DNA of 63,004 nt, counting the filler, from Stramenopiles sp. TOSAG23-2 (taxonomy: Eukaryota), in the NCBI GenBank assembly GCA_900128395.1. It is 5 parts of 5 records of this genome, joined end to end, with 100 filler letters (N's around TTAATTAATTAA, not from the genome) between each part and the next. Parts side by side here need not be neighbours in the genome. Positions count along the whole stretch, not along the records: positions 37,891 to 50,399 come from LT649849.1; positions 50,500 to 63,004 come from LT649850.1; 3 more parts are not named here. The stretch is one strand, 5' to 3'. The translations under genes were made by a program, and so were the position numbers. Below, piece after piece: positions 1-63,004 of this stretch (positions are counted from its first letter, which is position 1; each line of letters starts with the position of its first letter). A model generated the notes under the pieces. It saw only the letters and a program-made list of their open reading frames with translations. It had not been told where the DNA came from and did no database searches.

Positions 1-44
1 ACACGAGAAGTGTAAAATTATTATAACTTTACGATTTTAACCAT
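1..44. repeat. Dispersed ~45-nt motif, copy 1 (at window/contig start)
   Basis: ACACGAGAAGTGTAAAATTATTATAACTTTACGATTTTAACCAT is near-identical to 44086-44129 and 55906-55950. Confidence 0.85.
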
Positions 45-518
45 ACTCGTATAATATAAAGCACTAAATTCACTAAAGGCTTCTTCATAAAATATTTTTT
101 TGCACTTCTTTTGGTACCAGGTAATGAGACTATTTTATAAAATTGAAATAATTTTATACGAAATAAAAAATCTTAATCTATTTATATTTATATTCTACCA
201 AGTATAATAATCCCCCCCCGCTAATAATTTCACCTTAGCACCTTAATTCTCCGTCTAATGCCAATATATTATCTCTAATTCTAACTAATAAAAAAAGATA
301 TTATTAAAATATACTTCCTACAACTTGAAGATATACAGGATATCTTTATACAAGTAGACAAAAGGAAGACAGCAAGAAGATAAACAGACAGAAGGATACA
401 TCAGAAGAACTGATAATAAAACTAACATACGTATATATGTATTACACAAGCCTTTCATTTGTATAAATTGAAATACATCACATTTTATACATTTTCATAT
501 TTTAAGAACAACAAAATT

Positions 519-2483
519 ATGTCAAAAAAAAAAGAGAAAAGATATAGATGCAGAGAATTAATTGCAGAGTCCTTAGTTGCACAAGGTGTGGAGTTTTGCT
601 TTGGTATTGTTGGATATCCTGTACAAGAGTTGTAAGTTTTCTTTTTTCAATAACAATATTTTTTATGTTGAAACTAACATATGCATTTTTTTTTCCTATT
701 TTCTTTACCATTATAATTACAGAGGCCAAGAAATTCAGGAAGCTGGAATTAAATATATTGGTATGCATAACGAGCAAGCTGCATCCTATGCAGCAGCAGC
801 GGTTGGATATTTAACTGGGCGTCCTGGTGCATGTTTGACAGTAACCGGCCCAGGTATGATACATGCAGTTGCAGGTATGGCAAATGCGCAATCGAATTGC
901 TGGCCAATGATATGCTTGTCTGGTGCCAGTGAAAGATCACAAGATGGTATTGGTTCATTTCAAGAAGCAAAACAATTATTGTATGCACATGAAGCTTGTA
1001 AGTGGTATAATCGTGTACCATCTTATCAATACGTCCCTCGTTTAATTGAACAGGCAGTACGATACTCAATGGCTGGACGCCCAGGTGCATGTTACATTGA
1101 TTTACCAGCTGATGTCATGCGCGAAGCCATACCTAGTGGTAGAGGTAGTATTGAACAACCTCCAATGGGTAAGTTAGACCGATTACATATACATTTTTGA
1201 GACAAATGCATACACACACACACACACATATTTTCTAACATCATTGCAAATAATACAATTATATATATTATAAATATACAGCACCAGGGCAAGGTTTGAC
1301 AGAAGCAAATTCGAGCGAAGTGAAACGTGCAATGGCACTTTTATCTGCTGCAAAAGCACCATTGGTAATTATTGGGAAAGGTGCTGCATTTGGTCGTGCT
1401 GAAGACGAATTGAAACATTTTGTTGAACACACAAATATTCCTTATATTACCGTACCTATGGGTAAAGGTGTCATACCAGATGACCATCCAAATCATGTAG
1501 TTCCAGCACGTTCTACTGCATTAAAAGAAGCGGATATAGTATTGTTAGTTGGTGCACGTTTAAATTGGATCTTACATTTCGGTGGCCCACCTCGCTATGA
1601 TCCAAATGTTCGCTTTATTAAGATTGATGTGTACGAAGAAGAAATGCATAACTCCAAACCTGCAGAAGTAGCATTGGTCGGTAATGCAAAATGTGTCATT
1701 GCACAAATGAATGAAGTGCATGCGTCGAATCCATGGAAATACGACAATAATTCAACATATTGGAACAATTTAAGAAGTACAATTGCTAAAAATAAGAAGA
1801 TTTCTGCTGACTTAGGTTCAGATAAATCTTCCCCATTGAATTACTATGCAACTCTACAATGCATCCAAAGCCATTTGCCACGAGATGCTTTTATCATGTC
1901 CGAAGGTGCAAATACAATGGATATTGGACGTACCATATTGGATAATTATTTACCGCGTTCTCGACTAGATGCTGGTACATTCGGGACTATGGGTGTCGGG
2001 CTAGGTCAGTTGATCGCAGCGGCAGTTGTTCATCCAGATCGCAAAGTTGTTGGTGTTATGGGTGACAGCGCATTTGGTTTTAGCGCAATGGAGTATGAAA
2101 CAGTAGTACGCTTTCAAATGAATGTTTTGATAATTATTTTGAATAATAATGGAATTGGTGGTGGTCCACGGAATTGGAAAAAAGAATGGGATACACCAAT
2201 GGGTGCAGTTGACTCTCCAGTAAATTCATTAAATCCAGCTATTCGATATGAAAAATTGACTGAGGCATTTGGTGGTCGTGCATTCTATGCAACAACATAT
2301 GATGAAGTGAACAAATTGACACCAGAAGCAATTGCGCATAAAGGACCTGCAATTTTCCATATTCGAATTAATGTACGTGCAAATCGAAAAAAACAAGAAT
2401 TTCCATTTGGTAGTATGCAATCCATGTTAGCTGGTAGTGCACCAGTTGCTAAAAACAAAACAAACGGCAATTCAAAATTATAA
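519..2483 (+). CDS. HACL1: 2-hydroxyacyl-CoA lyase / oxalyl-CoA decarboxylase family TPP enzyme, peroxisomal; 3 exons (519-631, 723-1168, 1282-2483)
   Basis: Exon 1 reads [43 protein letters not shown]...AG introns at 632-722 and 1169-1281 restore the frame into [21 protein letters not shown] and the TPP motif GDSAFGFS...NNNG. C-terminal SKL (PTS1). Confidence 0.93.
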
Positions 2484-2722
2484 AAATTTATAATATGAAT
2501 GTAAACCTTGGACACAAAGTGTTGGAATAATGGAACACACCAAAAATTTGGAGAAAATGAAAAGAAAAATTCTGCTGCGGTATTTTGGTATATATAAAAT
2601 ACAGTGTTTGTATGCGGAAATGTATTAGAAAAATTACAAAATGCGTATAGATATATGTATTAATGCGAGTATATATACATGTGTGTGTGTATGTGTACGC
2701 AAAAAAGATTGAAAATAATCAT

Positions 2723-2758
<36 letters not shown>

Positions 2759-3121
2759 CCATATAAATATACGAAGTTAAAGTATGATGTACGAATATAT
2801 TAGAGTATATATATTTAATTAATGCATAATTTATATTAGAGTATATTAAACAGAAAGAGTAGTAAAAGAGAGTAAAATTAAAAAAAATTACGCGAGAGAT
2901 GTGTATGATATGCATTAATGAAATTAAATATAATACGAACTTCGTATATTTTATTATGATATATATATATTCAAATTATGACCTCTTCTCCCCCTTGTTT
3001 TCTCACACGCTCTGCTCGTCCTCTCTAATTCTAGTCCACCCCGCCGTCAATTTTTTTTTATGTTTTATAAAAAAATAAAAAGTGTAATATTAATACTTTT
3101 TAGATCAATTCAAAACTTATC

Positions 3122-4424
3122 TCACAAAAATGGTAATGCAAGAGGTCTTTTCAAACACCATGATTGTTTCTCAAGAGAATCTACTACTGTCTTTACTTTT
3201 GATGCTAACGTTTCATCAGTTGTTATGACAAATGGAACATTTTGTTTATCCAAGATAGGTATTTGCAATACCGCATAAATAGATACACCATTTTCCTCGC
3301 ATATTTGACCAACTGTACGTATGATTCCTGTAGCATCCCGTATGTTAATTCGTATATAAAATTTACCAGGATAATCCGTTTGATGGGTTAAATTGTTTTT
3401 CAATGGAAATGGTTTTGGTGATTTCTTCATTGATATTTCAAGCATATCACTAACAATGGAAGTAGCAGTTGGAAATCTCCCAGCCCCTGCACCGACATAA
3501 TACGTAGTGCCTAAATATTTTGATCTAACTTCCACAATGTTAGTAGCGCCATTCACACTTGCAATTGTATTTGATAGAGGAACAATAACAGGTGAAACGA
3601 AGATTTCTGCACCTGTCCCATCGTTTACGCTTTTACATACTCCTAACAATTTAATTTTACTTTTTAAAATCTTTGCATACTCGAAATCATCTGCTGTCAA
3701 TGTAGATATTCCAGTGCAGGATATGCTTTCATCTTTTATCCATGTGCCGAGTGTTAAACGGCATAACAAAGATATCTTTGATCTTGCATCATGGCCTTCC
3801 ACATCGGCAGTAGGGTCAGCTTCTGCAAAACCAAGATCTTGCGCTTCTTTCAATGCAGCTTCATAGGAACAACCAGTTTGATCCATTTTAGTTAACATAT
3901 AATTTGTAGTTCCATTTAATATACCAGAAACTTGCAGCACCTCATCTGCAGCGATTACATCTCGTTGGAGAGATTTTATCACAGGTATTCCGCCACCAAC
4001 AGCAGCTTCAAATGCAAATCGTGCACCACCACTACTATTTTTTTTCAACAAGTTTCTCGATTTCATCTAAATGATATGATATCAACGCTTTATTTGCTGT
4101 CACAACAGATTTTTTTGCCTCTAGACCACCAAATACAACTTTTTTAGCAGCACCTAATCCACCCATGACTTCTACAATCAAATCAATCGACTCATCAGCA
4201 AAAATTTCCTGTAAATTAGATGTTAGATTTGCACCTTCTGGTACATCAAAATCACGTTTTTTCGAGACGTTGCGGACTAAAATAGATTTAATGTTAAATT
4301 GAATACCCAGTTTCGCAAATATATCTTGTCGTTCTTTAATTATTTGACAGACACCACCTCCAACGATACCAGCACCACATAACGCGACATTAATAGTTTT
4401 TACAGAAGCTGCAATAGAAGACAT
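3122..4424 (-). CDS. hom: Homoserine dehydrogenase with C-terminal ACT domain, split by a +1 frameshift at an A8 run (4038-4045)
   Basis: ORF 4035-4424 has the Rossmann motif GAGIVGGG, IVEVMGG and VVTANKA. ORF 3122-4066 continues with FEAAVGGGIPVI, GILNGTTNY, AEADPTADVEGHD, GAGAGRFPTA and an ACT-like tail. The halves join at GAA AAA AAA TAG. Confidence 0.88.
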
Positions 4425-4978
4425 TGCTTTTTTTATTTTGTTTATTTCAATAGAATATATATAATCTGTCCATATGTTGACAATATATATTTAGAGAGTG
4501 TATATGGACTTGCGTATTATCTATCTATATATATTATTGTGACGTTATATAAAAACATTTTATATAATATAATATTTATTTTTTTAGATTAGTGCATCAT
4601 TACCTAGTGCTTAGTGCTATACTACTACAGGTTAAGGTACCACAACATAAATTAAAATATGTGTGGCCAGACGAAGAGAGTTCATATAGCACAATATAAA
4701 TAATAGTATTAGAAGTTAGTATAAGAATAGCACAATACCTGGTGAATTTTTTTTTTGTATGTAGGCACGTAGATATATTAATAATATTAAAGATATATAT
4801 ATAGATTAACACAGATTTACGAAGTAGGAATCTATAATAGTTATACATAGTATATTTTATACAGCAAAATTTGTATAAAGAATCATTTAAAATCATCAAA
4901 TAGATACTCAGTTTTTAGATTTGATAAATTCGAGTAGTATATATTTTATATCTAAACAAATTAAATCGTTAATAAGGC

Positions 4979-6922
4979 ATGTTACGACAGTTAGCTCATC
5001 CAAAACAATTTTTCAATCATTATATTATACGAAAAAATATTATTATAAAAAATAATAAAATCGCGTGTGCAATATTTAGTCGTACTACAACATCAACAAC
5101 CAGTACTAAACAACCAGCAGCTGGTGAAAAATTTGTGGAAAGCATTGGTTGGCATCCAAAACAATTAGTTGTACCTTCGGAGAAGACAAATCGTTTTAAA
5201 TTTGTCCCAGCGGCACTTGCAAACCATGTCTGTTTAGGAGGAATATTCGCTTGGTCTGTATTTAATAAACCGTTAACATCCATGTATGGTGTAGTAGCAC
5301 CAGCTGGATCGGATTGGTTACTTGCGGAAGCAACACCCGTGTTTTCATTGGTTATGGGCGGTTTTATTTGGGGGGCAATCTTTGGTAAATATTTAGATGC
5401 ATGGGGGCCACGAGTTTCCTGTTTAATCGGTGCAGCTGGTTTGGGTGGTGGATATTGTATCGTTGCAGCTGGTGCTGCAATACATAGTTTGCCAATTATT
5501 TATTTAGGTGGATTGACATGGGGACTTTGTAATGGTTGGGCGTATACACCACCAGTTGCTACTTTATTGAAATGGTTTCCAGATAGAAAAGGGCTTGCAT
5601 CTGGAATGTGCATTGCTGGATATGGTGGTGGGGGAGCATTGGGAACATATGTTGGTACTCAATTACAACAATATTTTCGTAAAGCTCCTGAATATTTAGG
5701 ACCAAGTGATTCAATACAATATGAAAATGTTGGTGGTCAATTATTTGTTAAGAATGGTGAAGAAATGCGTGAGATTGTCATTGCAACCGCAGCAGATGTA
5801 TCTACGTGGGTCGATGAAGGTTTATTAGAAGGTGTGTATGCAGTTGGAACAGGTTCAACAGGTTTAATAGAAACATTTGCATGTATGGGTGCATTATATG
5901 CACCAATTATGGTTATATCATCCTTTGTATATAAATTACCACCTGCAGGATATGCGCCGGAAGGTGCAAAATCGTCGGCAACCAATATTGAAAAAGAAGA
6001 AGAGCAACAACAAAAACAATCATCATCTGCAGTAACTTTAACTGAACACAATGTAGATGCAGAAGTTGCAACACGTACGAAACAATTTGGATTATTATAT
6101 TTAGGTTTTGGATGTGTAGCAACTGGTGCATATGGCTTCATTGGTGCTGGGAAAACATTAATATACGATGGGTTTGCATCTAATTTGCCTGAGATTGTAA
6201 CACCAGCATTTGCCACTGCATTTGTTGGTGCGATAGGGATTGCAAATTTATCTGGTAGATTAGTATGGCCAGCACTGTCTGATAAATTAGCTGAATGGAA
6301 AGGCGGGGATCCATTTTATGGTCGAAGATTGGCTTTTAGTTTGATGTGGGGTATTTGTCCTGCTATGTATTTAGGTGTAGTATGGGCAGTTCATGAATGT
6401 GCAGTAAATCCATCTGCTTTGCCACTTGCAGTATTTTACGGATCTGTTTTAGGTATTATCTCTAGTTTTGGTGGTGCAGCTGCTGGTCGACCAGCTTTGA
6501 TTGGTGATTTATACGGTTTAAAAAATGTTGGTAATTTAGCCGCTAGACAATTAAGTGTGGTTATGCCAGCAGCGTTTTTAGGACCATATATCGTAGCAAC
6601 AATGCGTGAAAGTGCATCAATAGATGCAATTAAAGAGTTATGTTTAAATATTGATGATTCAGCATTTACAAATGCATTTGCTGCTGGGAAAGATCAACTT
6701 GATACATTAATTGAGCAGAAAACAGTAACTATTAGTCGTTTAATGGAAATTGCACCACCAGGTACAATTGATCCGACACCATTTTTGTATGATAATTGTT
6801 TGATTCTATTAGCTGGGATCCAAACTACAGCATTGTTGACAAATTGGGCATTAACTCCTGTTGATCCAGCTTTACACGAGAAGGAAGAGGGAGAAAATAA
6901 CAACAACAACAAAGAGGATTGA
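4979..6922 (+). CDS. MFS transporter, oxalate:formate antiporter (OFA/OxlT)-like
   Basis: About 12 hydrophobic segments; family motifs FAWSVFNKPL, GKYLDAWGPR, YTPPVATLLKWFPDRKGLASG, ANLSGRLVWPALSD. Confidence 0.85.
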   Translation: MLRQLAHPKQFFNHYIIRKNIIIKNNKIACAIFSRTTTSTTSTKQPAAGEKFVESIGWHPKQLVVPSEKTNRFKFVPAALANHVCLGGIFAWSVFNKPLTSMYGVVAPAGSDWLLAEATPVFSLVMGGFIWGAIFGKYLDAWGPRVSCLIGAAGLGGGYCIVAAGAAIHSLPIIYLGGLTWGLCNGWAYTPPVATLLKWFPDRKGLASGMCIAGYGGGGALGTYVGTQLQQYFRKAPEYLGPSDSIQYENVGGQLFVKNGEEMREIVIATAADVSTWVDEGLLEGVYAVGTGSTGLIETFACMGALYAPIMVISSFVYKLPPAGYAPEGAKSSATNIEKEEEQQQKQSSSAVTLTEHNVDAEVATRTKQFGLLYLGFGCVATGAYGFIGAGKTLIYDGFASNLPEIVTPAFATAFVGAIGIANLSGRLVWPALSDKLAEWKGGDPFYGRRLAFSLMWGICPAMYLGVVWAVHECAVNPSALPLAVFYGSVLGIISSFGGAAAGRPALIGDLYGLKNVGNLAARQLSVVMPAAFLGPYIVATMRESASIDAIKELCLNIDDSAFTNAFAAGKDQLDTLIEQKTVTISRLMEIAPPGTIDPTPFLYDNCLILLAGIQTTALLTNWALTPVDPALHEKEEGENNNNNKED

Positions 6923-7417
6923 TAGTTTAAATTTGTATACACTGAGGAAAGGTACATATTAATAGTGTACATTTTATATAATACCTGGAGAGTGTATACT
7001 TCTCGTATTTATTATTTTTTATTTTTTTTTTATATATAGACACGAACGCGCTTCGTATTAAAATAAAAAATATTTTTCAAGATATATATATTAAATAAGA
7101 GAATTTTTTATAATATTAAAAAAATATATTAATATTCTTTAATATTGCCGTCTGCACATTATGGATATCATATTATTAATATTACTCGTACTCGTACAGT
7201 ATTATATGATGTGTACATAATATCCGATCACATGTGCACATCAAACCAGGAGGAGAAGATATTTTTTTTTTCTTCATCAATTTTCTTCCGCACACAATCC
7301 TTCACCAAGATATAAAATATATAAAAATTAGGAATAAATATAATTTCGAAAGAATAAAGGAAGAAAATAGAAATACTGATATATATACATACATAAACAA
7401 TTAAATATAAAGAAGCA

Positions 7418-9256
7418 ATGTATCGACGAATTTTTTTATTTGCATTTATAGTATTGTTGTTATGTCTGACGAAACATATCGATGGTCGGCCGAAAAAAAA
7501 AAAGCAAAAACAATCAAAAAAAAATAATGATAATAATGTTAATAATAAGAAAAAGAATGAAAAAAAAAAGAAAGTAAAAAAGCCTTTATATGACCAAACA
7601 AAAGTGAAAAGTACGTCAGAGAAAGCATTATTAGATATCATTGAAATAGCGGATGAGTTCGACTCCGAGAATAAAGATGAAATGAAAAAAAAAATCCAGG
7701 AATTAAAAAAAGCATATGTATTTTTTAAAAAATGGAAACATCAAGTTGGTCCAGATACAGCATATGCTTTAGGGCGGAGATTGTTGGAACATGAAGATAA
7801 TGTCGAAGCAGAAGATGCATTTCAACATGCATTGAAACATTTACCAGATTCCCCGGATGCAAAATTATCATTGGCCATATCACAGCTACAGCAGGGAACG
7901 TTTATTTCAGCTCAAAAAGCATATTTATCATTAGGTAATGTAAAACAAAGAGACTTTGGTACAAATGATAGGTTATCAATCTCACAATATATTTTTGCTG
8001 AAGCTTTGAGGCAATCATTTCGATATGAAGATAGTATTCAAGTATATGAAAAATTTTTATCTCTTAGAAGCAATATAACCAAAGACAAAGATGTGATACA
8101 AGATACCATTACTAATTATTTTTCAGCATGTTTAGAATCAGATATAAAACCAAAATTAGATTTAGTACGTATAGCATGTGATAAAATTAAAACATTTCGT
8201 TGTTATGAACATTTAGGTGGATGGTATATGCATCTAAATAAAATTAAAAAAGCGAAAAAATATTTTAATAAAGCATTAAAATTCGCCGGTCCTAAATTTA
8301 CAGCATTTTATAATCTTAAAGAACATGATGCCATATTTCCTGTCCCGCCAACGACAGGAGTGGTTGATGAAGATGCTAATATGATTGTGCCAGAGAAAGT
8401 CATAGTAAAGCGCGATTTTATATCATTGGAAGAAGCGGATGGCCTTGCTGATATTTTAGATGAAAGTGTTGAAAGTTATTTAAAATTACCCAGAAGAATA
8501 TGTTATAAAAGCGGCTCTGCACCAACTGATTTGTATCCATATTTATACAAGGATAAAACAAAGGTTGGGTATGATTGCTTAAACGAAACGGTAAAGTTAC
8601 ATGATGATGCATTTATTAGTAACAATAAGAACGCGGAAGAGGGTGGTGATAGCAAATTTTCAAAGCATATAATTAACCATATGCCAAGTTACAGCACAAG
8701 CATATTCATAGATAATAAAGATGTACCTCTTGTTCAGAATATAGAACATCGAATATTTAAAACATTTGGTTTAAATAATCGAGATGGATGGCCAATGCAA
8801 TTGTTAAAATATCCAACTGATGTTGGCTATGCGCCGCATACAGATTGTACGTTAGAACGATTGGATCCATTAGATCGTTCATTTACTGTATTAATATACT
8901 TAAATCATGTACGAAGTGGCGGTTCCACAAGGTTTCCAAAATTATCAAAAGAAATCATAGCTGAACGTGGGACTGCAGTAATATTTCCCTCTATAGATGC
9001 CGATGGGCATTGTACACCATTAATGATCCATGAGGGTATGAAAGTATTAGGAAATAAACCAAAATATATTTTACAAAAATGGTATAGGCGTTCTGGGCAT
9101 CGTCGTAGAATATCAAACTCGAATTATTTTTCATTTCACAGCGAGGTAAAAGATAAGAAAGAGCCTCGTATTTTATGTGATTTATCCAAAAGTTGCAGAG
9201 AGTATATACCTGTTGATTATTCCTTAATAAATCATATGACAAAAGAGGAATTGTAA
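7418..9256 (+). CDS. ER-luminal TPR + prolyl 4-hydroxylase-like 2OG-Fe(II) oxygenase
   Basis: Signal peptide; TPR-like helices; QLLKY...YAPHTD (HxD), TVLIYLN...GGSTRFP, distal His (IHEG) and 2OG-binding Lys (KYILQKW); C-terminal KEEL ER-retention signal. Confidence 0.85.
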   Translation: MYRRIFLFAFIVLLLCLTKHIDGRPKKKKQKQSKKNNDNNVNNKKKNEKKKKVKKPLYDQTKVKSTSEKALLDIIEIADEFDSENKDEMKKKIQELKKAYVFFKKWKHQVGPDTAYALGRRLLEHEDNVEAEDAFQHALKHLPDSPDAKLSLAISQLQQGTFISAQKAYLSLGNVKQRDFGTNDRLSISQYIFAEALRQSFRYEDSIQVYEKFLSLRSNITKDKDVIQDTITNYFSACLESDIKPKLDLVRIACDKIKTFRCYEHLGGWYMHLNKIKKAKKYFNKALKFAGPKFTAFYNLKEHDAIFPVPPTTGVVDEDANMIVPEKVIVKRDFISLEEADGLADILDESVESYLKLPRRICYKSGSAPTDLYPYLYKDKTKVGYDCLNETVKLHDDAFISNNKNAEEGGDSKFSKHIINHMPSYSTSIFIDNKDVPLVQNIEHRIFKTFGLNNRDGWPMQLLKYPTDVGYAPHTDCTLERLDPLDRSFTVLIYLNHVRSGGSTRFPKLSKEIIAERGTAVIFPSIDADGHCTPLMIHEGMKVLGNKPKYILQKWYRRSGHRRRISNSNYFSFHSEVKDKKEPRILCDLSKSCREYIPVDYSLINHMTKEEL

Positions 9257-9709
9257 AAAAAGTCTCTCAGTATATATATATGATAATACAATATATTAAA
9301 ATGAGATACGATCGTAATCTAGATATGATACGAAGGCACATGTACGAAGTATTATATATGTATCATATTAAATGATGTACTAGCCACTAGCCGTACGAAA
9401 TTATGAAAATTTAAATGTGGTCGGGTAGTGTGGTGTGTCTTCCTGGGAAAACGTAGATTTGGACCTGGAAGATCTAATAAATAATAAATGGGTGTCTAGA
9501 GAAAGTGTGCTGCTCACTGCCCAGGTAATGAGATTTTATTAAAAAGAGTGTGTGTGTACGTAAAAAAAAAATGTACGAATAAGAAGTATGATATGATATT
9601 TTATATAATATGCATTTTTACTAAAATATTAAATATTCGTAAAAACCCTGGCATGTGAAATGTGTCCTCTGGGTTTACCTTGATTTACATTAAAAAGACG
9701 AGGAAAAAA

Positions 9710-11275
9710 TTATTTAGCCCGTTTTATCAATTCGTGTAATTTAAATTGATTGCGTATCATACTCCTAACATCTTGCTGTGTTCGTAACCGCTCAAGAAAT
9801 GGCAATAGCTTCAATAATTCTGTGTCTTTATCATCATCAAACCAACTTTCGATTGGAATACCATTTTCTACTTGATATCCAAATGCATGTGGAGAGTTAT
9901 CAACTAATACGGTTTGAGACAAGTCTCGTCCTAGTGCAGTTAAATCTTTCAAATAATTGCCTTCAACTGCTAAACACGAATCGCGGTATAATCGATATTT
10001 AATATATTTACCTTGTGGATCTAATATATCCAATAGCTTTTCTGCATATACGCGTTGCGATGCAGTGAATATTGTTACTTCAAAGTTTTTGCATACACTT
10101 TGCAAAAAATATTCAAAGTTTGGGCGTTTGCGTACATACACAGTGTACTCTACACCATTAAAATTTACTGGGAACGTTAAGTCTGCATTTGGTACCGGTT
10201 CTATACTACAATGCACTAATGTTTCGTCAAGGTCTAATACTAGAGATATTCGTGGTGCATTCTTTTCTTTTGGTGGCAATACAAATTTGGTCCTATGTGC
10301 TGGTGTCACAGTACGATGTGGTGGTAACGTTTTTATAAAAGCATATGGATTAAATGCATCAGGATCATCGTCTTCCTCCTCCTCCTCACCATCATCAACA
10401 ACATTTTCATACTGTTCTGTCTCATTATCTTCAATATCTTGTACGTGCATTGCTGTTGTTTCATTTCCATTAGATTTAGTTGGTGACATTAAACTATTGC
10501 GTTGTTGTTGCTGCTCTTGTTCTTGCTGCATGGATAATGCAGCTGTTGTACCAGCAGCACTATTACTTGGTGAATTATATAATTCTTCATTTTGGACTTC
10601 ATATTGTTGTGGTTGCTGCTGCAATTGTTCTTGTTCTTGTCCGTCTGTTTCACCCCATCCTACATAATTCAATACAGGGGAAAATATAACATTTAAAAAT
10701 GAATTTGGGCTTAATATAGTATTATTCTCGTTACTGTCATTTACATTACTACTACTTGTAGCATTAATATCATCGTCTTGTTTTGAAATTTCACCATTAT
10801 AGTTTTTAATTATATTATCATTTAAAACAGGAGGGGAAATAGTATCAATATTTAACATATAATTGTTTTTTTCATTGCTGTCACTATTATTATTTGTATC
10901 ATTATTATTATTGTATATTGATGTTGTTGGCTGTGGGCTATACATATTTTCAGCTACGTCACGCTGATTCCTTTTCTTATTATTCGGTGTAGCCGATGCA
11001 ATAGGAGTTAAGCATTTATTTGCAATACGACTATTGGCAATATTTTTTTGAGGTGTTAACATTTGCTGTTGCGCCTGTTGTTGTTGCTGCTGTTGGTTGC
11101 CATTGCCATTATTTATCATATTTGCAGCAACTACTGTTTTTTTAATATTTATTTGTTGGTGTTGCAAAGTTGAAATTTTGTGATTATTTTTATTGTTGTT
11201 ATTCACAGTCTTTGGTTTACTTGGTGAGTTTTTCTTTGCTGTTACTTTTTTATTTTGGTGTGAATTTTTTGGCAT
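9710..11275 (-). CDS. CTD small phosphatase-like (SCP/FCP1 HAD family, CTDSPL2-like)
   Basis: [11 protein letters not shown] catalytic motif, [30 protein letters not shown]; low-complexity N/Q-rich N-terminus. Confidence 0.92.
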
Positions 11276-12556
11276 TTATATAATGTAAGAAATGTTGGTT
11301 GTATTTTAACGTTATTATAGTAGTTTGTATTGGCACTATATATATATATATATATATATATGTAAATAATATTGTTTGGTTGTAAAAACGTATAACAATA
11401 TATATACAATAATGTGTATGTATTTTTACGTGTTTAAAAAGCAGTTAATTTGATGATGTAGCAAAACAAAAAAAAACTGATATACTAAATAATAAAACAA
11501 AAGCACACGTAGTAGTAATTCTATTCTTCTATTTTTATTATTGATGTTGTTATTGATAATCTATATATTTCTATATCTTTTATATTATTAATATTCTATT
11601 TATAGTCGTCTCCCATATATATCTCTATGTATATATTCTATATTTGAATATATTCTCAAATAATAGTAAATAGTGGAGTGGTTTTGATTTTACTACTACT
11701 GTATTTTAATGTTAATGTGGTGCAATAGTGGTGCAGTGCAGCTATCCATACATTGATGATTTGCATTCAAAAATTACAATATTAGGAGCTAATTTATTTA
11801 GATTTGAAAATTGCACAATTTAATAAATAATTCTTGAATAATTTCAATAATTCTAGAATAATGTGGATTTAAAAATAAATTCCAATAATATAGGGTAACG
11901 TAAGTACAATTTTAGTACTGTTATGACAAATGCTTTATACCTTAAATTCTCATCAAAAATATCAGAGAGAAGGAATTAGAATGTGGATGATATACAACTC
12001 GTCTAATTTTTAGGCTGGACAAACACGGAGTTTTCAACTCGTCTGAAATTTTAGCTAATGTTGTGAACGGCCTAGCGCGCCCAAAAATGCGGCGGCCCTT
12101 TCCATTCAAGTCTAATGTAAAGTGTACAGGGCACACCATAGGCCATGCCCCAAAGATATTTGTACTTGTTAATACTCTACCGATCCTATTTAAAATGATC
12201 GAGCGATTTTCCGGCCAGATCCTTATCTACCGAATCTTATTGGAATATTCTATTTTTAAATACAATAAAGTAAAATAGTAGAAATTTTTTTACACGCATC
12301 TCTCGTATAGTACTCTTGTAAGTATAATTACTTGCGCCTGTTGAAAAGAAATTAATTTTATAAACATATTTTACTTTCGACAGGATTTTGTTGTTTGCAT
12401 GGAGGGGTGATTTTAATAAGGCAAATATTAAATATTATAATACGAAATTAACACAAGGTATTGATTTTTTTATATTTTAAAAAGGGGCCCGACCTCTACC
12501 GGCATAAAAAAAGATTTTTCACTCGCGGGTAGAACTATTCAATAAATAATGAATAC

Positions 12557-12656
12557 NNNNNNNNNNNNNNNNNNNNNNNNNNNNNNNNNNNNNNNNNNNN
12601 TTAATTAATTAANNNNNNNNNNNNNNNNNNNNNNNNNNNNNNNNNNNNNNNNNNNN
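12557..12656. other. Artificial contig spacer (44N-TTAATTAATTAA-44N)
   Basis: Identical 100-nt construct with stops in all six frames, recurring four times. Confidence 0.97.
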
Positions 12657-13088
12657 GAGGAGAGTATAATTGAAATAATTTTGTATTTATATTTGCTATT
12701 TTATAATATTATTGTGCTAGACTATTCTTCCCAATAATTTTAATATTTACGGTGTAGCTACAGTAGTAGTATTCTAAGGCCGACTTATAAGCTATCAGCT
12801 AATCTAAATCAGCTATATTAAGCTATTAATAATGAAAGTTTTAAACTTAAACGTTTCAATCAAAATAGCCTTATTATACAACCTTTATAAATATATAATT
12901 ATATTTTAAAATAAAAATATAATATTTTTAAATTTAATACAATCAAATTATAAAACAAGTAGAGCACAAAATGTAATCAATCCCACTTAAAGTATTGTTA
13001 CGTTATAATATCACTCAATAATTATCGCAAATATTATTCTTCCCTGGTGCGTGTTATTATAAATTCCGTGTAAATAAATAAATTAAAT

Positions 13089-16000
13089 ATGTCAAGGCCT
13101 AGACCAAAACCCTTGAATGGGACTCCACGTTCAGACTACGGTATTAACGACGATGGTAATAATAATTTCAATAGCAATAATAATAATAATAATGGTTTGC
13201 CATCACCATCTGCATCTGAACGTGCAGCGTCTGTATCTTATACGTCGGCATCCGATATTATGCCACTGGGAAACCCAACAAGCGCTCTTTACAATCTGGA
13301 TCAAAATTTGAAATCAAAAAAATGGAATATACAATTTGAAGCTTTAAATACAACTCGTGCACTGGCTTTACACCATCAAGATATTTTATACCCGCGGTTG
13401 CATGCTGTTACAGCTGCTGTAGTAATAGCCGCTGATAGTTTGCGTTCCTCAGTCGCTAAAAATGGGTTGATGACTTTAAATGACATGGCAATAGGCCTAC
13501 AGTCAAGGTTATCGACGGAAGGAAGTGCCATTGGTTATGTTTTAATTAAACGGGCTGCTGATACGTCAAATAAATTTGTTAGTGAAACAGCTTGTGGTGC
13601 TTTATCATCGCTTGTTACATATTGTCCAGGGTCGGAACTGTTGAAAGCTTTAGTAACGTTAAGTTCATCTAAAAATGCTTCTCAACGTATAGAAACGGTA
13701 AAGTCTCTTTCTCAATATGTACAGACGCATGGTTTTGATATTATGGATAATCGTGAAAGGGGGCAAGTAGTTAAAGTTAGCGCTAAAATGTCAACTGATA
13801 GCAAACCACAAACAAGGCAAGTTGGTCGTGAATTAATATGGTATTGTAAAAATAATAATTTATTGCAAGCAAATTTTTTGAAATCTTTGGCTCAATCCGA
13901 GCAGCAAGCAATACAAAAAGTCATAGTGAAAGGCCCAAATGCAATCGATGGTAGTAGTACAATAGGATCTCCATCATCTGTCCGAAGTGGACGATCAAGA
14001 TCATCTCCCAATCGAAGATCCCGTTTAAAAAATCAAACATCTAGAAACTCTGCCAGATCTAATAATAATAACAACAATATTGATAATAATGTATCAACAC
14101 CTGTAATATATGATAGTTTTTCAAATAGTGATGATTTTAGCAATAATAATAGGAACCCTAGAAAAAAACCGGTGAAGCCTGCTAGTAATAGAATTTCACG
14201 TGAAAATATTAGACGCAGAAATGAACAGGCTAGGAAACAACAAGAAGCAATGGCAAACAAAGAGCAAGAAAATTTACAACGTCGAGAGCAACATAGACGT
14301 AAAACTGGTGAAATGGCGGAACGTGGACGGCAACGTGCATATGAGCGGTTACAGCTACAGAAGCGACAGGAGGAAGAAGAACGATTACGTTTAGAGATGG
14401 AAAGTAGGCAAAAAGAAAAAATGGATGACGAAAAACGCCGCAGGCAACAACGCGCAAATGAGCAACATCGCCGAAGGACAAAAGAACGTTTAGCGGAGTA
14501 TAGGCAAAAACAAAAATTAGAAGCTGATGCGGAAGATGAGAGACAGCGTCGTTTAGCAGAAGCTCAAAACAGAATTAAAGCTGAAAGGTTAAAACAAGCA
14601 AAAGTTAAAGCAGATAATGAAAGGCGGAAAATGCATCAATTGAAAAGAAATGCTCCACGGACAGAAACAAAACTTGTGAGTAGGAAACGTGCCAGTGAAA
14701 TACCATCATCTAATAATGCTGGTGATAATCACGGTAAAGTTCGTGATTACTATAGAAACAAAGCAAATAACAATAATAATAACAATGGGAATAACAATAA
14801 CAACAACGGGCGCCGTATGCTTGATAAAAATAAGAACAATACGAACGTTCCACAGAACAGAATGAAAAATGTACCCACCGGACAAGCCAGGCAAAAACGA
14901 GTTTCCAATCGACGCATGCTTCTTGAACAAAACCAGCAAGATTTTGATGAAGATTTAAATTTAGTTGGATTTCCAACCAGCCCAAAAGATTTATTAAATG
15001 ATAAAGATCATGATTATTATTTACGCAATGATGACGCTTATGATAATAATCAAGGTTACGATGATGAAACAATTGATGATGTATATATTAACGATGCACT
15101 GGAACAAGTGAGAAAATCACAAGGTGAACGTCATAAAGCGAAATATGTTCGTCAAAACATTGTAAGATCAAAAAACAATCGCTTTGATGCAACCACTAAA
15201 GCCGAAAAAAATTATGCTTGGAAAGACGATATGAATCAAATTGATTATGATGTGCAAGATTTTGAAGATGACTTAAATGATGCATTGGAATACCATCCAA
15301 ATATACCAAAGCGCGGTGGCACCGCATTAAGGAATGAACTATCAGCATTAGGGTTAGATGGTATTGATAACATGGGGTCGAAAAGAAGAAAAAGTTCAAC
15401 GAATAATAATAAAAAAAGCAACAGGCCACAACGTAAATTGTTACAATTAAATGAAGTTGGTTCTTATGAATATGGTGCCCATGGTCAATTGGTACCAGAA
15501 GGGACACTTGCATGGCAGCAGCAACAAGATCAAGGTGTAAATAATTTCGAATTTCAACAAAGCAATGAGCCATTGTCCCCTCTTTCGCGATTTATTAGAC
15601 AAAGTGATTCGCAAGAACTTGCTGCATATAAACATAGTGTTAGTCACACAAGCTTAAAAAGTGGTGTTTCTGTTTCACCGGCACCAATTGTTAGAAACAG
15701 AAATTCCAATTTTGGTGGAATGCAACGTGGTGGTGGGAAACCTAAGCATTGGAATACCATGTCAAAAGATGAAAGAAGACTCATGGAAGAACTTGCTGGT
15801 CTCGACCAGAAGTTGGAAACAAATCGTCGGAAACAATTAAAAAGTACTAGAAGTGAACCGGCTTATGTGGCACGTAGAGGACCGCGACAAGTACATCGTC
15901 AAAACTCTATTGCTACTGCCGGTATTGGCAGTACACGACGCAACAACCAACAACAGCAATATTACCAAGGACCGAGAATGCAGCAACAATATGTAGGTCA

Positions 16001-16307
16001 CCAAATGATGTCACAAAGTCCAAGTGGTGCTTGGAAACAACGTCAAGTTGGTGGTTTCGGTGCTAAGATGATGATGAAACAAGCAGCAATGAATAATGCA
16101 ACAAAGCAATACGGAAATGTTGGTGGTAATATGTATAATTACCAACCAAGTTATGGCAATGTACCGGGTCAAGGTTTTAATAATCCAGTCTATCATGATG
16201 GTATAGCATATTATTATCCAAATCAACATCAACAACAACAACAACAACAACAACAAAGAGGAGGTGGTAATTTAAGCCAACAATATAGTCAACAAATAGG
16301 TTATTGA
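13089..16307 (+). CDS. TOG/CLASP-type HEAT domain protein (TOGARAM/crescerin-like) with coiled coil and low-complexity tail
   Basis: N-terminal HEAT signatures (SKKWNIQFEALNTTRALA, SLRSSVAKNGL, ADTSNKFV, DSKPQTRQVGR) followed by an R/E/Q-rich coiled coil. Confidence 0.72.
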   Translation: MSRPRPKPLNGTPRSDYGINDDGNNNFNSNNNNNNGLPSPSASERAASVSYTSASDIMPLGNPTSALYNLDQNLKSKKWNIQFEALNTTRALALHHQDILYPRLHAVTAAVVIAADSLRSSVAKNGLMTLNDMAIGLQSRLSTEGSAIGYVLIKRAADTSNKFVSETACGALSSLVTYCPGSELLKALVTLSSSKNASQRIETVKSLSQYVQTHGFDIMDNRERGQVVKVSAKMSTDSKPQTRQVGRELIWYCKNNNLLQANFLKSLAQSEQQAIQKVIVKGPNAIDGSSTIGSPSSVRSGRSRSSPNRRSRLKNQTSRNSARSNNNNNNIDNNVSTPVIYDSFSNSDDFSNNNRNPRKKPVKPASNRISRENIRRRNEQARKQQEAMANKEQENLQRREQHRRKTGEMAERGRQRAYERLQLQKRQEEEERLRLEMESRQKEKMDDEKRRRQQRANEQHRRRTKERLAEYRQKQKLEADAEDERQRRLAEAQNRIKAERLKQAKVKADNERRKMHQLKRNAPRTETKLVSRKRASEIPSSNNAGDNHGKVRDYYRNKANNNNNNNGNNNNNNGRRMLDKNKNNTNVPQNRMKNVPTGQARQKRVSNRRMLLEQNQQDFDEDLNLVGFPTSPKDLLNDKDHDYYLRNDDAYDNNQGYDDETIDDVYINDALEQVRKSQGERHKAKYVRQNIVRSKNNRFDATTKAEKNYAWKDDMNQIDYDVQDFEDDLNDALEYHPNIPKRGGTALRNELSALGLDGIDNMGSKRRKSSTNNNKKSNRPQRKLLQLNEVGSYEYGAHGQLVPEGTLAWQQQQDQGVNNFEFQQSNEPLSPLSRFIRQSDSQELAAYKHSVSHTSLKSGVSVSPAPIVRNRNSNFGGMQRGGGKPKHWNTMSKDERRLMEELAGLDQKLETNRRKQLKSTRSEPAYVARRGPRQVHRQNSIATAGIGSTRRNNQQQQYYQGPRMQQQYVGHQMMSQSPSGAWKQRQVGGFGAKMMMKQAAMNNATKQYGNVGGNMYNYQPSYGNVPGQGFNNPVYHDGIAYYYPNQHQQQQQQQQQRGGGNLSQQYSQQIGY

Positions 16308-16762
16308 GGCGGCACTAATAATGCAAATGCTAATGACTGAACTAAATTGAAATAATACAACTATATAAATATGAAGTAGTTTTTTTATAAAGGTGTTCTA
16401 TTCTAAAAAGATATAGGTATTTTAAAATGTAATTAAAGTATTCTATAATTTATACTTATTACGTCTATTTTCGAGCGTAAGATATAATTCTACTATAAAA
16501 TAATGAATGAGGAGGATGTTGTTGTTCAGTTCTCATACAATTACAATATTAATATAATAGCATTAAAATTCCGATACTGTAGTAGTATTTTATTATTCGA
16601 ATCATCAACAACACGAGATGGTGCCATCAAATTACAAATATATTGAATACATAAATATATATGCTGTATTATACTGTATATATATATATATATGCACATA
16701 TATATATTAATGTATTATATACCATAAAAAAGATAAGAGTACAAATTACCACATTATCAATT

Positions 16763-17710
16763 ATGGGATCCTTTCTTGAAAAACCACTAACAGACAAAGA
16801 TACACACCGCGGAGAAGGGAATGGTTTACGATGGGCCAGTTCTGCTATGCAAGGGTGGAGGGTTAATATGGAAGATGCAGATATTGCCGTCAATAAAGTT
16901 AGTAAATTCGACCAGCTTAATTTCTTTGGTGTTTTAGATGGCCATGGTGGTGATTTAACATCGAAATATTGCGGCGAACATTTAGTGGAGACAATAGTTG
17001 AGCAAGAACCGTTTCAAAAGGTAACGAATGCATTAGAATCTAATCTATTGAAAGAAGCATTGAGCTTAGCGCATTTTAAAATGGATGAAAAATTAAAACG
17101 TCTACCTGCTATGAGTCAAGGTGATACAAGTGGTTCTACTGGTATTACTGGTTTTGTTACCCCTAAGGAAATAATAGTTGCAAATTGCGGAGATTCACGT
17201 TCTGTTCTATGTCGACAAGGTGGAACTGCTGAGGAAATGTCATGGGATCACAAACCTACAAATCCGCAGGAAACAAAACGCATTGAAGAATCTGGTGGCC
17301 ATGTATCGATGAAACGTGTTAATGGAGACTTAGCTGTATCTCGTTCATTTGGCGATTTTGTTTACAAACAAGCACATGATTTACCACCTCAAAAACAAGC
17401 TGTATCAGTCGAGCCAGATATTAAAATCACAGACCGACGTGCTGGAGATGAATTTTTAATTTTTGCATGTGATGGTATCTGGGATGTCATGAGCAATCAA
17501 CAATGTTGTGATTACATTCGTGGTCAAATGGCTGATGGGGAACATGATATTGGTGCAATTTGTGAATCACTTATCATGCAATGTTTGGATTTAGGAAGTA
17601 AAGATAATATGAGCGTTGTGTTAGTTGTTTTTGCCGATGCAAAGTTTGGACCAAAGCGTGAAAAAAAAGCGGTTGTTGTTGATGAGAAAATGGATGATCA
17701 ATATGATTGA
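16763..17710 (+). CDS. Protein phosphatase 2C (PPM1A/B-like)
   Basis: Likely start MGSFLEKP (myristoylation-type); MQGWRVNMED, DGHGG, ANCGDSR, DHKP, LAVSRSFGD, ACDGIWD, GSKDN. Confidence 0.95.
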   Translation: MGSFLEKPLTDKDTHRGEGNGLRWASSAMQGWRVNMEDADIAVNKVSKFDQLNFFGVLDGHGGDLTSKYCGEHLVETIVEQEPFQKVTNALESNLLKEALSLAHFKMDEKLKRLPAMSQGDTSGSTGITGFVTPKEIIVANCGDSRSVLCRQGGTAEEMSWDHKPTNPQETKRIEESGGHVSMKRVNGDLAVSRSFGDFVYKQAHDLPPQKQAVSVEPDIKITDRRAGDEFLIFACDGIWDVMSNQQCCDYIRGQMADGEHDIGAICESLIMQCLDLGSKDNMSVVLVVFADAKFGPKREKKAVVVDEKMDDQYD

Positions 17711-18678
17711 ATGTTTTGGATTGTTTGATACCGTTAAGTTAAGAATTGTACAATAATAATATAATAATAATAATAATAAAAACTGAACTGGAACGGTACC
17801 ACTAACGATAAACCACATATAATTAACTCGATGATCATATCAATTTTTTATAATATATATCTAGATATATTATATATATGATGCATAAGTGATACGACGT
17901 CTCGTATACAAATTAATATACGCATGTATATATATATATTTGTTAATATTATCATACGTAGGAGAGATTTAAAATTAAAAATGATACGATATCATGTGTG
18001 TCATATTTATGACTATACATCATATACGCGACGCGAGAGATAAAAAAAGTTTAAATTTTCGTACATATTTATACTGTATTTGTATTTATTTAAACTATAA
18101 ATAATAATAATAATAAGGAGAATATTAATTACATATTATTAATACTAATTTCTGCGTAATTTGTGCAAATGGTGATGGTCCATCATCGTAATTGGTGTGC
18201 GAAAGGCTGCTAAGCCAAAATGGAATGCTATTTTGATGCTAATCAAACAACACGCAACACAGCAAAACAGCAACACAGCAACTACGTGGTAGAATACTAG
18301 GTACAGTCTTTTTATATTATCTTATTCTTTATTCTATACTTTAACTTTAACTTTTGTGGTTTGTGGCACTTGGTTACGTATAGCGTATATAGCACTTGGT
18401 ATTTTATTATACTAGGAATATAAAAATTACTACTATACACTATACAAGTAAAATAATGTACACTCATCATTGATATTACGGGCATGTAATACCAGGCATA
18501 CGTAGGCAGTCCAGCATTGCGCTGTGGAATAAGTTACAAAATACAAAAAGTAACTGATGATCTAAATTAATAATCTGAACAGCAATAGGTTTCGACTAGA
18601 AACTAGAAGTTTTATACACTAGTACATGCGTGAAGAAAAGTGCACTCCCTCTCTCTTCTTCTTCTTATTTTTTTTTAA

Positions 18679-18943
18679 TTGTTTCTTTTTTATTATTAAT
18701 ATAAGAAAATATTACCAGGTAAACTATTTAATAATATACAATACTTGTTGTGGTTTTGACATATATTGGAAGTGCAATAATTACTTGTTCCAACTTATAA
18801 AAAATTACTTTACTTGTTTCTTCTTTATTATTAATATAAGAAAATATTACCAGGTAAACTATTTAATAATTTACGATACTTGTTGTGGTTTTGACATATA
18901 TTGGAAGTGCAATAATTACTTATTCCAACCTATAAAAAATCAC
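18679..18943. repeat. 135-bp tandem duplication (about 2 copies) in the promoter of the TPR gene
   Basis: TTGTTTCTT..ATAAGAAAATATTACCAGGTAAAC..GGAAGTGCAATAATTAC repeated with period 135 and several substitutions. Confidence 0.92.
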
Positions 18944-18986
18944 TGACGCTATATATATACATTTAATAAATATAATAGAATAGAAA

Positions 18987-21900
18987 ATGGTATTTTTTGA
19001 AGATGTTTTTGAAAAAAGAAAGCCATTTCGGCCAAAGTCAGCAAAAAGACCATCTTCCAATAATACACTAAATATGCAACGGCGATTTAATACGGCCAAC
19101 AACAACAACAGCAGCAACAACAACAGTAACACTAGTAGTAATAAGAACAACAACATTAGTCCAAGTCCAACCATTTTCTCATCACAATGGATAAGTGATA
19201 TAACGAAATTAGCTATGAAAGAGCAACTGAAAAGTGGCAATAAAGCTGCCATACGAATTTTAACACGTGCATTAGGGCAACGCAGTTTTGACCAGGGAAT
19301 AGTATTAAGAGGTTGGTTTTATTTAGAATATGGTAATTACGAAAGTGCTAAGGAAGATTTTTTAAATATCATTCAAAAGACATTAAATGTTTCACCGGTG
19401 ATAGATGGAGATATATTATCTAGGGCATATCGTGGTTACGGTTGCGTTAGCACATTTTTAAATAATTTCGAAGAAGCTAAATTTGCATTCTCTAAGTCGC
19501 TATTGTTAGACAAAGATAAATATCCAACCTTATTAGGAAACAGTATATTAAACTTAAAATATCGTAAAACTTTAAGTGTTGAAAGCAACGTTGATGATAT
19601 GTTTGCTATTACACCAAATATACCACATGGCAGTTTTATACGTGGTTTAGCAAAATATCGTTGGGGTATAAAACATGATGCAATGAAAGATTTTGAGGAA
19701 TGTATTTATATGTGTTTTCAAACATCTCCAATGCCTTGCCATTTATTAGCATTATCAATAAAATACCAAATAGAAGTTATGATTATAGAGGAAAGATACA
19801 AAGAAGCAAATGAAAAAGCGAAAATTTTATCCAATGTATTACAAAAAGAATGCAGAGGTAAAGGTATGGAAGATTTTGTTGTATTTGGTATAAGATTGAA
19901 CTGTTGGAAATTGCCAACTGAAAAAAATTGCTTATTTTACGAACGGATGACACGAGCAATGCTTATTTTATCTTCATCGAATGATGAGGAGGACGAAGAT
20001 GAGGATGATGTTAATAATAACAATAATAATAACAAATCAACCGAGAATGTGATAAAAATAAAAGCAGAACAGTCGCCTGGTGAATTTGATCGTTCTATTT
20101 TATATGCAATTAATTTATTAGAAAATGCGAAAAAGATTAATATGGAAAATGATTACCGAGTATATCATTGGCAAGGATTTGCTAATATTTTGCTTGGTCA
20201 ATGGACTCAAGGATTTTCAAATTTTCAAACAGCTATATTGAAATTAAGAGATGATAAAGATAGAGGAGGAAATACTGTTGCTGCTAATAAACTTTTAAAC
20301 AAAATTTTATCATATGGTTTATATGTAACGCGAGCTGGATTGGCAACGGAAAAAGGAAGGTTAGAACATGCTATAAGATATTTATCTGTAGCAGAGAAAA
20401 CACAAAAGCATATTTATCATATCAAATTGAAAAATGGAGATGCATGTTTAATTTCGCCACTTGCAGTGTGGCGTAGGGCATTAATAAAAATGTTTCTTGT
20501 GCAGACTAAATCAGAACGTAAAGAAAGGCAAGGTTTATTAAGACAGGCATATGAAGATTTTCACATTGTATTGGATCGAATACATTCTCATCCGACTAAT
20601 GTCCGTGTACGTGGATATTTAGCAAGTGCATATAGGCAGGCTGGTAAACCAAAACACGCATTAGCAGAATTGGATTGTGCATTATATTTGATCGATGAAT
20701 ATTTCAATGTCATCTTCAATAGTTATTACAAAAATGCAAATGATAGGGGGGATAACATAAATAAGAATATCAATAACGAATATATGCAAACAATAGAAGA
20801 AATGCAACGACGTAAATTTTTGCCGTTAGTCAAAACTTTATGGCTAGAAAGAGCAGCGTGTTTCATTGCTTTGAACCATTTTGAAAGTGCAAATGAAGAT
20901 TTAAATGCATATGATGAAAACAATTATGAGAATCGCAATGGTAGCAGTAATGACAATACGTACACCAATTATAAAAAATCGTCTCCAGCACATGCTTTGC
21001 GAGTTCGTCTATACTTGGAAGTGAATCAACGATCTGAAGCTTTAAAGTTATCTACAAAACTCTTATGGAATTCCAATTTTGAAATGGAAGATCCAATATT
21101 TCGTTTATGGGTACATCATCAACATGTCATTTGCCTCGTAAGCAAAAATCTATATGGAAATGCGGAGCGACATTGCAATACCGTAATCGAAGAAATGGCT
21201 GCAAATAATACCGTTGGCATTGAACATATAATTGATTTACGGGCACGATTGCGAATACAAAATGGCAACGTGGAGAGTGCTTTAAGTGATTTTGTTGAAG
21301 CAAACCGTAGGCAACAGCGTTTCACCGCAGTAGCGAATGATATACTTGCTTTGAGGGCGCTATATCCCGTTGTAGGGAACAATGGGTGGTTAGATGAAAC
21401 AGATTTATATACAAGATCTGCACAGAAATTATCAATTGCTATACGGACGATAAGTGTTAAGAATTTTTCAAATCGAAAAAAATTACATGATCATCGCACA
21501 AAACAAATGTTTGAACCGTTCTTTTTGCATATGTATCGTGGTGTCATGTTAACTTACCTTCATGAATACAAAGATGCATTTATCGATTTCGAATATGCCT
21601 TAACCCATTTGGAACAAGAAGATGGGGATTCAAATGCATCACCAGCAAATTTTACCCATGGCAATAGTAATATGCACCAACACTATCGACATCAGTCACC
21701 CTCCTCCTCCTCCTCCTATGTTTCGTTTTATGGTGTAAAAGCGTATTTGATTGTAAAAACCTTTGTTGCATATAATGGAGGAGTCGCGTTAACACTCGAT
21801 GATCAATTTCAACATGCTGCGTCGTGGTTTAATATTGCTATGAACTGTCAAAAGCAACTATTATATCATAATGATGATTTAATGAAAACATATACTAAAT

Positions 21901-23168
21901 CAGAACGTAAGTTGTATGAAAATCGCTATAAAATTATAAAATTATTTCATGCCATAACAAATTTTGCAAGCGGAAACTCTAAGCAAGGCAAAAGAGATAT
22001 TAAAGAATTAGGAGGTAAACAATTTATGAAAAAGCTAGAAAGCAATAAAAGTAAATCAAAATCATTTAGCAGCGTACCGACTATTGATTTGCTAGATGGT
22101 TGTTTAAATCATGCAAAGAAAAACAAAAGCGTAAGAAAACATATACGAAAAGCAGGCATATCATTTATGAATAATAAATTAATTATGGTTAGAGCTGGTG
22201 CATATTCAATAAAAACACGCCAAATCATATTTTGGCCACACTTTTCCAAACTTAGTTTACGCGATAGCCTTCCATCCATGGAACGTTTTTCCATTTTATC
22301 ATATGCAATAAATAATGTGAAAAATCAGGATGACATTGTTACAACGCCATGCAATCGCATAATGTCAAATCATCTAGATGAAGCATTGGAGCATGACTTG
22401 CAAGTACCAACTATTACAGCCGTATCAATGGATCAGCAGATCTTAGTCGCAAAGCAAAAGGAAGAAGAACGACAGCAGCAGCAGCAGCAGCGACCAAGAG
22501 ATGCCTTTTCCAATAATGGCAGCTATAATAATAATGACAATGCTGATTATTTTGGAATTAATAGTAGAAATGTAAAAAATAGAAACGATATGGACGTTGG
22601 TAATAACAATGATGATAATAATGGAGATTTAGTGATACCAAGATTAACACCTCTAAATGAAACTGCTATTGATAATCATATCCAAGAATTAAAAATGAGA
22701 AAAGAAGAATTAACACGTGCTATATTAGAAAGTGAACAAAAAAAAGCAAGCAATATCAACCAAAACAGAAATGTTGATAATAAACATGAGATAAAGGAGG
22801 AAGATACGTTTTTTTCACAGGAGGAAATAAAGGAAGAGGAAGAAATAATTGAAGAAGAACAAGTTGTAAACGTAATGTCAAAGCAAGAGCAAAACCGTAC
22901 ATCAACAAGACGTGGTAGTGGTCGAAGAGATACTAATAATGGAAATTTGAGTAATTTCTCAGCAAATAATTCAAATGAAAATTATAGTAGTCTATTATCT
23001 GATACAAACGACACTAGTAATGGACCAACATGGAAAAGCTTAGGGTTTGAAGGTGATTTTAAAGATCAGTACGAAGTGTTTGCTGGATATCCAAGCTTTA
23101 GTGACGAAGATGAAATTGAAGAGGAAGAATCGTATTATAGTAGTGCTGAAGAGGTGGATTTAAAATAA
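18987..23168 (+). CDS. Large tetratricopeptide-repeat protein
   Basis: 1393-aa ORF with many TPR-like units (RGWFYLEYGNYESAKEDF, RGLAKYRWGIKHDAMKDF, RARLRIQNGNVESALSDF, RGVMLTYLHEYKDAFIDF). Confidence 0.8.
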   Translation: MVFFEDVFEKRKPFRPKSAKRPSSNNTLNMQRRFNTANNNNSSNNNSNTSSNKNNNISPSPTIFSSQWISDITKLAMKEQLKSGNKAAIRILTRALGQRSFDQGIVLRGWFYLEYGNYESAKEDFLNIIQKTLNVSPVIDGDILSRAYRGYGCVSTFLNNFEEAKFAFSKSLLLDKDKYPTLLGNSILNLKYRKTLSVESNVDDMFAITPNIPHGSFIRGLAKYRWGIKHDAMKDFEECIYMCFQTSPMPCHLLALSIKYQIEVMIIEERYKEANEKAKILSNVLQKECRGKGMEDFVVFGIRLNCWKLPTEKNCLFYERMTRAMLILSSSNDEEDEDEDDVNNNNNNNKSTENVIKIKAEQSPGEFDRSILYAINLLENAKKINMENDYRVYHWQGFANILLGQWTQGFSNFQTAILKLRDDKDRGGNTVAANKLLNKILSYGLYVTRAGLATEKGRLEHAIRYLSVAEKTQKHIYHIKLKNGDACLISPLAVWRRALIKMFLVQTKSERKERQGLLRQAYEDFHIVLDRIHSHPTNVRVRGYLASAYRQAGKPKHALAELDCALYLIDEYFNVIFNSYYKNANDRGDNINKNINNEYMQTIEEMQRRKFLPLVKTLWLERAACFIALNHFESANEDLNAYDENNYENRNGSSNDNTYTNYKKSSPAHALRVRLYLEVNQRSEALKLSTKLLWNSNFEMEDPIFRLWVHHQHVICLVSKNLYGNAERHCNTVIEEMAANNTVGIEHIIDLRARLRIQNGNVESALSDFVEANRRQQRFTAVANDILALRALYPVVGNNGWLDETDLYTRSAQKLSIAIRTISVKNFSNRKKLHDHRTKQMFEPFFLHMYRGVMLTYLHEYKDAFIDFEYALTHLEQEDGDSNASPANFTHGNSNMHQHYRHQSPSSSSSYVSFYGVKAYLIVKTFVAYNGGVALTLDDQFQHAASWFNIAMNCQKQLLYHNDDLMKTYTKSERKLYENRYKIIKLFHAITNFASGNSKQGKRDIKELGGKQFMKKLESNKSKSKSFSSVPTIDLLDGCLNHAKKNKSVRKHIRKAGISFMNNKLIMVRAGAYSIKTRQIIFWPHFSKLSLRDSLPSMERFSILSYAINNVKNQDDIVTTPCNRIMSNHLDEALEHDLQVPTITAVSMDQQILVAKQKEEERQQQQQQRPRDAFSNNGSYNNNDNADYFGINSRNVKNRNDMDVGNNNDDNNGDLVIPRLTPLNETAIDNHIQELKMRKEELTRAILESEQKKASNINQNRNVDNKHEIKEEDTFFSQEEIKEEEEIIEEEQVVNVMSKQEQNRTSTRRGSGRRDTNNGNLSNFSANNSNENYSSLLSDTNDTSNGPTWKSLGFEGDFKDQYEVFAGYPSFSDEDEIEEEESYYSSAEEVDLK

Positions 23169-24087
23169 CATGTCAACACAGATACATACCACATTTATCT
23201 AGATCATAATATTATACGAAGTATATAAAAATATATAGAGATATATACCGTATAATTGATTTAATTGACGCATCATACATAATATATACGATTCTTGTAC
23301 TCTTTCAAAAGAATATCATACTTCGTACAATAATTGAGTCAATAATATCTATCTCACACGCATGTGTTATATAAGATATTATCTCGCCTGGCTCGCACAT
23401 ATTCATACTCGTATAATATTAAAATTGCATAAAAGGGAAAATACCATATATATTACGAACGTTCGTACGTAAATATATATATATATATATATATATAATT
23501 TTTCATTGTCTATCTTTCAGTTTTGTGAGAAATTTCGTTGATATTATTTGTCTCAGCAGTTAATTGTATTCTTTCTGGAGGTATTCTTTCTGGAGAGTGG
23601 GAATTATCATGAGTAAATTGATAAAAAATCTCATAAGTTATGCATTAATTAATTACACCTATCATGATATGTATATTATTTCTCTTACTCATATATTATA
23701 TAAATTTCTTTTACTCCCGGAAATTAACATCTCAAATCAAAAATGATAAATACTCATTTATATATATATATAAATTTAGTAAATTATTTAGTATTCAAAA
23801 GATTCTTCCTCTGTCTGTGATTTAGAGTTAGGTGAAAAAGCTACTCCTTCATAAAGTTGTAAATCACATCCTTTAATCAATCTATATTTTTTTGTATCGT
23901 CGTATATATATTATATAATTTAATATAATATGTCTCATACGAGGATACATAATACATATCATAATGGCCATGTGATTTTGTATGTATATATACCAATATA
24001 TATTTATAGTGTTTATGTAATCGTACGGATTAAGTACTTTGTACTTTTTTTAAATACAAAATATCTATGCGCCATACTTCGTATTTT

Positions 24088-24936
24088 TTATTGCCTTCTT
24101 AAATGTTCCCATGTTGAATGAATATCTTGTGTACCAACTTTAGCCAATATAACAACTAATTGATCTTTTTCTGCTTTTATTTTAAATTTACATTTTTCGG
24201 GAATAATCCTTTGCCATAATTCAGGTGCATATAAGCGATAACATTTATTGTCAATACCGTGTATTCTTAGATCCATTGATTTACTCTCACATTTCATAAG
24301 GATGTCTTCTTTCCGAACTTTACTGATTCCTGGTAGATCTATATATGCTGAAACTTTTTTTCTACCATCGGAAAATGCATATTTTTCGATATGGATTTGT
24401 GGAAATTTGTTATACAATTTACTTTTCAATTTACGAGTATACGAAAACTGTTCTTTTAATTTTGGATCTCCATACAAGCCTTTATCTAAGTCTAAACATT
24501 GATACAAGACGTCTAATGCAGTATTAAAATTTCCTAAATTTTGTTCACATTCAGATAAACGCCAATATGCTTTAAAATACATTTTATTAAAAGTAATTGA
24601 ATTTGTAGCATCTATTTTTCCTTTTTCATATTCTTTCATTTTTATAAGAGCCGTTGACCGATTACTTAGCAGTATAGCCATATTCTTGTTCATATTATCA
24701 TTATTATTTTTACTATCATCATTATTTAGATTCTGTTTTAACAAGCCAATAGCATTTGTATAAAATGTTATTGCTTCTTCATATTTTTCATTCTTTAAAG
24801 CTTCGTTTCCTTCTATTTTTAGTTTATTTGATGGCAACATAATTTGATTATTGTCATCAGCAACAATATTATTATTATTGATGTCGCTGTTATTGTTGTT
24901 ACCGACGGTTACATTATTTTTTGCTACTTCTGTCAT
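24088..24936 (-). CDS. TPR + CS (p23-like) domain co-chaperone
   Basis: Three carboxylate-clamp-type TPRs (KIEGNEALK...AITFYTNAI, LSNRS, KAYWR) followed by a CS domain (KYAFSDGRKKVSAYIDL...IIPEKCKFKIK...WEHL). Confidence 0.82.
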   Translation of the reverse strand: MTEVAKNNVTVGNNNNSDINNNNIVADDNNQIMLPSNKLKIEGNEALKNEKYEEAITFYTNAIGLLKQNLNNDDSKNNNDNMNKNMAILLSNRSTALIKMKEYEKGKIDATNSITFNKMYFKAYWRLSECEQNLGNFNTALDVLYQCLDLDKGLYGDPKLKEQFSYTRKLKSKLYNKFPQIHIEKYAFSDGRKKVSAYIDLPGISKVRKEDILMKCESKSMDLRIHGIDNKCYRLYAPELWQRIIPEKCKFKIKAEKDQLVVILAKVGTQDIHSTWEHLRRQ

Positions 24937-25176
24937 ATTATTGAAAAACGATGATGATGATGGTGATTTGTATTAGTTTGTTTTCTATTTACGTTTATTA
25001 CAATACATAGAAAATCTAAATAAATACCAGTAGCTTCAATAATATATATATCTTTAGTCCAATAATATAGCAACAATATATTTATATTATAGCAACCAAT
25101 AAACAATAAATATTATACTAATTCTTACGCAAGGAGAAAAAAGCCAAATCCCCCATACTTTTTAATACTTGCTGTG

Positions 25177-25276
25177 NNNNNNNNNNNNNNNNNNNNNNNN
25201 NNNNNNNNNNNNNNNNNNNNTTAATTAATTAANNNNNNNNNNNNNNNNNNNNNNNNNNNNNNNNNNNNNNNNNNNN
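25177..25276. other. Artificial contig spacer (44N-TTAATTAATTAA-44N)
   Basis: Same construct as at 12557. Confidence 0.97.
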
Positions 25277-25984
25277 TTATTTTTTTGAGTGGTCGCAGAA
25301 TCCTTTCATATTTGGCAGAAAGAATAGAAGAAGCTGCTTCAAGGTGGCTCAAACCAATATGTTCAAAGCACGTTCCAACATAGATTACTCTACTATATCT
25401 ACAATGAACAAATTGCTACGTTTTTGTGATTTTAGCAATTTTATCTTGGAATCAAATGGCTAACATTGAATTCAAAAATTGCTACGCTACAAAAAGAAAA
25501 GAAAATTTGCTTAAAGCACAATGGGTGAACGAAACTTGTAGAGATCTGCAAGCCAAATTGATTAAAATTGCGGCTTTTTGTCACAACCGTGCACTTAAGA
25601 TTTTTTTCCGACTAGTTATCAGCTGCTGTTTACAACAGGATCTTTCTCATCGGCTGCTGTTGACAACAGGATCTTTCTCATCGACAGCTTCACCGTTTTC
25701 GAGTGAACCCGACGTCCAGCGCATTCAACGAACGCGTACGGGAGGATAGAAACCTACCTGTGCTTGTAGATTATTAGAGCGCACACGCGCATTAGAGCTT
25801 TATTATAGCAGGATTAATTCCACTTCTGGGATCGAGTATTGGGCATAGTATTTACCACGGGAGAGATAAAAAATATTATGTCATGTGCTACTGAAAATCT
25901 CACTATCGAAATTTTCTTTCTGCCAAATATGAAAGGATTCTGCGACCACTCAAAAAAATAAACGGAATTTCATACAAAACACCC
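25277..25984. mobile_element. Non-autonomous TIR element (MITE-like), left end cut by the contig edge
   Basis: Perfect 48-bp inverted repeat, 25277-25324 versus 25914-25961. The right arm probably continues to ...CAAAACACCC followed by TATATA (right end is an estimate). No transposase motifs inside; internal 31-bp tandem repeat at about 25622-25682. Confidence 0.8.
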
Positions 25985-26678
25985 TATATACAAAATACAA
26001 AAGCATAGATTATACGACATATACGTATAGATGCTAATTAGAATTATAAATTGTATTATGCATATGACCAAGATATCCTAGAAATCGTTAAATTTAAAAT
26101 GTTTTTTTTTAATAAAAATATATTCTTATTTATTGTTGCTATGTTGCCTATTCATAAATTGTCGTGCTATTTTTTTGAAGTTAAATTTTTACATGATCGA
26201 GTATAATTGCTTCCTATATTTTTATATTCTAAGATACGCCGTGTTGTTGCTGTTTTGTATTTTTCCATAATGTGCTGTGTGTGGTGTAATAAATAATACA
26301 CCGCTGTAAATCATCAAATTATAGACATTGCCATCTGCCAACCCAGCCAATGAAAAAGGACGAACGTGTATTATATTGTAAAATAGCAGCAGAGAGGATG
26401 GAGGTATTCTGGTATTCTGGTATTATTATTATTAGTCTACTATTTTCCTCCACACACCACTACCACTCACTCCTCCTCCCCCACATCGACTACTAAAAAA
26501 TAAAAATTCCTATTATTATATCTATTATTACACCATCTCCTGGTGATGGACCACCACCATCATTCCATTGCCAGTATTTCCTGATTACTCTATAAATATT
26601 CATAAGAAACAATTTATCTACTTAGCTGCAATAGAATATATCAATTACGCATCGTCAAATTACCATATATATTTCCCC

Positions 26679-27734
26679 ATGCCAAAAATAGCCTTGATAA
26701 CCGGGATTACCGGCCAAGATGGTTCATACCTTGCAGAATTGCTTTTAAAGAAAGGTTACAAAGTGCACGGAATTATTCGACGATCTTCTTCGTTTAATAC
26801 TGGGAGGATTGAACACATCTACCAAGACCCGCAGGTTGAAAATCGCATGCTATTTCTTCACTATGGCGACATGACAGATAGTAGTAATATTGCATCACTG
26901 ATTTCTTCTATCAAACCAAACGAAATATACAATTTAGCCGCCCAAAGTCACGTGAAAGTTTCTTTTGAAACGTCAGAATATACCTCCAACGTGGACGCTC
27001 TTGGCACACTACGGCTTTTGAATGCTGTACGATCTGCAAATCTTGAAAGTTCTTGCCGATTGTATCAAGCATCTACCAGTGAGCTGTTTGGGAAAGTTCG
27101 CGAAGTGCCACAGTCGGAAACAACCCCTTTTTATCCACGGTCACCATATGCAGTTGCAAAACAATTTGCATTCTGGATGCTTGTAAACTATAGAGAAGCG
27201 TACGGCATGCATCTTTCTAATGGGATTTTATTTAACCATGAAAGCCCACGAAGAGGGGCTACGTTCGTCACGCGAAAAATTACTAGAGCAGTTGCTAGAA
27301 TCAAATGTAATTTGCAAGATACATTGTATCTAGGTAATATAGATTCGAAGCGAGATTGGGGGCATGCTAAAGATTATGTGGAAGCTATGTGGCTAATTCT
27401 ACAGCAAGATATCCCGGATGATTATGTATGTGCCACTGGAGAAATGCATACGGTACGAGAGTTCGTAGAATTGGCTTTTAGTATAATTGGTGTAGAAATT
27501 GTTTGGCAAGGCGAGAAAGAAAATGAGACTGGCTCATGCAAAAAAACTGGAAGAATTATGGTTAAAATTGATCCAAAATATTACAGACCTACAGAAGTGG
27601 AGCAATTATTAGGAAATGCAGCAAAAGCAACCAAAACATTTGGATGGAAACCAAAAATTACATTTCACGAGTTGGTTAAAGAAATGGTATTAGCAGATGT
27701 TGAGCTAGTGAAGGCGGGTGATTTGATCTCGTAG
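26679..27734 (+). CDS. GMD: GDP-mannose 4,6-dehydratase
   Basis: Start [59 protein letters not shown]. Confidence 0.97.
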
Positions 27735-28290
27735 AAAGTTAGAATTAGCAGAGAAGGAGGGAGGTTGAGGGATTTTTTGTATGATATGATATATATAATA
27801 CGTAATTCAATTCGTTTTTGTGTATAATATATATGCCCCGTTTATCTGAGAGAGGACTTCCGCGGCGGGACAAATAAAATTTTAATATACTAATAAGTAT
27901 AACTTAGGCATATTTTACTATCAAACAACGTGCACTACTATAATTCCTAGCACGTGCGCACGTGCCGCCTTGCCCAAACCAATTTTAGTAGGTTTTTTAA
28001 ACCCTCTCTATCAGCTGGTGTGGTCCACGTTAATTTTTATAAGTACTCAGTGCTGGTAAACGGCACGGCGACGGCGGCGGTAGATGCAAACTGGCACAGA
28101 CGGTCATTATAATCGAGTTTGATAGGTATGTAGTTTTGCACACTAATTTATTAACACTATTAATAATAGAAATTGAACACAGTAATTTATACTTAAATGT
28201 ATGATGTCACTTTCGGTATTTTTACCATCTTGTATATATACCCCAGTATTATAATTTTATATATTAATATCAAATATATATATATGAATA

Positions 28291-31200
28291 TCATATCATT
28301 TCAAACGCATTTTCGTCTTCATCATCATGATTATGTTCGCCGTGTTCGAATGCAGCTGCTGCTAGTAATACACCTTTCGCTTGAGACTCTGTCATATCGA
28401 TTTTTTTATTTCCATTTTTACCACATATAAGGCCAATTACTATCATTGGCCAAGCATATACATCACATGTTGCCCCGTTCGGGCCAGCAGCGACTAGCAT
28501 TGCACTTAAGAAAACCAAACTGAAATAAAGTGCAAATATGGTATTGAAAAACATCATCATGCCCAACTGATAAAACAGATATAAATAACAGAAAAATAGG
28601 AAAAAAGCAGCCCCACCAGTAGTTATTGCACCCATAACTATGGAGACGCCTAAATGCGTCAATGCATCTTGAATCTTTTCGCGCCTTGTGCTATGAGTAC
28701 TACTATGGTAACCATGTGCTAAATGTAAACAATAATCCACCGACATGCCTACAAAAATTGTTACACCTACGGCTTCTATTGCCCCAAAAGTAAACCCAAC
28801 AATACCGAATAAAACTCCTAGTAATGTTATTACAATCATCATGATTGCAACCATCGCATAACCTGAAATTAGCAAATCTCCTGTGAAAACAATAATTGCA
28901 ACCAGGCATATGCCATTCGAAGTTAAAAACGATGCAATTGTGGAATAAATAATTTCTATCTCTGTATCGGAACTTGTAAAATGAGCACTAACAATTTTCC
29001 CATATCCCACTTCCGGTGGTGCAATTGGATTTATTTCATCGTCCAGGAATTTTTTCCATTTTTCATAGTAAGGCATAATTTCAAACGCGCCAACTGAAAG
29101 CTGAACATTAATACGAAAACGAAGAGCAGCCCATATAATTTTACCTTTGTATTTTTCCCCATGTGTCTCAATATCTGGATCGTACACTCCCTTGGTTTGA
29201 ACGAAAAATTGTTCGATTGCCATTGGAAAAAAAGCGGGGGAGATTGGAAATACTTCTACATTTTCAGCCAATTTTTGTATCCAACATTGTTGCGGCCAAT
29301 CCGGTCTTGCTTTTAATGTAACATCTGCCCTTGCTCTTTGACACACTTCAAGTAAAAACGATTGAGCCAATTTTGTTTTCATATCAAATTTGGGATTGAA
29401 GGTGTAGATAGTATTATTTTCCTTATCATAGCCATCTCCAGTATTGTCGATTCCAAATAAAATTGCAAACTCCACGGAATCTCCAAGTGGCACCAGTTTC
29501 ACACTGCAATCTTCGCGGTCAAATCCTTTCATGCATTGACACTCCCCAAATTCATCACAGTCGCCATTACCACTACAGCCATTTGGACAAGTTGGAGTCG
29601 TCGTTGTTGCTAGTTCTGGAGTTGTTATTGTTGCTAGTTCTGGAGTTGCTGTTGTTGGTCGTTGGGTTGGTGCAATAGTACTAGTAGCTGTAGTAGTCAT
29701 AGGGGGTTGTGTTGTTACCGGGGTTAAAGTAAAGTTTTCATGCACAACGATACTATCCGAACTGCCTGAGATCCCGCTGCGTCCACATGATATGGCATAA
29801 AAATCCATTCCGGAAGGAAATTTTCCCAGATCAACGGTTGATACTCCCTCGTTTGTAGCTTGAATTATATTTACAGGCCATATATGCCCTCCACACGTGC
29901 CATTTTGATGACAGAACACATTGCTAGCGTTATGGGACCAACACACGTTTACAGCCGTTCCTGCTTCTATGAATATTTGTATTTTATCTTCACTATGTAT
30001 ATCCACTTTTGTTAATTCTGGAGCTGTTGCTTGTGTAGCCTCTATATCGAATTCAGTTTCTGTTGCGGTACTTTGTGCAGTATGGCAACCTATTGCTTTC
30101 ACAGTTACTTTATCAATGCTTTTGAAAATTGAAGTATACTCAGTTGTAAGCCTGACACTTCCAGTGGTGCAAGCGTCATTGCCATCGGAAGCGCATGATT
30201 CATCGTCATTGCACGCAGCACAACTTGGTGTTGAGCCGTCTGACGTGTAACAAATAAATTTTGCATTTGATGATGAAAGTTGTACTCTGCCTCCATATTT
30301 TAATGTGTTTGTGCTTGTTCCAGACTTTACTTCCGCTAACATATTGACCGGCTGTACTACTTCAAGTGTAAAAGATCCAGTTGCCTTATCACTATTAACA
30401 TCGGCGCATCCAATTGCTGTGATACTTGTAGCAGCAAATATAGCGCTTGTGTCGCCTTCGCTTGCAGATATTTCTGTGCCGGCAGTGCAATTATTAGTCT
30501 CACAAGCTGCGTCGGCACTACCAATACTATAGCATATTCTTACAGCTCCAATTGAACTGAGTGTAACAGCTCCACCTTTTCTTACAGTGTTTGAATCAGT
30601 CTCCGAGTAAAGCACTCCTACCATGTTTACTGCCCCAGCTGTTATTGTTGCAATCGTATACGGTTTTGAGGATACACCCGTTGCTGGTGTATCATTAACA
30701 TTGTCAGTACAAGCTATAGCTTTCACGATTCCATCGCTACTCCCAAGTGCTTGTGTTGGGCCTTTTATTGTCCCGATAGCATTTCCACGATAAACAGGTT
30801 GTGGGGGCGAAATTTTGGAACTTATTTTAGTGCCAGTAGAACAGCCAGTAGTAGTACAAACTGGGTCATTTGCATTATCTACCGTATAACATATGTGGCT
30901 GGCATGCGATGCTTCTAGCTGCATTGATGAACCGTTTGCAATTTCCTTAGAATCTGTATTTAACGATCCATCAAATCGAATCTGCTGCGGCTGAAATACA
31001 GGAGTATACGTGCCAATCGTTATTATATTGCTATTCCCGTTTGGTGGTGGGAGGCAATTTATGGCCTTAATTATTACATTTGATATGGTATCATCACCTT
31101 GGATTATAATTCCGTTGCTATATGTTAATGAATTAGAATCACATTTGCCAGACTCGTCGCAACCAGGATTCGTAGCACCATCCTTTGTGTAGCATTGTTT

Positions 31201-34200
31201 TGTTGTAATGCCACTGTTGTAAGTGGAAGGAGCTGTAAGGGTAATTTGTCCATCTATTCCAGTTTTATCATTATCAGTTAGTACATACTGGGAGGTAGAA
31301 GTACCTCCATTCACAGTATAAATAGTAGGGTCTTCTGCCGTTACGATCGTTGTGATTTTTATTACAGATGAAACTTCACTATGAAAATTGTAATCGTTCG
31401 GTCCTGTATTCATACATCCTATCAATTTATAGTTTGTCGTCTCGCTTGCTACGGAAAATGTAGTTGTAATAGTAGTGCCTTTGCCTATCTTACACCCAGT
31501 GCCGTCGTCCTTACATTCGGGGTCATTAACAGCAGTGGTACCAGTCGCTGATTGATAACATATTTTAGTAGCATTGGTACTTGTCACTGTAACCGTGGCT
31601 CCCACATTGCCTTGTGTAATATCTACAGTTGGGACACCAGCTTTGTCAACTTTGTTGACGTTAACAGCGGTACTAGTTGCTTGACTGTTATGATATCCCC
31701 AATTATGTAATGAACATGCAATTGCCTTGAATTCTTTTGTGCTTGATATGCCACTTATTGATACAGTGGATGATCCTGCTGCATCTATGTACGTTCCTTT
31801 CCCAGCGTTGCATGAAGTCCCTAGCCCATCATTGTTACACTCAGGAGTATTGCCATCGTCTAAGTAACAAAATCCTTTCGGTATTATTTGATCGTTATCA
31901 AAATTAAGAATTGTTTGTGCAGTTGATCCTAATGTTACATCTGCTGCTACTGTAAAATAGTAGTTTGTGGGGGTACTACTGTCAGATTGCATTTTGCCAC
32001 CAGCACCAGCTGCACTACCTGTAACTGTAGGTTCTGTTAATTGCACTGAAACACGATCAAGCTGTTTTGTTCTCATGCTGCTATGTGCATCTGCAGCGTT
32101 TTGGCCCTTGTTCCTACATCCAATTGCTCTAATTTTGAAATTTGTACCCGTTTCTGATGTATCCGTAATTGCATTTGTTGTCACGGTACTTCCCGTAAGA
32201 CTCAATGCATCTCCAACACATGTTCCATTACTATGGCAAGTTGGATCATCTCCACTACTACCAACTCGATAACAAATTCGAACTGCATTCGTTGATGTCA
32301 ATATCACTTGCCCGCCGTGCAATATCTTGCCATCTGCATCAAAATTGCTATTTGAATCATACGCAAACTCAATTGCACCTGCATCAACCGGCTTGAATGA
32401 AATAGTGGATGTGGTACTATAAATTGCGCTATCTGTATCTCTTCCATTCCTCCTTGCACCACATCCAACAGCTTTGATATAATTGCCTACAGTTGTTAAA
32501 GAGTCTGTATTGATCTCCAATTTATAAGTTGGGCTTGTGAAACTTCCCGTTTTAATTGTACTACCAGCTCCACAAGTTGCAGCATTGCTTGTACAACTCG
32601 GTTCGGTACCGTTAATCGTGTAACATATATACCCTGCAAATACAGATTTTATATTCACCGTAGTTCCATATCCAATTTGATTATTGTCATCTATTCCCGA
32701 TATTACAGGGACACCGACAAGATTTGTGACTGAAATTGTGTAAGATTTAATATTTACACTAATTTTATCGCCATATGCTGTATCAATACAACCTCTGGCT
32801 TTTATCACTGTGTTGTGCTTCCTTATAGTGACCATGCCAAAATCCCCAGAAATCGTTTTTGCTTCACCAGTACATGTGCCGTCGTTTCCGCAGGTAGGTT
32901 CTGCACTTTCTCCTTCCTCATGTGCATAGTAACAAATATTGTCTGCATCAACTGCTGAGAGAGTGATATTTTTGCCTTGCGTATCGACATCTTCTAGGCT
33001 GGTTACATCTACGGTTACATCACCAACTGTTTTGGTGACCAATTCAACTTCTTGCGATATAACTGCACTATCTAAATGGCCTTTGCCGTCTCCACATGCA
33101 ATTGCTTTCATGGTGACGCTTGATGTAATCCCGACTGTCTCCCCAGTAGTACCGGCTATCATGGTACCAATCGAGCAGGTAAGAGATGTTGCATTGCACA
33201 CAGGATCATTTGTATCATCGTAACAAATATAATTTGCCGTTGCGGAATTTATGGTAACGGTTCTGCCATAAGATTTTTTAATTTTTGAAGAACCACCTAT
33301 GAAAGTTGGTGCAGCTGCAGTTGTAGTTTCGATTGTTATTTCAATTTCGCTGATACTGCTATGAGCATTGCCAGTAGAGACATCCGTGCATCCCATAGCA
33401 AAATATGTAGTGTTTCCTACTAGATTTGGAATGATTCCTGAGGTCCCTTCAATTTGCGTTGCTCCATTAGGGCATGTACCATCGTTGTTGCAGGTTAAAG
33501 TGCTCGTTCTATAACATATGTTAAATGCGTTAGAGGCGCTGATTGTCAGATTTGTACCCCATGGTCCTGATAACGGGGTAATTTTTGGAGTGGCCACTGA
33601 AATTGCTATACTATCGCAACCATCCCCAGCCCATCCAGCAAAACAGTTGCAACGGAATGTCTCTGAATCGCATGTACCATGCTTATTGCATTGAACAGAT
33701 CCATCGACGGTGGTCCCGGGGCAATTTTCTTCTTTCAACGTTACATCTCGGGGAAATGCTTTGTTTGCCATTTCTAAATCTGCAGGTGTGCTTCCGGCAA
33801 ACTTTGTTTTCATTAAAACTGCAAATCTACCAAGGTTTCTATTTTCTAGAAAAATGGTTGGGGTACCACTTGCCAATTTAAACGATGCTGCGGCTAAGGC
33901 TCCAAACCCGAGAGTAATGCAAATAGTGAAAAGTATTAAGGGAAAACGAAACTTGTGTAAACAATTTGTATAACATCCGTGGCAACATTTTTCTGGTGCA
34001 CTTAATTTTGAAACATCAATTTGATGTCCTTTTTCCCTAAATTTTAAATGTAGACGACTCAAATTTCGGGTAAGCTTACGTTTTGAAATTACTTTTTTAG
34101 AACTCATTTTAAATCGAACGAGTCCTGATACTGTATCTTCTGGAGTAATGGATGCGTTGATGTTTTTTTTTCCACAGCATTTTTTCTTAATGAATTTCAT

Positions 34201-37137
34201 TTTACATGCCCAACATGAATATTCCCAAGTCAATATAGCAGCTGGAAAAATAATCATCACGTTGATGTAATTCCACACAACTACAGTCCCCATAAACATT
34301 CCGAATTCTTTAACAACCCGGACAGCACTGAAGAGATTAGCATAGAAAGAACCTGCGGTTGTGACGGTGGTGACGAGCATTGCGCTTCCAGCTTCTTTGT
34401 ATGCCCATTTCATGCGTTGCACTGGCGTAGATTTACTCCCAAGAACAGCTTCCGCTTGTGAATACGTGTCAAACAATACAAATGCGTCATCAGCCCCAAT
34501 TCCCATGATCAGAAACAATGCAACAAAATTTAATAACATCATAGACTTGATTCCAAAATAAATATAAAAGATTGCATATCCAGCTGGAAATGAAAGTAGG
34601 ATACTAGTCATTGCAACGAAAGCTAAAAATGGACTCTCTAAATGCATGAGAACAAAAAAACCAACGAAAGAAAAAGATCCCAAGGCAAACAATACATCAT
34701 GCATTAATGCTTCGTTAATTTCGTGATCTAACAACGTATTTCCTTCAAAGAATGTCATTGTTACATGCTTGAATTCTTTTTCATTTGCCGTTGCTAAAAA
34801 TTCATCGTAGAATTTTTCCAACCATCTATAATAATTTCCTTTCTTCTTCAAAGCTAATACTTTCTTTACAAATGTTTTGTCGCGTTTGAAACGATAACCA
34901 AAATCAAAGTGAGAGCGAGTCAGTTCACTTTTTAAATTTTTTGGTCCGAAATCATTGTCAGAGAACCAGAAGACGCCTGTTTCTACCATTGCTTTCAATA
35001 CAAACTCAATATCTAGAAGGATATTTCCACCTGTGTAAACACCAACCTCGGAAGAGTTACCACCATTTCCATCTCCTTTACTGTAGAACAAGTTCATTGG
35101 GGAAAGTGGGACGATACAATCCACTTCTTCGTCATTCGTTTCAGCCTTAAGACACCACGTTTTGTAATCAGCAAATTTTTGTAATTTATCTTCAAATTTC
35201 TTAATCTCTTTAATACAATCTTCCGTAAATATGCCTTTGCTTAAATCTTTAGCGTGGTAAAATACATCAAGGCCCCCACTTATCTGATGCACTCGATAAG
35301 CTGATTTTGCAGCTAACCTTCGCCTCGTCTTTACTTTAGGTGGCTTATGCTTCAATCCAGCGGATGCTTTAGCATATTGAAAAGCAGTCAATTCTCGTTT
35401 CATAACAGTTGCGGCTGATAAATAATTTGCAAAATCGGAATCAACTGTAATTGTCCAATTGGAAGCTTCCATACCAAGATAACTTACATATACCGGTAAC
35501 AAAGTACCTAGAATTAAAACTATTGCTGGGCATCTAGTCATAACTATAATCCAAATGCTAAATGGACCGGTTATTTTTACCGGTTTGTTCCTGAGTTTCA
35601 TGGAAATTGTACTGATTATTGGCTCTCCAAGAATCCATATCGTAAGAATTCCAGCAAGCATCCCAAGATATTCCAGAGGTATTCTATAATGTGTAGAAGT
35701 TACAATTGCCCTCGGTGGTCCATATAACTCATCTTCCACAGCATTCCAATTCGTCGACCCAATTATAGCTAAGATGGACATGTAACACTTTTGACGGATG
35801 ATAAGTGGTTGATCCCCATTAGCAGGGTCTACAGAAAGCTTAAATTGCCTATTGGTTCGAACGTGTTGCTCAATACCACTTAATACTTCAAAATTGGAAT
35901 AATTTGAATTTCGATTCTCACATATATGTGCTGTTGCAACTAATTCGCCAGAATCACCACCAATTGACTTTAATAAATCAGCTGAATTTTCCTCAATAAA
36001 TTTATATGTTGATCCGGGATTACTTTTCATGCTATCTGTTTTGAACCGTTCTCTAAATCCGCCAGATGTAAGTGCACTAGAACAAAACTTAGTATCCTTT
36101 TTAAATAAATCTGAACCTAAAAGATTTAAGATCGTTTTAATTGAAGAAGTATCAACAATGCCTGCCGCAATATCAACATTCCCCGAATACAATGTTTGTA
36201 GCTTCGATCTCATGCCGTTAGTCTCATCGAATATAGTATCTAACGTGGCATTTGTAAATGCGCCGTGTCCAAAGAATGCATACAAACCATTCCATTCTAT
36301 TTTATCGTTTCTTGTTCCAGGTGTATGTTGACAAAGTATCTTGACATTGCGTTGTGTAAGATCGATTATATCAACTATATCTTGAATAAATATTGATAAC
36401 AAAGGAAATTTTTTCTTTTGCAGTGGATCCATATTTTCACTGTAATAATAATTAATTGTTTGTATCGCGTAGTTTGCACCTTCATCAATTCCCCCAATAT
36501 ACAATCTACTTCGACCGACAATTGATTTTTTTAAAAGAAATTCTTCATAAGCGTCTAGTAAAATACCGACGTGATTATTCTGCTTCCCAAGCTGGCCATA
36601 GGGATGAATGCCAGGATACGATGCACTATTACCCAACCCTTCTAAATCTGGTAATACAACACAATACCCAGCAGACGCAGTTATGGCGTAGGTTGCAGCA
36701 AGATTATTGAACATGCATAAACCTGCAAATGCTACTTCATCGCATATAGGTCGTTCTGTTGGCACTGCTTTATGAAATACTTCGCTTTCATGGAAATATA
36801 TGAATGTGGAACAGTTTTGTGTCCCTGATGGCACTGATATTTTAGCAGTGAACTTCGATTTATCCTCATCTTTGTCGTCTTCATACGTCAATAAATAATC
36901 TGATACAGGATATTTTACTTGAAAATATCCGAGTACAATCGAACTTTGAACACTATCACTTTGTGCTGCTACTAACGCTTCTATTTCTGTAGTTGATCTG
37001 GTATATTGTTCCACAAATGAAACTAAGTTACCTGTAGAGACAACACCAGTAACAATTACAGCTATACATAAAAGTACCAGTTCAAACCGTATAGGTTTTC
37101 CTTGTAACTTTACCATTGAGAACAATAAACTTATCAT
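28291..37137 (-). CDS. Dispatched/Patched-like RND (sterol-sensing) membrane protein with N-terminal lipase-like domain, EGF domains and 12 Cys-containing beta repeats
   Basis: Uninterrupted 2948-aa ORF. Two RND TM bundles with GIGADD and GMSVDY motifs; N-terminal alpha/beta-hydrolase-like GYCVVLPDLEGLG...HPY; EGF units (CNKHGTC...CNCFAGWAGDGC; CPNGCSGNGDC...CMKGFDREDC); 12 ICY...P.C...C..G...KAIGC repeats; Thr/Pro stalk. Confidence 0.85.
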   Translation of the reverse strand: MISLLFSMVKLQGKPIRFELVLLCIAVIVTGVVSTGNLVSFVEQYTRSTTEIEALVAAQSDSVQSSIVLGYFQVKYPVSDYLLTYEDDKDEDKSKFTAKISVPSGTQNCSTFIYFHESEVFHKAVPTERPICDEVAFAGLCMFNNLAATYAITASAGYCVVLPDLEGLGNSASYPGIHPYGQLGKQNNHVGILLDAYEEFLLKKSIVGRSRLYIGGIDEGANYAIQTINYYYSENMDPLQKKKFPLLSIFIQDIVDIIDLTQRNVKILCQHTPGTRNDKIEWNGLYAFFGHGAFTNATLDTIFDETNGMRSKLQTLYSGNVDIAAGIVDTSSIKTILNLLGSDLFKKDTKFCSSALTSGGFRERFKTDSMKSNPGSTYKFIEENSADLLKSIGGDSGELVATAHICENRNSNYSNFEVLSGIEQHVRTNRQFKLSVDPANGDQPLIIRQKCYMSILAIIGSTNWNAVEDELYGPPRAIVTSTHYRIPLEYLGMLAGILTIWILGEPIISTISMKLRNKPVKITGPFSIWIIVMTRCPAIVLILGTLLPVYVSYLGMEASNWTITVDSDFANYLSAATVMKRELTAFQYAKASAGLKHKPPKVKTRRRLAAKSAYRVHQISGGLDVFYHAKDLSKGIFTEDCIKEIKKFEDKLQKFADYKTWCLKAETNDEEVDCIVPLSPMNLFYSKGDGNGGNSSEVGVYTGGNILLDIEFVLKAMVETGVFWFSDNDFGPKNLKSELTRSHFDFGYRFKRDKTFVKKVLALKKKGNYYRWLEKFYDEFLATANEKEFKHVTMTFFEGNTLLDHEINEALMHDVLFALGSFSFVGFFVLMHLESPFLAFVAMTSILLSFPAGYAIFYIYFGIKSMMLLNFVALFLIMGIGADDAFVLFDTYSQAEAVLGSKSTPVQRMKWAYKEAGSAMLVTTVTTAGSFYANLFSAVRVVKEFGMFMGTVVVWNYINVMIIFPAAILTWEYSCWACKMKFIKKKCCGKKNINASITPEDTVSGLVRFKMSSKKVISKRKLTRNLSRLHLKFREKGHQIDVSKLSAPEKCCHGCYTNCLHKFRFPLILFTICITLGFGALAAASFKLASGTPTIFLENRNLGRFAVLMKTKFAGSTPADLEMANKAFPRDVTLKEENCPGTTVDGSVQCNKHGTCDSETFRCNCFAGWAGDGCDSIAISVATPKITPLSGPWGTNLTISASNAFNICYRTSTLTCNNDGTCPNGATQIEGTSGIIPNLVGNTTYFAMGCTDVSTGNAHSSISEIEITIETTTAAAPTFIGGSSKIKKSYGRTVTINSATANYICYDDTNDPVCNATSLTCSIGTMIAGTTGETVGITSSVTMKAIACGDGKGHLDSAVISQEVELVTKTVGDVTVDVTSLEDVDTQGKNITLSAVDADNICYYAHEEGESAEPTCGNDGTCTGEAKTISGDFGMVTIRKHNTVIKARGCIDTAYGDKISVNIKSYTISVTNLVGVPVISGIDDNNQIGYGTTVNIKSVFAGYICYTINGTEPSCTSNAATCGAGSTIKTGSFTSPTYKLEINTDSLTTVGNYIKAVGCGARRNGRDTDSAIYSTTSTISFKPVDAGAIEFAYDSNSNFDADGKILHGGQVILTSTNAVRICYRVGSSGDDPTCHSNGTCVGDALSLTGSTVTTNAITDTSETGTNFKIRAIGCRNKGQNAADAHSSMRTKQLDRVSVQLTEPTVTGSAAGAGGKMQSDSSTPTNYYFTVAADVTLGSTAQTILNFDNDQIIPKGFCYLDDGNTPECNNDGLGTSCNAGKGTYIDAAGSSTVSISGISSTKEFKAIACSLHNWGYHNSQATSTAVNVNKVDKAGVPTVDITQGNVGATVTVTSTNATKICYQSATGTTAVNDPECKDDGTGCKIGKGTTITTTFSVASETTNYKLIGCMNTGPNDYNFHSEVSSVIKITTIVTAEDPTIYTVNGGTSTSQYVLTDNDKTGIDGQITLTAPSTYNSGITTKQCYTKDGATNPGCDESGKCDSNSLTYSNGIIIQGDDTISNVIIKAINCLPPPNGNSNIITIGTYTPVFQPQQIRFDGSLNTDSKEIANGSSMQLEASHASHICYTVDNANDPVCTTTGCSTGTKISSKISPPQPVYRGNAIGTIKGPTQALGSSDGIVKAIACTDNVNDTPATGVSSKPYTIATITAGAVNMVGVLYSETDSNTVRKGGAVTLSSIGAVRICYSIGSADAACETNNCTAGTEISASEGDTSAIFAATSITAIGCADVNSDKATGSFTLEVVQPVNMLAEVKSGTSTNTLKYGGRVQLSSSNAKFICYTSDGSTPSCAACNDDESCASDGNDACTTGSVRLTTEYTSIFKSIDKVTVKAIGCHTAQSTATETEFDIEATQATAPELTKVDIHSEDKIQIFIEAGTAVNVCWSHNASNVFCHQNGTCGGHIWPVNIIQATNEGVSTVDLGKFPSGMDFYAISCGRSGISGSSDSIVVHENFTLTPVTTQPPMTTTATSTIAPTQRPTTATPELATITTPELATTTTPTCPNGCSGNGDCDEFGECQCMKGFDREDCSVKLVPLGDSVEFAILFGIDNTGDGYDKENNTIYTFNPKFDMKTKLAQSFLLEVCQRARADVTLKARPDWPQQCWIQKLAENVEVFPISPAFFPMAIEQFFVQTKGVYDPDIETHGEKYKGKIIWAALRFRINVQLSVGAFEIMPYYEKWKKFLDDEINPIAPPEVGYGKIVSAHFTSSDTEIEIIYSTIASFLTSNGICLVAIIVFTGDLLISGYAMVAIMMIVITLLGVLFGIVGFTFGAIEAVGVTIFVGMSVDYCLHLAHGYHSSTHSTRREKIQDALTHLGVSIVMGAITTGGAAFFLFFCYLYLFYQLGMMMFFNTIFALYFSLVFLSAMLVAAGPNGATCDVYAWPMIVIGLICGKNGNKKIDMTESQAKGVLLAAAAFEHGEHNHDDEDENAFEMI

Positions 37138-37268
37138 GCTTAAAATGAAGGAGAATAAAATCAGCTAATAATAAAGAATGCATTCAAAATTAAATAAACA
37201 AAGAAATGTATTTATACTAGAATTCAGAATAGTCTATTGATGCTGGATTGCCAAACGCTGCATTCTTT

Positions 37269-37488
37269 AATAAGTTACAAACTGATATTATTTAAGAGCT
37301 GAAATGAAATTTTACCAAAATTTTGAAAGCTGGAATCGAATGGATGTTGGNNNNNNNNNNNNNNNNNNNNNNNNNNNNNNNNNNNNNNNNNNNNNNNNNN
37401 NNNNNNAATAAGTTACAAACTGATATTATTTAAGAGCTGAAATGAAATTTTACCAAAATTTTGAAAGCTGGAATCGAATGGATGTTGG
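37269..37488. other. Scaffold gap (37351-37406) flanked by an identical 82-bp duplication, probably an unmerged overlap
   Basis: 37269-37350 is identical to 37407-37488 and abuts the N run on both sides. Confidence 0.85.
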
Positions 37489-37790
37489 TGATAAAAAAGA
37501 CTATAAAACTTTTAATATTTATTCAATAAATAATTAACATTTTTTTCTACACCAAAACAAGTTTGGTGCTTTCCTGGCTTTGTGTTTTTTTACATTTTTT
37601 TTATTATTATTAATACACTGTACCAGACTGGCAGACTACCTGTGGTATAATACTGGAATACAACTAAAAAAATTGTCTGTCCCCTTTTTGTGTTATAATA
37701 ACAAGTATGGCCATAGCATATAGCATAGTAAAGGCCATTTATTGGGGATAGGCAAAGCAAACAAAATAATATTATACTATCAAGTATAAA

Positions 37791-37890
37791 NNNNNNNNNN
37801 NNNNNNNNNNNNNNNNNNNNNNNNNNNNNNNNNNTTAATTAATTAANNNNNNNNNNNNNNNNNNNNNNNNNNNNNNNNNNNNNNNNNNNN
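37791..37890. other. Artificial contig spacer (44N-TTAATTAATTAA-44N)
   Basis: Same construct as at 12557. Confidence 0.97.
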
Positions 37891-37911
37891 TCTTTATATA
37901 TATATATAGCA

Positions 37912-37918
<7 letters not shown>

Positions 37919-37954
<36 letters not shown>
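37919..37954. repeat. (AT)n microsatellite; similar tracts at about 2729-2756, 11337-11362 and 23474-23497
   Basis: Perfect AT dinucleotide run. Confidence 0.9.
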
Positions 37955-37957
<3 letters not shown>

Positions 37958-38155
37958 AATTATGTGTAAGAGAAAATTTTTATACGTGTATTATTAAAAT
38001 ATATACTTCGTATGTACTTTCGTAGATTAATTAATGCATAACTTGTTTTTTATAAATTTACTCCATGATAATTCCTACACTTTAACACACTCACATGTTA
38101 CACTTTCATTTTATTTTCCATCATATTTCTTTTTCTTTCACACCATCATTTCATT

Positions 38156-38851
38156 TTACACAATATTAGGACTACGTGCTTCATTCAGTTCTGATTCTTG
38201 TTTTTTCATATTTCTTACGTTTTTCTCTATCAATTCATCTACTGTTAAAGGATAATATTCTTTGCCTTGATACAAATAAACACCCCAAACATACCAATTG
38301 TACATCCATAACATTGCACTTCCAGTACAAATAGCAATTACAACAATATATGCGCCTGGAGTTGAATAAAATTTAACACATGCACTGAATGAAAGTGTGA
38401 GCAAAAAAAGAAATGAACCTAATGCAAACAGAAATAATGTAAACTTCCATTGCCTTTCGCATTGATTTTTCCAAAATTGAAAGAAACCTTTTTTATCATT
38501 ATGTTGCATACTTATTAACGTAATGCAAGTTAATAATAAAGTTGCTTGAACCATAACCATAGCCATAATAGCAACTTCCAGCGAAGTCGTAGCCGCATAT
38601 GTTATCACCAACCAATCTGGAACTGTTTCTTCGACACTAAGCTCAATAAACATAACAATCGTGAAACCTGCTACAAGTGCTGATAAATTAGCAATACTTT
38701 TCAATGCACGACATTTTAAATCAACCATCCTTTCCTTCTGTTCAACACCTATTGCAAGTGCCTCATTTTCTCTCCAAGCTATATCTTGTTTTCGCCATTC
38801 TGTTTGTCGATAATAATCATTAGCCGATATTCCAGTTTGTACAAACTCCAT
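38156..38851 (-). CDS. ORAI: Orai-family calcium release-activated Ca2+ channel subunit
   Basis: TM1 LKSIANLSALVAGFTIVMFIEL matches Orai SALLSGFAMVAMVE with the selectivity Glu; four TM segments. Confidence 0.85.
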   Translation of the reverse strand: MEFVQTGISANDYYRQTEWRKQDIAWRENEALAIGVEQKERMVDLKCRALKSIANLSALVAGFTIVMFIELSVEETVPDWLVITYAATTSLEVAIMAMVMVQATLLLTCITLISMQHNDKKGFFQFWKNQCERQWKFTLFLFALGSFLFLLTLSFSACVKFYSTPGAYIVVIAICTGSAMLWMYNWYVWGVYLYQGKEYYPLTVDELIEKNVRNMKKQESELNEARSPNIV

Positions 38852-39057
38852 TTTACTTTTTCTAATTTAGTCGTTTTCTTTTTCCCTCAACTATTATTTA
38901 ATAACTTTTGTATTATTATTATTCTTTCCTTTCATATCAAAAATATATAATAAATAGATGTCATATATATGAACACCACGTGTTCTATTTTTTTTATTAA
39001 TAATAACTATAATAAAATTTTTTATTTCGGTAGTTATATTGTTGGTTTCCAAAACGA

Positions 39058-39474
39058 TGAGACAAACTTTTTTTAAAATAAGGTCATTTTAAAAAAAAAA
39101 AAATAAAAATAATAAAATAATAGAATAAACTGTGTGCTATACAAATTTATGCCTATCACTTACGATCAATTTTACATATATCAATTTTAACATATAACAA
39201 TGTAACTTTGACGGAAAAGTAAAAAGGACTACTATAACAATAAATAGAATAAACTGTGTTATACAAATTTATGCCTATCAGTTACGATCAATTTTACATA
39301 TATCAATTTTAACATATAACAATGTAACTTTGACGGAAAAGTAAAAAGGACTACTTTCACTTTTTATACTTGAACGACTTTTTAGACTATTACTCTTTGT
39401 TTATATTTTTAGTTTATTATTTTTTTATTTTTTTTTTTTTAAAATGGACCTTATTTAAAAAAAAGTTTGTCTCA
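39058..39474. mobile_element. 417-bp MITE-like foldback element with ~60-bp imperfect TIRs and an internal ~123-bp tandem duplication
   Basis: TGAGACAAAC(T)nAAATAAGGTCATTTT(A)n at 39058 is mirrored by (T)nAAAATGGACCTTATTT(A)nGTTTGTCTCA ending 39474. Near-identical internal copies at 39119-39233 and 39243-39355. No clear TSD. Confidence 0.72.
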
Positions 39475-39754
39475 ATATTATACATAATATTTGTCGTATA
39501 TACACTGTGGCTACTCTTTCTTTCGAAAGAGTCTGACGACGCAGACTACACTGTGGCAGTTATACAACAACAAAACAAAACACAAATATTTATTGAAATA
39601 ACACAGACAACAAAACATATAAAAGTCATCATAGTATAAAAGCAGGATTTAATATCCTGTCAATCAATACGATTTACTTTGTTTTGGATTGTGTACATAG
39701 ATATTACAAATAAAAAAAGTTATAGGGACATACAAATATATTGTACAAAAGAGT

Positions 39755-42700
39755 ATGAATAGCGATAAAATAAATATAGCGGATTTACAACAATTGAATG
39801 TCTCGACGTTAACAACCATACGAGATGCGTTTAATAGTGCAGAGTCTTTGGATATGGCAGAATTTGTTGAGGTATTAAAGTTAGCGCATGAAAAAGAATT
39901 TCAAAAGTTAAAAGATGCAATTGGTGCAAATGATTTAATAAATGCTGATCAGATTCAAGATAAGAAAAAGCGTACATCATTCAAAACACATCAAACGTTA
40001 CATCGCGTCTTTCAAAAAATTGATGCAAACGGTGATGGAAACTTAGATTGGGATGAATTTACTAATTACTTATTATTGGAAGAACAAGGAGCAGTGAATC
40101 TAAGAGAAGCTCTTGAAAAGACCGAAATTGCTTTACAAGATTTTCCAGAACCATCGATGAATGCAGGTCGTTACCATCGCGAAAGTATCAATGCTATTTT
40201 AAAATTAACAAAGGAGCAAGAATATTTAACATGTTCAGGGGATGGCGTATTACGAGTGTGGAGAGAAAACGATTTACATTTTCAACGAGCTACGCGAGTT
40301 GGTATACGTGTAACACACGCAGTTTTATTGACTCGCTCAAAAAAAATCGCTGTTAGTGCAATAGATCGCTCTATCCGATTTTTTGATGCTTTGACATTGG
40401 AGCGATCTGGTGCAATCCTTCATCTTCCTAGTGTTGTAACAACATTGGGGTATTATCATTCAGAACAGAAGGAGAAACACAATATAGAAATGTTATTTGC
40501 CGGTGATGACCAGGGTTTTTTGAATACCTTTACCCTATCAGTCAATGAGTTTTGGCATGTTGGCACTGTTGAATCTTACATCGATTTAGCAGATTTTCCA
40601 AATCTAACCCATGGTGTTAAATATGACGGTGAATGGATTCATGACGAGTGGATAACCCAGATTAAATTTTATGAAGATTTGGACGACCTTGTGACCTCGT
40701 CGATGGATGGGACTTTAGCATTTGTCGATTTAGATCGAAACAGACAAATATGGAATAATGGAAATAAAAATGGAATCCTTACTAATTTTGATGATGAATT
40801 TAATAATACATTTGCAAATGAAAAAAATAAAAAGAACATAAAACCAAAAAGTTCAAGAATAGTAAGAAGATTTACTGTACATTCAAAAGCTGTCCATAGT
40901 TTCATTTATTGTCCATTAGCTAAATGTATTGCAAGTTCAGGCTTAAGCCGGGATATATTGATTTGGAATGCTCATTCCATGGGTATATTGGCAAAGCTAT
41001 CTGGACACATGGCACCTGTAACCGCATTAGTACTGCATGAAAATCAAGACAATACTACTAAAGATAGGAACCAATTGGTATCATTGTCTACAGACAAAGT
41101 CTTTAAAGTTTGGGATTTACGCACGTATCAAAATTTACAAACAATAATAGACAACAGCCTTTACAGGCCAGAAAATCGCATTTCTTCCTTTTTCTTCGAT
41201 ATAAAAAACCGGAGGTATGATGCTCCATGCTTAGTAACAGGAACGAATCGATTGACATTATGGCCTATTGTAAAAACCAGCACTGAAAGCGTTGGTACCA
41301 CGCATTCTGCTCCGATTGCAGGTGCAATGTATAATAAAACATTTGATCAAGTTATAACGGGAGCTCTTGATGGATCTATTGATGTATGGGATTATTCAAC
41401 TGGGAATATTGTGTTTAAATTTGATAAAGCGCATAATATGGCTAAAATGACATGCATGTGTCTTGATTTTAATCAACGTCGATTGGTCACTGGTGCTGAT
41501 GATGGTTCGTGTAAAATTTGGAACTTTTCCAATGGACAGTGCCTTCAACGATTTGGTGGAAGTCAATCCCCACAAGAATTGACATCAGTTGTTTTTGCAT
41601 GCGAGCATCCAAAACGCTCTGCTGCTGCTGAAGAATCAAACACTTTTGGGTTTAGTAAGGTTGGTAACAATAATGGCAACAACGACAGCGATAGTAGCAA
41701 CAATGACAAGAATACGGACGATAGTATGAAATACATTTTAACGGCAGGATGGGAACGAAGAGTGTTTGTATATAAAGAAGGAAGTAGTGATACAGTTTTG
41801 CAACCATTCAGTCATTGCATGCCACCTCTTTCATATATAGAGAAACAGAATATTTTAAATGCTGGGGGGAAAGCTAGAAAAATGTACAAGATGAGACCTC
41901 GTGCTCGTCAGGTCCGCCCTAGATCGGCGCATGTACAAAGACGATTTGGAAACAATGCAAGATTAAAGAACCACCCGTTGATGATGAAACGTGCAATTAA
42001 TGCTGGCCCGAGACCAGTATCAGCGGCGCCAATGAGAAGAAGAGAGAAAAATATAAAATCTGAAAAGTCCTACTCAACAACCGCGCATATGGACGATATA
42101 ACATGCATTTGCCATTGTCCTCCTAGGATGGTTGCTAGCGGTGGCGCCGATGGTTACGTAATACTCTGGTCCTTAGAATCGGGGCATCGAAAATGGAAAC
42201 AAAAGGCTATCGACAGTCACCACCACCATCACCAAGTATTTGATAAATTGAGTCGTGGCAATAAATCCAAAAGCAAAAAGTCAATGCCTGGCTCTGTTGA
42301 AGTTTTAGTATACCATGAGAAACTTTCGACGTTAATATCAACTGGAACTGACAGCCAAATACGATTTTGGAACGTACATGTTGGTAATATGCTTGCTGTC
42401 ATTGATGGTGATCAGTCGTCTACCATAACCTCAATGATACTTCCAACACCAAACCCTTTAAATAATACATACATGTTTGCCGGGGATTCATCTGGTCAAA
42501 TTATTATTTGGCATGGTGATATAGATTCTGTACCAGCATTGCATGAACGAAATGTCAATGGTGCAAAAAAATTTTCAGATAATTCAAATATTATACATCA
42601 AAGTTTTATACCACAGCGACCTGGAACATCATTGGGTGGAGTTATGACTCATAATAATAGCCAATTTAAACAACCAGTTAGACCAAATAGTGCTGGTATT

Positions 42701-43678
42701 GGTATGCATCATGCAAGACCTTTTAGTGCAAAGGCTAGGATACAAGCGAATACAGCATACAAGTCTCAACATCGGCATATCACTGGTGAAACATTAGCAA
42801 AAAAAATTAAAATTATATCCAAGTGGTCTGCGCATGATGAGGAAATCACTAGTATAACGTATTGTAGCATGAGAAAGCATTTGATCACTGGCTCTAGAGA
42901 TACTAGCGTATCTGTATGGACATTGCTTGGAGATCATATTGGTACATTTGGGCAACGCAACGGTTTTTTTAAACGTGGTGGTAAATATATAGCATGGGAT
43001 ATTGATAACAGAAAAACATGGAAGAATGTTATAACAAAATATGATACCAAAGTCGAAAAGGAAGATGAATTAGAAGGAAAGGGAGATGAGAAAATCGATG
43101 ATGATAATGATCTTACAAAGGTGGAAAGTCCAACTAGTGAGGAGGAGATACTGCTGATGGAAGACATGTTTGATAACAATGTTGGTGCTCCAAAGCTTCC
43201 TTCTATTGAAGAGAAAGAGGACATGAATAGTGACAAAGATTATAAGAATGTCAGTAATAAATTTGTCCCAATTCAGATATCAAAAGAAGATGAATTGAGA
43301 AGAGAACGGCAATTGGAAGAAGATTTGTACAAATTGAAGAAAATTAATCACTATAAGCGAATTTATGGCACGCATCATAAAATAAGTGCAGAAGATCAAT
43401 TATTCAATATGAAGCAAAGATATATGTCAAAAAGAAAGGATAATTTCAAAGGCGGTTGGCACGGTAGAGCTGGGAAAAATAATTCAGACATATGGATGCA
43501 ATTACATGTGCCAAGAGTTGTTGATATACCTCAAAATTTAGGTCGATTTATACATCGTCCAATACGCGAAGAACGTCTTGGAATTGGGACCTCTCGACGA
43601 AAGAAGAACAGTGCTGTTCGAGTAAAGAAGAAGAGGGAGGATATTATTGAGTGCAAAATAATATATCATAATTGTTAA
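39755..43678 (+). CDS. EF-hand + WD40 repeat protein (WDR49/EFCAB8/WDY-like, probably ciliary)
   Basis: Canonical EF loop DANGDGNLDWDE; many WD repeats (LSGHMAPV...VWDLR, TGADDGSCKIWNFSNGQCL, WSAHDEEI...SVWTL...IGTFGQ). Confidence 0.85.
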   Translation: MNSDKINIADLQQLNVSTLTTIRDAFNSAESLDMAEFVEVLKLAHEKEFQKLKDAIGANDLINADQIQDKKKRTSFKTHQTLHRVFQKIDANGDGNLDWDEFTNYLLLEEQGAVNLREALEKTEIALQDFPEPSMNAGRYHRESINAILKLTKEQEYLTCSGDGVLRVWRENDLHFQRATRVGIRVTHAVLLTRSKKIAVSAIDRSIRFFDALTLERSGAILHLPSVVTTLGYYHSEQKEKHNIEMLFAGDDQGFLNTFTLSVNEFWHVGTVESYIDLADFPNLTHGVKYDGEWIHDEWITQIKFYEDLDDLVTSSMDGTLAFVDLDRNRQIWNNGNKNGILTNFDDEFNNTFANEKNKKNIKPKSSRIVRRFTVHSKAVHSFIYCPLAKCIASSGLSRDILIWNAHSMGILAKLSGHMAPVTALVLHENQDNTTKDRNQLVSLSTDKVFKVWDLRTYQNLQTIIDNSLYRPENRISSFFFDIKNRRYDAPCLVTGTNRLTLWPIVKTSTESVGTTHSAPIAGAMYNKTFDQVITGALDGSIDVWDYSTGNIVFKFDKAHNMAKMTCMCLDFNQRRLVTGADDGSCKIWNFSNGQCLQRFGGSQSPQELTSVVFACEHPKRSAAAEESNTFGFSKVGNNNGNNDSDSSNNDKNTDDSMKYILTAGWERRVFVYKEGSSDTVLQPFSHCMPPLSYIEKQNILNAGGKARKMYKMRPRARQVRPRSAHVQRRFGNNARLKNHPLMMKRAINAGPRPVSAAPMRRREKNIKSEKSYSTTAHMDDITCICHCPPRMVASGGADGYVILWSLESGHRKWKQKAIDSHHHHHQVFDKLSRGNKSKSKKSMPGSVEVLVYHEKLSTLISTGTDSQIRFWNVHVGNMLAVIDGDQSSTITSMILPTPNPLNNTYMFAGDSSGQIIIWHGDIDSVPALHERNVNGAKKFSDNSNIIHQSFIPQRPGTSLGGVMTHNNSQFKQPVRPNSAGIGMHHARPFSAKARIQANTAYKSQHRHITGETLAKKIKIISKWSAHDEEITSITYCSMRKHLITGSRDTSVSVWTLLGDHIGTFGQRNGFFKRGGKYIAWDIDNRKTWKNVITKYDTKVEKEDELEGKGDEKIDDDNDLTKVESPTSEEEILLMEDMFDNNVGAPKLPSIEEKEDMNSDKDYKNVSNKFVPIQISKEDELRRERQLEEDLYKLKKINHYKRIYGTHHKISAEDQLFNMKQRYMSKRKDNFKGGWHGRAGKNNSDIWMQLHVPRVVDIPQNLGRFIHRPIREERLGIGTSRRKKNSAVRVKKKREDIIECKIIYHNC

Positions 43679-44085
43679 TTATACTATATAGTAGGATATA
43701 TTGAATATTATTCCTCTGAGATAGAGTATTGAGCATGTTATTTACCGCACGGGAAGTAAAGTTATTATATATATACATGTGTGTAAAGAGAAAATTTTTA
43801 TACTCGTGTATATAACTTAATAGAGATTTCAACCATCATTAATTTTTTATAAAAATTGTGTTATTAAAATATAAATATCATAATGTAATTATCATAAAAT
43901 ACGAGCGTATAAATGAACATACATATAGTGTGTGACATAATACCTGGAATTCTTAAGAATAGTCGTACTAGTAGTCGTATAGTCGTAGTATATCTAGTTG
44001 ATAATTATATTAATGACCTTAAATTTAATGGTTAAAATGTTAAAATCTTAAGTTTGTATGCATTGAAAAGCATTATACAACATCT

Positions 44086-44129
44086 TTAACACGAGAAGTG
44101 TAAAAATATTATAACTTAGATTTTAACCA
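44086..44129. repeat. Dispersed ~45-nt motif, copy 2 (immediately 3' of the toxin-like gene)
   Basis: TTAACACGAGAAGTGTAAAAATATTATAACTTAGATTTTAACCA; bracketed by the 13-bp direct repeat TATACAACATCTT (44074-44086, 44137-44149). Confidence 0.88.
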
Positions 44130-44133
44130 ATAT

Positions 44134-46827
44134 TTATATACAACATCTTACATAATGTGGGCCTGGGCATAGGCCTGGTAGAAACTGTTTATCGCCACTA
44201 CTAGCAACACATTTAGATCGCGTAGTACAAATTCCAGCACCATTCTTACCACATCTTTTCTTAATACAACATTTTGTATGGCGGTCCCCATTGCTGCAAA
44301 AACCATGTATTATATGGCCGCCAGCACATTGATTTGACATTCCCCTTGTTATTTTTACACATGTACCATATGTATTTGCATCTAAACCATACCATTTTTT
44401 AGCATCGCATGCATTTTCCATTATTTTACCTATCTCTGCATCATTTATCTCTGCGTCATTTTCAGTGCGCTTATCGCTACTTTTCTTCTTGGCTCGACCT
44501 GTTCTTGGGTCAAGCTGAATTCGTTGAGCAAGTCCACGAGCTTGCAACGTTGGTAAATGACGTACAGCACCAGGTAAATAATCAAACCCCTTTCCTGCGC
44601 CTCTAAATTTTCCTATTTTCTCAACTTTACCAAGACCTGGTATATCCCATGGCTTCGATATAAAAATTTGTTTGCCTTGTCCAACATATTTTCCTCCCTG
44701 TGCAGCGACATATCCTTCAAACATTTTCGTTCCTGCGGGAATTTCCACTTTATATACAGCATCAATATTGCTCCATTCCGTCTTTACGGCTGCATTGTAA
44801 CGTACTTCAAATCTATTTTTAGGAGGCGTCCGAGTCCAAAATTGCCCTAATGCACGATCATCGGGTCCTGCTCTATACAGGGTTATGGGTTCGTCCAATA
44901 CGATTGTGTTGTACTCTCCATTATGGAAGCTTTCTGCGTTATTTTTTGCGCCTTGGAGTTCTTTTTTGTATTCCTCTGCACTTAATTTGTCTTTCTTAGC
45001 TTTGGCGTCATCTAGTATTGGGTTTCTTCCAGGAGGTCCATTTTCTGCTGCATCGCATGAAAATTTATTCTTCTTCATTAAATCTGCAGCTTCATCCATA
45101 TCTTTTATTGGATTGTCAACACCTCCAAGTCTCTTAGTAGATTTATAATAATCATCTGTATGTGATACATGGCCAAACTTTGGATTTGATGTTGGCGGTA
45201 ACGATTTTGCACCATTAACTGATGCTTGCTTTGCACCACTCTTAAAATTTTTAAATACTTTGGTTAATTTCGTGCCGGTTTTGTGTTTAGCACTTACTGC
45301 AGCAATTTTCAATACACGTATATCATGTACCATATCATTGCTCCATGACACTTTAAATTTCTTTCCATTTGATCCAGTAGTTTTACTTCCTGATGCAGCT
45401 GCTTTCACTTTCGATGGGTTCTTTAATCCAAAGTCGAGAACATCTCCAATCGCGCCCATCAAAACAACTTCTGTTAAACAACCAGCAATTCCAAATGATT
45501 TTTCAACAATGGTTTCTTTGCAATCTTTGGAACATTTATTTCGTTTAAGCAAACCAATATTTTTGGATAACGATTTAATTAAATGTTTTAAATGATGAAA
45601 TGAGAAATACAATCCAACAATCGCACCGACCCATTTTATAATTAATGGAACGACTACTAAACCAGCTGCAAGAAATGCAACATTTGCAGCTATTGCCGCT
45701 CCTATTATGCCCAATGTTATTGCAATCATTTTTGTTGCTGGACATTTCCAAAGGCCGACCGCAACACTGCCAAGAAAATTTAAAAATGAACGTAAGACAC
45801 CTTTAATGGCACGTAAAATATGTTTTCTGCTCTCGGAGCTAGTCAAAATTGATTTTGCCGTACGTTTCACTGTGTGCAACAAGTGCTTAAATGAATGAAT
45901 GATTGATTTTAAACCAGCGCTAAAATCATCCTTTAATTGTGCACAATTCTCATCATTTTTCCAAGGTTCGTTAAAATCAGATAACATTCCACCTAGAAAA
46001 CCATCTACGAAACCAAATACGGCAGCAAATCCAGCACCTGTGACTGTCATAGCTTTTCCCATATCACGTGTATCATCAAGTGCTGCAGACATAGAGGTTG
46101 GAAACTCTAATGTATGTACACATTCACAATTGTTAATGTTATCGGTATTGCATTGGCATAATCCTTTACATGGATTTGATGGGTCAGATTTACATTCTTC
46201 ATTACCAGCACATGTAGTGAAAGTAGTTGTTTTCACACAACTGCCATATGCACGTTTTTTCTTTGAACTTTCGTCGGTTGCTGCTCCATATACATAGTTT
46301 GCAGCAGCAAGAGTTTTTTGTTTAGTATATTTTGCAGCAGCAAGAGTTTTTTGTTTAGTATATTTATATGCTTTTTTTAAATATCCATATTTTCTTTCCG
46401 ATTCAATAAAAGTGGTATCAAATGTATTAGCATCATGATCATACTCTTTGTTGGTTTCAAATAATGACGTCAATTCACTCAGTGGTTCCGTTGCTTTGAC
46501 TAAAATATTAGTTATCTCTTCTTGATGTTTTTCCAACTCAAAATTATCTTTATTTACAGGCGTAAAAGCATTTACTTCCAAAAATACTGGACTTTCTTTG
46601 AAGTTTAATTGTTCCTTCAAATTGGCTTTTATCTCCTGTATCTCGCTAAGAGTCAATTGCACTTTTTCACTATTATCATTTTTTATCTGTACGTCTTCTT
46701 CATCCAGTAAATGATTATTATTATTGATATAACTTAAATGGTGTTGTATGGTATTTCGTACCTCAATTGCTGTTGAGGAAATAATTAATATTAATAACAA
46801 TGTTGCATGGAAAGTTTGTCGCTTCAT
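44134..46827 (-). CDS. Secreted multidomain protein with a polymorphic-toxin-like (TNT/ART-fold, putative NADase) domain and C-terminal Cys-rich repeats
   Basis: Signal peptide; small Cys-rich domain; hydrophobic Gly/Ala-rich helices; domain AESFHNGEY..LDEPITLYRAG..GQFWTRTPP..RYNAAV..W.N..VYKVEIPAGTKMFEGYVAAQGG..G.GKQIFI; two GxC...C...GxC...CC repeats ending GLCPGPHYVRCCI. Confidence 0.72.
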   Translation of the reverse strand: MKRQTFHATLLLILIISSTAIEVRNTIQHHLSYINNNNHLLDEEDVQIKNDNSEKVQLTLSEIQEIKANLKEQLNFKESPVFLEVNAFTPVNKDNFELEKHQEEITNILVKATEPLSELTSLFETNKEYDHDANTFDTTFIESERKYGYLKKAYKYTKQKTLAAAKYTKQKTLAAANYVYGAATDESSKKKRAYGSCVKTTTFTTCAGNEECKSDPSNPCKGLCQCNTDNINNCECVHTLEFPTSMSAALDDTRDMGKAMTVTGAGFAAVFGFVDGFLGGMLSDFNEPWKNDENCAQLKDDFSAGLKSIIHSFKHLLHTVKRTAKSILTSSESRKHILRAIKGVLRSFLNFLGSVAVGLWKCPATKMIAITLGIIGAAIAANVAFLAAGLVVVPLIIKWVGAIVGLYFSFHHLKHLIKSLSKNIGLLKRNKCSKDCKETIVEKSFGIAGCLTEVVLMGAIGDVLDFGLKNPSKVKAAASGSKTTGSNGKKFKVSWSNDMVHDIRVLKIAAVSAKHKTGTKLTKVFKNFKSGAKQASVNGAKSLPPTSNPKFGHVSHTDDYYKSTKRLGGVDNPIKDMDEAADLMKKNKFSCDAAENGPPGRNPILDDAKAKKDKLSAEEYKKELQGAKNNAESFHNGEYNTIVLDEPITLYRAGPDDRALGQFWTRTPPKNRFEVRYNAAVKTEWSNIDAVYKVEIPAGTKMFEGYVAAQGGKYVGQGKQIFISKPWDIPGLGKVEKIGKFRGAGKGFDYLPGAVRHLPTLQARGLAQRIQLDPRTGRAKKKSSDKRTENDAEINDAEIGKIMENACDAKKWYGLDANTYGTCVKITRGMSNQCAGGHIIHGFCSNGDRHTKCCIKKRCGKNGAGICTTRSKCVASSGDKQFLPGLCPGPHYVRCCI

Positions 46828-47408
46828 TTTGTATATTTATATGTATATATATATATATATAAGTAGTATTATGTCTTTCTTTCTCTGGGTATATATATAT
46901 TCCAATTAAATAACGATTCACAACATGAATATGAATTATTAAACATTTAATGAAGACAAAGTGTGGTAACAATTTATAAATGGATATTATACATTTTCAT
47001 TCTTTCTTCCTTTCCCCCCTTCTTTATTTCATTTATTACTATCAGCTTTTCGTCACTCCTGGCACCTTCATATGGCGGCTCGTGCGCTCGTCAAAAAATC
47101 TCTCTTTATAATGCTATCTCCCACTATTCGCACGCTGGTTGTTGAAATTACGGTCACCTTATTTACAACTTTTAACTTGGCCCAGCTGGCCAAACAAAAT
47201 ATTATTAAGAATTTGTAAGATGAAACAATTGCCAAGACGCGAAAACATGCAATATTATATATGAGTAAGAGAACATTTTATATAAAATATAAAAATATAT
47301 TTTTTTTATAAAAAATTAATATTTATAATACTGGTAATTTAAATACGAACTTCGTATGATACGAATTAATAGAGCGTGTACTTTTAAAGTCCTGTTCTTT
47401 CTTTTTTT

Positions 47409-50207
47409 TTACCAATTTTCTAATTGTACCCGTTTCTTCAATTCTGAACTCACTTGTCGCTTGCCTTGTTCTACAGCTAAGTCAGTTATAGCGTTATTAT
47501 ACTTAATTGAAGCTTTTTGCTCCTCGATATTGTATTTTAAGCGATCTGTTTGTATCTGGGCTAATTGCAATTGGTATGGTATTGCTCTTTCTCTGGTACT
47601 TGGACGATATGAAGCCTCACTTAATCTACTTTCAATTTGATTACGACGATGTTCGTCCTCTCTATATTCTCTAGTAGCATCGCTCCAACTAAATCTTGGT
47701 ATTTCTATCATATCATTGGCACTATTATCCAAATGCATCATGCCCATTGATGATGCAGTATATACTCGCTCTGACGTTTGTGCCGTTGATGGCAAAGATG
47801 GCAATATAGACGGGTCCCATTCACTGGAGCCCCCTGTATAATTTGCAGTTCTATTGCCTGTATTACCGCGTATATTTATGCCACTATACGTATTATTTCC
47901 TCCACTACCACCACTTGAAGCGATGACACCACCACCTTGTCGTAATACTTGCTCAGACATGTTGAAACTATTTGGAACAGACAATAAACTTCCTTCCATA
48001 CTCTGTGGGGTATGAGTTTTTTGAAATTGTATCCCACTACGCACTTGTCCTAGTTCACTCACTCCAAATCCTAATTGCCGAGCAGTTGTATATGCTTCGG
48101 TAGCATCTTTGGTCTGTGTATAATTCGCTAAAAGGAAAGGTGGAGGAAATTGTGCCTTTTTCAGCAACTTCCAATCAATACTATTAAAAAATTCATGGCC
48201 CTGTAAACCTCTTGGTCCACCTTCACTATTATGTCCCAAACGCCTCTTTGGCTCTTTTGCTAAAAGTCCTTTGCAACAACTTTTCGTTGCCTCTGAAAAA
48301 TTCATTAATTGTGGCATTTCCACGTTATCGTTTATTATGGCACTAAATAGCTCTGTTGCGTTTTCACCATTGAATGGTGTCTTGCCACATAACATTTCAT
48401 ACATCATTACTCCTACAGCCCAATAATCTATTGTTCTACCATAGCATTCACCTTTAATCACTTCAGGGGCAAGATATTGTGGCGTGCCAACGACTTCGTT
48501 TGCGATACCAGTATGCCGAGGTAATGATAGTTCTAGACCACTAATCAAAATATGACCTTTCGAGGTCAACAATATGTTTTCTAATTTTAAATCACGATGT
48601 ATTATCCCACGTTTATGCAAATGGTGTATGCCAGTTAAAATTTCTGCTGTGTAAAATCGTACATGTTTCGCTGGAAACGTTCCACTTTTGCCTCGTAGCT
48701 GTATTAGGTCTTTTAAATTGCCTCCAGGCGCACTTTGTAATACTAATACAACTTCTTTTGGGCTAGTTAAAACAGCACGAAGCTTTTGTACAAAAACAGA
48801 TGACGAGATATTTTGTGCATTTCGCAAACTTTTACATTCTGTCATTAACTTGTCTCTTACAATTTTATCGCGAAGCAATGCTGAACGTCGAAATCTTTTT
48901 AATAATACCATAGCACCAACTTGACCCTTTTTCCACTCACTAGCTACATGTAGCTGTACTGCACCATCGTGGGTTGTTATAGGTCTTGCATTTTGCGCAA
49001 TAGGGTTAGATTTAAACGAGAAGGCGAACATGTTTTCCAATGACGTGTTCATTTCTTCTGCATGTTGTTCTTCTTCAAAATTATACAGTTTTTCAGCAAT
49101 AATTTGTAACTTTTCCATTTCAGTCAGTTTTCTTTTCTTTTTCTTATTTTTTTTCCTCATTGTTATTAATGGATTATCGACTTTAATTGCAGTATATGTG
49201 TTCCAAGTATTATTCCAGGATTCTGCCATTGTTTTCATAGGCATGTCATTATTTTTTGTAATAGTTTCTCTCTTAGATCGTGTATTTAGTGTAAAAGCCG
49301 CTGGAGTCCCATATGAACTGTAACTTGTCTTGCTACTGCCTCCAGTATTATTACGTTGCATCGAAGGTATGGTTTGGCTACTATTTGCGGACATTTGGCG
49401 CAATAATGTTTCCATACCTTCGCTTTCAATCGCTCCAATAGTGGTTGGAAATTTTGGTTGATTTTGAGCATCGATTCTGCCTAAAATGTTTACGCTAGTT
49501 TGTTCTGATTCTGGTTCATATTGTTTAGTTTTCTCACGTGATTTAGATTTATATAATTTGGGATAAATTGACTTAGATGGTGAACGATACTTATAACTAG
49601 GTGTCTTTGCACCTTCGTTTCGTTTAGGTGATTTTCTCTTAGGTCGCTTTGTTAAATTTGGTGCTCCTTCCATTACTTTCTTTTTATCTAACCAAAATGC
49701 GGTCGGATCATCATTCATAATTACCCTACCACCACTGCCTTTGCCTTCAAGTTTATCCATAGCTCCTTTTTTCTTCTTACCAGGTGCCAATCCACTTAAA
49801 TTTACTTTTCGCGCTATCTTAGACCCATGTGTCATAACATTTTTTGGAAATCCGACGTTTGTTTTGCCTTTCTTTTCTGCTCGTTTTTCGACTCTATCCT
49901 TTCGTTGGTCATCCAGCGCCTTCAATGCCAAATCAAATTCATCAAAAGTAACTTCATTATCCCCGTCTTTATCTACATATCCTATAATTTCTTCCATGAC
50001 TCCAACATCTAGTTCTGCATTAGGCACGTATGGTTGTAAACCAACTCTTAACTCTTCAGCGGATAGCAAACCATTTCCGTCAGTATCCATAGCTTTAAAC
50101 ATAAATCTTACTGTCATTCTATTTTTTTTAATGGCTTTCCTCAACTTGGCAGTCAATTTCTTGAGAGTTCTGGAAACCTTTGGATTCCCATTGTTATTTT
50201 TATCCAT
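47409..50207 (-). CDS. EF-hand pair + AGC-type (pseudo)kinase
   Basis: EF loops DTDGNGLLSAEE and DKDGDNEVTFDE; HRDLKLENILL, GTPQYLAPE, DYWAVG, HEFFNSIDW...PPF. DFG is replaced by SGL and the beta3 AMK by AMV. Confidence 0.85.
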   Translation of the reverse strand: MDKNNNGNPKVSRTLKKLTAKLRKAIKKNRMTVRFMFKAMDTDGNGLLSAEELRVGLQPYVPNAELDVGVMEEIIGYVDKDGDNEVTFDEFDLALKALDDQRKDRVEKRAEKKGKTNVGFPKNVMTHGSKIARKVNLSGLAPGKKKKGAMDKLEGKGSGGRVIMNDDPTAFWLDKKKVMEGAPNLTKRPKRKSPKRNEGAKTPSYKYRSPSKSIYPKLYKSKSREKTKQYEPESEQTSVNILGRIDAQNQPKFPTTIGAIESEGMETLLRQMSANSSQTIPSMQRNNTGGSSKTSYSSYGTPAAFTLNTRSKRETITKNNDMPMKTMAESWNNTWNTYTAIKVDNPLITMRKKNKKKKRKLTEMEKLQIIAEKLYNFEEEQHAEEMNTSLENMFAFSFKSNPIAQNARPITTHDGAVQLHVASEWKKGQVGAMVLLKRFRRSALLRDKIVRDKLMTECKSLRNAQNISSSVFVQKLRAVLTSPKEVVLVLQSAPGGNLKDLIQLRGKSGTFPAKHVRFYTAEILTGIHHLHKRGIIHRDLKLENILLTSKGHILISGLELSLPRHTGIANEVVGTPQYLAPEVIKGECYGRTIDYWAVGVMMYEMLCGKTPFNGENATELFSAIINDNVEMPQLMNFSEATKSCCKGLLAKEPKRRLGHNSEGGPRGLQGHEFFNSIDWKLLKKAQFPPPFLLANYTQTKDATEAYTTARQLGFGVSELGQVRSGIQFQKTHTPQSMEGSLLSVPNSFNMSEQVLRQGGGVIASSGGSGGNNTYSGINIRGNTGNRTANYTGGSSEWDPSILPSLPSTAQTSERVYTASSMGMMHLDNSANDMIEIPRFSWSDATREYREDEHRRNQIESRLSEASYRPSTRERAIPYQLQLAQIQTDRLKYNIEEQKASIKYNNAITDLAVEQGKRQVSSELKKRVQLENW

Positions 50208-50399
50208 AGTGATTTACAAAAAAAAAACGGTGGTTGGTTTGATATCATGTATCTTAATAAATTGTGTATGTGTGTGTGTTGTGTGTGTATTTACCTTCTT
50301 CTTCTGTTGTTTAGTTGGATAAAGTCTGAAATACTAAATAAATTATAAATAATAGTATTATTGCCAGGTGATGATTGCACGATTGCCTGAGAGAAGAAT

Positions 50400-50499
50400 N
50401 NNNNNNNNNNNNNNNNNNNNNNNNNNNNNNNNNNNNNNNNNNNTTAATTAATTAANNNNNNNNNNNNNNNNNNNNNNNNNNNNNNNNNNNNNNNNNNNN
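50400..50499. other. Artificial contig spacer (44N-TTAATTAATTAA-44N)
   Basis: Same construct as at 12557. Confidence 0.97.
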
Positions 50500-51794
50500 G
50501 TATATATATATATATTTATTTTAGAAATTAGGCAAAAAAATTAATAATTATATTCCCCCCCATGTTTATTATATTTTTTCGTGTTTTTTCACTTTCGTGA
50601 GAATCACTTTCCTATCATAATTTATATATACTAACAAGTACAATGACATTCCACCAAAACTGAAAGCATATATATGTACTCTGTAAATACAGTATACCAG
50701 GTATGGTGCAGAGTGCAGAGAGAAAATGTGGAAGGATGGTTTTGTGATTTATTTTTTAAAAAACAAATATTTTTAAATTAAAATGTACAAAAAATAAATA
50801 TTGTGTTCTTTTGATAAATTATATACTATTATAAATATATATCATATATATATCATACGTATATAATAATAAAACAACCTGTGGAAACTCTACTCTAAAC
50901 GTGATGTAGCACGACCATCATGATTGAATTAGTTTAATATATATATATTTGTTGGTGTACTAATAGAATGTACCTCTCTGTATGTATGTTGTTATGCTTT
51001 TACTTATTTATTGTATACTGTGAATATTGAATGAAACTTCCATATTAAAAATATTCTTGTTGTACATGTACATCTTTGTAAAACATATACACGTGCCCAT
51101 GTATATATATATATTTTAATAAATATGTAAAACGACTGATATGCGGGTGTGGTTAAATATAACGTCTCAAATTGATCCAGGATTTAAAGTACAATTATTA
51201 GACTATTAAATGAACAATTGAAATGAGATAAATAATTCAATCTTTAATAGTTTTGATTGAAAATTATTTGATAGGGAATTTAAATGTAGCCCGTCATCAC
51301 GTCATCATTTATCATTTATCATTTTGATTTTTATTTGTACTTTTGTAGTCTAACTAGCTCTATCAAAACAGAAATCCGTAATGCTGTGACGGTCTATTAG
51401 GTGTTTATGGTGTGTGCCTGCTATGCTATTGTTTAAGGTAAACAATCCTGATCAAAAAAAGTGCACAAGGCAGCAAGCAGAGAGAAACACAAGTCTTACT
51501 TTTACAGTACCTTAACCTGGTATAGGGCAAGCCTGGCAAGACACATAATTGTCAAATTGGCAGTTAAAATAATAAATAAATATTGAATTTATTTTTTGAA
51601 TTACATTTTTGTGTTTGCAAAAGGTAAAGTAGAAAAGAGACGAAGGGGAAGAGAAAGAATTTTAAGAACATTAATATATTATATTAATATATATATACAC
51701 GGTATACGAATAAAATTAACATCAATAATATAAAAATTGAAATAGATACACCATATAAATTATATATAATATATATATATATACCTAAATAAAT

Positions 51795-52769
51795 ATGTCA
51801 TTAAATGTAGATAGAGTCATTGATCAATTATTAGAAGTTAGGGGAAAAGCAAATAAACGTGTAGATTTACCAGAGCAAACAATATCGAATTTATGTCAAC
51901 AAGTGAAAAATGTTTTTTTAGCACAGCCGATGTTATTGGAAATAGGTGCACCAGTGAAAATATGCGGGGATACACATGGGCAATATGCAGATTTATTGCG
52001 TTTGTTTGAATATGGTGGTTTTCCACCATCTGCTAATTATTTATTCCTTGGTGATTATGTAGATCGTGGTCGATTTAGCATGGAAACAATATGTTTATTA
52101 TTTGCATATAAATTAAAATTCCCTGAAAATTTCTTTCTATTACGTGGCAACCATGAAAGTGCATCTATTAATCGTATATATGGATTTTATGACGAATGCA
52201 AACGTCGGTATAGTGTTAAATTATGGAAAACATTTACGGATTGTTTCAATTGCTTACCAGTTGCTGCTATAGTTGATGATAAAATATTTTGTGTACATGG
52301 TGGTTTATCACCAGAGTTAGAATCGCTTGATTTAATTAATGCAATCAAACGGCCAACGGATGTGCCCGATACTGGATTATTATGTGATTTATTATGGTCC
52401 GATCCAGATGGTGATAGTAGTGGGTGGGGGCAAAATGATCGTGGTGTATCGTATACGTTTGGAAGGGATGTAGTGGAAGATGTTTTAAATACACATGATT
52501 TGGATTTAATATGCCGTGCACATCAAGTAGTGGAAGATGGATATGAATTCTTTGCCCAACGTCAATTGGTGACATTATTTAGTGCACCAAATTATTGTGG
52601 AGAATTTGATAATGCAGGTGCAATGATGTCAGTGGATGATACATTGATGTGTAGTTTTCAAATATTAAAACCTGCAGAGAAAAAACAACGTTATTCATAT
52701 TCTGGTGGTGGGCAAAACATAAGTGGTGGTAGAAGACCAGGTACACCACATTATGGTAAAAAGAAATAG
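51795..52769 (+). CDS. PP1: Serine/threonine protein phosphatase 1 catalytic subunit
   Basis: [61 protein letters not shown]. Confidence 0.97.
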
Positions 52770-52952
52770 CGGAAGGAAGAGGGTAAAAGAAGGTGTTGTT
52801 GTAAATGTGTATTATTATTAATTATTATTATGTGTAGCTGTATGTAATTTATTATAATTTATTAATTTTACATTATGCCTTTTTACAGCTAGACGACCCT
52901 CTGCAAACAAATAAAAAAATATACACCCAAAGAAAAAAAGAAAACGAATATC

Positions 52953-55685
52953 ATGCTATCATTATCATTTATGTATATGAACAAGAGAAAAATGAATGTA
53001 TTATTATTAATAATGATTATAATATTATTATTATTAACAAACATCTATTATGTATTAGCAATTTCTCATAATAATAATGATGAGGTAAGAAATCTTCATG
53101 AGGAACAATTTACACAATATCAAGCAATTAAATATACAACAACATTAAAAAATATATCCAACTTCAAAACATTACAAATAAATGCAGAGGAAAACATTAT
53201 ACAAGTCAAATTAAATCAATACGGCGGTACATTTATATTGACGGATAAATCTTTATATATATGTGATGATTATAATAGTTTACAAGCAAATTGTCAGGAT
53301 ATTTATAAGATGAAAAATAGTACAAAATCAAAATTAGTTATTTTAAACAATAATAATAACAACAACAACAACAACAACAACAATGATATTGAAACCAATC
53401 ATAATTATTACATTGCATTAGTAGATATACATGGTATCGTTATTTTTAAATGTACGTCTACATCGTCATTATCTACAAGTGCAACTGCGTGTGATCTTTA
53501 TAAAATAAATATGGAACAACATTTTGGAACGAAAATTAATGCAATTGATGCAACTACAACAAATATTATAATAGCATCGGATGATGGTTTATATTCCATT
53601 TCGATTGCATCTATTATTTTTATTTCAAATGAAAATAATAATAATATAATATCATGGTATAAACCAGATCCATGCAATGCAACATCGAATAATAAAACAA
53701 ATGTCTATGAAGTAAAATGTGCAAATGATGTTACATGCCTTGCAAGTACCGATATTTGTTTATCTTGGATTAATGTAACAAAGAATGGTGATTTGTATAA
53801 ACATGAATGGACAGGTGGATTAATCGATCATGTAGCAAATTGCATCACATTTACCTCCCCATCATCATCATCATCCAGTAAAAGTATTTGGGTTGGTACA
53901 AAATTTAGTTTAAATCAATATGAAACAATATTGATAAATGATGATAACAATGACTATACTACAGGTTTATGGAAAAGAATGGCAGGTAAACCTGGTGAAG
54001 ACGGATTGCCTGTACGTGCAACTTGTAAAGATATTGCTGCAAGCGTGTCAAATGATGTAGATGGTGATGGGACCATTAATATCTTACTTGCAACATCAAA
54101 AGGTTTAGTTATTTATAGACCGTCAAGCCGGTCTACAAATAGAAATAGGATACACAACAATAAAGTAGAACAAGAAAAGGGAGACGAATTTGACTTTTTA
54201 ACAAGTCCACGATGGCTAACTACTATAAATTCCAATGAACCTGTACTTTCTATTGATATTTCAAATGATGGTAACATTATATTAGCTTCTACAAAATATG
54301 GGATAAGTGTCATTGAAAAAATTACTTGGACACTTGAAGATAAAGCAAATTATTATCAAACAGACGTTATTCCACGACATTTCAGGCCTGTAACGAATTT
54401 AATTTCTAGTTTAAATTTACAAACATTTGGCGATATAACTTCCGCGATGAACAATGAACCGGATGACAATCATGGATTGTGGACCGCTCAATATTTAGCA
54501 ACACAAAGTTTTAGATATAAAGTAACTGGGGATGAAAATGCATATAAAGAAGCAATGAAAGCATTATCAACATTAGAAGTTTTAATGAACGTCACTGGAA
54601 CAAAAGGATTTCCTGCGCGTACTATGACAGAAAATGGTAAATATAAAACAAATTCACATTGGGGTTGGAATGAATCGCCTACACGGGAAGGATGGTGGTT
54701 TATAGCAAATACGTCCTCTGATGAAATTACTGGCCATGTATTTGGATATTCTATATTTCTTGATCATGCTGCGAAAAATGAAAATGATCGTAATCGTGCA
54801 TTATATCTATTAGAAAGTATAGTACTTCGAATCATTAATGATGGTTTCGTATTAAAAGATATTACTGGATTGACTACCCATTGGGGTGTTTGGGCACCAA
54901 AAGATTTAAATGGTGAATTTGGCTGGAGCGATGAACGGGGTTTAAATAGTTTACAAATGTTATCTTATCTGTTTGCAGCGTTGAAACACAGCACAAATCA
55001 AAAAAATAAAGATATATATACGAACGCGTTGTTGGAATTATTAAATGAAGAAAATCATTACCATATCAATATATTAAATCAAAAAATCACTGCACCTAGT
55101 GAAATTAACTTTAGTGACAATGAATTGTCATTTAAACCATATTATGTGATCTCAAATGCATGTGGTTATGGTATTTTCTCTACAAAGAATGATCGCAATG
55201 AGATGGTTGCTGATAATAATAATAATAATATAGTAGTACAAAAAGATGAAATATGTCAGATGTTTTTGCCATATTATGAAAATAGCTTAGAACGTGCATT
55301 TCGTATATTGAAGAAAGAAAAATGTCCTGAATATAGTTTTATATACAATGCAAGTAGAAAAAGTGTAAAATCAACATCATCAACATCGTTCTCATCGACT
55401 TCTTCGAAATGGATCGCTGATGCATTTCATACACTTGAAACATATCCTATAGATTTGATCATATGGCCAGTAAATAATAATGGAAGATTAGATTTACCAA
55501 TTGATGTTGCACATCAACCCTATATAAATCGCAGTTTAGTCTTAATTCCACGACATCAATCGGCTGCTTTGCGTTGGTCATTTAATCCTTTTGTATTTAT
55601 TGCTGGTGATGGTGCTCAAGAGGAAGATCCAACATTTTGGTTGTTATCATATTGGATGGGTCGATTGCATAGCGAGATGGTTTGA
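52953..55685 (+). CDS. Secreted protein: beta-propeller-like N-half + helical (six-hairpin-like) C-half of an uncharacterised bacterial-type family
   Basis: Hydrophobic signal peptide (start could be at 52992). Conserved-looking blocks DDNHGLWTAQYL, VTGTKGFPAR, NTSSDEITGH, ERGLNSLQMLSYL, NFSDNEL, RWSFNPF, WLLSYWMGR. Confidence 0.7.
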   Translation: MLSLSFMYMNKRKMNVLLLIMIIILLLLTNIYYVLAISHNNNDEVRNLHEEQFTQYQAIKYTTTLKNISNFKTLQINAEENIIQVKLNQYGGTFILTDKSLYICDDYNSLQANCQDIYKMKNSTKSKLVILNNNNNNNNNNNNNDIETNHNYYIALVDIHGIVIFKCTSTSSLSTSATACDLYKINMEQHFGTKINAIDATTTNIIIASDDGLYSISIASIIFISNENNNNIISWYKPDPCNATSNNKTNVYEVKCANDVTCLASTDICLSWINVTKNGDLYKHEWTGGLIDHVANCITFTSPSSSSSSKSIWVGTKFSLNQYETILINDDNNDYTTGLWKRMAGKPGEDGLPVRATCKDIAASVSNDVDGDGTINILLATSKGLVIYRPSSRSTNRNRIHNNKVEQEKGDEFDFLTSPRWLTTINSNEPVLSIDISNDGNIILASTKYGISVIEKITWTLEDKANYYQTDVIPRHFRPVTNLISSLNLQTFGDITSAMNNEPDDNHGLWTAQYLATQSFRYKVTGDENAYKEAMKALSTLEVLMNVTGTKGFPARTMTENGKYKTNSHWGWNESPTREGWWFIANTSSDEITGHVFGYSIFLDHAAKNENDRNRALYLLESIVLRIINDGFVLKDITGLTTHWGVWAPKDLNGEFGWSDERGLNSLQMLSYLFAALKHSTNQKNKDIYTNALLELLNEENHYHINILNQKITAPSEINFSDNELSFKPYYVISNACGYGIFSTKNDRNEMVADNNNNNIVVQKDEICQMFLPYYENSLERAFRILKKEKCPEYSFIYNASRKSVKSTSSTSFSSTSSKWIADAFHTLETYPIDLIIWPVNNNGRLDLPIDVAHQPYINRSLVLIPRHQSAALRWSFNPFVFIAGDGAQEEDPTFWLLSYWMGRLHSEMV

Positions 55686-55721
55686 GAGATATTCAAAGGA
55701 TTTTTATGATATTAAGGATTT

Positions 55722-55891
55722 GGATCTTTCACTTTGACAGCCTCACCGCTATCGAATGAGCCTGGCGTCCAGCGCGTTCAACGTACGAACATGTTGGAAG
55801 GATAGAAACCTACTTGTGCTTGTAGAGTATTAGTTTGCAGAGGTGTATTAGTAGGATAGCGCATATTATTCTTGCAATTGAGTATTGAGCA
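55722..55891. repeat. Diverged copy of the internal sequence of the 25.3-kb TIR element
   Basis: GGATCTTTC..GACAGC(C/T)TCACCG..CGTCCAGCGC(A/G)TTCAACG..GGATAGAAACCTAC(C/T)TGTGCTTGTAGA..TATTAG..GAGTATTG(G/A)GCA is shared with 25669-25845. Confidence 0.85.
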
Positions 55892-55905
55892 ATATTACTA
55901 CGTAC

Positions 55906-55950
55906 TTAACACCAGAAGTGTAAAATTATTATAACTTAGATTTTAACCAT
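55906..55950. repeat. Dispersed ~45-nt motif, copy 3 (about 100 nt 3' of the ANK-kinase-TIR gene)
   Basis: TTAACACCAGAAGTGTAAAATTATTATAACTTAGATTTTAACCAT. Confidence 0.88.
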
Positions 55951-56047
55951 CATATTATTATACTACTGTATGCATATGTGAAGTTTATTATCATGCATCT
56001 TACTCATATCTTTGCCTGATGACAAAACTGGGCTCATTTTCTATTTT

Positions 56048-59000
56048 CTAATTTTTAAAATGAAAACGGCGAAATATTTCCTTTGACATTCCAATGTGTT
56101 CATATGTGGTAGACACTGGACCCAATGGTCGATAAACGATACATTCATGGTTTTGAATTGAGTTCGCAATTTTGTTGCTAGTCTGATTCAACGAGAGTCC
56201 TTCTTTACATATTTGTTGAAGGTAAACATCTATTTTTAAGTCAAAACGCCAACGAAATTCTCCTTCGTTTAAGTAAATAAATACAATGTCATTAGATCTT
56301 TTTCCTTGGCCAAACTGTGAATTATAAATACCTACAAAACGCTGCAATGACTTTAGATTTTGCAAAAGATTGCTTGTCAAAATTACAAGACATTTGGACG
56401 CACTTTCAAAATCATTTACCTCTACAAAATCAAAAGTTGTATTTTTCTCCCAAGACTGCATCAACTCTTTGTATAGTTTGACACCAATGCCAGGGGCATA
56501 CACAAATGCTACTTTAACTTTCTTTTTTGGTTTTGACGCACGCAATTGCGGTAGTCCGTTACCCCAAAGACAACCCATCTTGCCTGCCCTACGAATTATA
56601 GTCTTTATCATGGATGATGCTTCAAAATCCCGGCGCCGAAACGGTATCATGTTATGGCTTGCATACTGCTTTTCTATAAACTCTACTACTCGTGCACCAG
56701 TTTGATTTTTACTTGTTTCTTCATATGTCGATTGAAGCCAACCATGAGTCCAATCGTTTGCCCCACTTACTTTTGTACACTTATTTGTTTTCCAACGTTG
56801 ATAGTCCCATGGATAGAACCTGTCATCTGTTTCATTTACTACAATTATGGGTTTGCAATAATCAATTGCCCACTTAATTTCCGCTTGACAAAAATTGCGA
56901 CTTAAAGCATTGTTGGTCAAAAATAAAATAAATAAATCCGAATTATGAACCCCGGTTTTCATGCCTTCTACGGTTAGATTAGTTTGGTTCATGTCACGCC
57001 AACCATGTACTCCCATTTCTTCTAGCAAATGGAACAGGGTGCCAACATCACCGGAAGCTTCTGTTTGAGAGTGTGAAATAAAAACGTGGTATTTCATTTT
57101 TAATAAATCGTTGTCCGCGCTTATTGGCGCTGTTGATTCCTTGAGAAATGGATGAGATTGAATATCACCGATACTTGGCCGTTCACCAGGATTGCCTTTG
57201 AGACACCAGCGTATTAAATGCTTTGCATTCCTTCTTTCTTGATCTGTGCACATGCTTTCTTCATTCGCGAAGGTCAGATTAAGTTTATCATCATCAATTG
57301 TATGCCAAGTACATAGGCGCGATTTATCTTCCAGGTTTACCATATTATCATCACTGATATCTTGGGAAAATAAATGTTGGCCAGCGCATAGTTCGAACAA
57401 AATAACTCCAAGACCCCATATATCAATGCTTTCAGATGCTACTGGGACTGAACCATCTCCGAGATAAAAACGAGCACATTCAGGAGCAATATATGCAGTG
57501 CTACATTTAATTGTTTTGTCCCGCATCTGGGATTTTTGAAGCGTAGCATCTAAATCACAAAGTTTTATCTTATTTGATTTCATTCTCAATATGTTCCTAG
57601 GTTTCAAATCATTATGGATAAAACCCGTTTGGTGCATTTGTAACACGCATTCTGTAATTTGAGAGAACAATGCCCGAACCTCGCTAACATCTATACCGGC
57701 GATCCTGCGCGATGAAAGTTCATTGAATAGGGAGCAAGAACCCTGTTCTAGAACTAAGACATATTCTTCGTTTGAATTTGTACTCTGTGGTCTTTCCAAA
57801 TCGATAACTAATTGTTTGGTGATATTTTTTGACAGCTCTGCACCATCTGGAGGAAGGTGCCACCCAAGAACTTGGGCAACGCACTCTTTAAAAGAAGACG
57901 ATGATCTTGATCTATATCGCACTAATAGTTCACGTAAAAACTCCACTCGCTTGTTCATCACTTTGAGAACAACTTTTTTAGCCGTTGGATCCGATGTTAG
58001 GATATCAATGCCATAGTAAATGACACACGTAGCGGACTTGTGAACGGGTGCGTCTAGATTACCAACTTTGTATCTACCATATAAAGCATTGAGCGTTTTA
58101 GCCCAATGCATTGGCTTTGGCCAAGCACAAATAAAACTGCATAGAATGTTACGAGTGCGTCCCTGGTAATCAAGATATTCCGTTGAAGTGCTGTTGTAAA
58201 CCACCTTTACAAGTTTAAAATGCGCTTCTTGTATTTCATCAGACGGAACTTTTAATTTGTCATATGATTGTTCGCATAAAATATGGAGGGGCGTTTTCCC
58301 AGAAACCGTCTCGGCAACAAGTAATTGCTTGGCCATCTCAGGATAATTAACTAAAATGAAGTTTGTAAATGATAGGATTGAAGATATCTCTTCGTATTCC
58401 GTTTGTGAAAATGTTTTGTCGAACATCACGTGAAGAAAGTTCTTCCCATTTTTATCTTGCACAAGCGCCGGAGTTATATTATGAGCATTAACTAACATCC
58501 AATCATCTTTATCAACTTTGGATTTATCCATAGAAACAGCTTGTATCATTGCTTGTAAGCTGTGCAATAAATTTTTATCAAATGGATTTTTACACAACAT
58601 ATGAAGCGGTGTTTCTCCCCAATCATTTAAAGGATAGCCATCAAATTGTAACAACATTCCATTTAATTTAGATGTGTTAAGCAAAATAGACTCAACACAA
58701 AAAGCTGCTGCATAGTGAAACATAGTATTGCCTCCTTGGAAGTTATTGCTTTCAATTACTGTTTTAAACGGCGTTGACAGTAATCTAACAATTTCTGTGT
58801 GATTTTCCCTGACGGCAACATCAAGGGGGGCTTCTTTTACATTATATAACTCAGATTTGTGTTTCTTTAATTTGTTTCTAGTATTTGTAAGTGTTAAAGA
58901 CTCTGCCTCCGGCATTGCACTCAATCCATTTCGTTTGGTATAAACTCCAAGGGGGTGTGCTGACAGTAGGAAAGGAACTAGGTGAATATGGTTTAAAAAA

Positions 59001-59242
59001 ACACAGTCATGTAACATGACTCGATTTGTATTTTTATCTTTCCAAAATATGCTATCTTTATTTTTATTAAAGAGTTCCTTTACTACGTCTTCATTTGAAC
59101 CGCCATAAACAGCTCTAGAAATAGGCAAATGGCCACCAGACAATGTAAAAAGTGCATTTGGATCTAATTCTATAAGTCGTTTTATTTCGGACAATGATGC
59201 TTTTTTCCAAAGGTCATCATCGCGTTCGTGGAGATTATTCAT
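56048..59242 (-). CDS. Ankyrin repeat - protein kinase - TIR - degenerate TIR protein
   Basis: Ankyrin motifs (GNTMFHYAA, GETPLHMLC, GKTPLHILC); kinase VVLK/FLREL/HNDLKPRN/CDLD/YIAPE/DIWGLG; TIR YHVFISHSQ...WRD...SDLFILFLTNNALSRNFCQAEIKWA...KPIIVV. Confidence 0.85.
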   Translation of the reverse strand: MNNLHERDDDLWKKASLSEIKRLIELDPNALFTLSGGHLPISRAVYGGSNEDVVKELFNKNKDSIFWKDKNTNRVMLHDCVFLNHIHLVPFLLSAHPLGVYTKRNGLSAMPEAESLTLTNTRNKLKKHKSELYNVKEAPLDVAVRENHTEIVRLLSTPFKTVIESNNFQGGNTMFHYAAAFCVESILLNTSKLNGMLLQFDGYPLNDWGETPLHMLCKNPFDKNLLHSLQAMIQAVSMDKSKVDKDDWMLVNAHNITPALVQDKNGKNFLHVMFDKTFSQTEYEEISSILSFTNFILVNYPEMAKQLLVAETVSGKTPLHILCEQSYDKLKVPSDEIQEAHFKLVKVVYNSTSTEYLDYQGRTRNILCSFICAWPKPMHWAKTLNALYGRYKVGNLDAPVHKSATCVIYYGIDILTSDPTAKKVVLKVMNKRVEFLRELLVRYRSRSSSSFKECVAQVLGWHLPPDGAELSKNITKQLVIDLERPQSTNSNEEYVLVLEQGSCSLFNELSSRRIAGIDVSEVRALFSQITECVLQMHQTGFIHNDLKPRNILRMKSNKIKLCDLDATLQKSQMRDKTIKCSTAYIAPECARFYLGDGSVPVASESIDIWGLGVILFELCAGQHLFSQDISDDNMVNLEDKSRLCTWHTIDDDKLNLTFANEESMCTDQERRNAKHLIRWCLKGNPGERPSIGDIQSHPFLKESTAPISADNDLLKMKYHVFISHSQTEASGDVGTLFHLLEEMGVHGWRDMNQTNLTVEGMKTGVHNSDLFILFLTNNALSRNFCQAEIKWAIDYCKPIIVVNETDDRFYPWDYQRWKTNKCTKVSGANDWTHGWLQSTYEETSKNQTGARVVEFIEKQYASHNMIPFRRRDFEASSMIKTIIRRAGKMGCLWGNGLPQLRASKPKKKVKVAFVYAPGIGVKLYKELMQSWEKNTTFDFVEVNDFESASKCLVILTSNLLQNLKSLQRFVGIYNSQFGQGKRSNDIVFIYLNEGEFRWRFDLKIDVYLQQICKEGLSLNQTSNKIANSIQNHECIVYRPLGPVSTTYEHIGMSKEIFRRFHFKN

Positions 59243-59898
59243 CGATTGTGCCTAGATATATGTGATGGATGTGAGAAAAATATACCTATTTCGAGCGATT
59301 ACAAAAAACTTAATGATGTATTTATATTATTATATGTATATGATTATTTACGCGTACTTTTACTCTCTCTCCTCTTTGACTAGAAATGATGATTATTAAT
59401 AATTTACAGGTATAGTTCTTAGTCTACATTTTTAGATTCAGGATATAAATAGTATTAAATAGTAAATATTATAGAATGCATTAATGAAGGAAGATTTTGA
59501 TAGGGAAAAATCGCCCGCTTATTTTCATCGACGAAAATTAAAAAAAAATGACGAAAAGTGCAAAAAAATTGAAGATGTAAAAATTGATTCATGTTATCAT
59601 GGTTGATAGGGACATATATATGTGTTTTTCTCTTACTCATACATATATATATATATATACATGTATATAATATAAATTACATAGAAGATAAGAATGGATT
59701 CTGACACGAACAATACCACTATAAACCTACGGCCCACGGCCGAATAACCCGTTCAACGTTGGCGCGATTGGAAAATAATTTATTACCATTAATATTACTC
59801 GTAGAAACCATTGAAGCGTGTAAAATAAAAAATAATATCTTTATTATTTATTTTTTATAATATTATACTTCGTAATATTATTGATTTAAAAACCTTTT

Positions 59899-60981
59899 TT
59901 ACATCTTCGATTTCACTGCAACTTTTTTTGATTTTTGTGTTTGTGCTGCTTGCCTTTCCTTTGCAAAATCAGCAAAACCTTTCATCATGAAATTTGCATC
60001 ATATGCAGTTAATGGTGCTGCCCTAACACTTTCATCTAAAGCTACTGCATCAGGTCCTACAAGTATTCTCCATTCATTATTTCGTACACCATTTAAGATG
60101 ATTTCAGCCGCTTCTTTTGCTGTTGTTATTGCATCATTTCTAAAACTTGCACCGCGAGCTGCAATTTGTTTTTGCAATTGTGCATCAGATACATTTTCCA
60201 TCATCTTTCCACCATTTTCATAACCCATTAACATTTGTGGATTTTCTGATAATAATTTATATTGAGGATCATTTTTTGCTTTAAGCTCAGCTACCCGTTG
60301 TGAAATCAATTTAGTATTTGCACGGATTTGTGAAAAATCTACTTTCCTTCGTTGTTGACCGGTATTTTCTACAATTCCAGTTCCAATATGCCCTGGCATA
60401 ACTACTGCTGCTTGCCAATGCGGTGCATTTAAACGAAAATCATTGATCAAAGCTTCCGTAAAACCTTTCACTGCAAATTTACTTGCCGCATATGATGTGT
60501 GCGGTCTCATAAACCCAACGCTAGCCCAAAATCCATTGATGGAGGAAGTATTGACAACATATCCAGATGTAGCATTTAACAACAATGGCATAAATGTTCT
60601 TACACTGTAATATACCCCATACCAGCATACATTAAATGTACGTTCCCAATCCTCTCTTTTATCGGCAATGATGGAACCACCTCCAGCAATGCCAGCATTA
60701 TTGAATAATAATAAACCACGATTATTTAATGCATGATTTTCTTCTACATGTTTTGCAAAAGCTAATAATTGAGCTTCTTTTGAAACATCACATTGAAAGG
60801 TAGTAACTTTCACATCATTGGATGCAAACGCCATTGCTTCTTTTTTCGTCGTATTCATATTTGCTACATTTACATCACAAATTGCTACACTACAGCCATA
60901 AGCAACAAGTGCTTTTGTTAATTCACGTCCCATTCCATCTCCACCACCAGTAACTACGGCTACATTTCCTTTAAGTTTCAT
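59899..60981 (-). CDS. Short-chain dehydrogenase/reductase, probably peroxisomal
   Basis: TGGGDGMG, NNAG, NTSS, YAASK; C-terminal SKM (PTS1 variant). Confidence 0.92.
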   Translation of the reverse strand: MKLKGNVAVVTGGGDGMGRELTKALVAYGCSVAICDVNVANMNTTKKEAMAFASNDVKVTTFQCDVSKEAQLLAFAKHVEENHALNNRGLLLFNNAGIAGGGSIIADKREDWERTFNVCWYGVYYSVRTFMPLLLNATSGYVVNTSSINGFWASVGFMRPHTSYAASKFAVKGFTEALINDFRLNAPHWQAAVVMPGHIGTGIVENTGQQRRKVDFSQIRANTKLISQRVAELKAKNDPQYKLLSENPQMLMGYENGGKMMENVSDAQLQKQIAARGASFRNDAITTAKEAAEIILNGVRNNEWRILVGPDAVALDESVRAAPLTAYDANFMMKGFADFAKERQAAQTQKSKKVAVKSKM

Positions 60982-61445
60982 TATATAATAATGTTTTCTG
61001 ATTTGTTATTAATTATTTTTTTCCCCTTGTTAAAAAAAAAAAATGGAAATAATATATATATTATATGTATATATACTTGCGTAAATTCAATTATATAAAT
61101 ATATTCTAACAAACAACTATAATATCATTCTCATTGTTTTTTATTTTAGTTTATGCTTAAATCATTGTTGTTTTTTATTCATTTTTGCATTGAACTTTGG
61201 TGCTTTGATGAGTTGATGCTGGGTTGGACGTTGGACGATTATTTTTTTATTATTGCTGATGGATTGCAGGAGAGAGGAGAGAGCCTGATGCACCAAGTTT
61301 GAAGGCCTAGGGATTAGGATGGATATTATTATATAATACTGTAAATATTAATCTAAGATATACTGTATTTCCCATTGTCTGTAGTGTTAATTATTAGTCT
61401 ATACTTTGAACTTCTCCGGCTATATACTATATAATATACGCACAT

Positions 61446-61471
61446 ACCGGTAAGCCGGTAAGCCGGTAAGC
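61446..61471. repeat. 8-bp tandem repeat (CCGGTAAG)x3 in the SDR/ankyrin divergent promoter
   Basis: TACCGGTAAGCCGGTAAGCCGGTAAG read directly. Confidence 0.8.
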
Positions 61472-61860
61472 TATAAGAATATCCACATGGCTATGAAATA
61501 ATACCTGTATTATATACTGTGTCCTCGTAGCCTCGTAAGCGATTGTGCTATTCTAGAAAAGCGCAGGTTTTTTTTTTTTAAACAACATTACTTCTTCTTT
61601 TATTATATACAGTTACAGTATTATAATTATGACAAACATACTGCACTACTGTACTGCTACTAACAAAAAAAACAACAAAAAATTCAAAAAAAAAAAAAAT
61701 ATATATATAATAATAAGTCTAGTATATAGATATACCCATTATAATTTACATCGTAAAATATAGATACAAAAACTTGCAAGTGTACATATATATATACATA
61801 TACATATATATACATAACAACATTGAAGTCTATCATAAAAAATATATAATACTTGAAATA

Positions 61861-62835
61861 ATGTATAACAATGTTAATCGAACCAACCAACGTCGTATAC
61901 GAGGTACAGCAAGTAGAGGTCAACGATTATTTAAACGTGCAATTAGTATACAATCGACAAGTAATAATAAATCGACCAACAATTTTGATATGGAAGAGGA
62001 AGAAATGACTATATTTCAAGTTGATGAATATGCATATGTTATACCAGAAGATACGAAAAATGGAAATTATGAACAAGTTAGAGTTAAAAAATATGACGAA
62101 GACGACCAGTCGTACATGTGCATATATGAAAATGGTATAATTGATTGGTATGAACAGAGTGAGTTAAGTTCAAAGCGAATAGTAACACGATATAACATTG
62201 ACATTTTAAATAGTAAATATCGAAAGCAATTTCCAAGAAAAAAGAAGAAATGTACTCCCTTTATAGTTGCATGTGAAGTTGGGAATTTCAGCGATGTCAT
62301 GTCTTACATTGAATATTGGAAGAAGGAAGGTAAATTAAATCGCACGTTAAATAAAACTGGTAGAAATTCAGAAAGTAAAATAGTAACCGGGTTAACAATA
62401 GCGGCTGATAATGGTCATGAAAATATTGTAAAACTTTTAATCGAAAATGGTGCAAATGCAAATCAAATAGAAAATAGCGAAGATCGACGAACGAGCTTGA
62501 TGTTAGCATCGCGAAAAGAATATATTAATATTGTTATATATTTACTTGATGTTGGAGATGCAGATCCAAATCAAATTGATAAATATGGTAAAAATGCATT
62601 GCATTATGCCGCGGAATTTAATTATAAAAATGTAGATACGGTTGATTTATTATTAAATCATTCATCTATGTCATTAGATGTGTTAAATCAACGTGCATGT
62701 GGATATACACCATTAAATTGTGCGAAAAAAAATCAAAGTGCTTTAAAAGATGAGATTTATGAATTAATTGATAGAAAAGGTGGTAAAAGTTGGAGAGAAT
62801 TGGAGGAACCATGGGAAGATGAATACATGGAATAA
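61861..62835 (+). CDS. Ankyrin repeat protein with a possible N-terminal Tudor/SH3-like barrel
   Basis: Likely start MYNNVNR; ankyrin motifs TPFIVACEVG, TGLTIAADNGH, TSLMLASRKE, GKNALHYAA, GYTPLNCA; beta-rich FQVDEYAYV...YMCIYENG segment. Confidence 0.82.
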   Translation: MYNNVNRTNQRRIRGTASRGQRLFKRAISIQSTSNNKSTNNFDMEEEEMTIFQVDEYAYVIPEDTKNGNYEQVRVKKYDEDDQSYMCIYENGIIDWYEQSELSSKRIVTRYNIDILNSKYRKQFPRKKKKCTPFIVACEVGNFSDVMSYIEYWKKEGKLNRTLNKTGRNSESKIVTGLTIAADNGHENIVKLLIENGANANQIENSEDRRTSLMLASRKEYINIVIYLLDVGDADPNQIDKYGKNALHYAAEFNYKNVDTVDLLLNHSSMSLDVLNQRACGYTPLNCAKKNQSALKDEIYELIDRKGGKSWRELEEPWEDEYME

Positions 62836-63004
62836 GATTTTCTTCTTATCCTATATAAGTTTTGTGTGATGATTTTTTTTAAATCAAGAGGGTATAAAAA
62901 TGAAATGCCAATAAGCTCTCTGTATTAATAGTATTTAATTTGATAATAATCCTGATTTTTCAAAACAAAACGGAAGAGGAGAAAGAAAATAAAAACTGGA
63001 AAAA

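Follow-up and report, generated by a model that had tools for sequence, protein, structure and literature searches.

Why two unrelated genes, one for an 897-aa secreted or membrane protein and the other for an ANK-kinase-TIR protein, carry the same motif of about 45 nt just past their stop codons was the question raised by this locus. The initial annotation had regarded both as NAD-targeting defence-type genes and had proposed that the motif marks a mobile system that captures and disperses them. The stretch of DNA analysed (63,004 nt, referred to below as the window) is composed of five pieces of about 12.5 kb, separated by spacers of N and TTAATTAATTAA:

1-12556, first piece
12658-25176, second piece
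25277-37790, third piece
37891-50399, fourth piece
50500-63004, fifth piece

The 29-nt core of the motif, searched for with up to 3 mismatches allowed, was matched at 1-29, 44089-44117 and 55909-55937, each time on the + strand and with 0 mismatches. No match was expected by chance (3 observed versus 0) and none of 100 dinucleotide-preserving shuffles contained any. Read directly, the full motif extends over 1-43 (cut by the window start), 44087-44129 and 55907-55950. The occurrence of the motif at three sites in the same orientation was thus confirmed, and so was its presence on three independent contigs, the copies being located on three of the five pieces. The proximity to both stop codons was also correct, the distance being 4 nt for the 897-aa gene and 97 nt for the ANK-kinase-TIR gene. 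These genes and their convergent partners are as follows:

39755-43678, + strand, WD40-repeat protein of 1307 aa, convergent with the 897-aa gene
44134-46827, - strand, 897-aa protein (P0001), secreted or membrane, stop codon at 44134-44136
52953-55685, + strand, 910-aa protein lacking any Pfam family, its start signal-peptide-like, convergent with the ANK-kinase-TIR gene
56048-59242, - strand, ANK-kinase-TIR protein of 1064 aa (P0002), stop codon at 56048-56050

No Pfam family was found in the 897-aa protein, and a TNT-like (NAD-glycohydrolase) region at residues 600-770 was suggested only by language-model features. The motif copies at 44087 and 55907 are situated equally downstream of the + strand genes at 39755-43678 (WD40) and 52953-55685, so the claim that no housekeeping gene in the window is followed by the motif did not hold.

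The motif proved to be the end of a repeat, copies of which are listed below together with the sequences adjoining the second of them:

1-49, + strand, copy 1, a 3'-terminal repeat fragment cut by the piece start
25423-25905, + strand, copy 4, a member of a diverged subfamily, comprising an ORF tail followed by a diverged 3' tail
44030-44055, - strand, inverted fragment resembling the 3' terminus of the repeat, GGTTAAAATGTTAAAATCTTAAGTT, read by eye
44074-44086, no strand, left target-site duplication of copy 2, TATACAACATCTT, a 13-nt exact direct repeat abutting the insert
44087-44136, + strand, copy 2, a 43-nt 3' terminus (44087-44129) plus a 7-nt tail ATATTTA (44130-44136)
44137-44149, no strand, right target-site duplication of copy 2, overlapping the final four codons (R C C I) of the gene for the 897-aa protein
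55722-55953, + strand, copy 3, 232 nt, 5'-truncated, comprising the last codons of an ORF with its stop (TAG), a 3' untranslated part and the 45-nt motif

The density of the repeat is 4 copies per about 62.6 kb of the window. In copy 1 the TTA site of the motif is altered by a small indel (AACTTTACGATTTT); its orthologue in contig L068 is an entire copy of ~52 nt with the canonical AACTTAGATTTT present. There it lies 104 nt downstream of a zuotin/DnaJ gene, and the motif is therefore not found only past defence genes. Copy 2 lies in the 455-nt gap between the WD40 gene and the 897-aa gene and aligns with positions 318-364 of the 364-nt reference copy L106:5881-6244. Its tail contains the minus-strand stop codon (44134-44136) of the 897-aa gene. 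The inverted fragment at 44030-44055, absent from the motif search at up to 3 mismatches, may be what is left of an older copy that had been oriented the other way. Copy 3 occupies most of the 362-nt gap between the 910-aa gene and the ANK-kinase-TIR gene and shows 82-84 % identity to other copies over 232 nt, reaching in the 5' direction to 55722, so that the length of about 45 nt originally assigned to the repeat was far too short; no clear target-site duplication was seen around it. Copy 4 had been missed in the initial annotation. Its ORF tail (25423-25746) encodes a protein 65 % identical to residues 340-437 of P0028, the longest related ORF (437 aa), while its 3' tail is without the ACAC/GTGT stem and has not kept the motif.

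An exact 22-mer of the motif was present in more than 116 marine metagenome contigs, with 0 matches in viral and prokaryote collections; the host organism occurs widely across ocean metagenomes and poly(A) metatranscriptomes. The independence of insertion sites was assessed with copies having at least 60 nt of downstream flank, and 114 independent sites were found among the 119 copies tested. All copies share one 3' end, ...AACTTAGATTTTAACCA followed by a short ATCAT-like tail, and the 3' end of the reference copy was reached by 115 of 123 matches. Towards the 3' side conservation ends abruptly at AACCA, and towards the 5' side it falls off in steps. The tails after AACCA are short and variable (ATC, ATCAT, ATCATT, ATATTTA) and none of the copies ends in poly(A) or a simple repeat. 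The 82 copies lying wholly inside contigs measure from 36 to at least 364 nt with a median of 98 nt; 13 are shorter than 50 nt, 24 are shorter than 60 nt and 5 fall at 300-364 nt.

Direct repeats of at least 9 nt abut both ends in 25 of 78 copies, compared to 43 of 390 shuffled pairings, and repeats of at least 11 nt in 14 of 78 versus 15 of 390, the number of chance repeats being inflated by the AT-rich flanks. A clear target-site duplication is thus carried by only about a third of the copies. Its length is not fixed but varies from 9 to 16 nt, as exemplified by 16 nt in L029, 15 nt in L031 and 13 nt in copy 2 of the window. The L031 copy is nested in an older inverted copy. A MITE or other cut-and-paste DNA transposon was rejected as a candidate on the grounds of this variable duplication length and of the alignment of 16 long copies, in which no terminal inverted repeats were present.

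A common 3' end, a variable 5' cut-off and target-site duplications are, in combination, characteristic of target-primed reverse transcription, known from retroposons of the LINE/SINE type. Most likely, the 45-nt motif forms the 3' terminus of a family of short retroposon copies, which reside in the nuclear DNA of a marine eukaryote that is uncultured, AT-rich and poor in introns. At a nicked target, DNA would be synthesised on the element RNA, beginning at the RNA 3' end, and copying would mostly halt early; such an early halt would leave a constant 3' end, a variable 5' loss and a bracketing target duplication of 9-16 bases. As far as the terminus goes, the mobile-element idea was therefore sound, but the mobile unit is a short 5'-truncated copy with its own duplications and not a gene-carrying cassette.

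The same copies could be pictured as pieces of element transcript or DNA captured in the repair of chromosome breaks, which would be frequent where convergent transcription meets. The 24 of 82 copies under 60 nt, the variable tails after AACCA, the failure to find a reverse transcriptase and the placement in convergent gaps (both described below) are all in keeping with such capture, but it leaves unexplained the identical end base of 115 of 123 copies and the regular 9-16-nt duplications at both ends, and it was judged very improbable.

The placement of the retroposon copies relative to genes was determined with gene calls that were plain ORFs of at least 150 aa without intron models. ORFs were present on both sides of 57 copies; they were convergent for 47 of these copies, tandem for 10 (5 in each orientation) and divergent for 0. 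Counted by interval, 50 convergent and 9 tandem intervals contained the motif, as did 0 of 54 divergent intervals, although the background of neighbouring intervals is biased since the loci were chosen for holding the motif. The absence of copies from divergent gaps, which are promoter gaps, is one of the two notable features of this element. The 3' boundary of the repeat is separated from the stop codon of the facing gene by a median of 135 nt (n = 88). Inside convergent gaps the 3' end is closer than the 5' end to a stop codon in 30 of 47 cases (binomial p = 0.08, Wilcoxon p = 0.02), which is only suggestive of an orientation bias.

Whether by placement or by survival, the copies are restricted almost entirely to gene 3' ends, for the most part to short convergent gaps. 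The confinement of copies almost wholly to gene 3' ends accounts for the presence of the motif past the stops of two unrelated genes in the window. The insertion of copy 2 would have struck the last codons of the 897-aa gene, whose present stop codon lies in the inserted tail.

Such a distribution might also be expected if a mobile element had been co-opted as a 3'-end signal, i.e. a two-way terminator or polyadenylation module for convergent genes that is kept by selection. Besides the 47 of 57 copies between convergent genes with none between divergent ones and the median distance of 135 nt to the facing stop, this proposal could draw on the stop codon provided to the 897-aa gene by the copy 2 insert and on P0037-like predicted proteins, in which a host GTPase domain runs into the ORF tail of the element. 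Lengths of 36 to 364 nt nevertheless leave no fixed common module beyond the last ~40 nt, the diverged subfamily at 25423-25905 keeps neither motif nor stem, and no copy is present in 32 of the 82 convergent gaps of these loci. In addition, 0 Rfam matches to the repeat were found and its folding was no better than that of shuffled sequence (z-scores of -0.43, -0.43, +0.17 and +0.38). The co-opted signal was accordingly considered quite improbable, and a common 3'-UTR RNA, put forward in the initial annotation, gained no support from Rfam or folding. The ACAC-N5-GTGT hairpin described there does exist, but it has a stem of only 4 bp and its stability does not exceed that of shuffled sequences (z -0.43, +0.17).

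Scanning of 96 neighbour ORFs revealed ordinary genes of mixed functions, including a ribosomal protein, a tRNA synthetase, kinesins, BBS5, a flippase, SNF2 and a sterol reductase. The ANK-kinase-TIR family was represented among them by one ORF only (L087, 32 % identity). The repeat is placed at random with respect to gene class, an outcome that the initial annotation had itself named as telling against a tie to defence genes, and that tie was abandoned. A Helitron-, Crypton- or integron-like site that captures NAD-targeting defence genes and spreads them as cassettes would find encouragement in the two window copies following a TIR-domain gene and a gene with the TNT-like region (from language-model features only), and in the L087 copy following the 32 %-identical ANK-kinase-TIR paralogue. 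The other 95 of the 96 neighbour ORFs are unrelated ordinary genes, though, each site has one motif that is unpaired around the gene, the 9-16-nt duplications bracket the short insert only, and neither a tyrosine recombinase nor an HUH/Rep ORF turned up in the window or among 8 locus ORFs scanned. A gene-capturing cassette system has next to no probability in the face of these observations. An integron-like arrangement was rejected for the single motif per site, the ordinary convergent neighbours and the lack of a recombinase in the window.

The GGCC palindromes noted upstream of both genes are indeed present:

47179-47191, no strand, GGCC palindrome GGCCCAGCTGGCC, upstream of the 897-aa gene
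59731-59741, no strand, GGCC palindrome GGCCCACGGCC, upstream of the ANK-kinase-TIR gene

The window contains 2 of them versus 0.23 expected (1 of 100 shuffles reached 2), and 10 were found in 679 kb, where shuffles gave 0-2, i.e. they are rare but enriched in the genome. No link between the palindromes and the repeat was found in the 679 kb scanned, and this part of the original proposal, another point against the cassette system, was dropped.

In its long copies the retroposon retains the final part of an ORF (about 415-437 aa in length), whose last 71 codons are conserved and stop some 170 nt short of the repeat's 3' end. That this ORF is recognised by none of the family libraries is the second notable feature of the element. 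Its nearest Atlas clusters (412-447 aa) are unnamed, and the nearest named one (score 0.88), with zf-RVT on 17 % of its members, is a lead only. The Pfam search of the ORF at E up to 10 gave nothing, and Pfam at E up to 1 on 18 of its relatives gave chance-level matches only, besides the host GTPase in P0037. No PDB chain was matched by the ORF sequence profile at E up to 10, and two AlphaFold models of the ORF, with mean pLDDT of 46.6 and 55.9, were too poor for a fold search.

Neither a reverse transcriptase nor longer relatives of the ORF were detected: nothing of 766-2185 aa matched, and in 1.84 billion representative proteins no match extended N-terminally past residue 11 of P0028. When 549 ORFs from the repeat loci were clustered and 8 from repeated clusters were analysed with Pfam, host families only were obtained. 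The metagenome contigs holding the repeats are short and the absence of a reverse transcriptase is thus weak negative evidence. A non-autonomous member would need no reverse transcriptase of its own.

Several motifs were recognized in the ORF by eye (G-x-C-P-N...H, GGRCLNxC, LHDxV, RxDIxV and YFDxTV). They compose a Cys/His cluster followed by an R-x-D-I-x-V ... Y-F/V-D-x-T-V pattern, which resembles the restriction-like endonuclease of R2-type LINEs and makes the ORF product a putative nuclease, a reading that rests on by-eye motifs since Pfam and PDB-sequence searches and the two structure models lent it no support. The homologous region of the ORF begins about 165 aa before the Cys/His cluster and nothing RT-like lies upstream. 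In R2/NeSL/CRE/R4-type LINEs the C-terminal restriction-like endonuclease ends one long RT-containing ORF, and in R2-like LINEs a CCHC motif and then a PD-(D/E)XK endonuclease domain are located C-terminal to the RT. Judged by eye, the ORF described here resembles them in the Cys/His cluster and the PD-(D/E)XK-like pattern that follows it, but differs in the absence of an RT-like upstream part and of any HMM match.

Among known non-LTR retrotransposons, 5'-truncated LINE copies and stringent-type LINE/SINE pairs arise by target-primed reverse transcription; many non-LTR clades, but not all, have a 3' tail of poly(A) or a simple repeat. The repeat resembles such LINE copies and LINE/SINE pairs in the common 3' end, the variable 5' truncation, the duplications of variable length and the conserved untranslated tail of ~170 nt after the ORF stop. 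It differs in that no reverse transcriptase ORF was found, the coding part of ~415-437 aa could be assigned to no recognised family, a poly(A) or microsatellite tail is lacking and the placement is extremely biased to gene 3' ends.

Compact genomes are also known to harbour 'safe haven' retrotransposons such as the Dictyostelium TRE elements and yeast Ty1/Ty3, which insert next to tRNA genes. As with TRE and Ty1/Ty3, the genome is gene-dense and the copies occur almost only at one harmless class of sites, but here these are the 3' ends of protein-coding genes and convergent gaps instead of Pol III genes.

Helitrons make no target-site duplication, insert between A and T, have 5'-TC and CTRR-3' ends with a subterminal GC-rich hairpin, and encode a Rep/helicase gene. 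The conserved 3' terminus with a small hairpin nearby is reminiscent of them, whereas the 9-16-nt duplications, the AACCA end and the non-significant 4-bp stem (z -0.43) are not, and a Helitron was rejected also because no Rep/helicase ORF was seen in the window or among the 8 locus ORFs scanned.

The AT-rich, compact protist genome with short non-LTR elements has its likeness in EhLINE/EhSINE of Entamoeba (PMC1635306, PMC3118788). EhLINEs and EhSINEs are reported to be without targeted insertion (PMC1635306). No description of the present element, or of a retroposon confined to convergent gaps, was found in the openly accessible literature.

Formation of the retroposon copies would presuppose an RNA intermediate and a source of reverse transcriptase, and either targeting or survival may be the cause of their placement. 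A tentative and rather unlikely extension is that they represent an RT-less retroposon lineage whose protein of ~415-437 aa, with its Cys/His cluster and PD-(D/E)XK-like nuclease, directs insertion to gene 3' ends, chiefly convergent ones. If true, this would be a new way of targeting 'safe havens' in a compact eukaryotic genome, and host genes could acquire new stop codons and 3' ends, as in copy 2. Whatever the mode of placement, a false lead has been removed, the shared motif being a common repeat that follows genes of every kind.

The repeat also interrupts assemblies at a predictable position, with consequences for binning and gene calling. Contigs were broken 5' of the motif in 34 cases compared to 5 cases 3' of it, which is what the merging of repeat copies at their 3' end should produce. 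Since assemblies break on this 5' side, the first piece of the window begins inside the motif.

The motif described in the initial annotation is real: its 29-nt core is present at 1-29, 44089-44117 and 55909-55937, always on the plus strand, and zero matches were obtained among shuffles. It also lies just past the two genes named there, both on the minus strand: 4 nt separate it from the stop codon (44134-44136) of the 897-aa gene and 97 nt from the stop codon (56048-56050) of the ANK-kinase-TIR gene. An exact 22-mer of the motif was found in at least 116 metagenome contigs, with no match in viral or prokaryote contigs, and among the matches listed 119 copies represented 114 independent sites as judged by their downstream flanks. 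Copies aligned on the motif agreed until ...AACTTAGATTTTAACCA and then diverged abruptly on the 3' side, and the extent of their 5' similarity differed from copy to copy. The common 3' end was reached by 115 of the 123 listed matches to a 364-nt reference copy (L106:5881-6244), and the listed copies contained wholly within a contig (n = 82) had a median length of 98 nt, with 13 shorter than 50 nt and 5 of 300-364 nt. On these alignments a longer, very common repeat ends in the motif. Besides the copy at its start (copy 1), the window contains the following copies of this repeat:

44087-44136, plus strand: copy 2, 43 nt and a 7-nt tail
55722-55953, plus strand: copy 3, 232 nt
about 25423-25905, plus strand: copy 4, diverged, the fourth copy in the window

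Among the matches listed, the contig ended no more than 120 nt from the 22-mer on its 5' side in 34 cases and on its 3' side in 5. Assemblers that enter the shared 3' end from unique sequence downstream stop where copies of differing length branch, and this is why piece 1 of the window begins inside the motif. The metagenome contig L068 holds the site of copy 1 together with its upstream flank. The diverged copy 4 is enclosed by a perfect 48-nt inverted repeat (25277-25324 and 25914-25961), one arm of which occupies the very start of piece 3. A genuine inverted duplication may account for it, as may a chimeric or fold-back assembly artefact at the contig end.

Many copies lie within a direct repeat whose first unit adjoins the 5' truncation point and whose second unit follows the short tail past AACCA. 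Direct repeats of at least 9 nt were found for 25 of 78 copies versus 43 of 390 shuffled pairings, and those of at least 11 nt for 14 of 78 versus 15 of 390. The duplications measured 16 nt in L029, 15 nt in L031 (a copy nested within an older inverted one), 14 nt in L076 and 13 nt in copy 2 of the window:

44074-44086: left duplication of copy 2, TATACAACATCTT
44137-44149: right duplication of copy 2, TATACAACATCTT

The final four codons of the 897-aa gene fall within the right duplication and the stop codon (44134-44136) inside the inserted tail, so the insertion of copy 2 struck the very end of the coding sequence. The C-terminal tail of this protein is variable anyway, since its relatives have 3-10 more residues past the shared ...CC motif. 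The combination of one fixed 3' end with variable 5' truncation and duplications of variable length is the classical mark left by target-primed reverse transcription, as known for LINE and SINE elements. The element works like a LINE/SINE-type retroposon, of which it is a new family; no description of it was found in searches of the open-access literature.

The structural features of LINE/SINE elements were found, and the present data revealed no reverse transcriptase, including in the repeated ORF clusters of 679 kb of loci (8 ORFs scanned from the clusters). Either the element is non-autonomous or its part bearing the reverse transcriptase is missing from the assembly. Long copies hold the last 71 codons of an ORF whose stop is placed about 170 nt ahead of the 3' end. 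Related predicted proteins reach 414-437 aa (P0019 and P0028), and no relatives of 766-2185 aa were present in the word-indexed protein collection. A HMMER search over 1.84 billion representatives gave 106 matches, all of them fragments of at most 243 aa, none reaching N-terminally past residue 11 of P0028. The nearest Atlas clusters (412-447 aa) are without names, no Pfam family and, by profile search, no PDB chain was matched, and two structure models were of too poor quality for use. Distant relatives (27-39% identity) keep the patterns ALDMRY, G-x-C-P-N...H, GGRCLNxC, LHDxV...L-x-K-A, R-x-D-I-x-V, Y-F/V-D-x-T-V and P-F-x-x-D/N-T-x-G-x-F-C, in an order which we take, as a lead, to resemble the Cys/His and restriction-like endonuclease module of R2-type LINEs. 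The ORF L018:584-1252 (minus strand), 27% identical to the element protein over 181 aa, shows the existence of a second, distant family of the same element kind in these genomes.

The most striking result of the analysis is the placement bias. Among the matches listed, 57 copies had an ORF of at least 150 aa on each side, and the flanking genes were convergent in 47 cases, tandem in 10 (5 + 5) and divergent in none. By plain ORF calls in loci chosen by the presence of the motif, the intergenic intervals holding it were convergent in 50 cases, tandem in 9 and divergent in 0; the motif-free intervals of the same loci numbered 32, 47 and 54, respectively, a background in which gaps adjoining a convergent gap can never be convergent themselves. 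Convergent and divergent gaps are equal in frequency on any chromosome, so the ratio of 47 to 0 is not an ascertainment effect. The divergent gaps were the longest (median 816 nt), yet without any copy. The bias could reflect either targeting of gene 3' ends or the loss of insertions that hit promoters. The median distance from the 3' boundary to the stop of the facing gene was 135 nt (n = 88) and from the 5' boundary to the stop of the gene behind 225 nt (n = 65), an asymmetry that is only suggestive. The unclassified ORF and the confinement to gene 3' ends are two points that could raise the standing of the element.

The motif had been proposed to belong to a mobile system for defence-type genes, absent after housekeeping genes. 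Copies 2 and 3 are equally downstream of a WD40 gene and a gene for a 910-aa secreted protein, and in the orthologous contig L068 copy 1 stands after a zuotin gene. Of the 98 ORFs listed beside the 3' side of the copies, 96 were scanned, leaving out the second listing of an L058 ORF and L080:238-2907 (the same site as L060). They were ordinary and sampled a eukaryotic proteome broadly: ribosomal protein uL2, Phe-tRNA synthetase, kinesins, BBS5, COG4, P4-ATPase, SNF2, DEAD-box, XPG, CK2 beta, cyclin, sterol reductase, carboxyltransferase, ion channels and others. The association with defence-type genes is due to chance, in a genome whose gene ends commonly carry the repeat. In L087 the neighbour is a paralogue of the ANK-kinase-TIR gene at 32% identity; the copy there was truncated independently and lies 58 nt from the stop of the paralogue. 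Helitron, gene cassette, MITE and structured RNA were rejected, each failing a defining feature that was tested. The proposed ACAC-N5-GTGT hairpin does have a 4-bp stem, but its stability was no better than that of shuffled sequence.

The TIR domain of P0002, the ANK-kinase-TIR product, was confirmed. The 'toxin' reading of the 897-aa product (P0001) comes from language-model similarity only, of residues 600-770 to TNT-family clusters, with no support from Pfam or PDB. P0001 (44134-46827) and P0004-P0007 make up a small family, with few relatives (5 matches) and no matching Pfam family, of secreted or membrane proteins about 640-980 aa long. Both their N-terminal part and their C-terminal module are Cys-rich, and they have hydrophobic segments. 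All except P0007 have a conserved region, ITLYRAGP...QIFI.KPW, which is near TNT NAD-glycohydrolases by language-model features. Another multigene family, of large proteins with at best a weak ephrin-receptor-like Cys-rich match, recurs in the loci (L043:4369-6996, L043:10129-12369, L063:3-1613, L086:3-1211 and L051:1-624), twice directly beside element copies.

The window pieces, of about 12.5 kb each (1-12556, 12658-25176, 25277-37790, 37891-50399 and 50500-63004), do not form one chromosome stretch, and features are not readable across the four joints, one of which is crossed by the interval 44029-56048 of the initial annotation:

12557-12657: spacer, N44-TTAATTAATTAA-N44
25177-25276: spacer, N44-TTAATTAATTAA-N44
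37791-37890: spacer, N44-TTAATTAATTAA-N44
50400-50499: spacer, N44-TTAATTAATTAA-N44

The spacers place a stop codon in each of the six frames. The window has a G+C content of about 33%, long and mostly unbroken ORFs, and eukaryotic genes (Orai, CLASP, PP2C, PP1, SGT1-like, Patched/sterol-sensing protein, WD40, GDP-mannose dehydratase). Since, in addition to these genes, matches to the region 43000-47000 came from many metagenomes and from poly(A)-selected metatranscriptomes, all marine, the source is an uncultured marine protist. Related contigs encode BBS5, GAS8 and kinesins, which point to a flagellate.

Both GGCC palindromes reported earlier were confirmed:

47179-47191: GGCC palindrome, piece 4
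59731-59741: GGCC palindrome, piece 5

Such GGCC-N3-5-GGCC palindromes, commonly GGCCWGCWGGCC, are rare yet enriched, with 2 in the window versus 0.23 expected and 10 in 679 kb of loci (L001, L017, L031, L056, L059, L085, L097, L104) versus 0-2 in shuffles; they may be candidate protein-binding sites.

Small insertions at one TTA site inside the motif (window 28-33; L002, L026, L029, L043, L051, L075 and L083) were seen in 29 of 118 copies among the matches listed, and copy 1 differs from its L068 orthologue by such an indel. Eight of the 29 have inserts that bear CG and are often palindromic, of the form TA-CG...CG-TA, e.g. TTACGACTTCGTA. Compared with shuffles, the loci are enriched about 2.5-3.5 times in the 8-mers TACGAAGT, ACTTCGTA and TACGAGTA and about 2 times in TACTCGTA. 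A TA-targeting cut-and-paste element may have left these as footprints, or they may mark a mutational hot spot. Three further repeats of the window are unrelated to the motif:

37269-37350 and 37407-37488: exact 82-nt direct repeat pair, 138 nt apart
18674-18943: 135-nt tandem pair, 95% identical, just upstream of a TPR gene
39093-39336: 122-nt tandem pair, 83% identical, upstream of the WD40 gene
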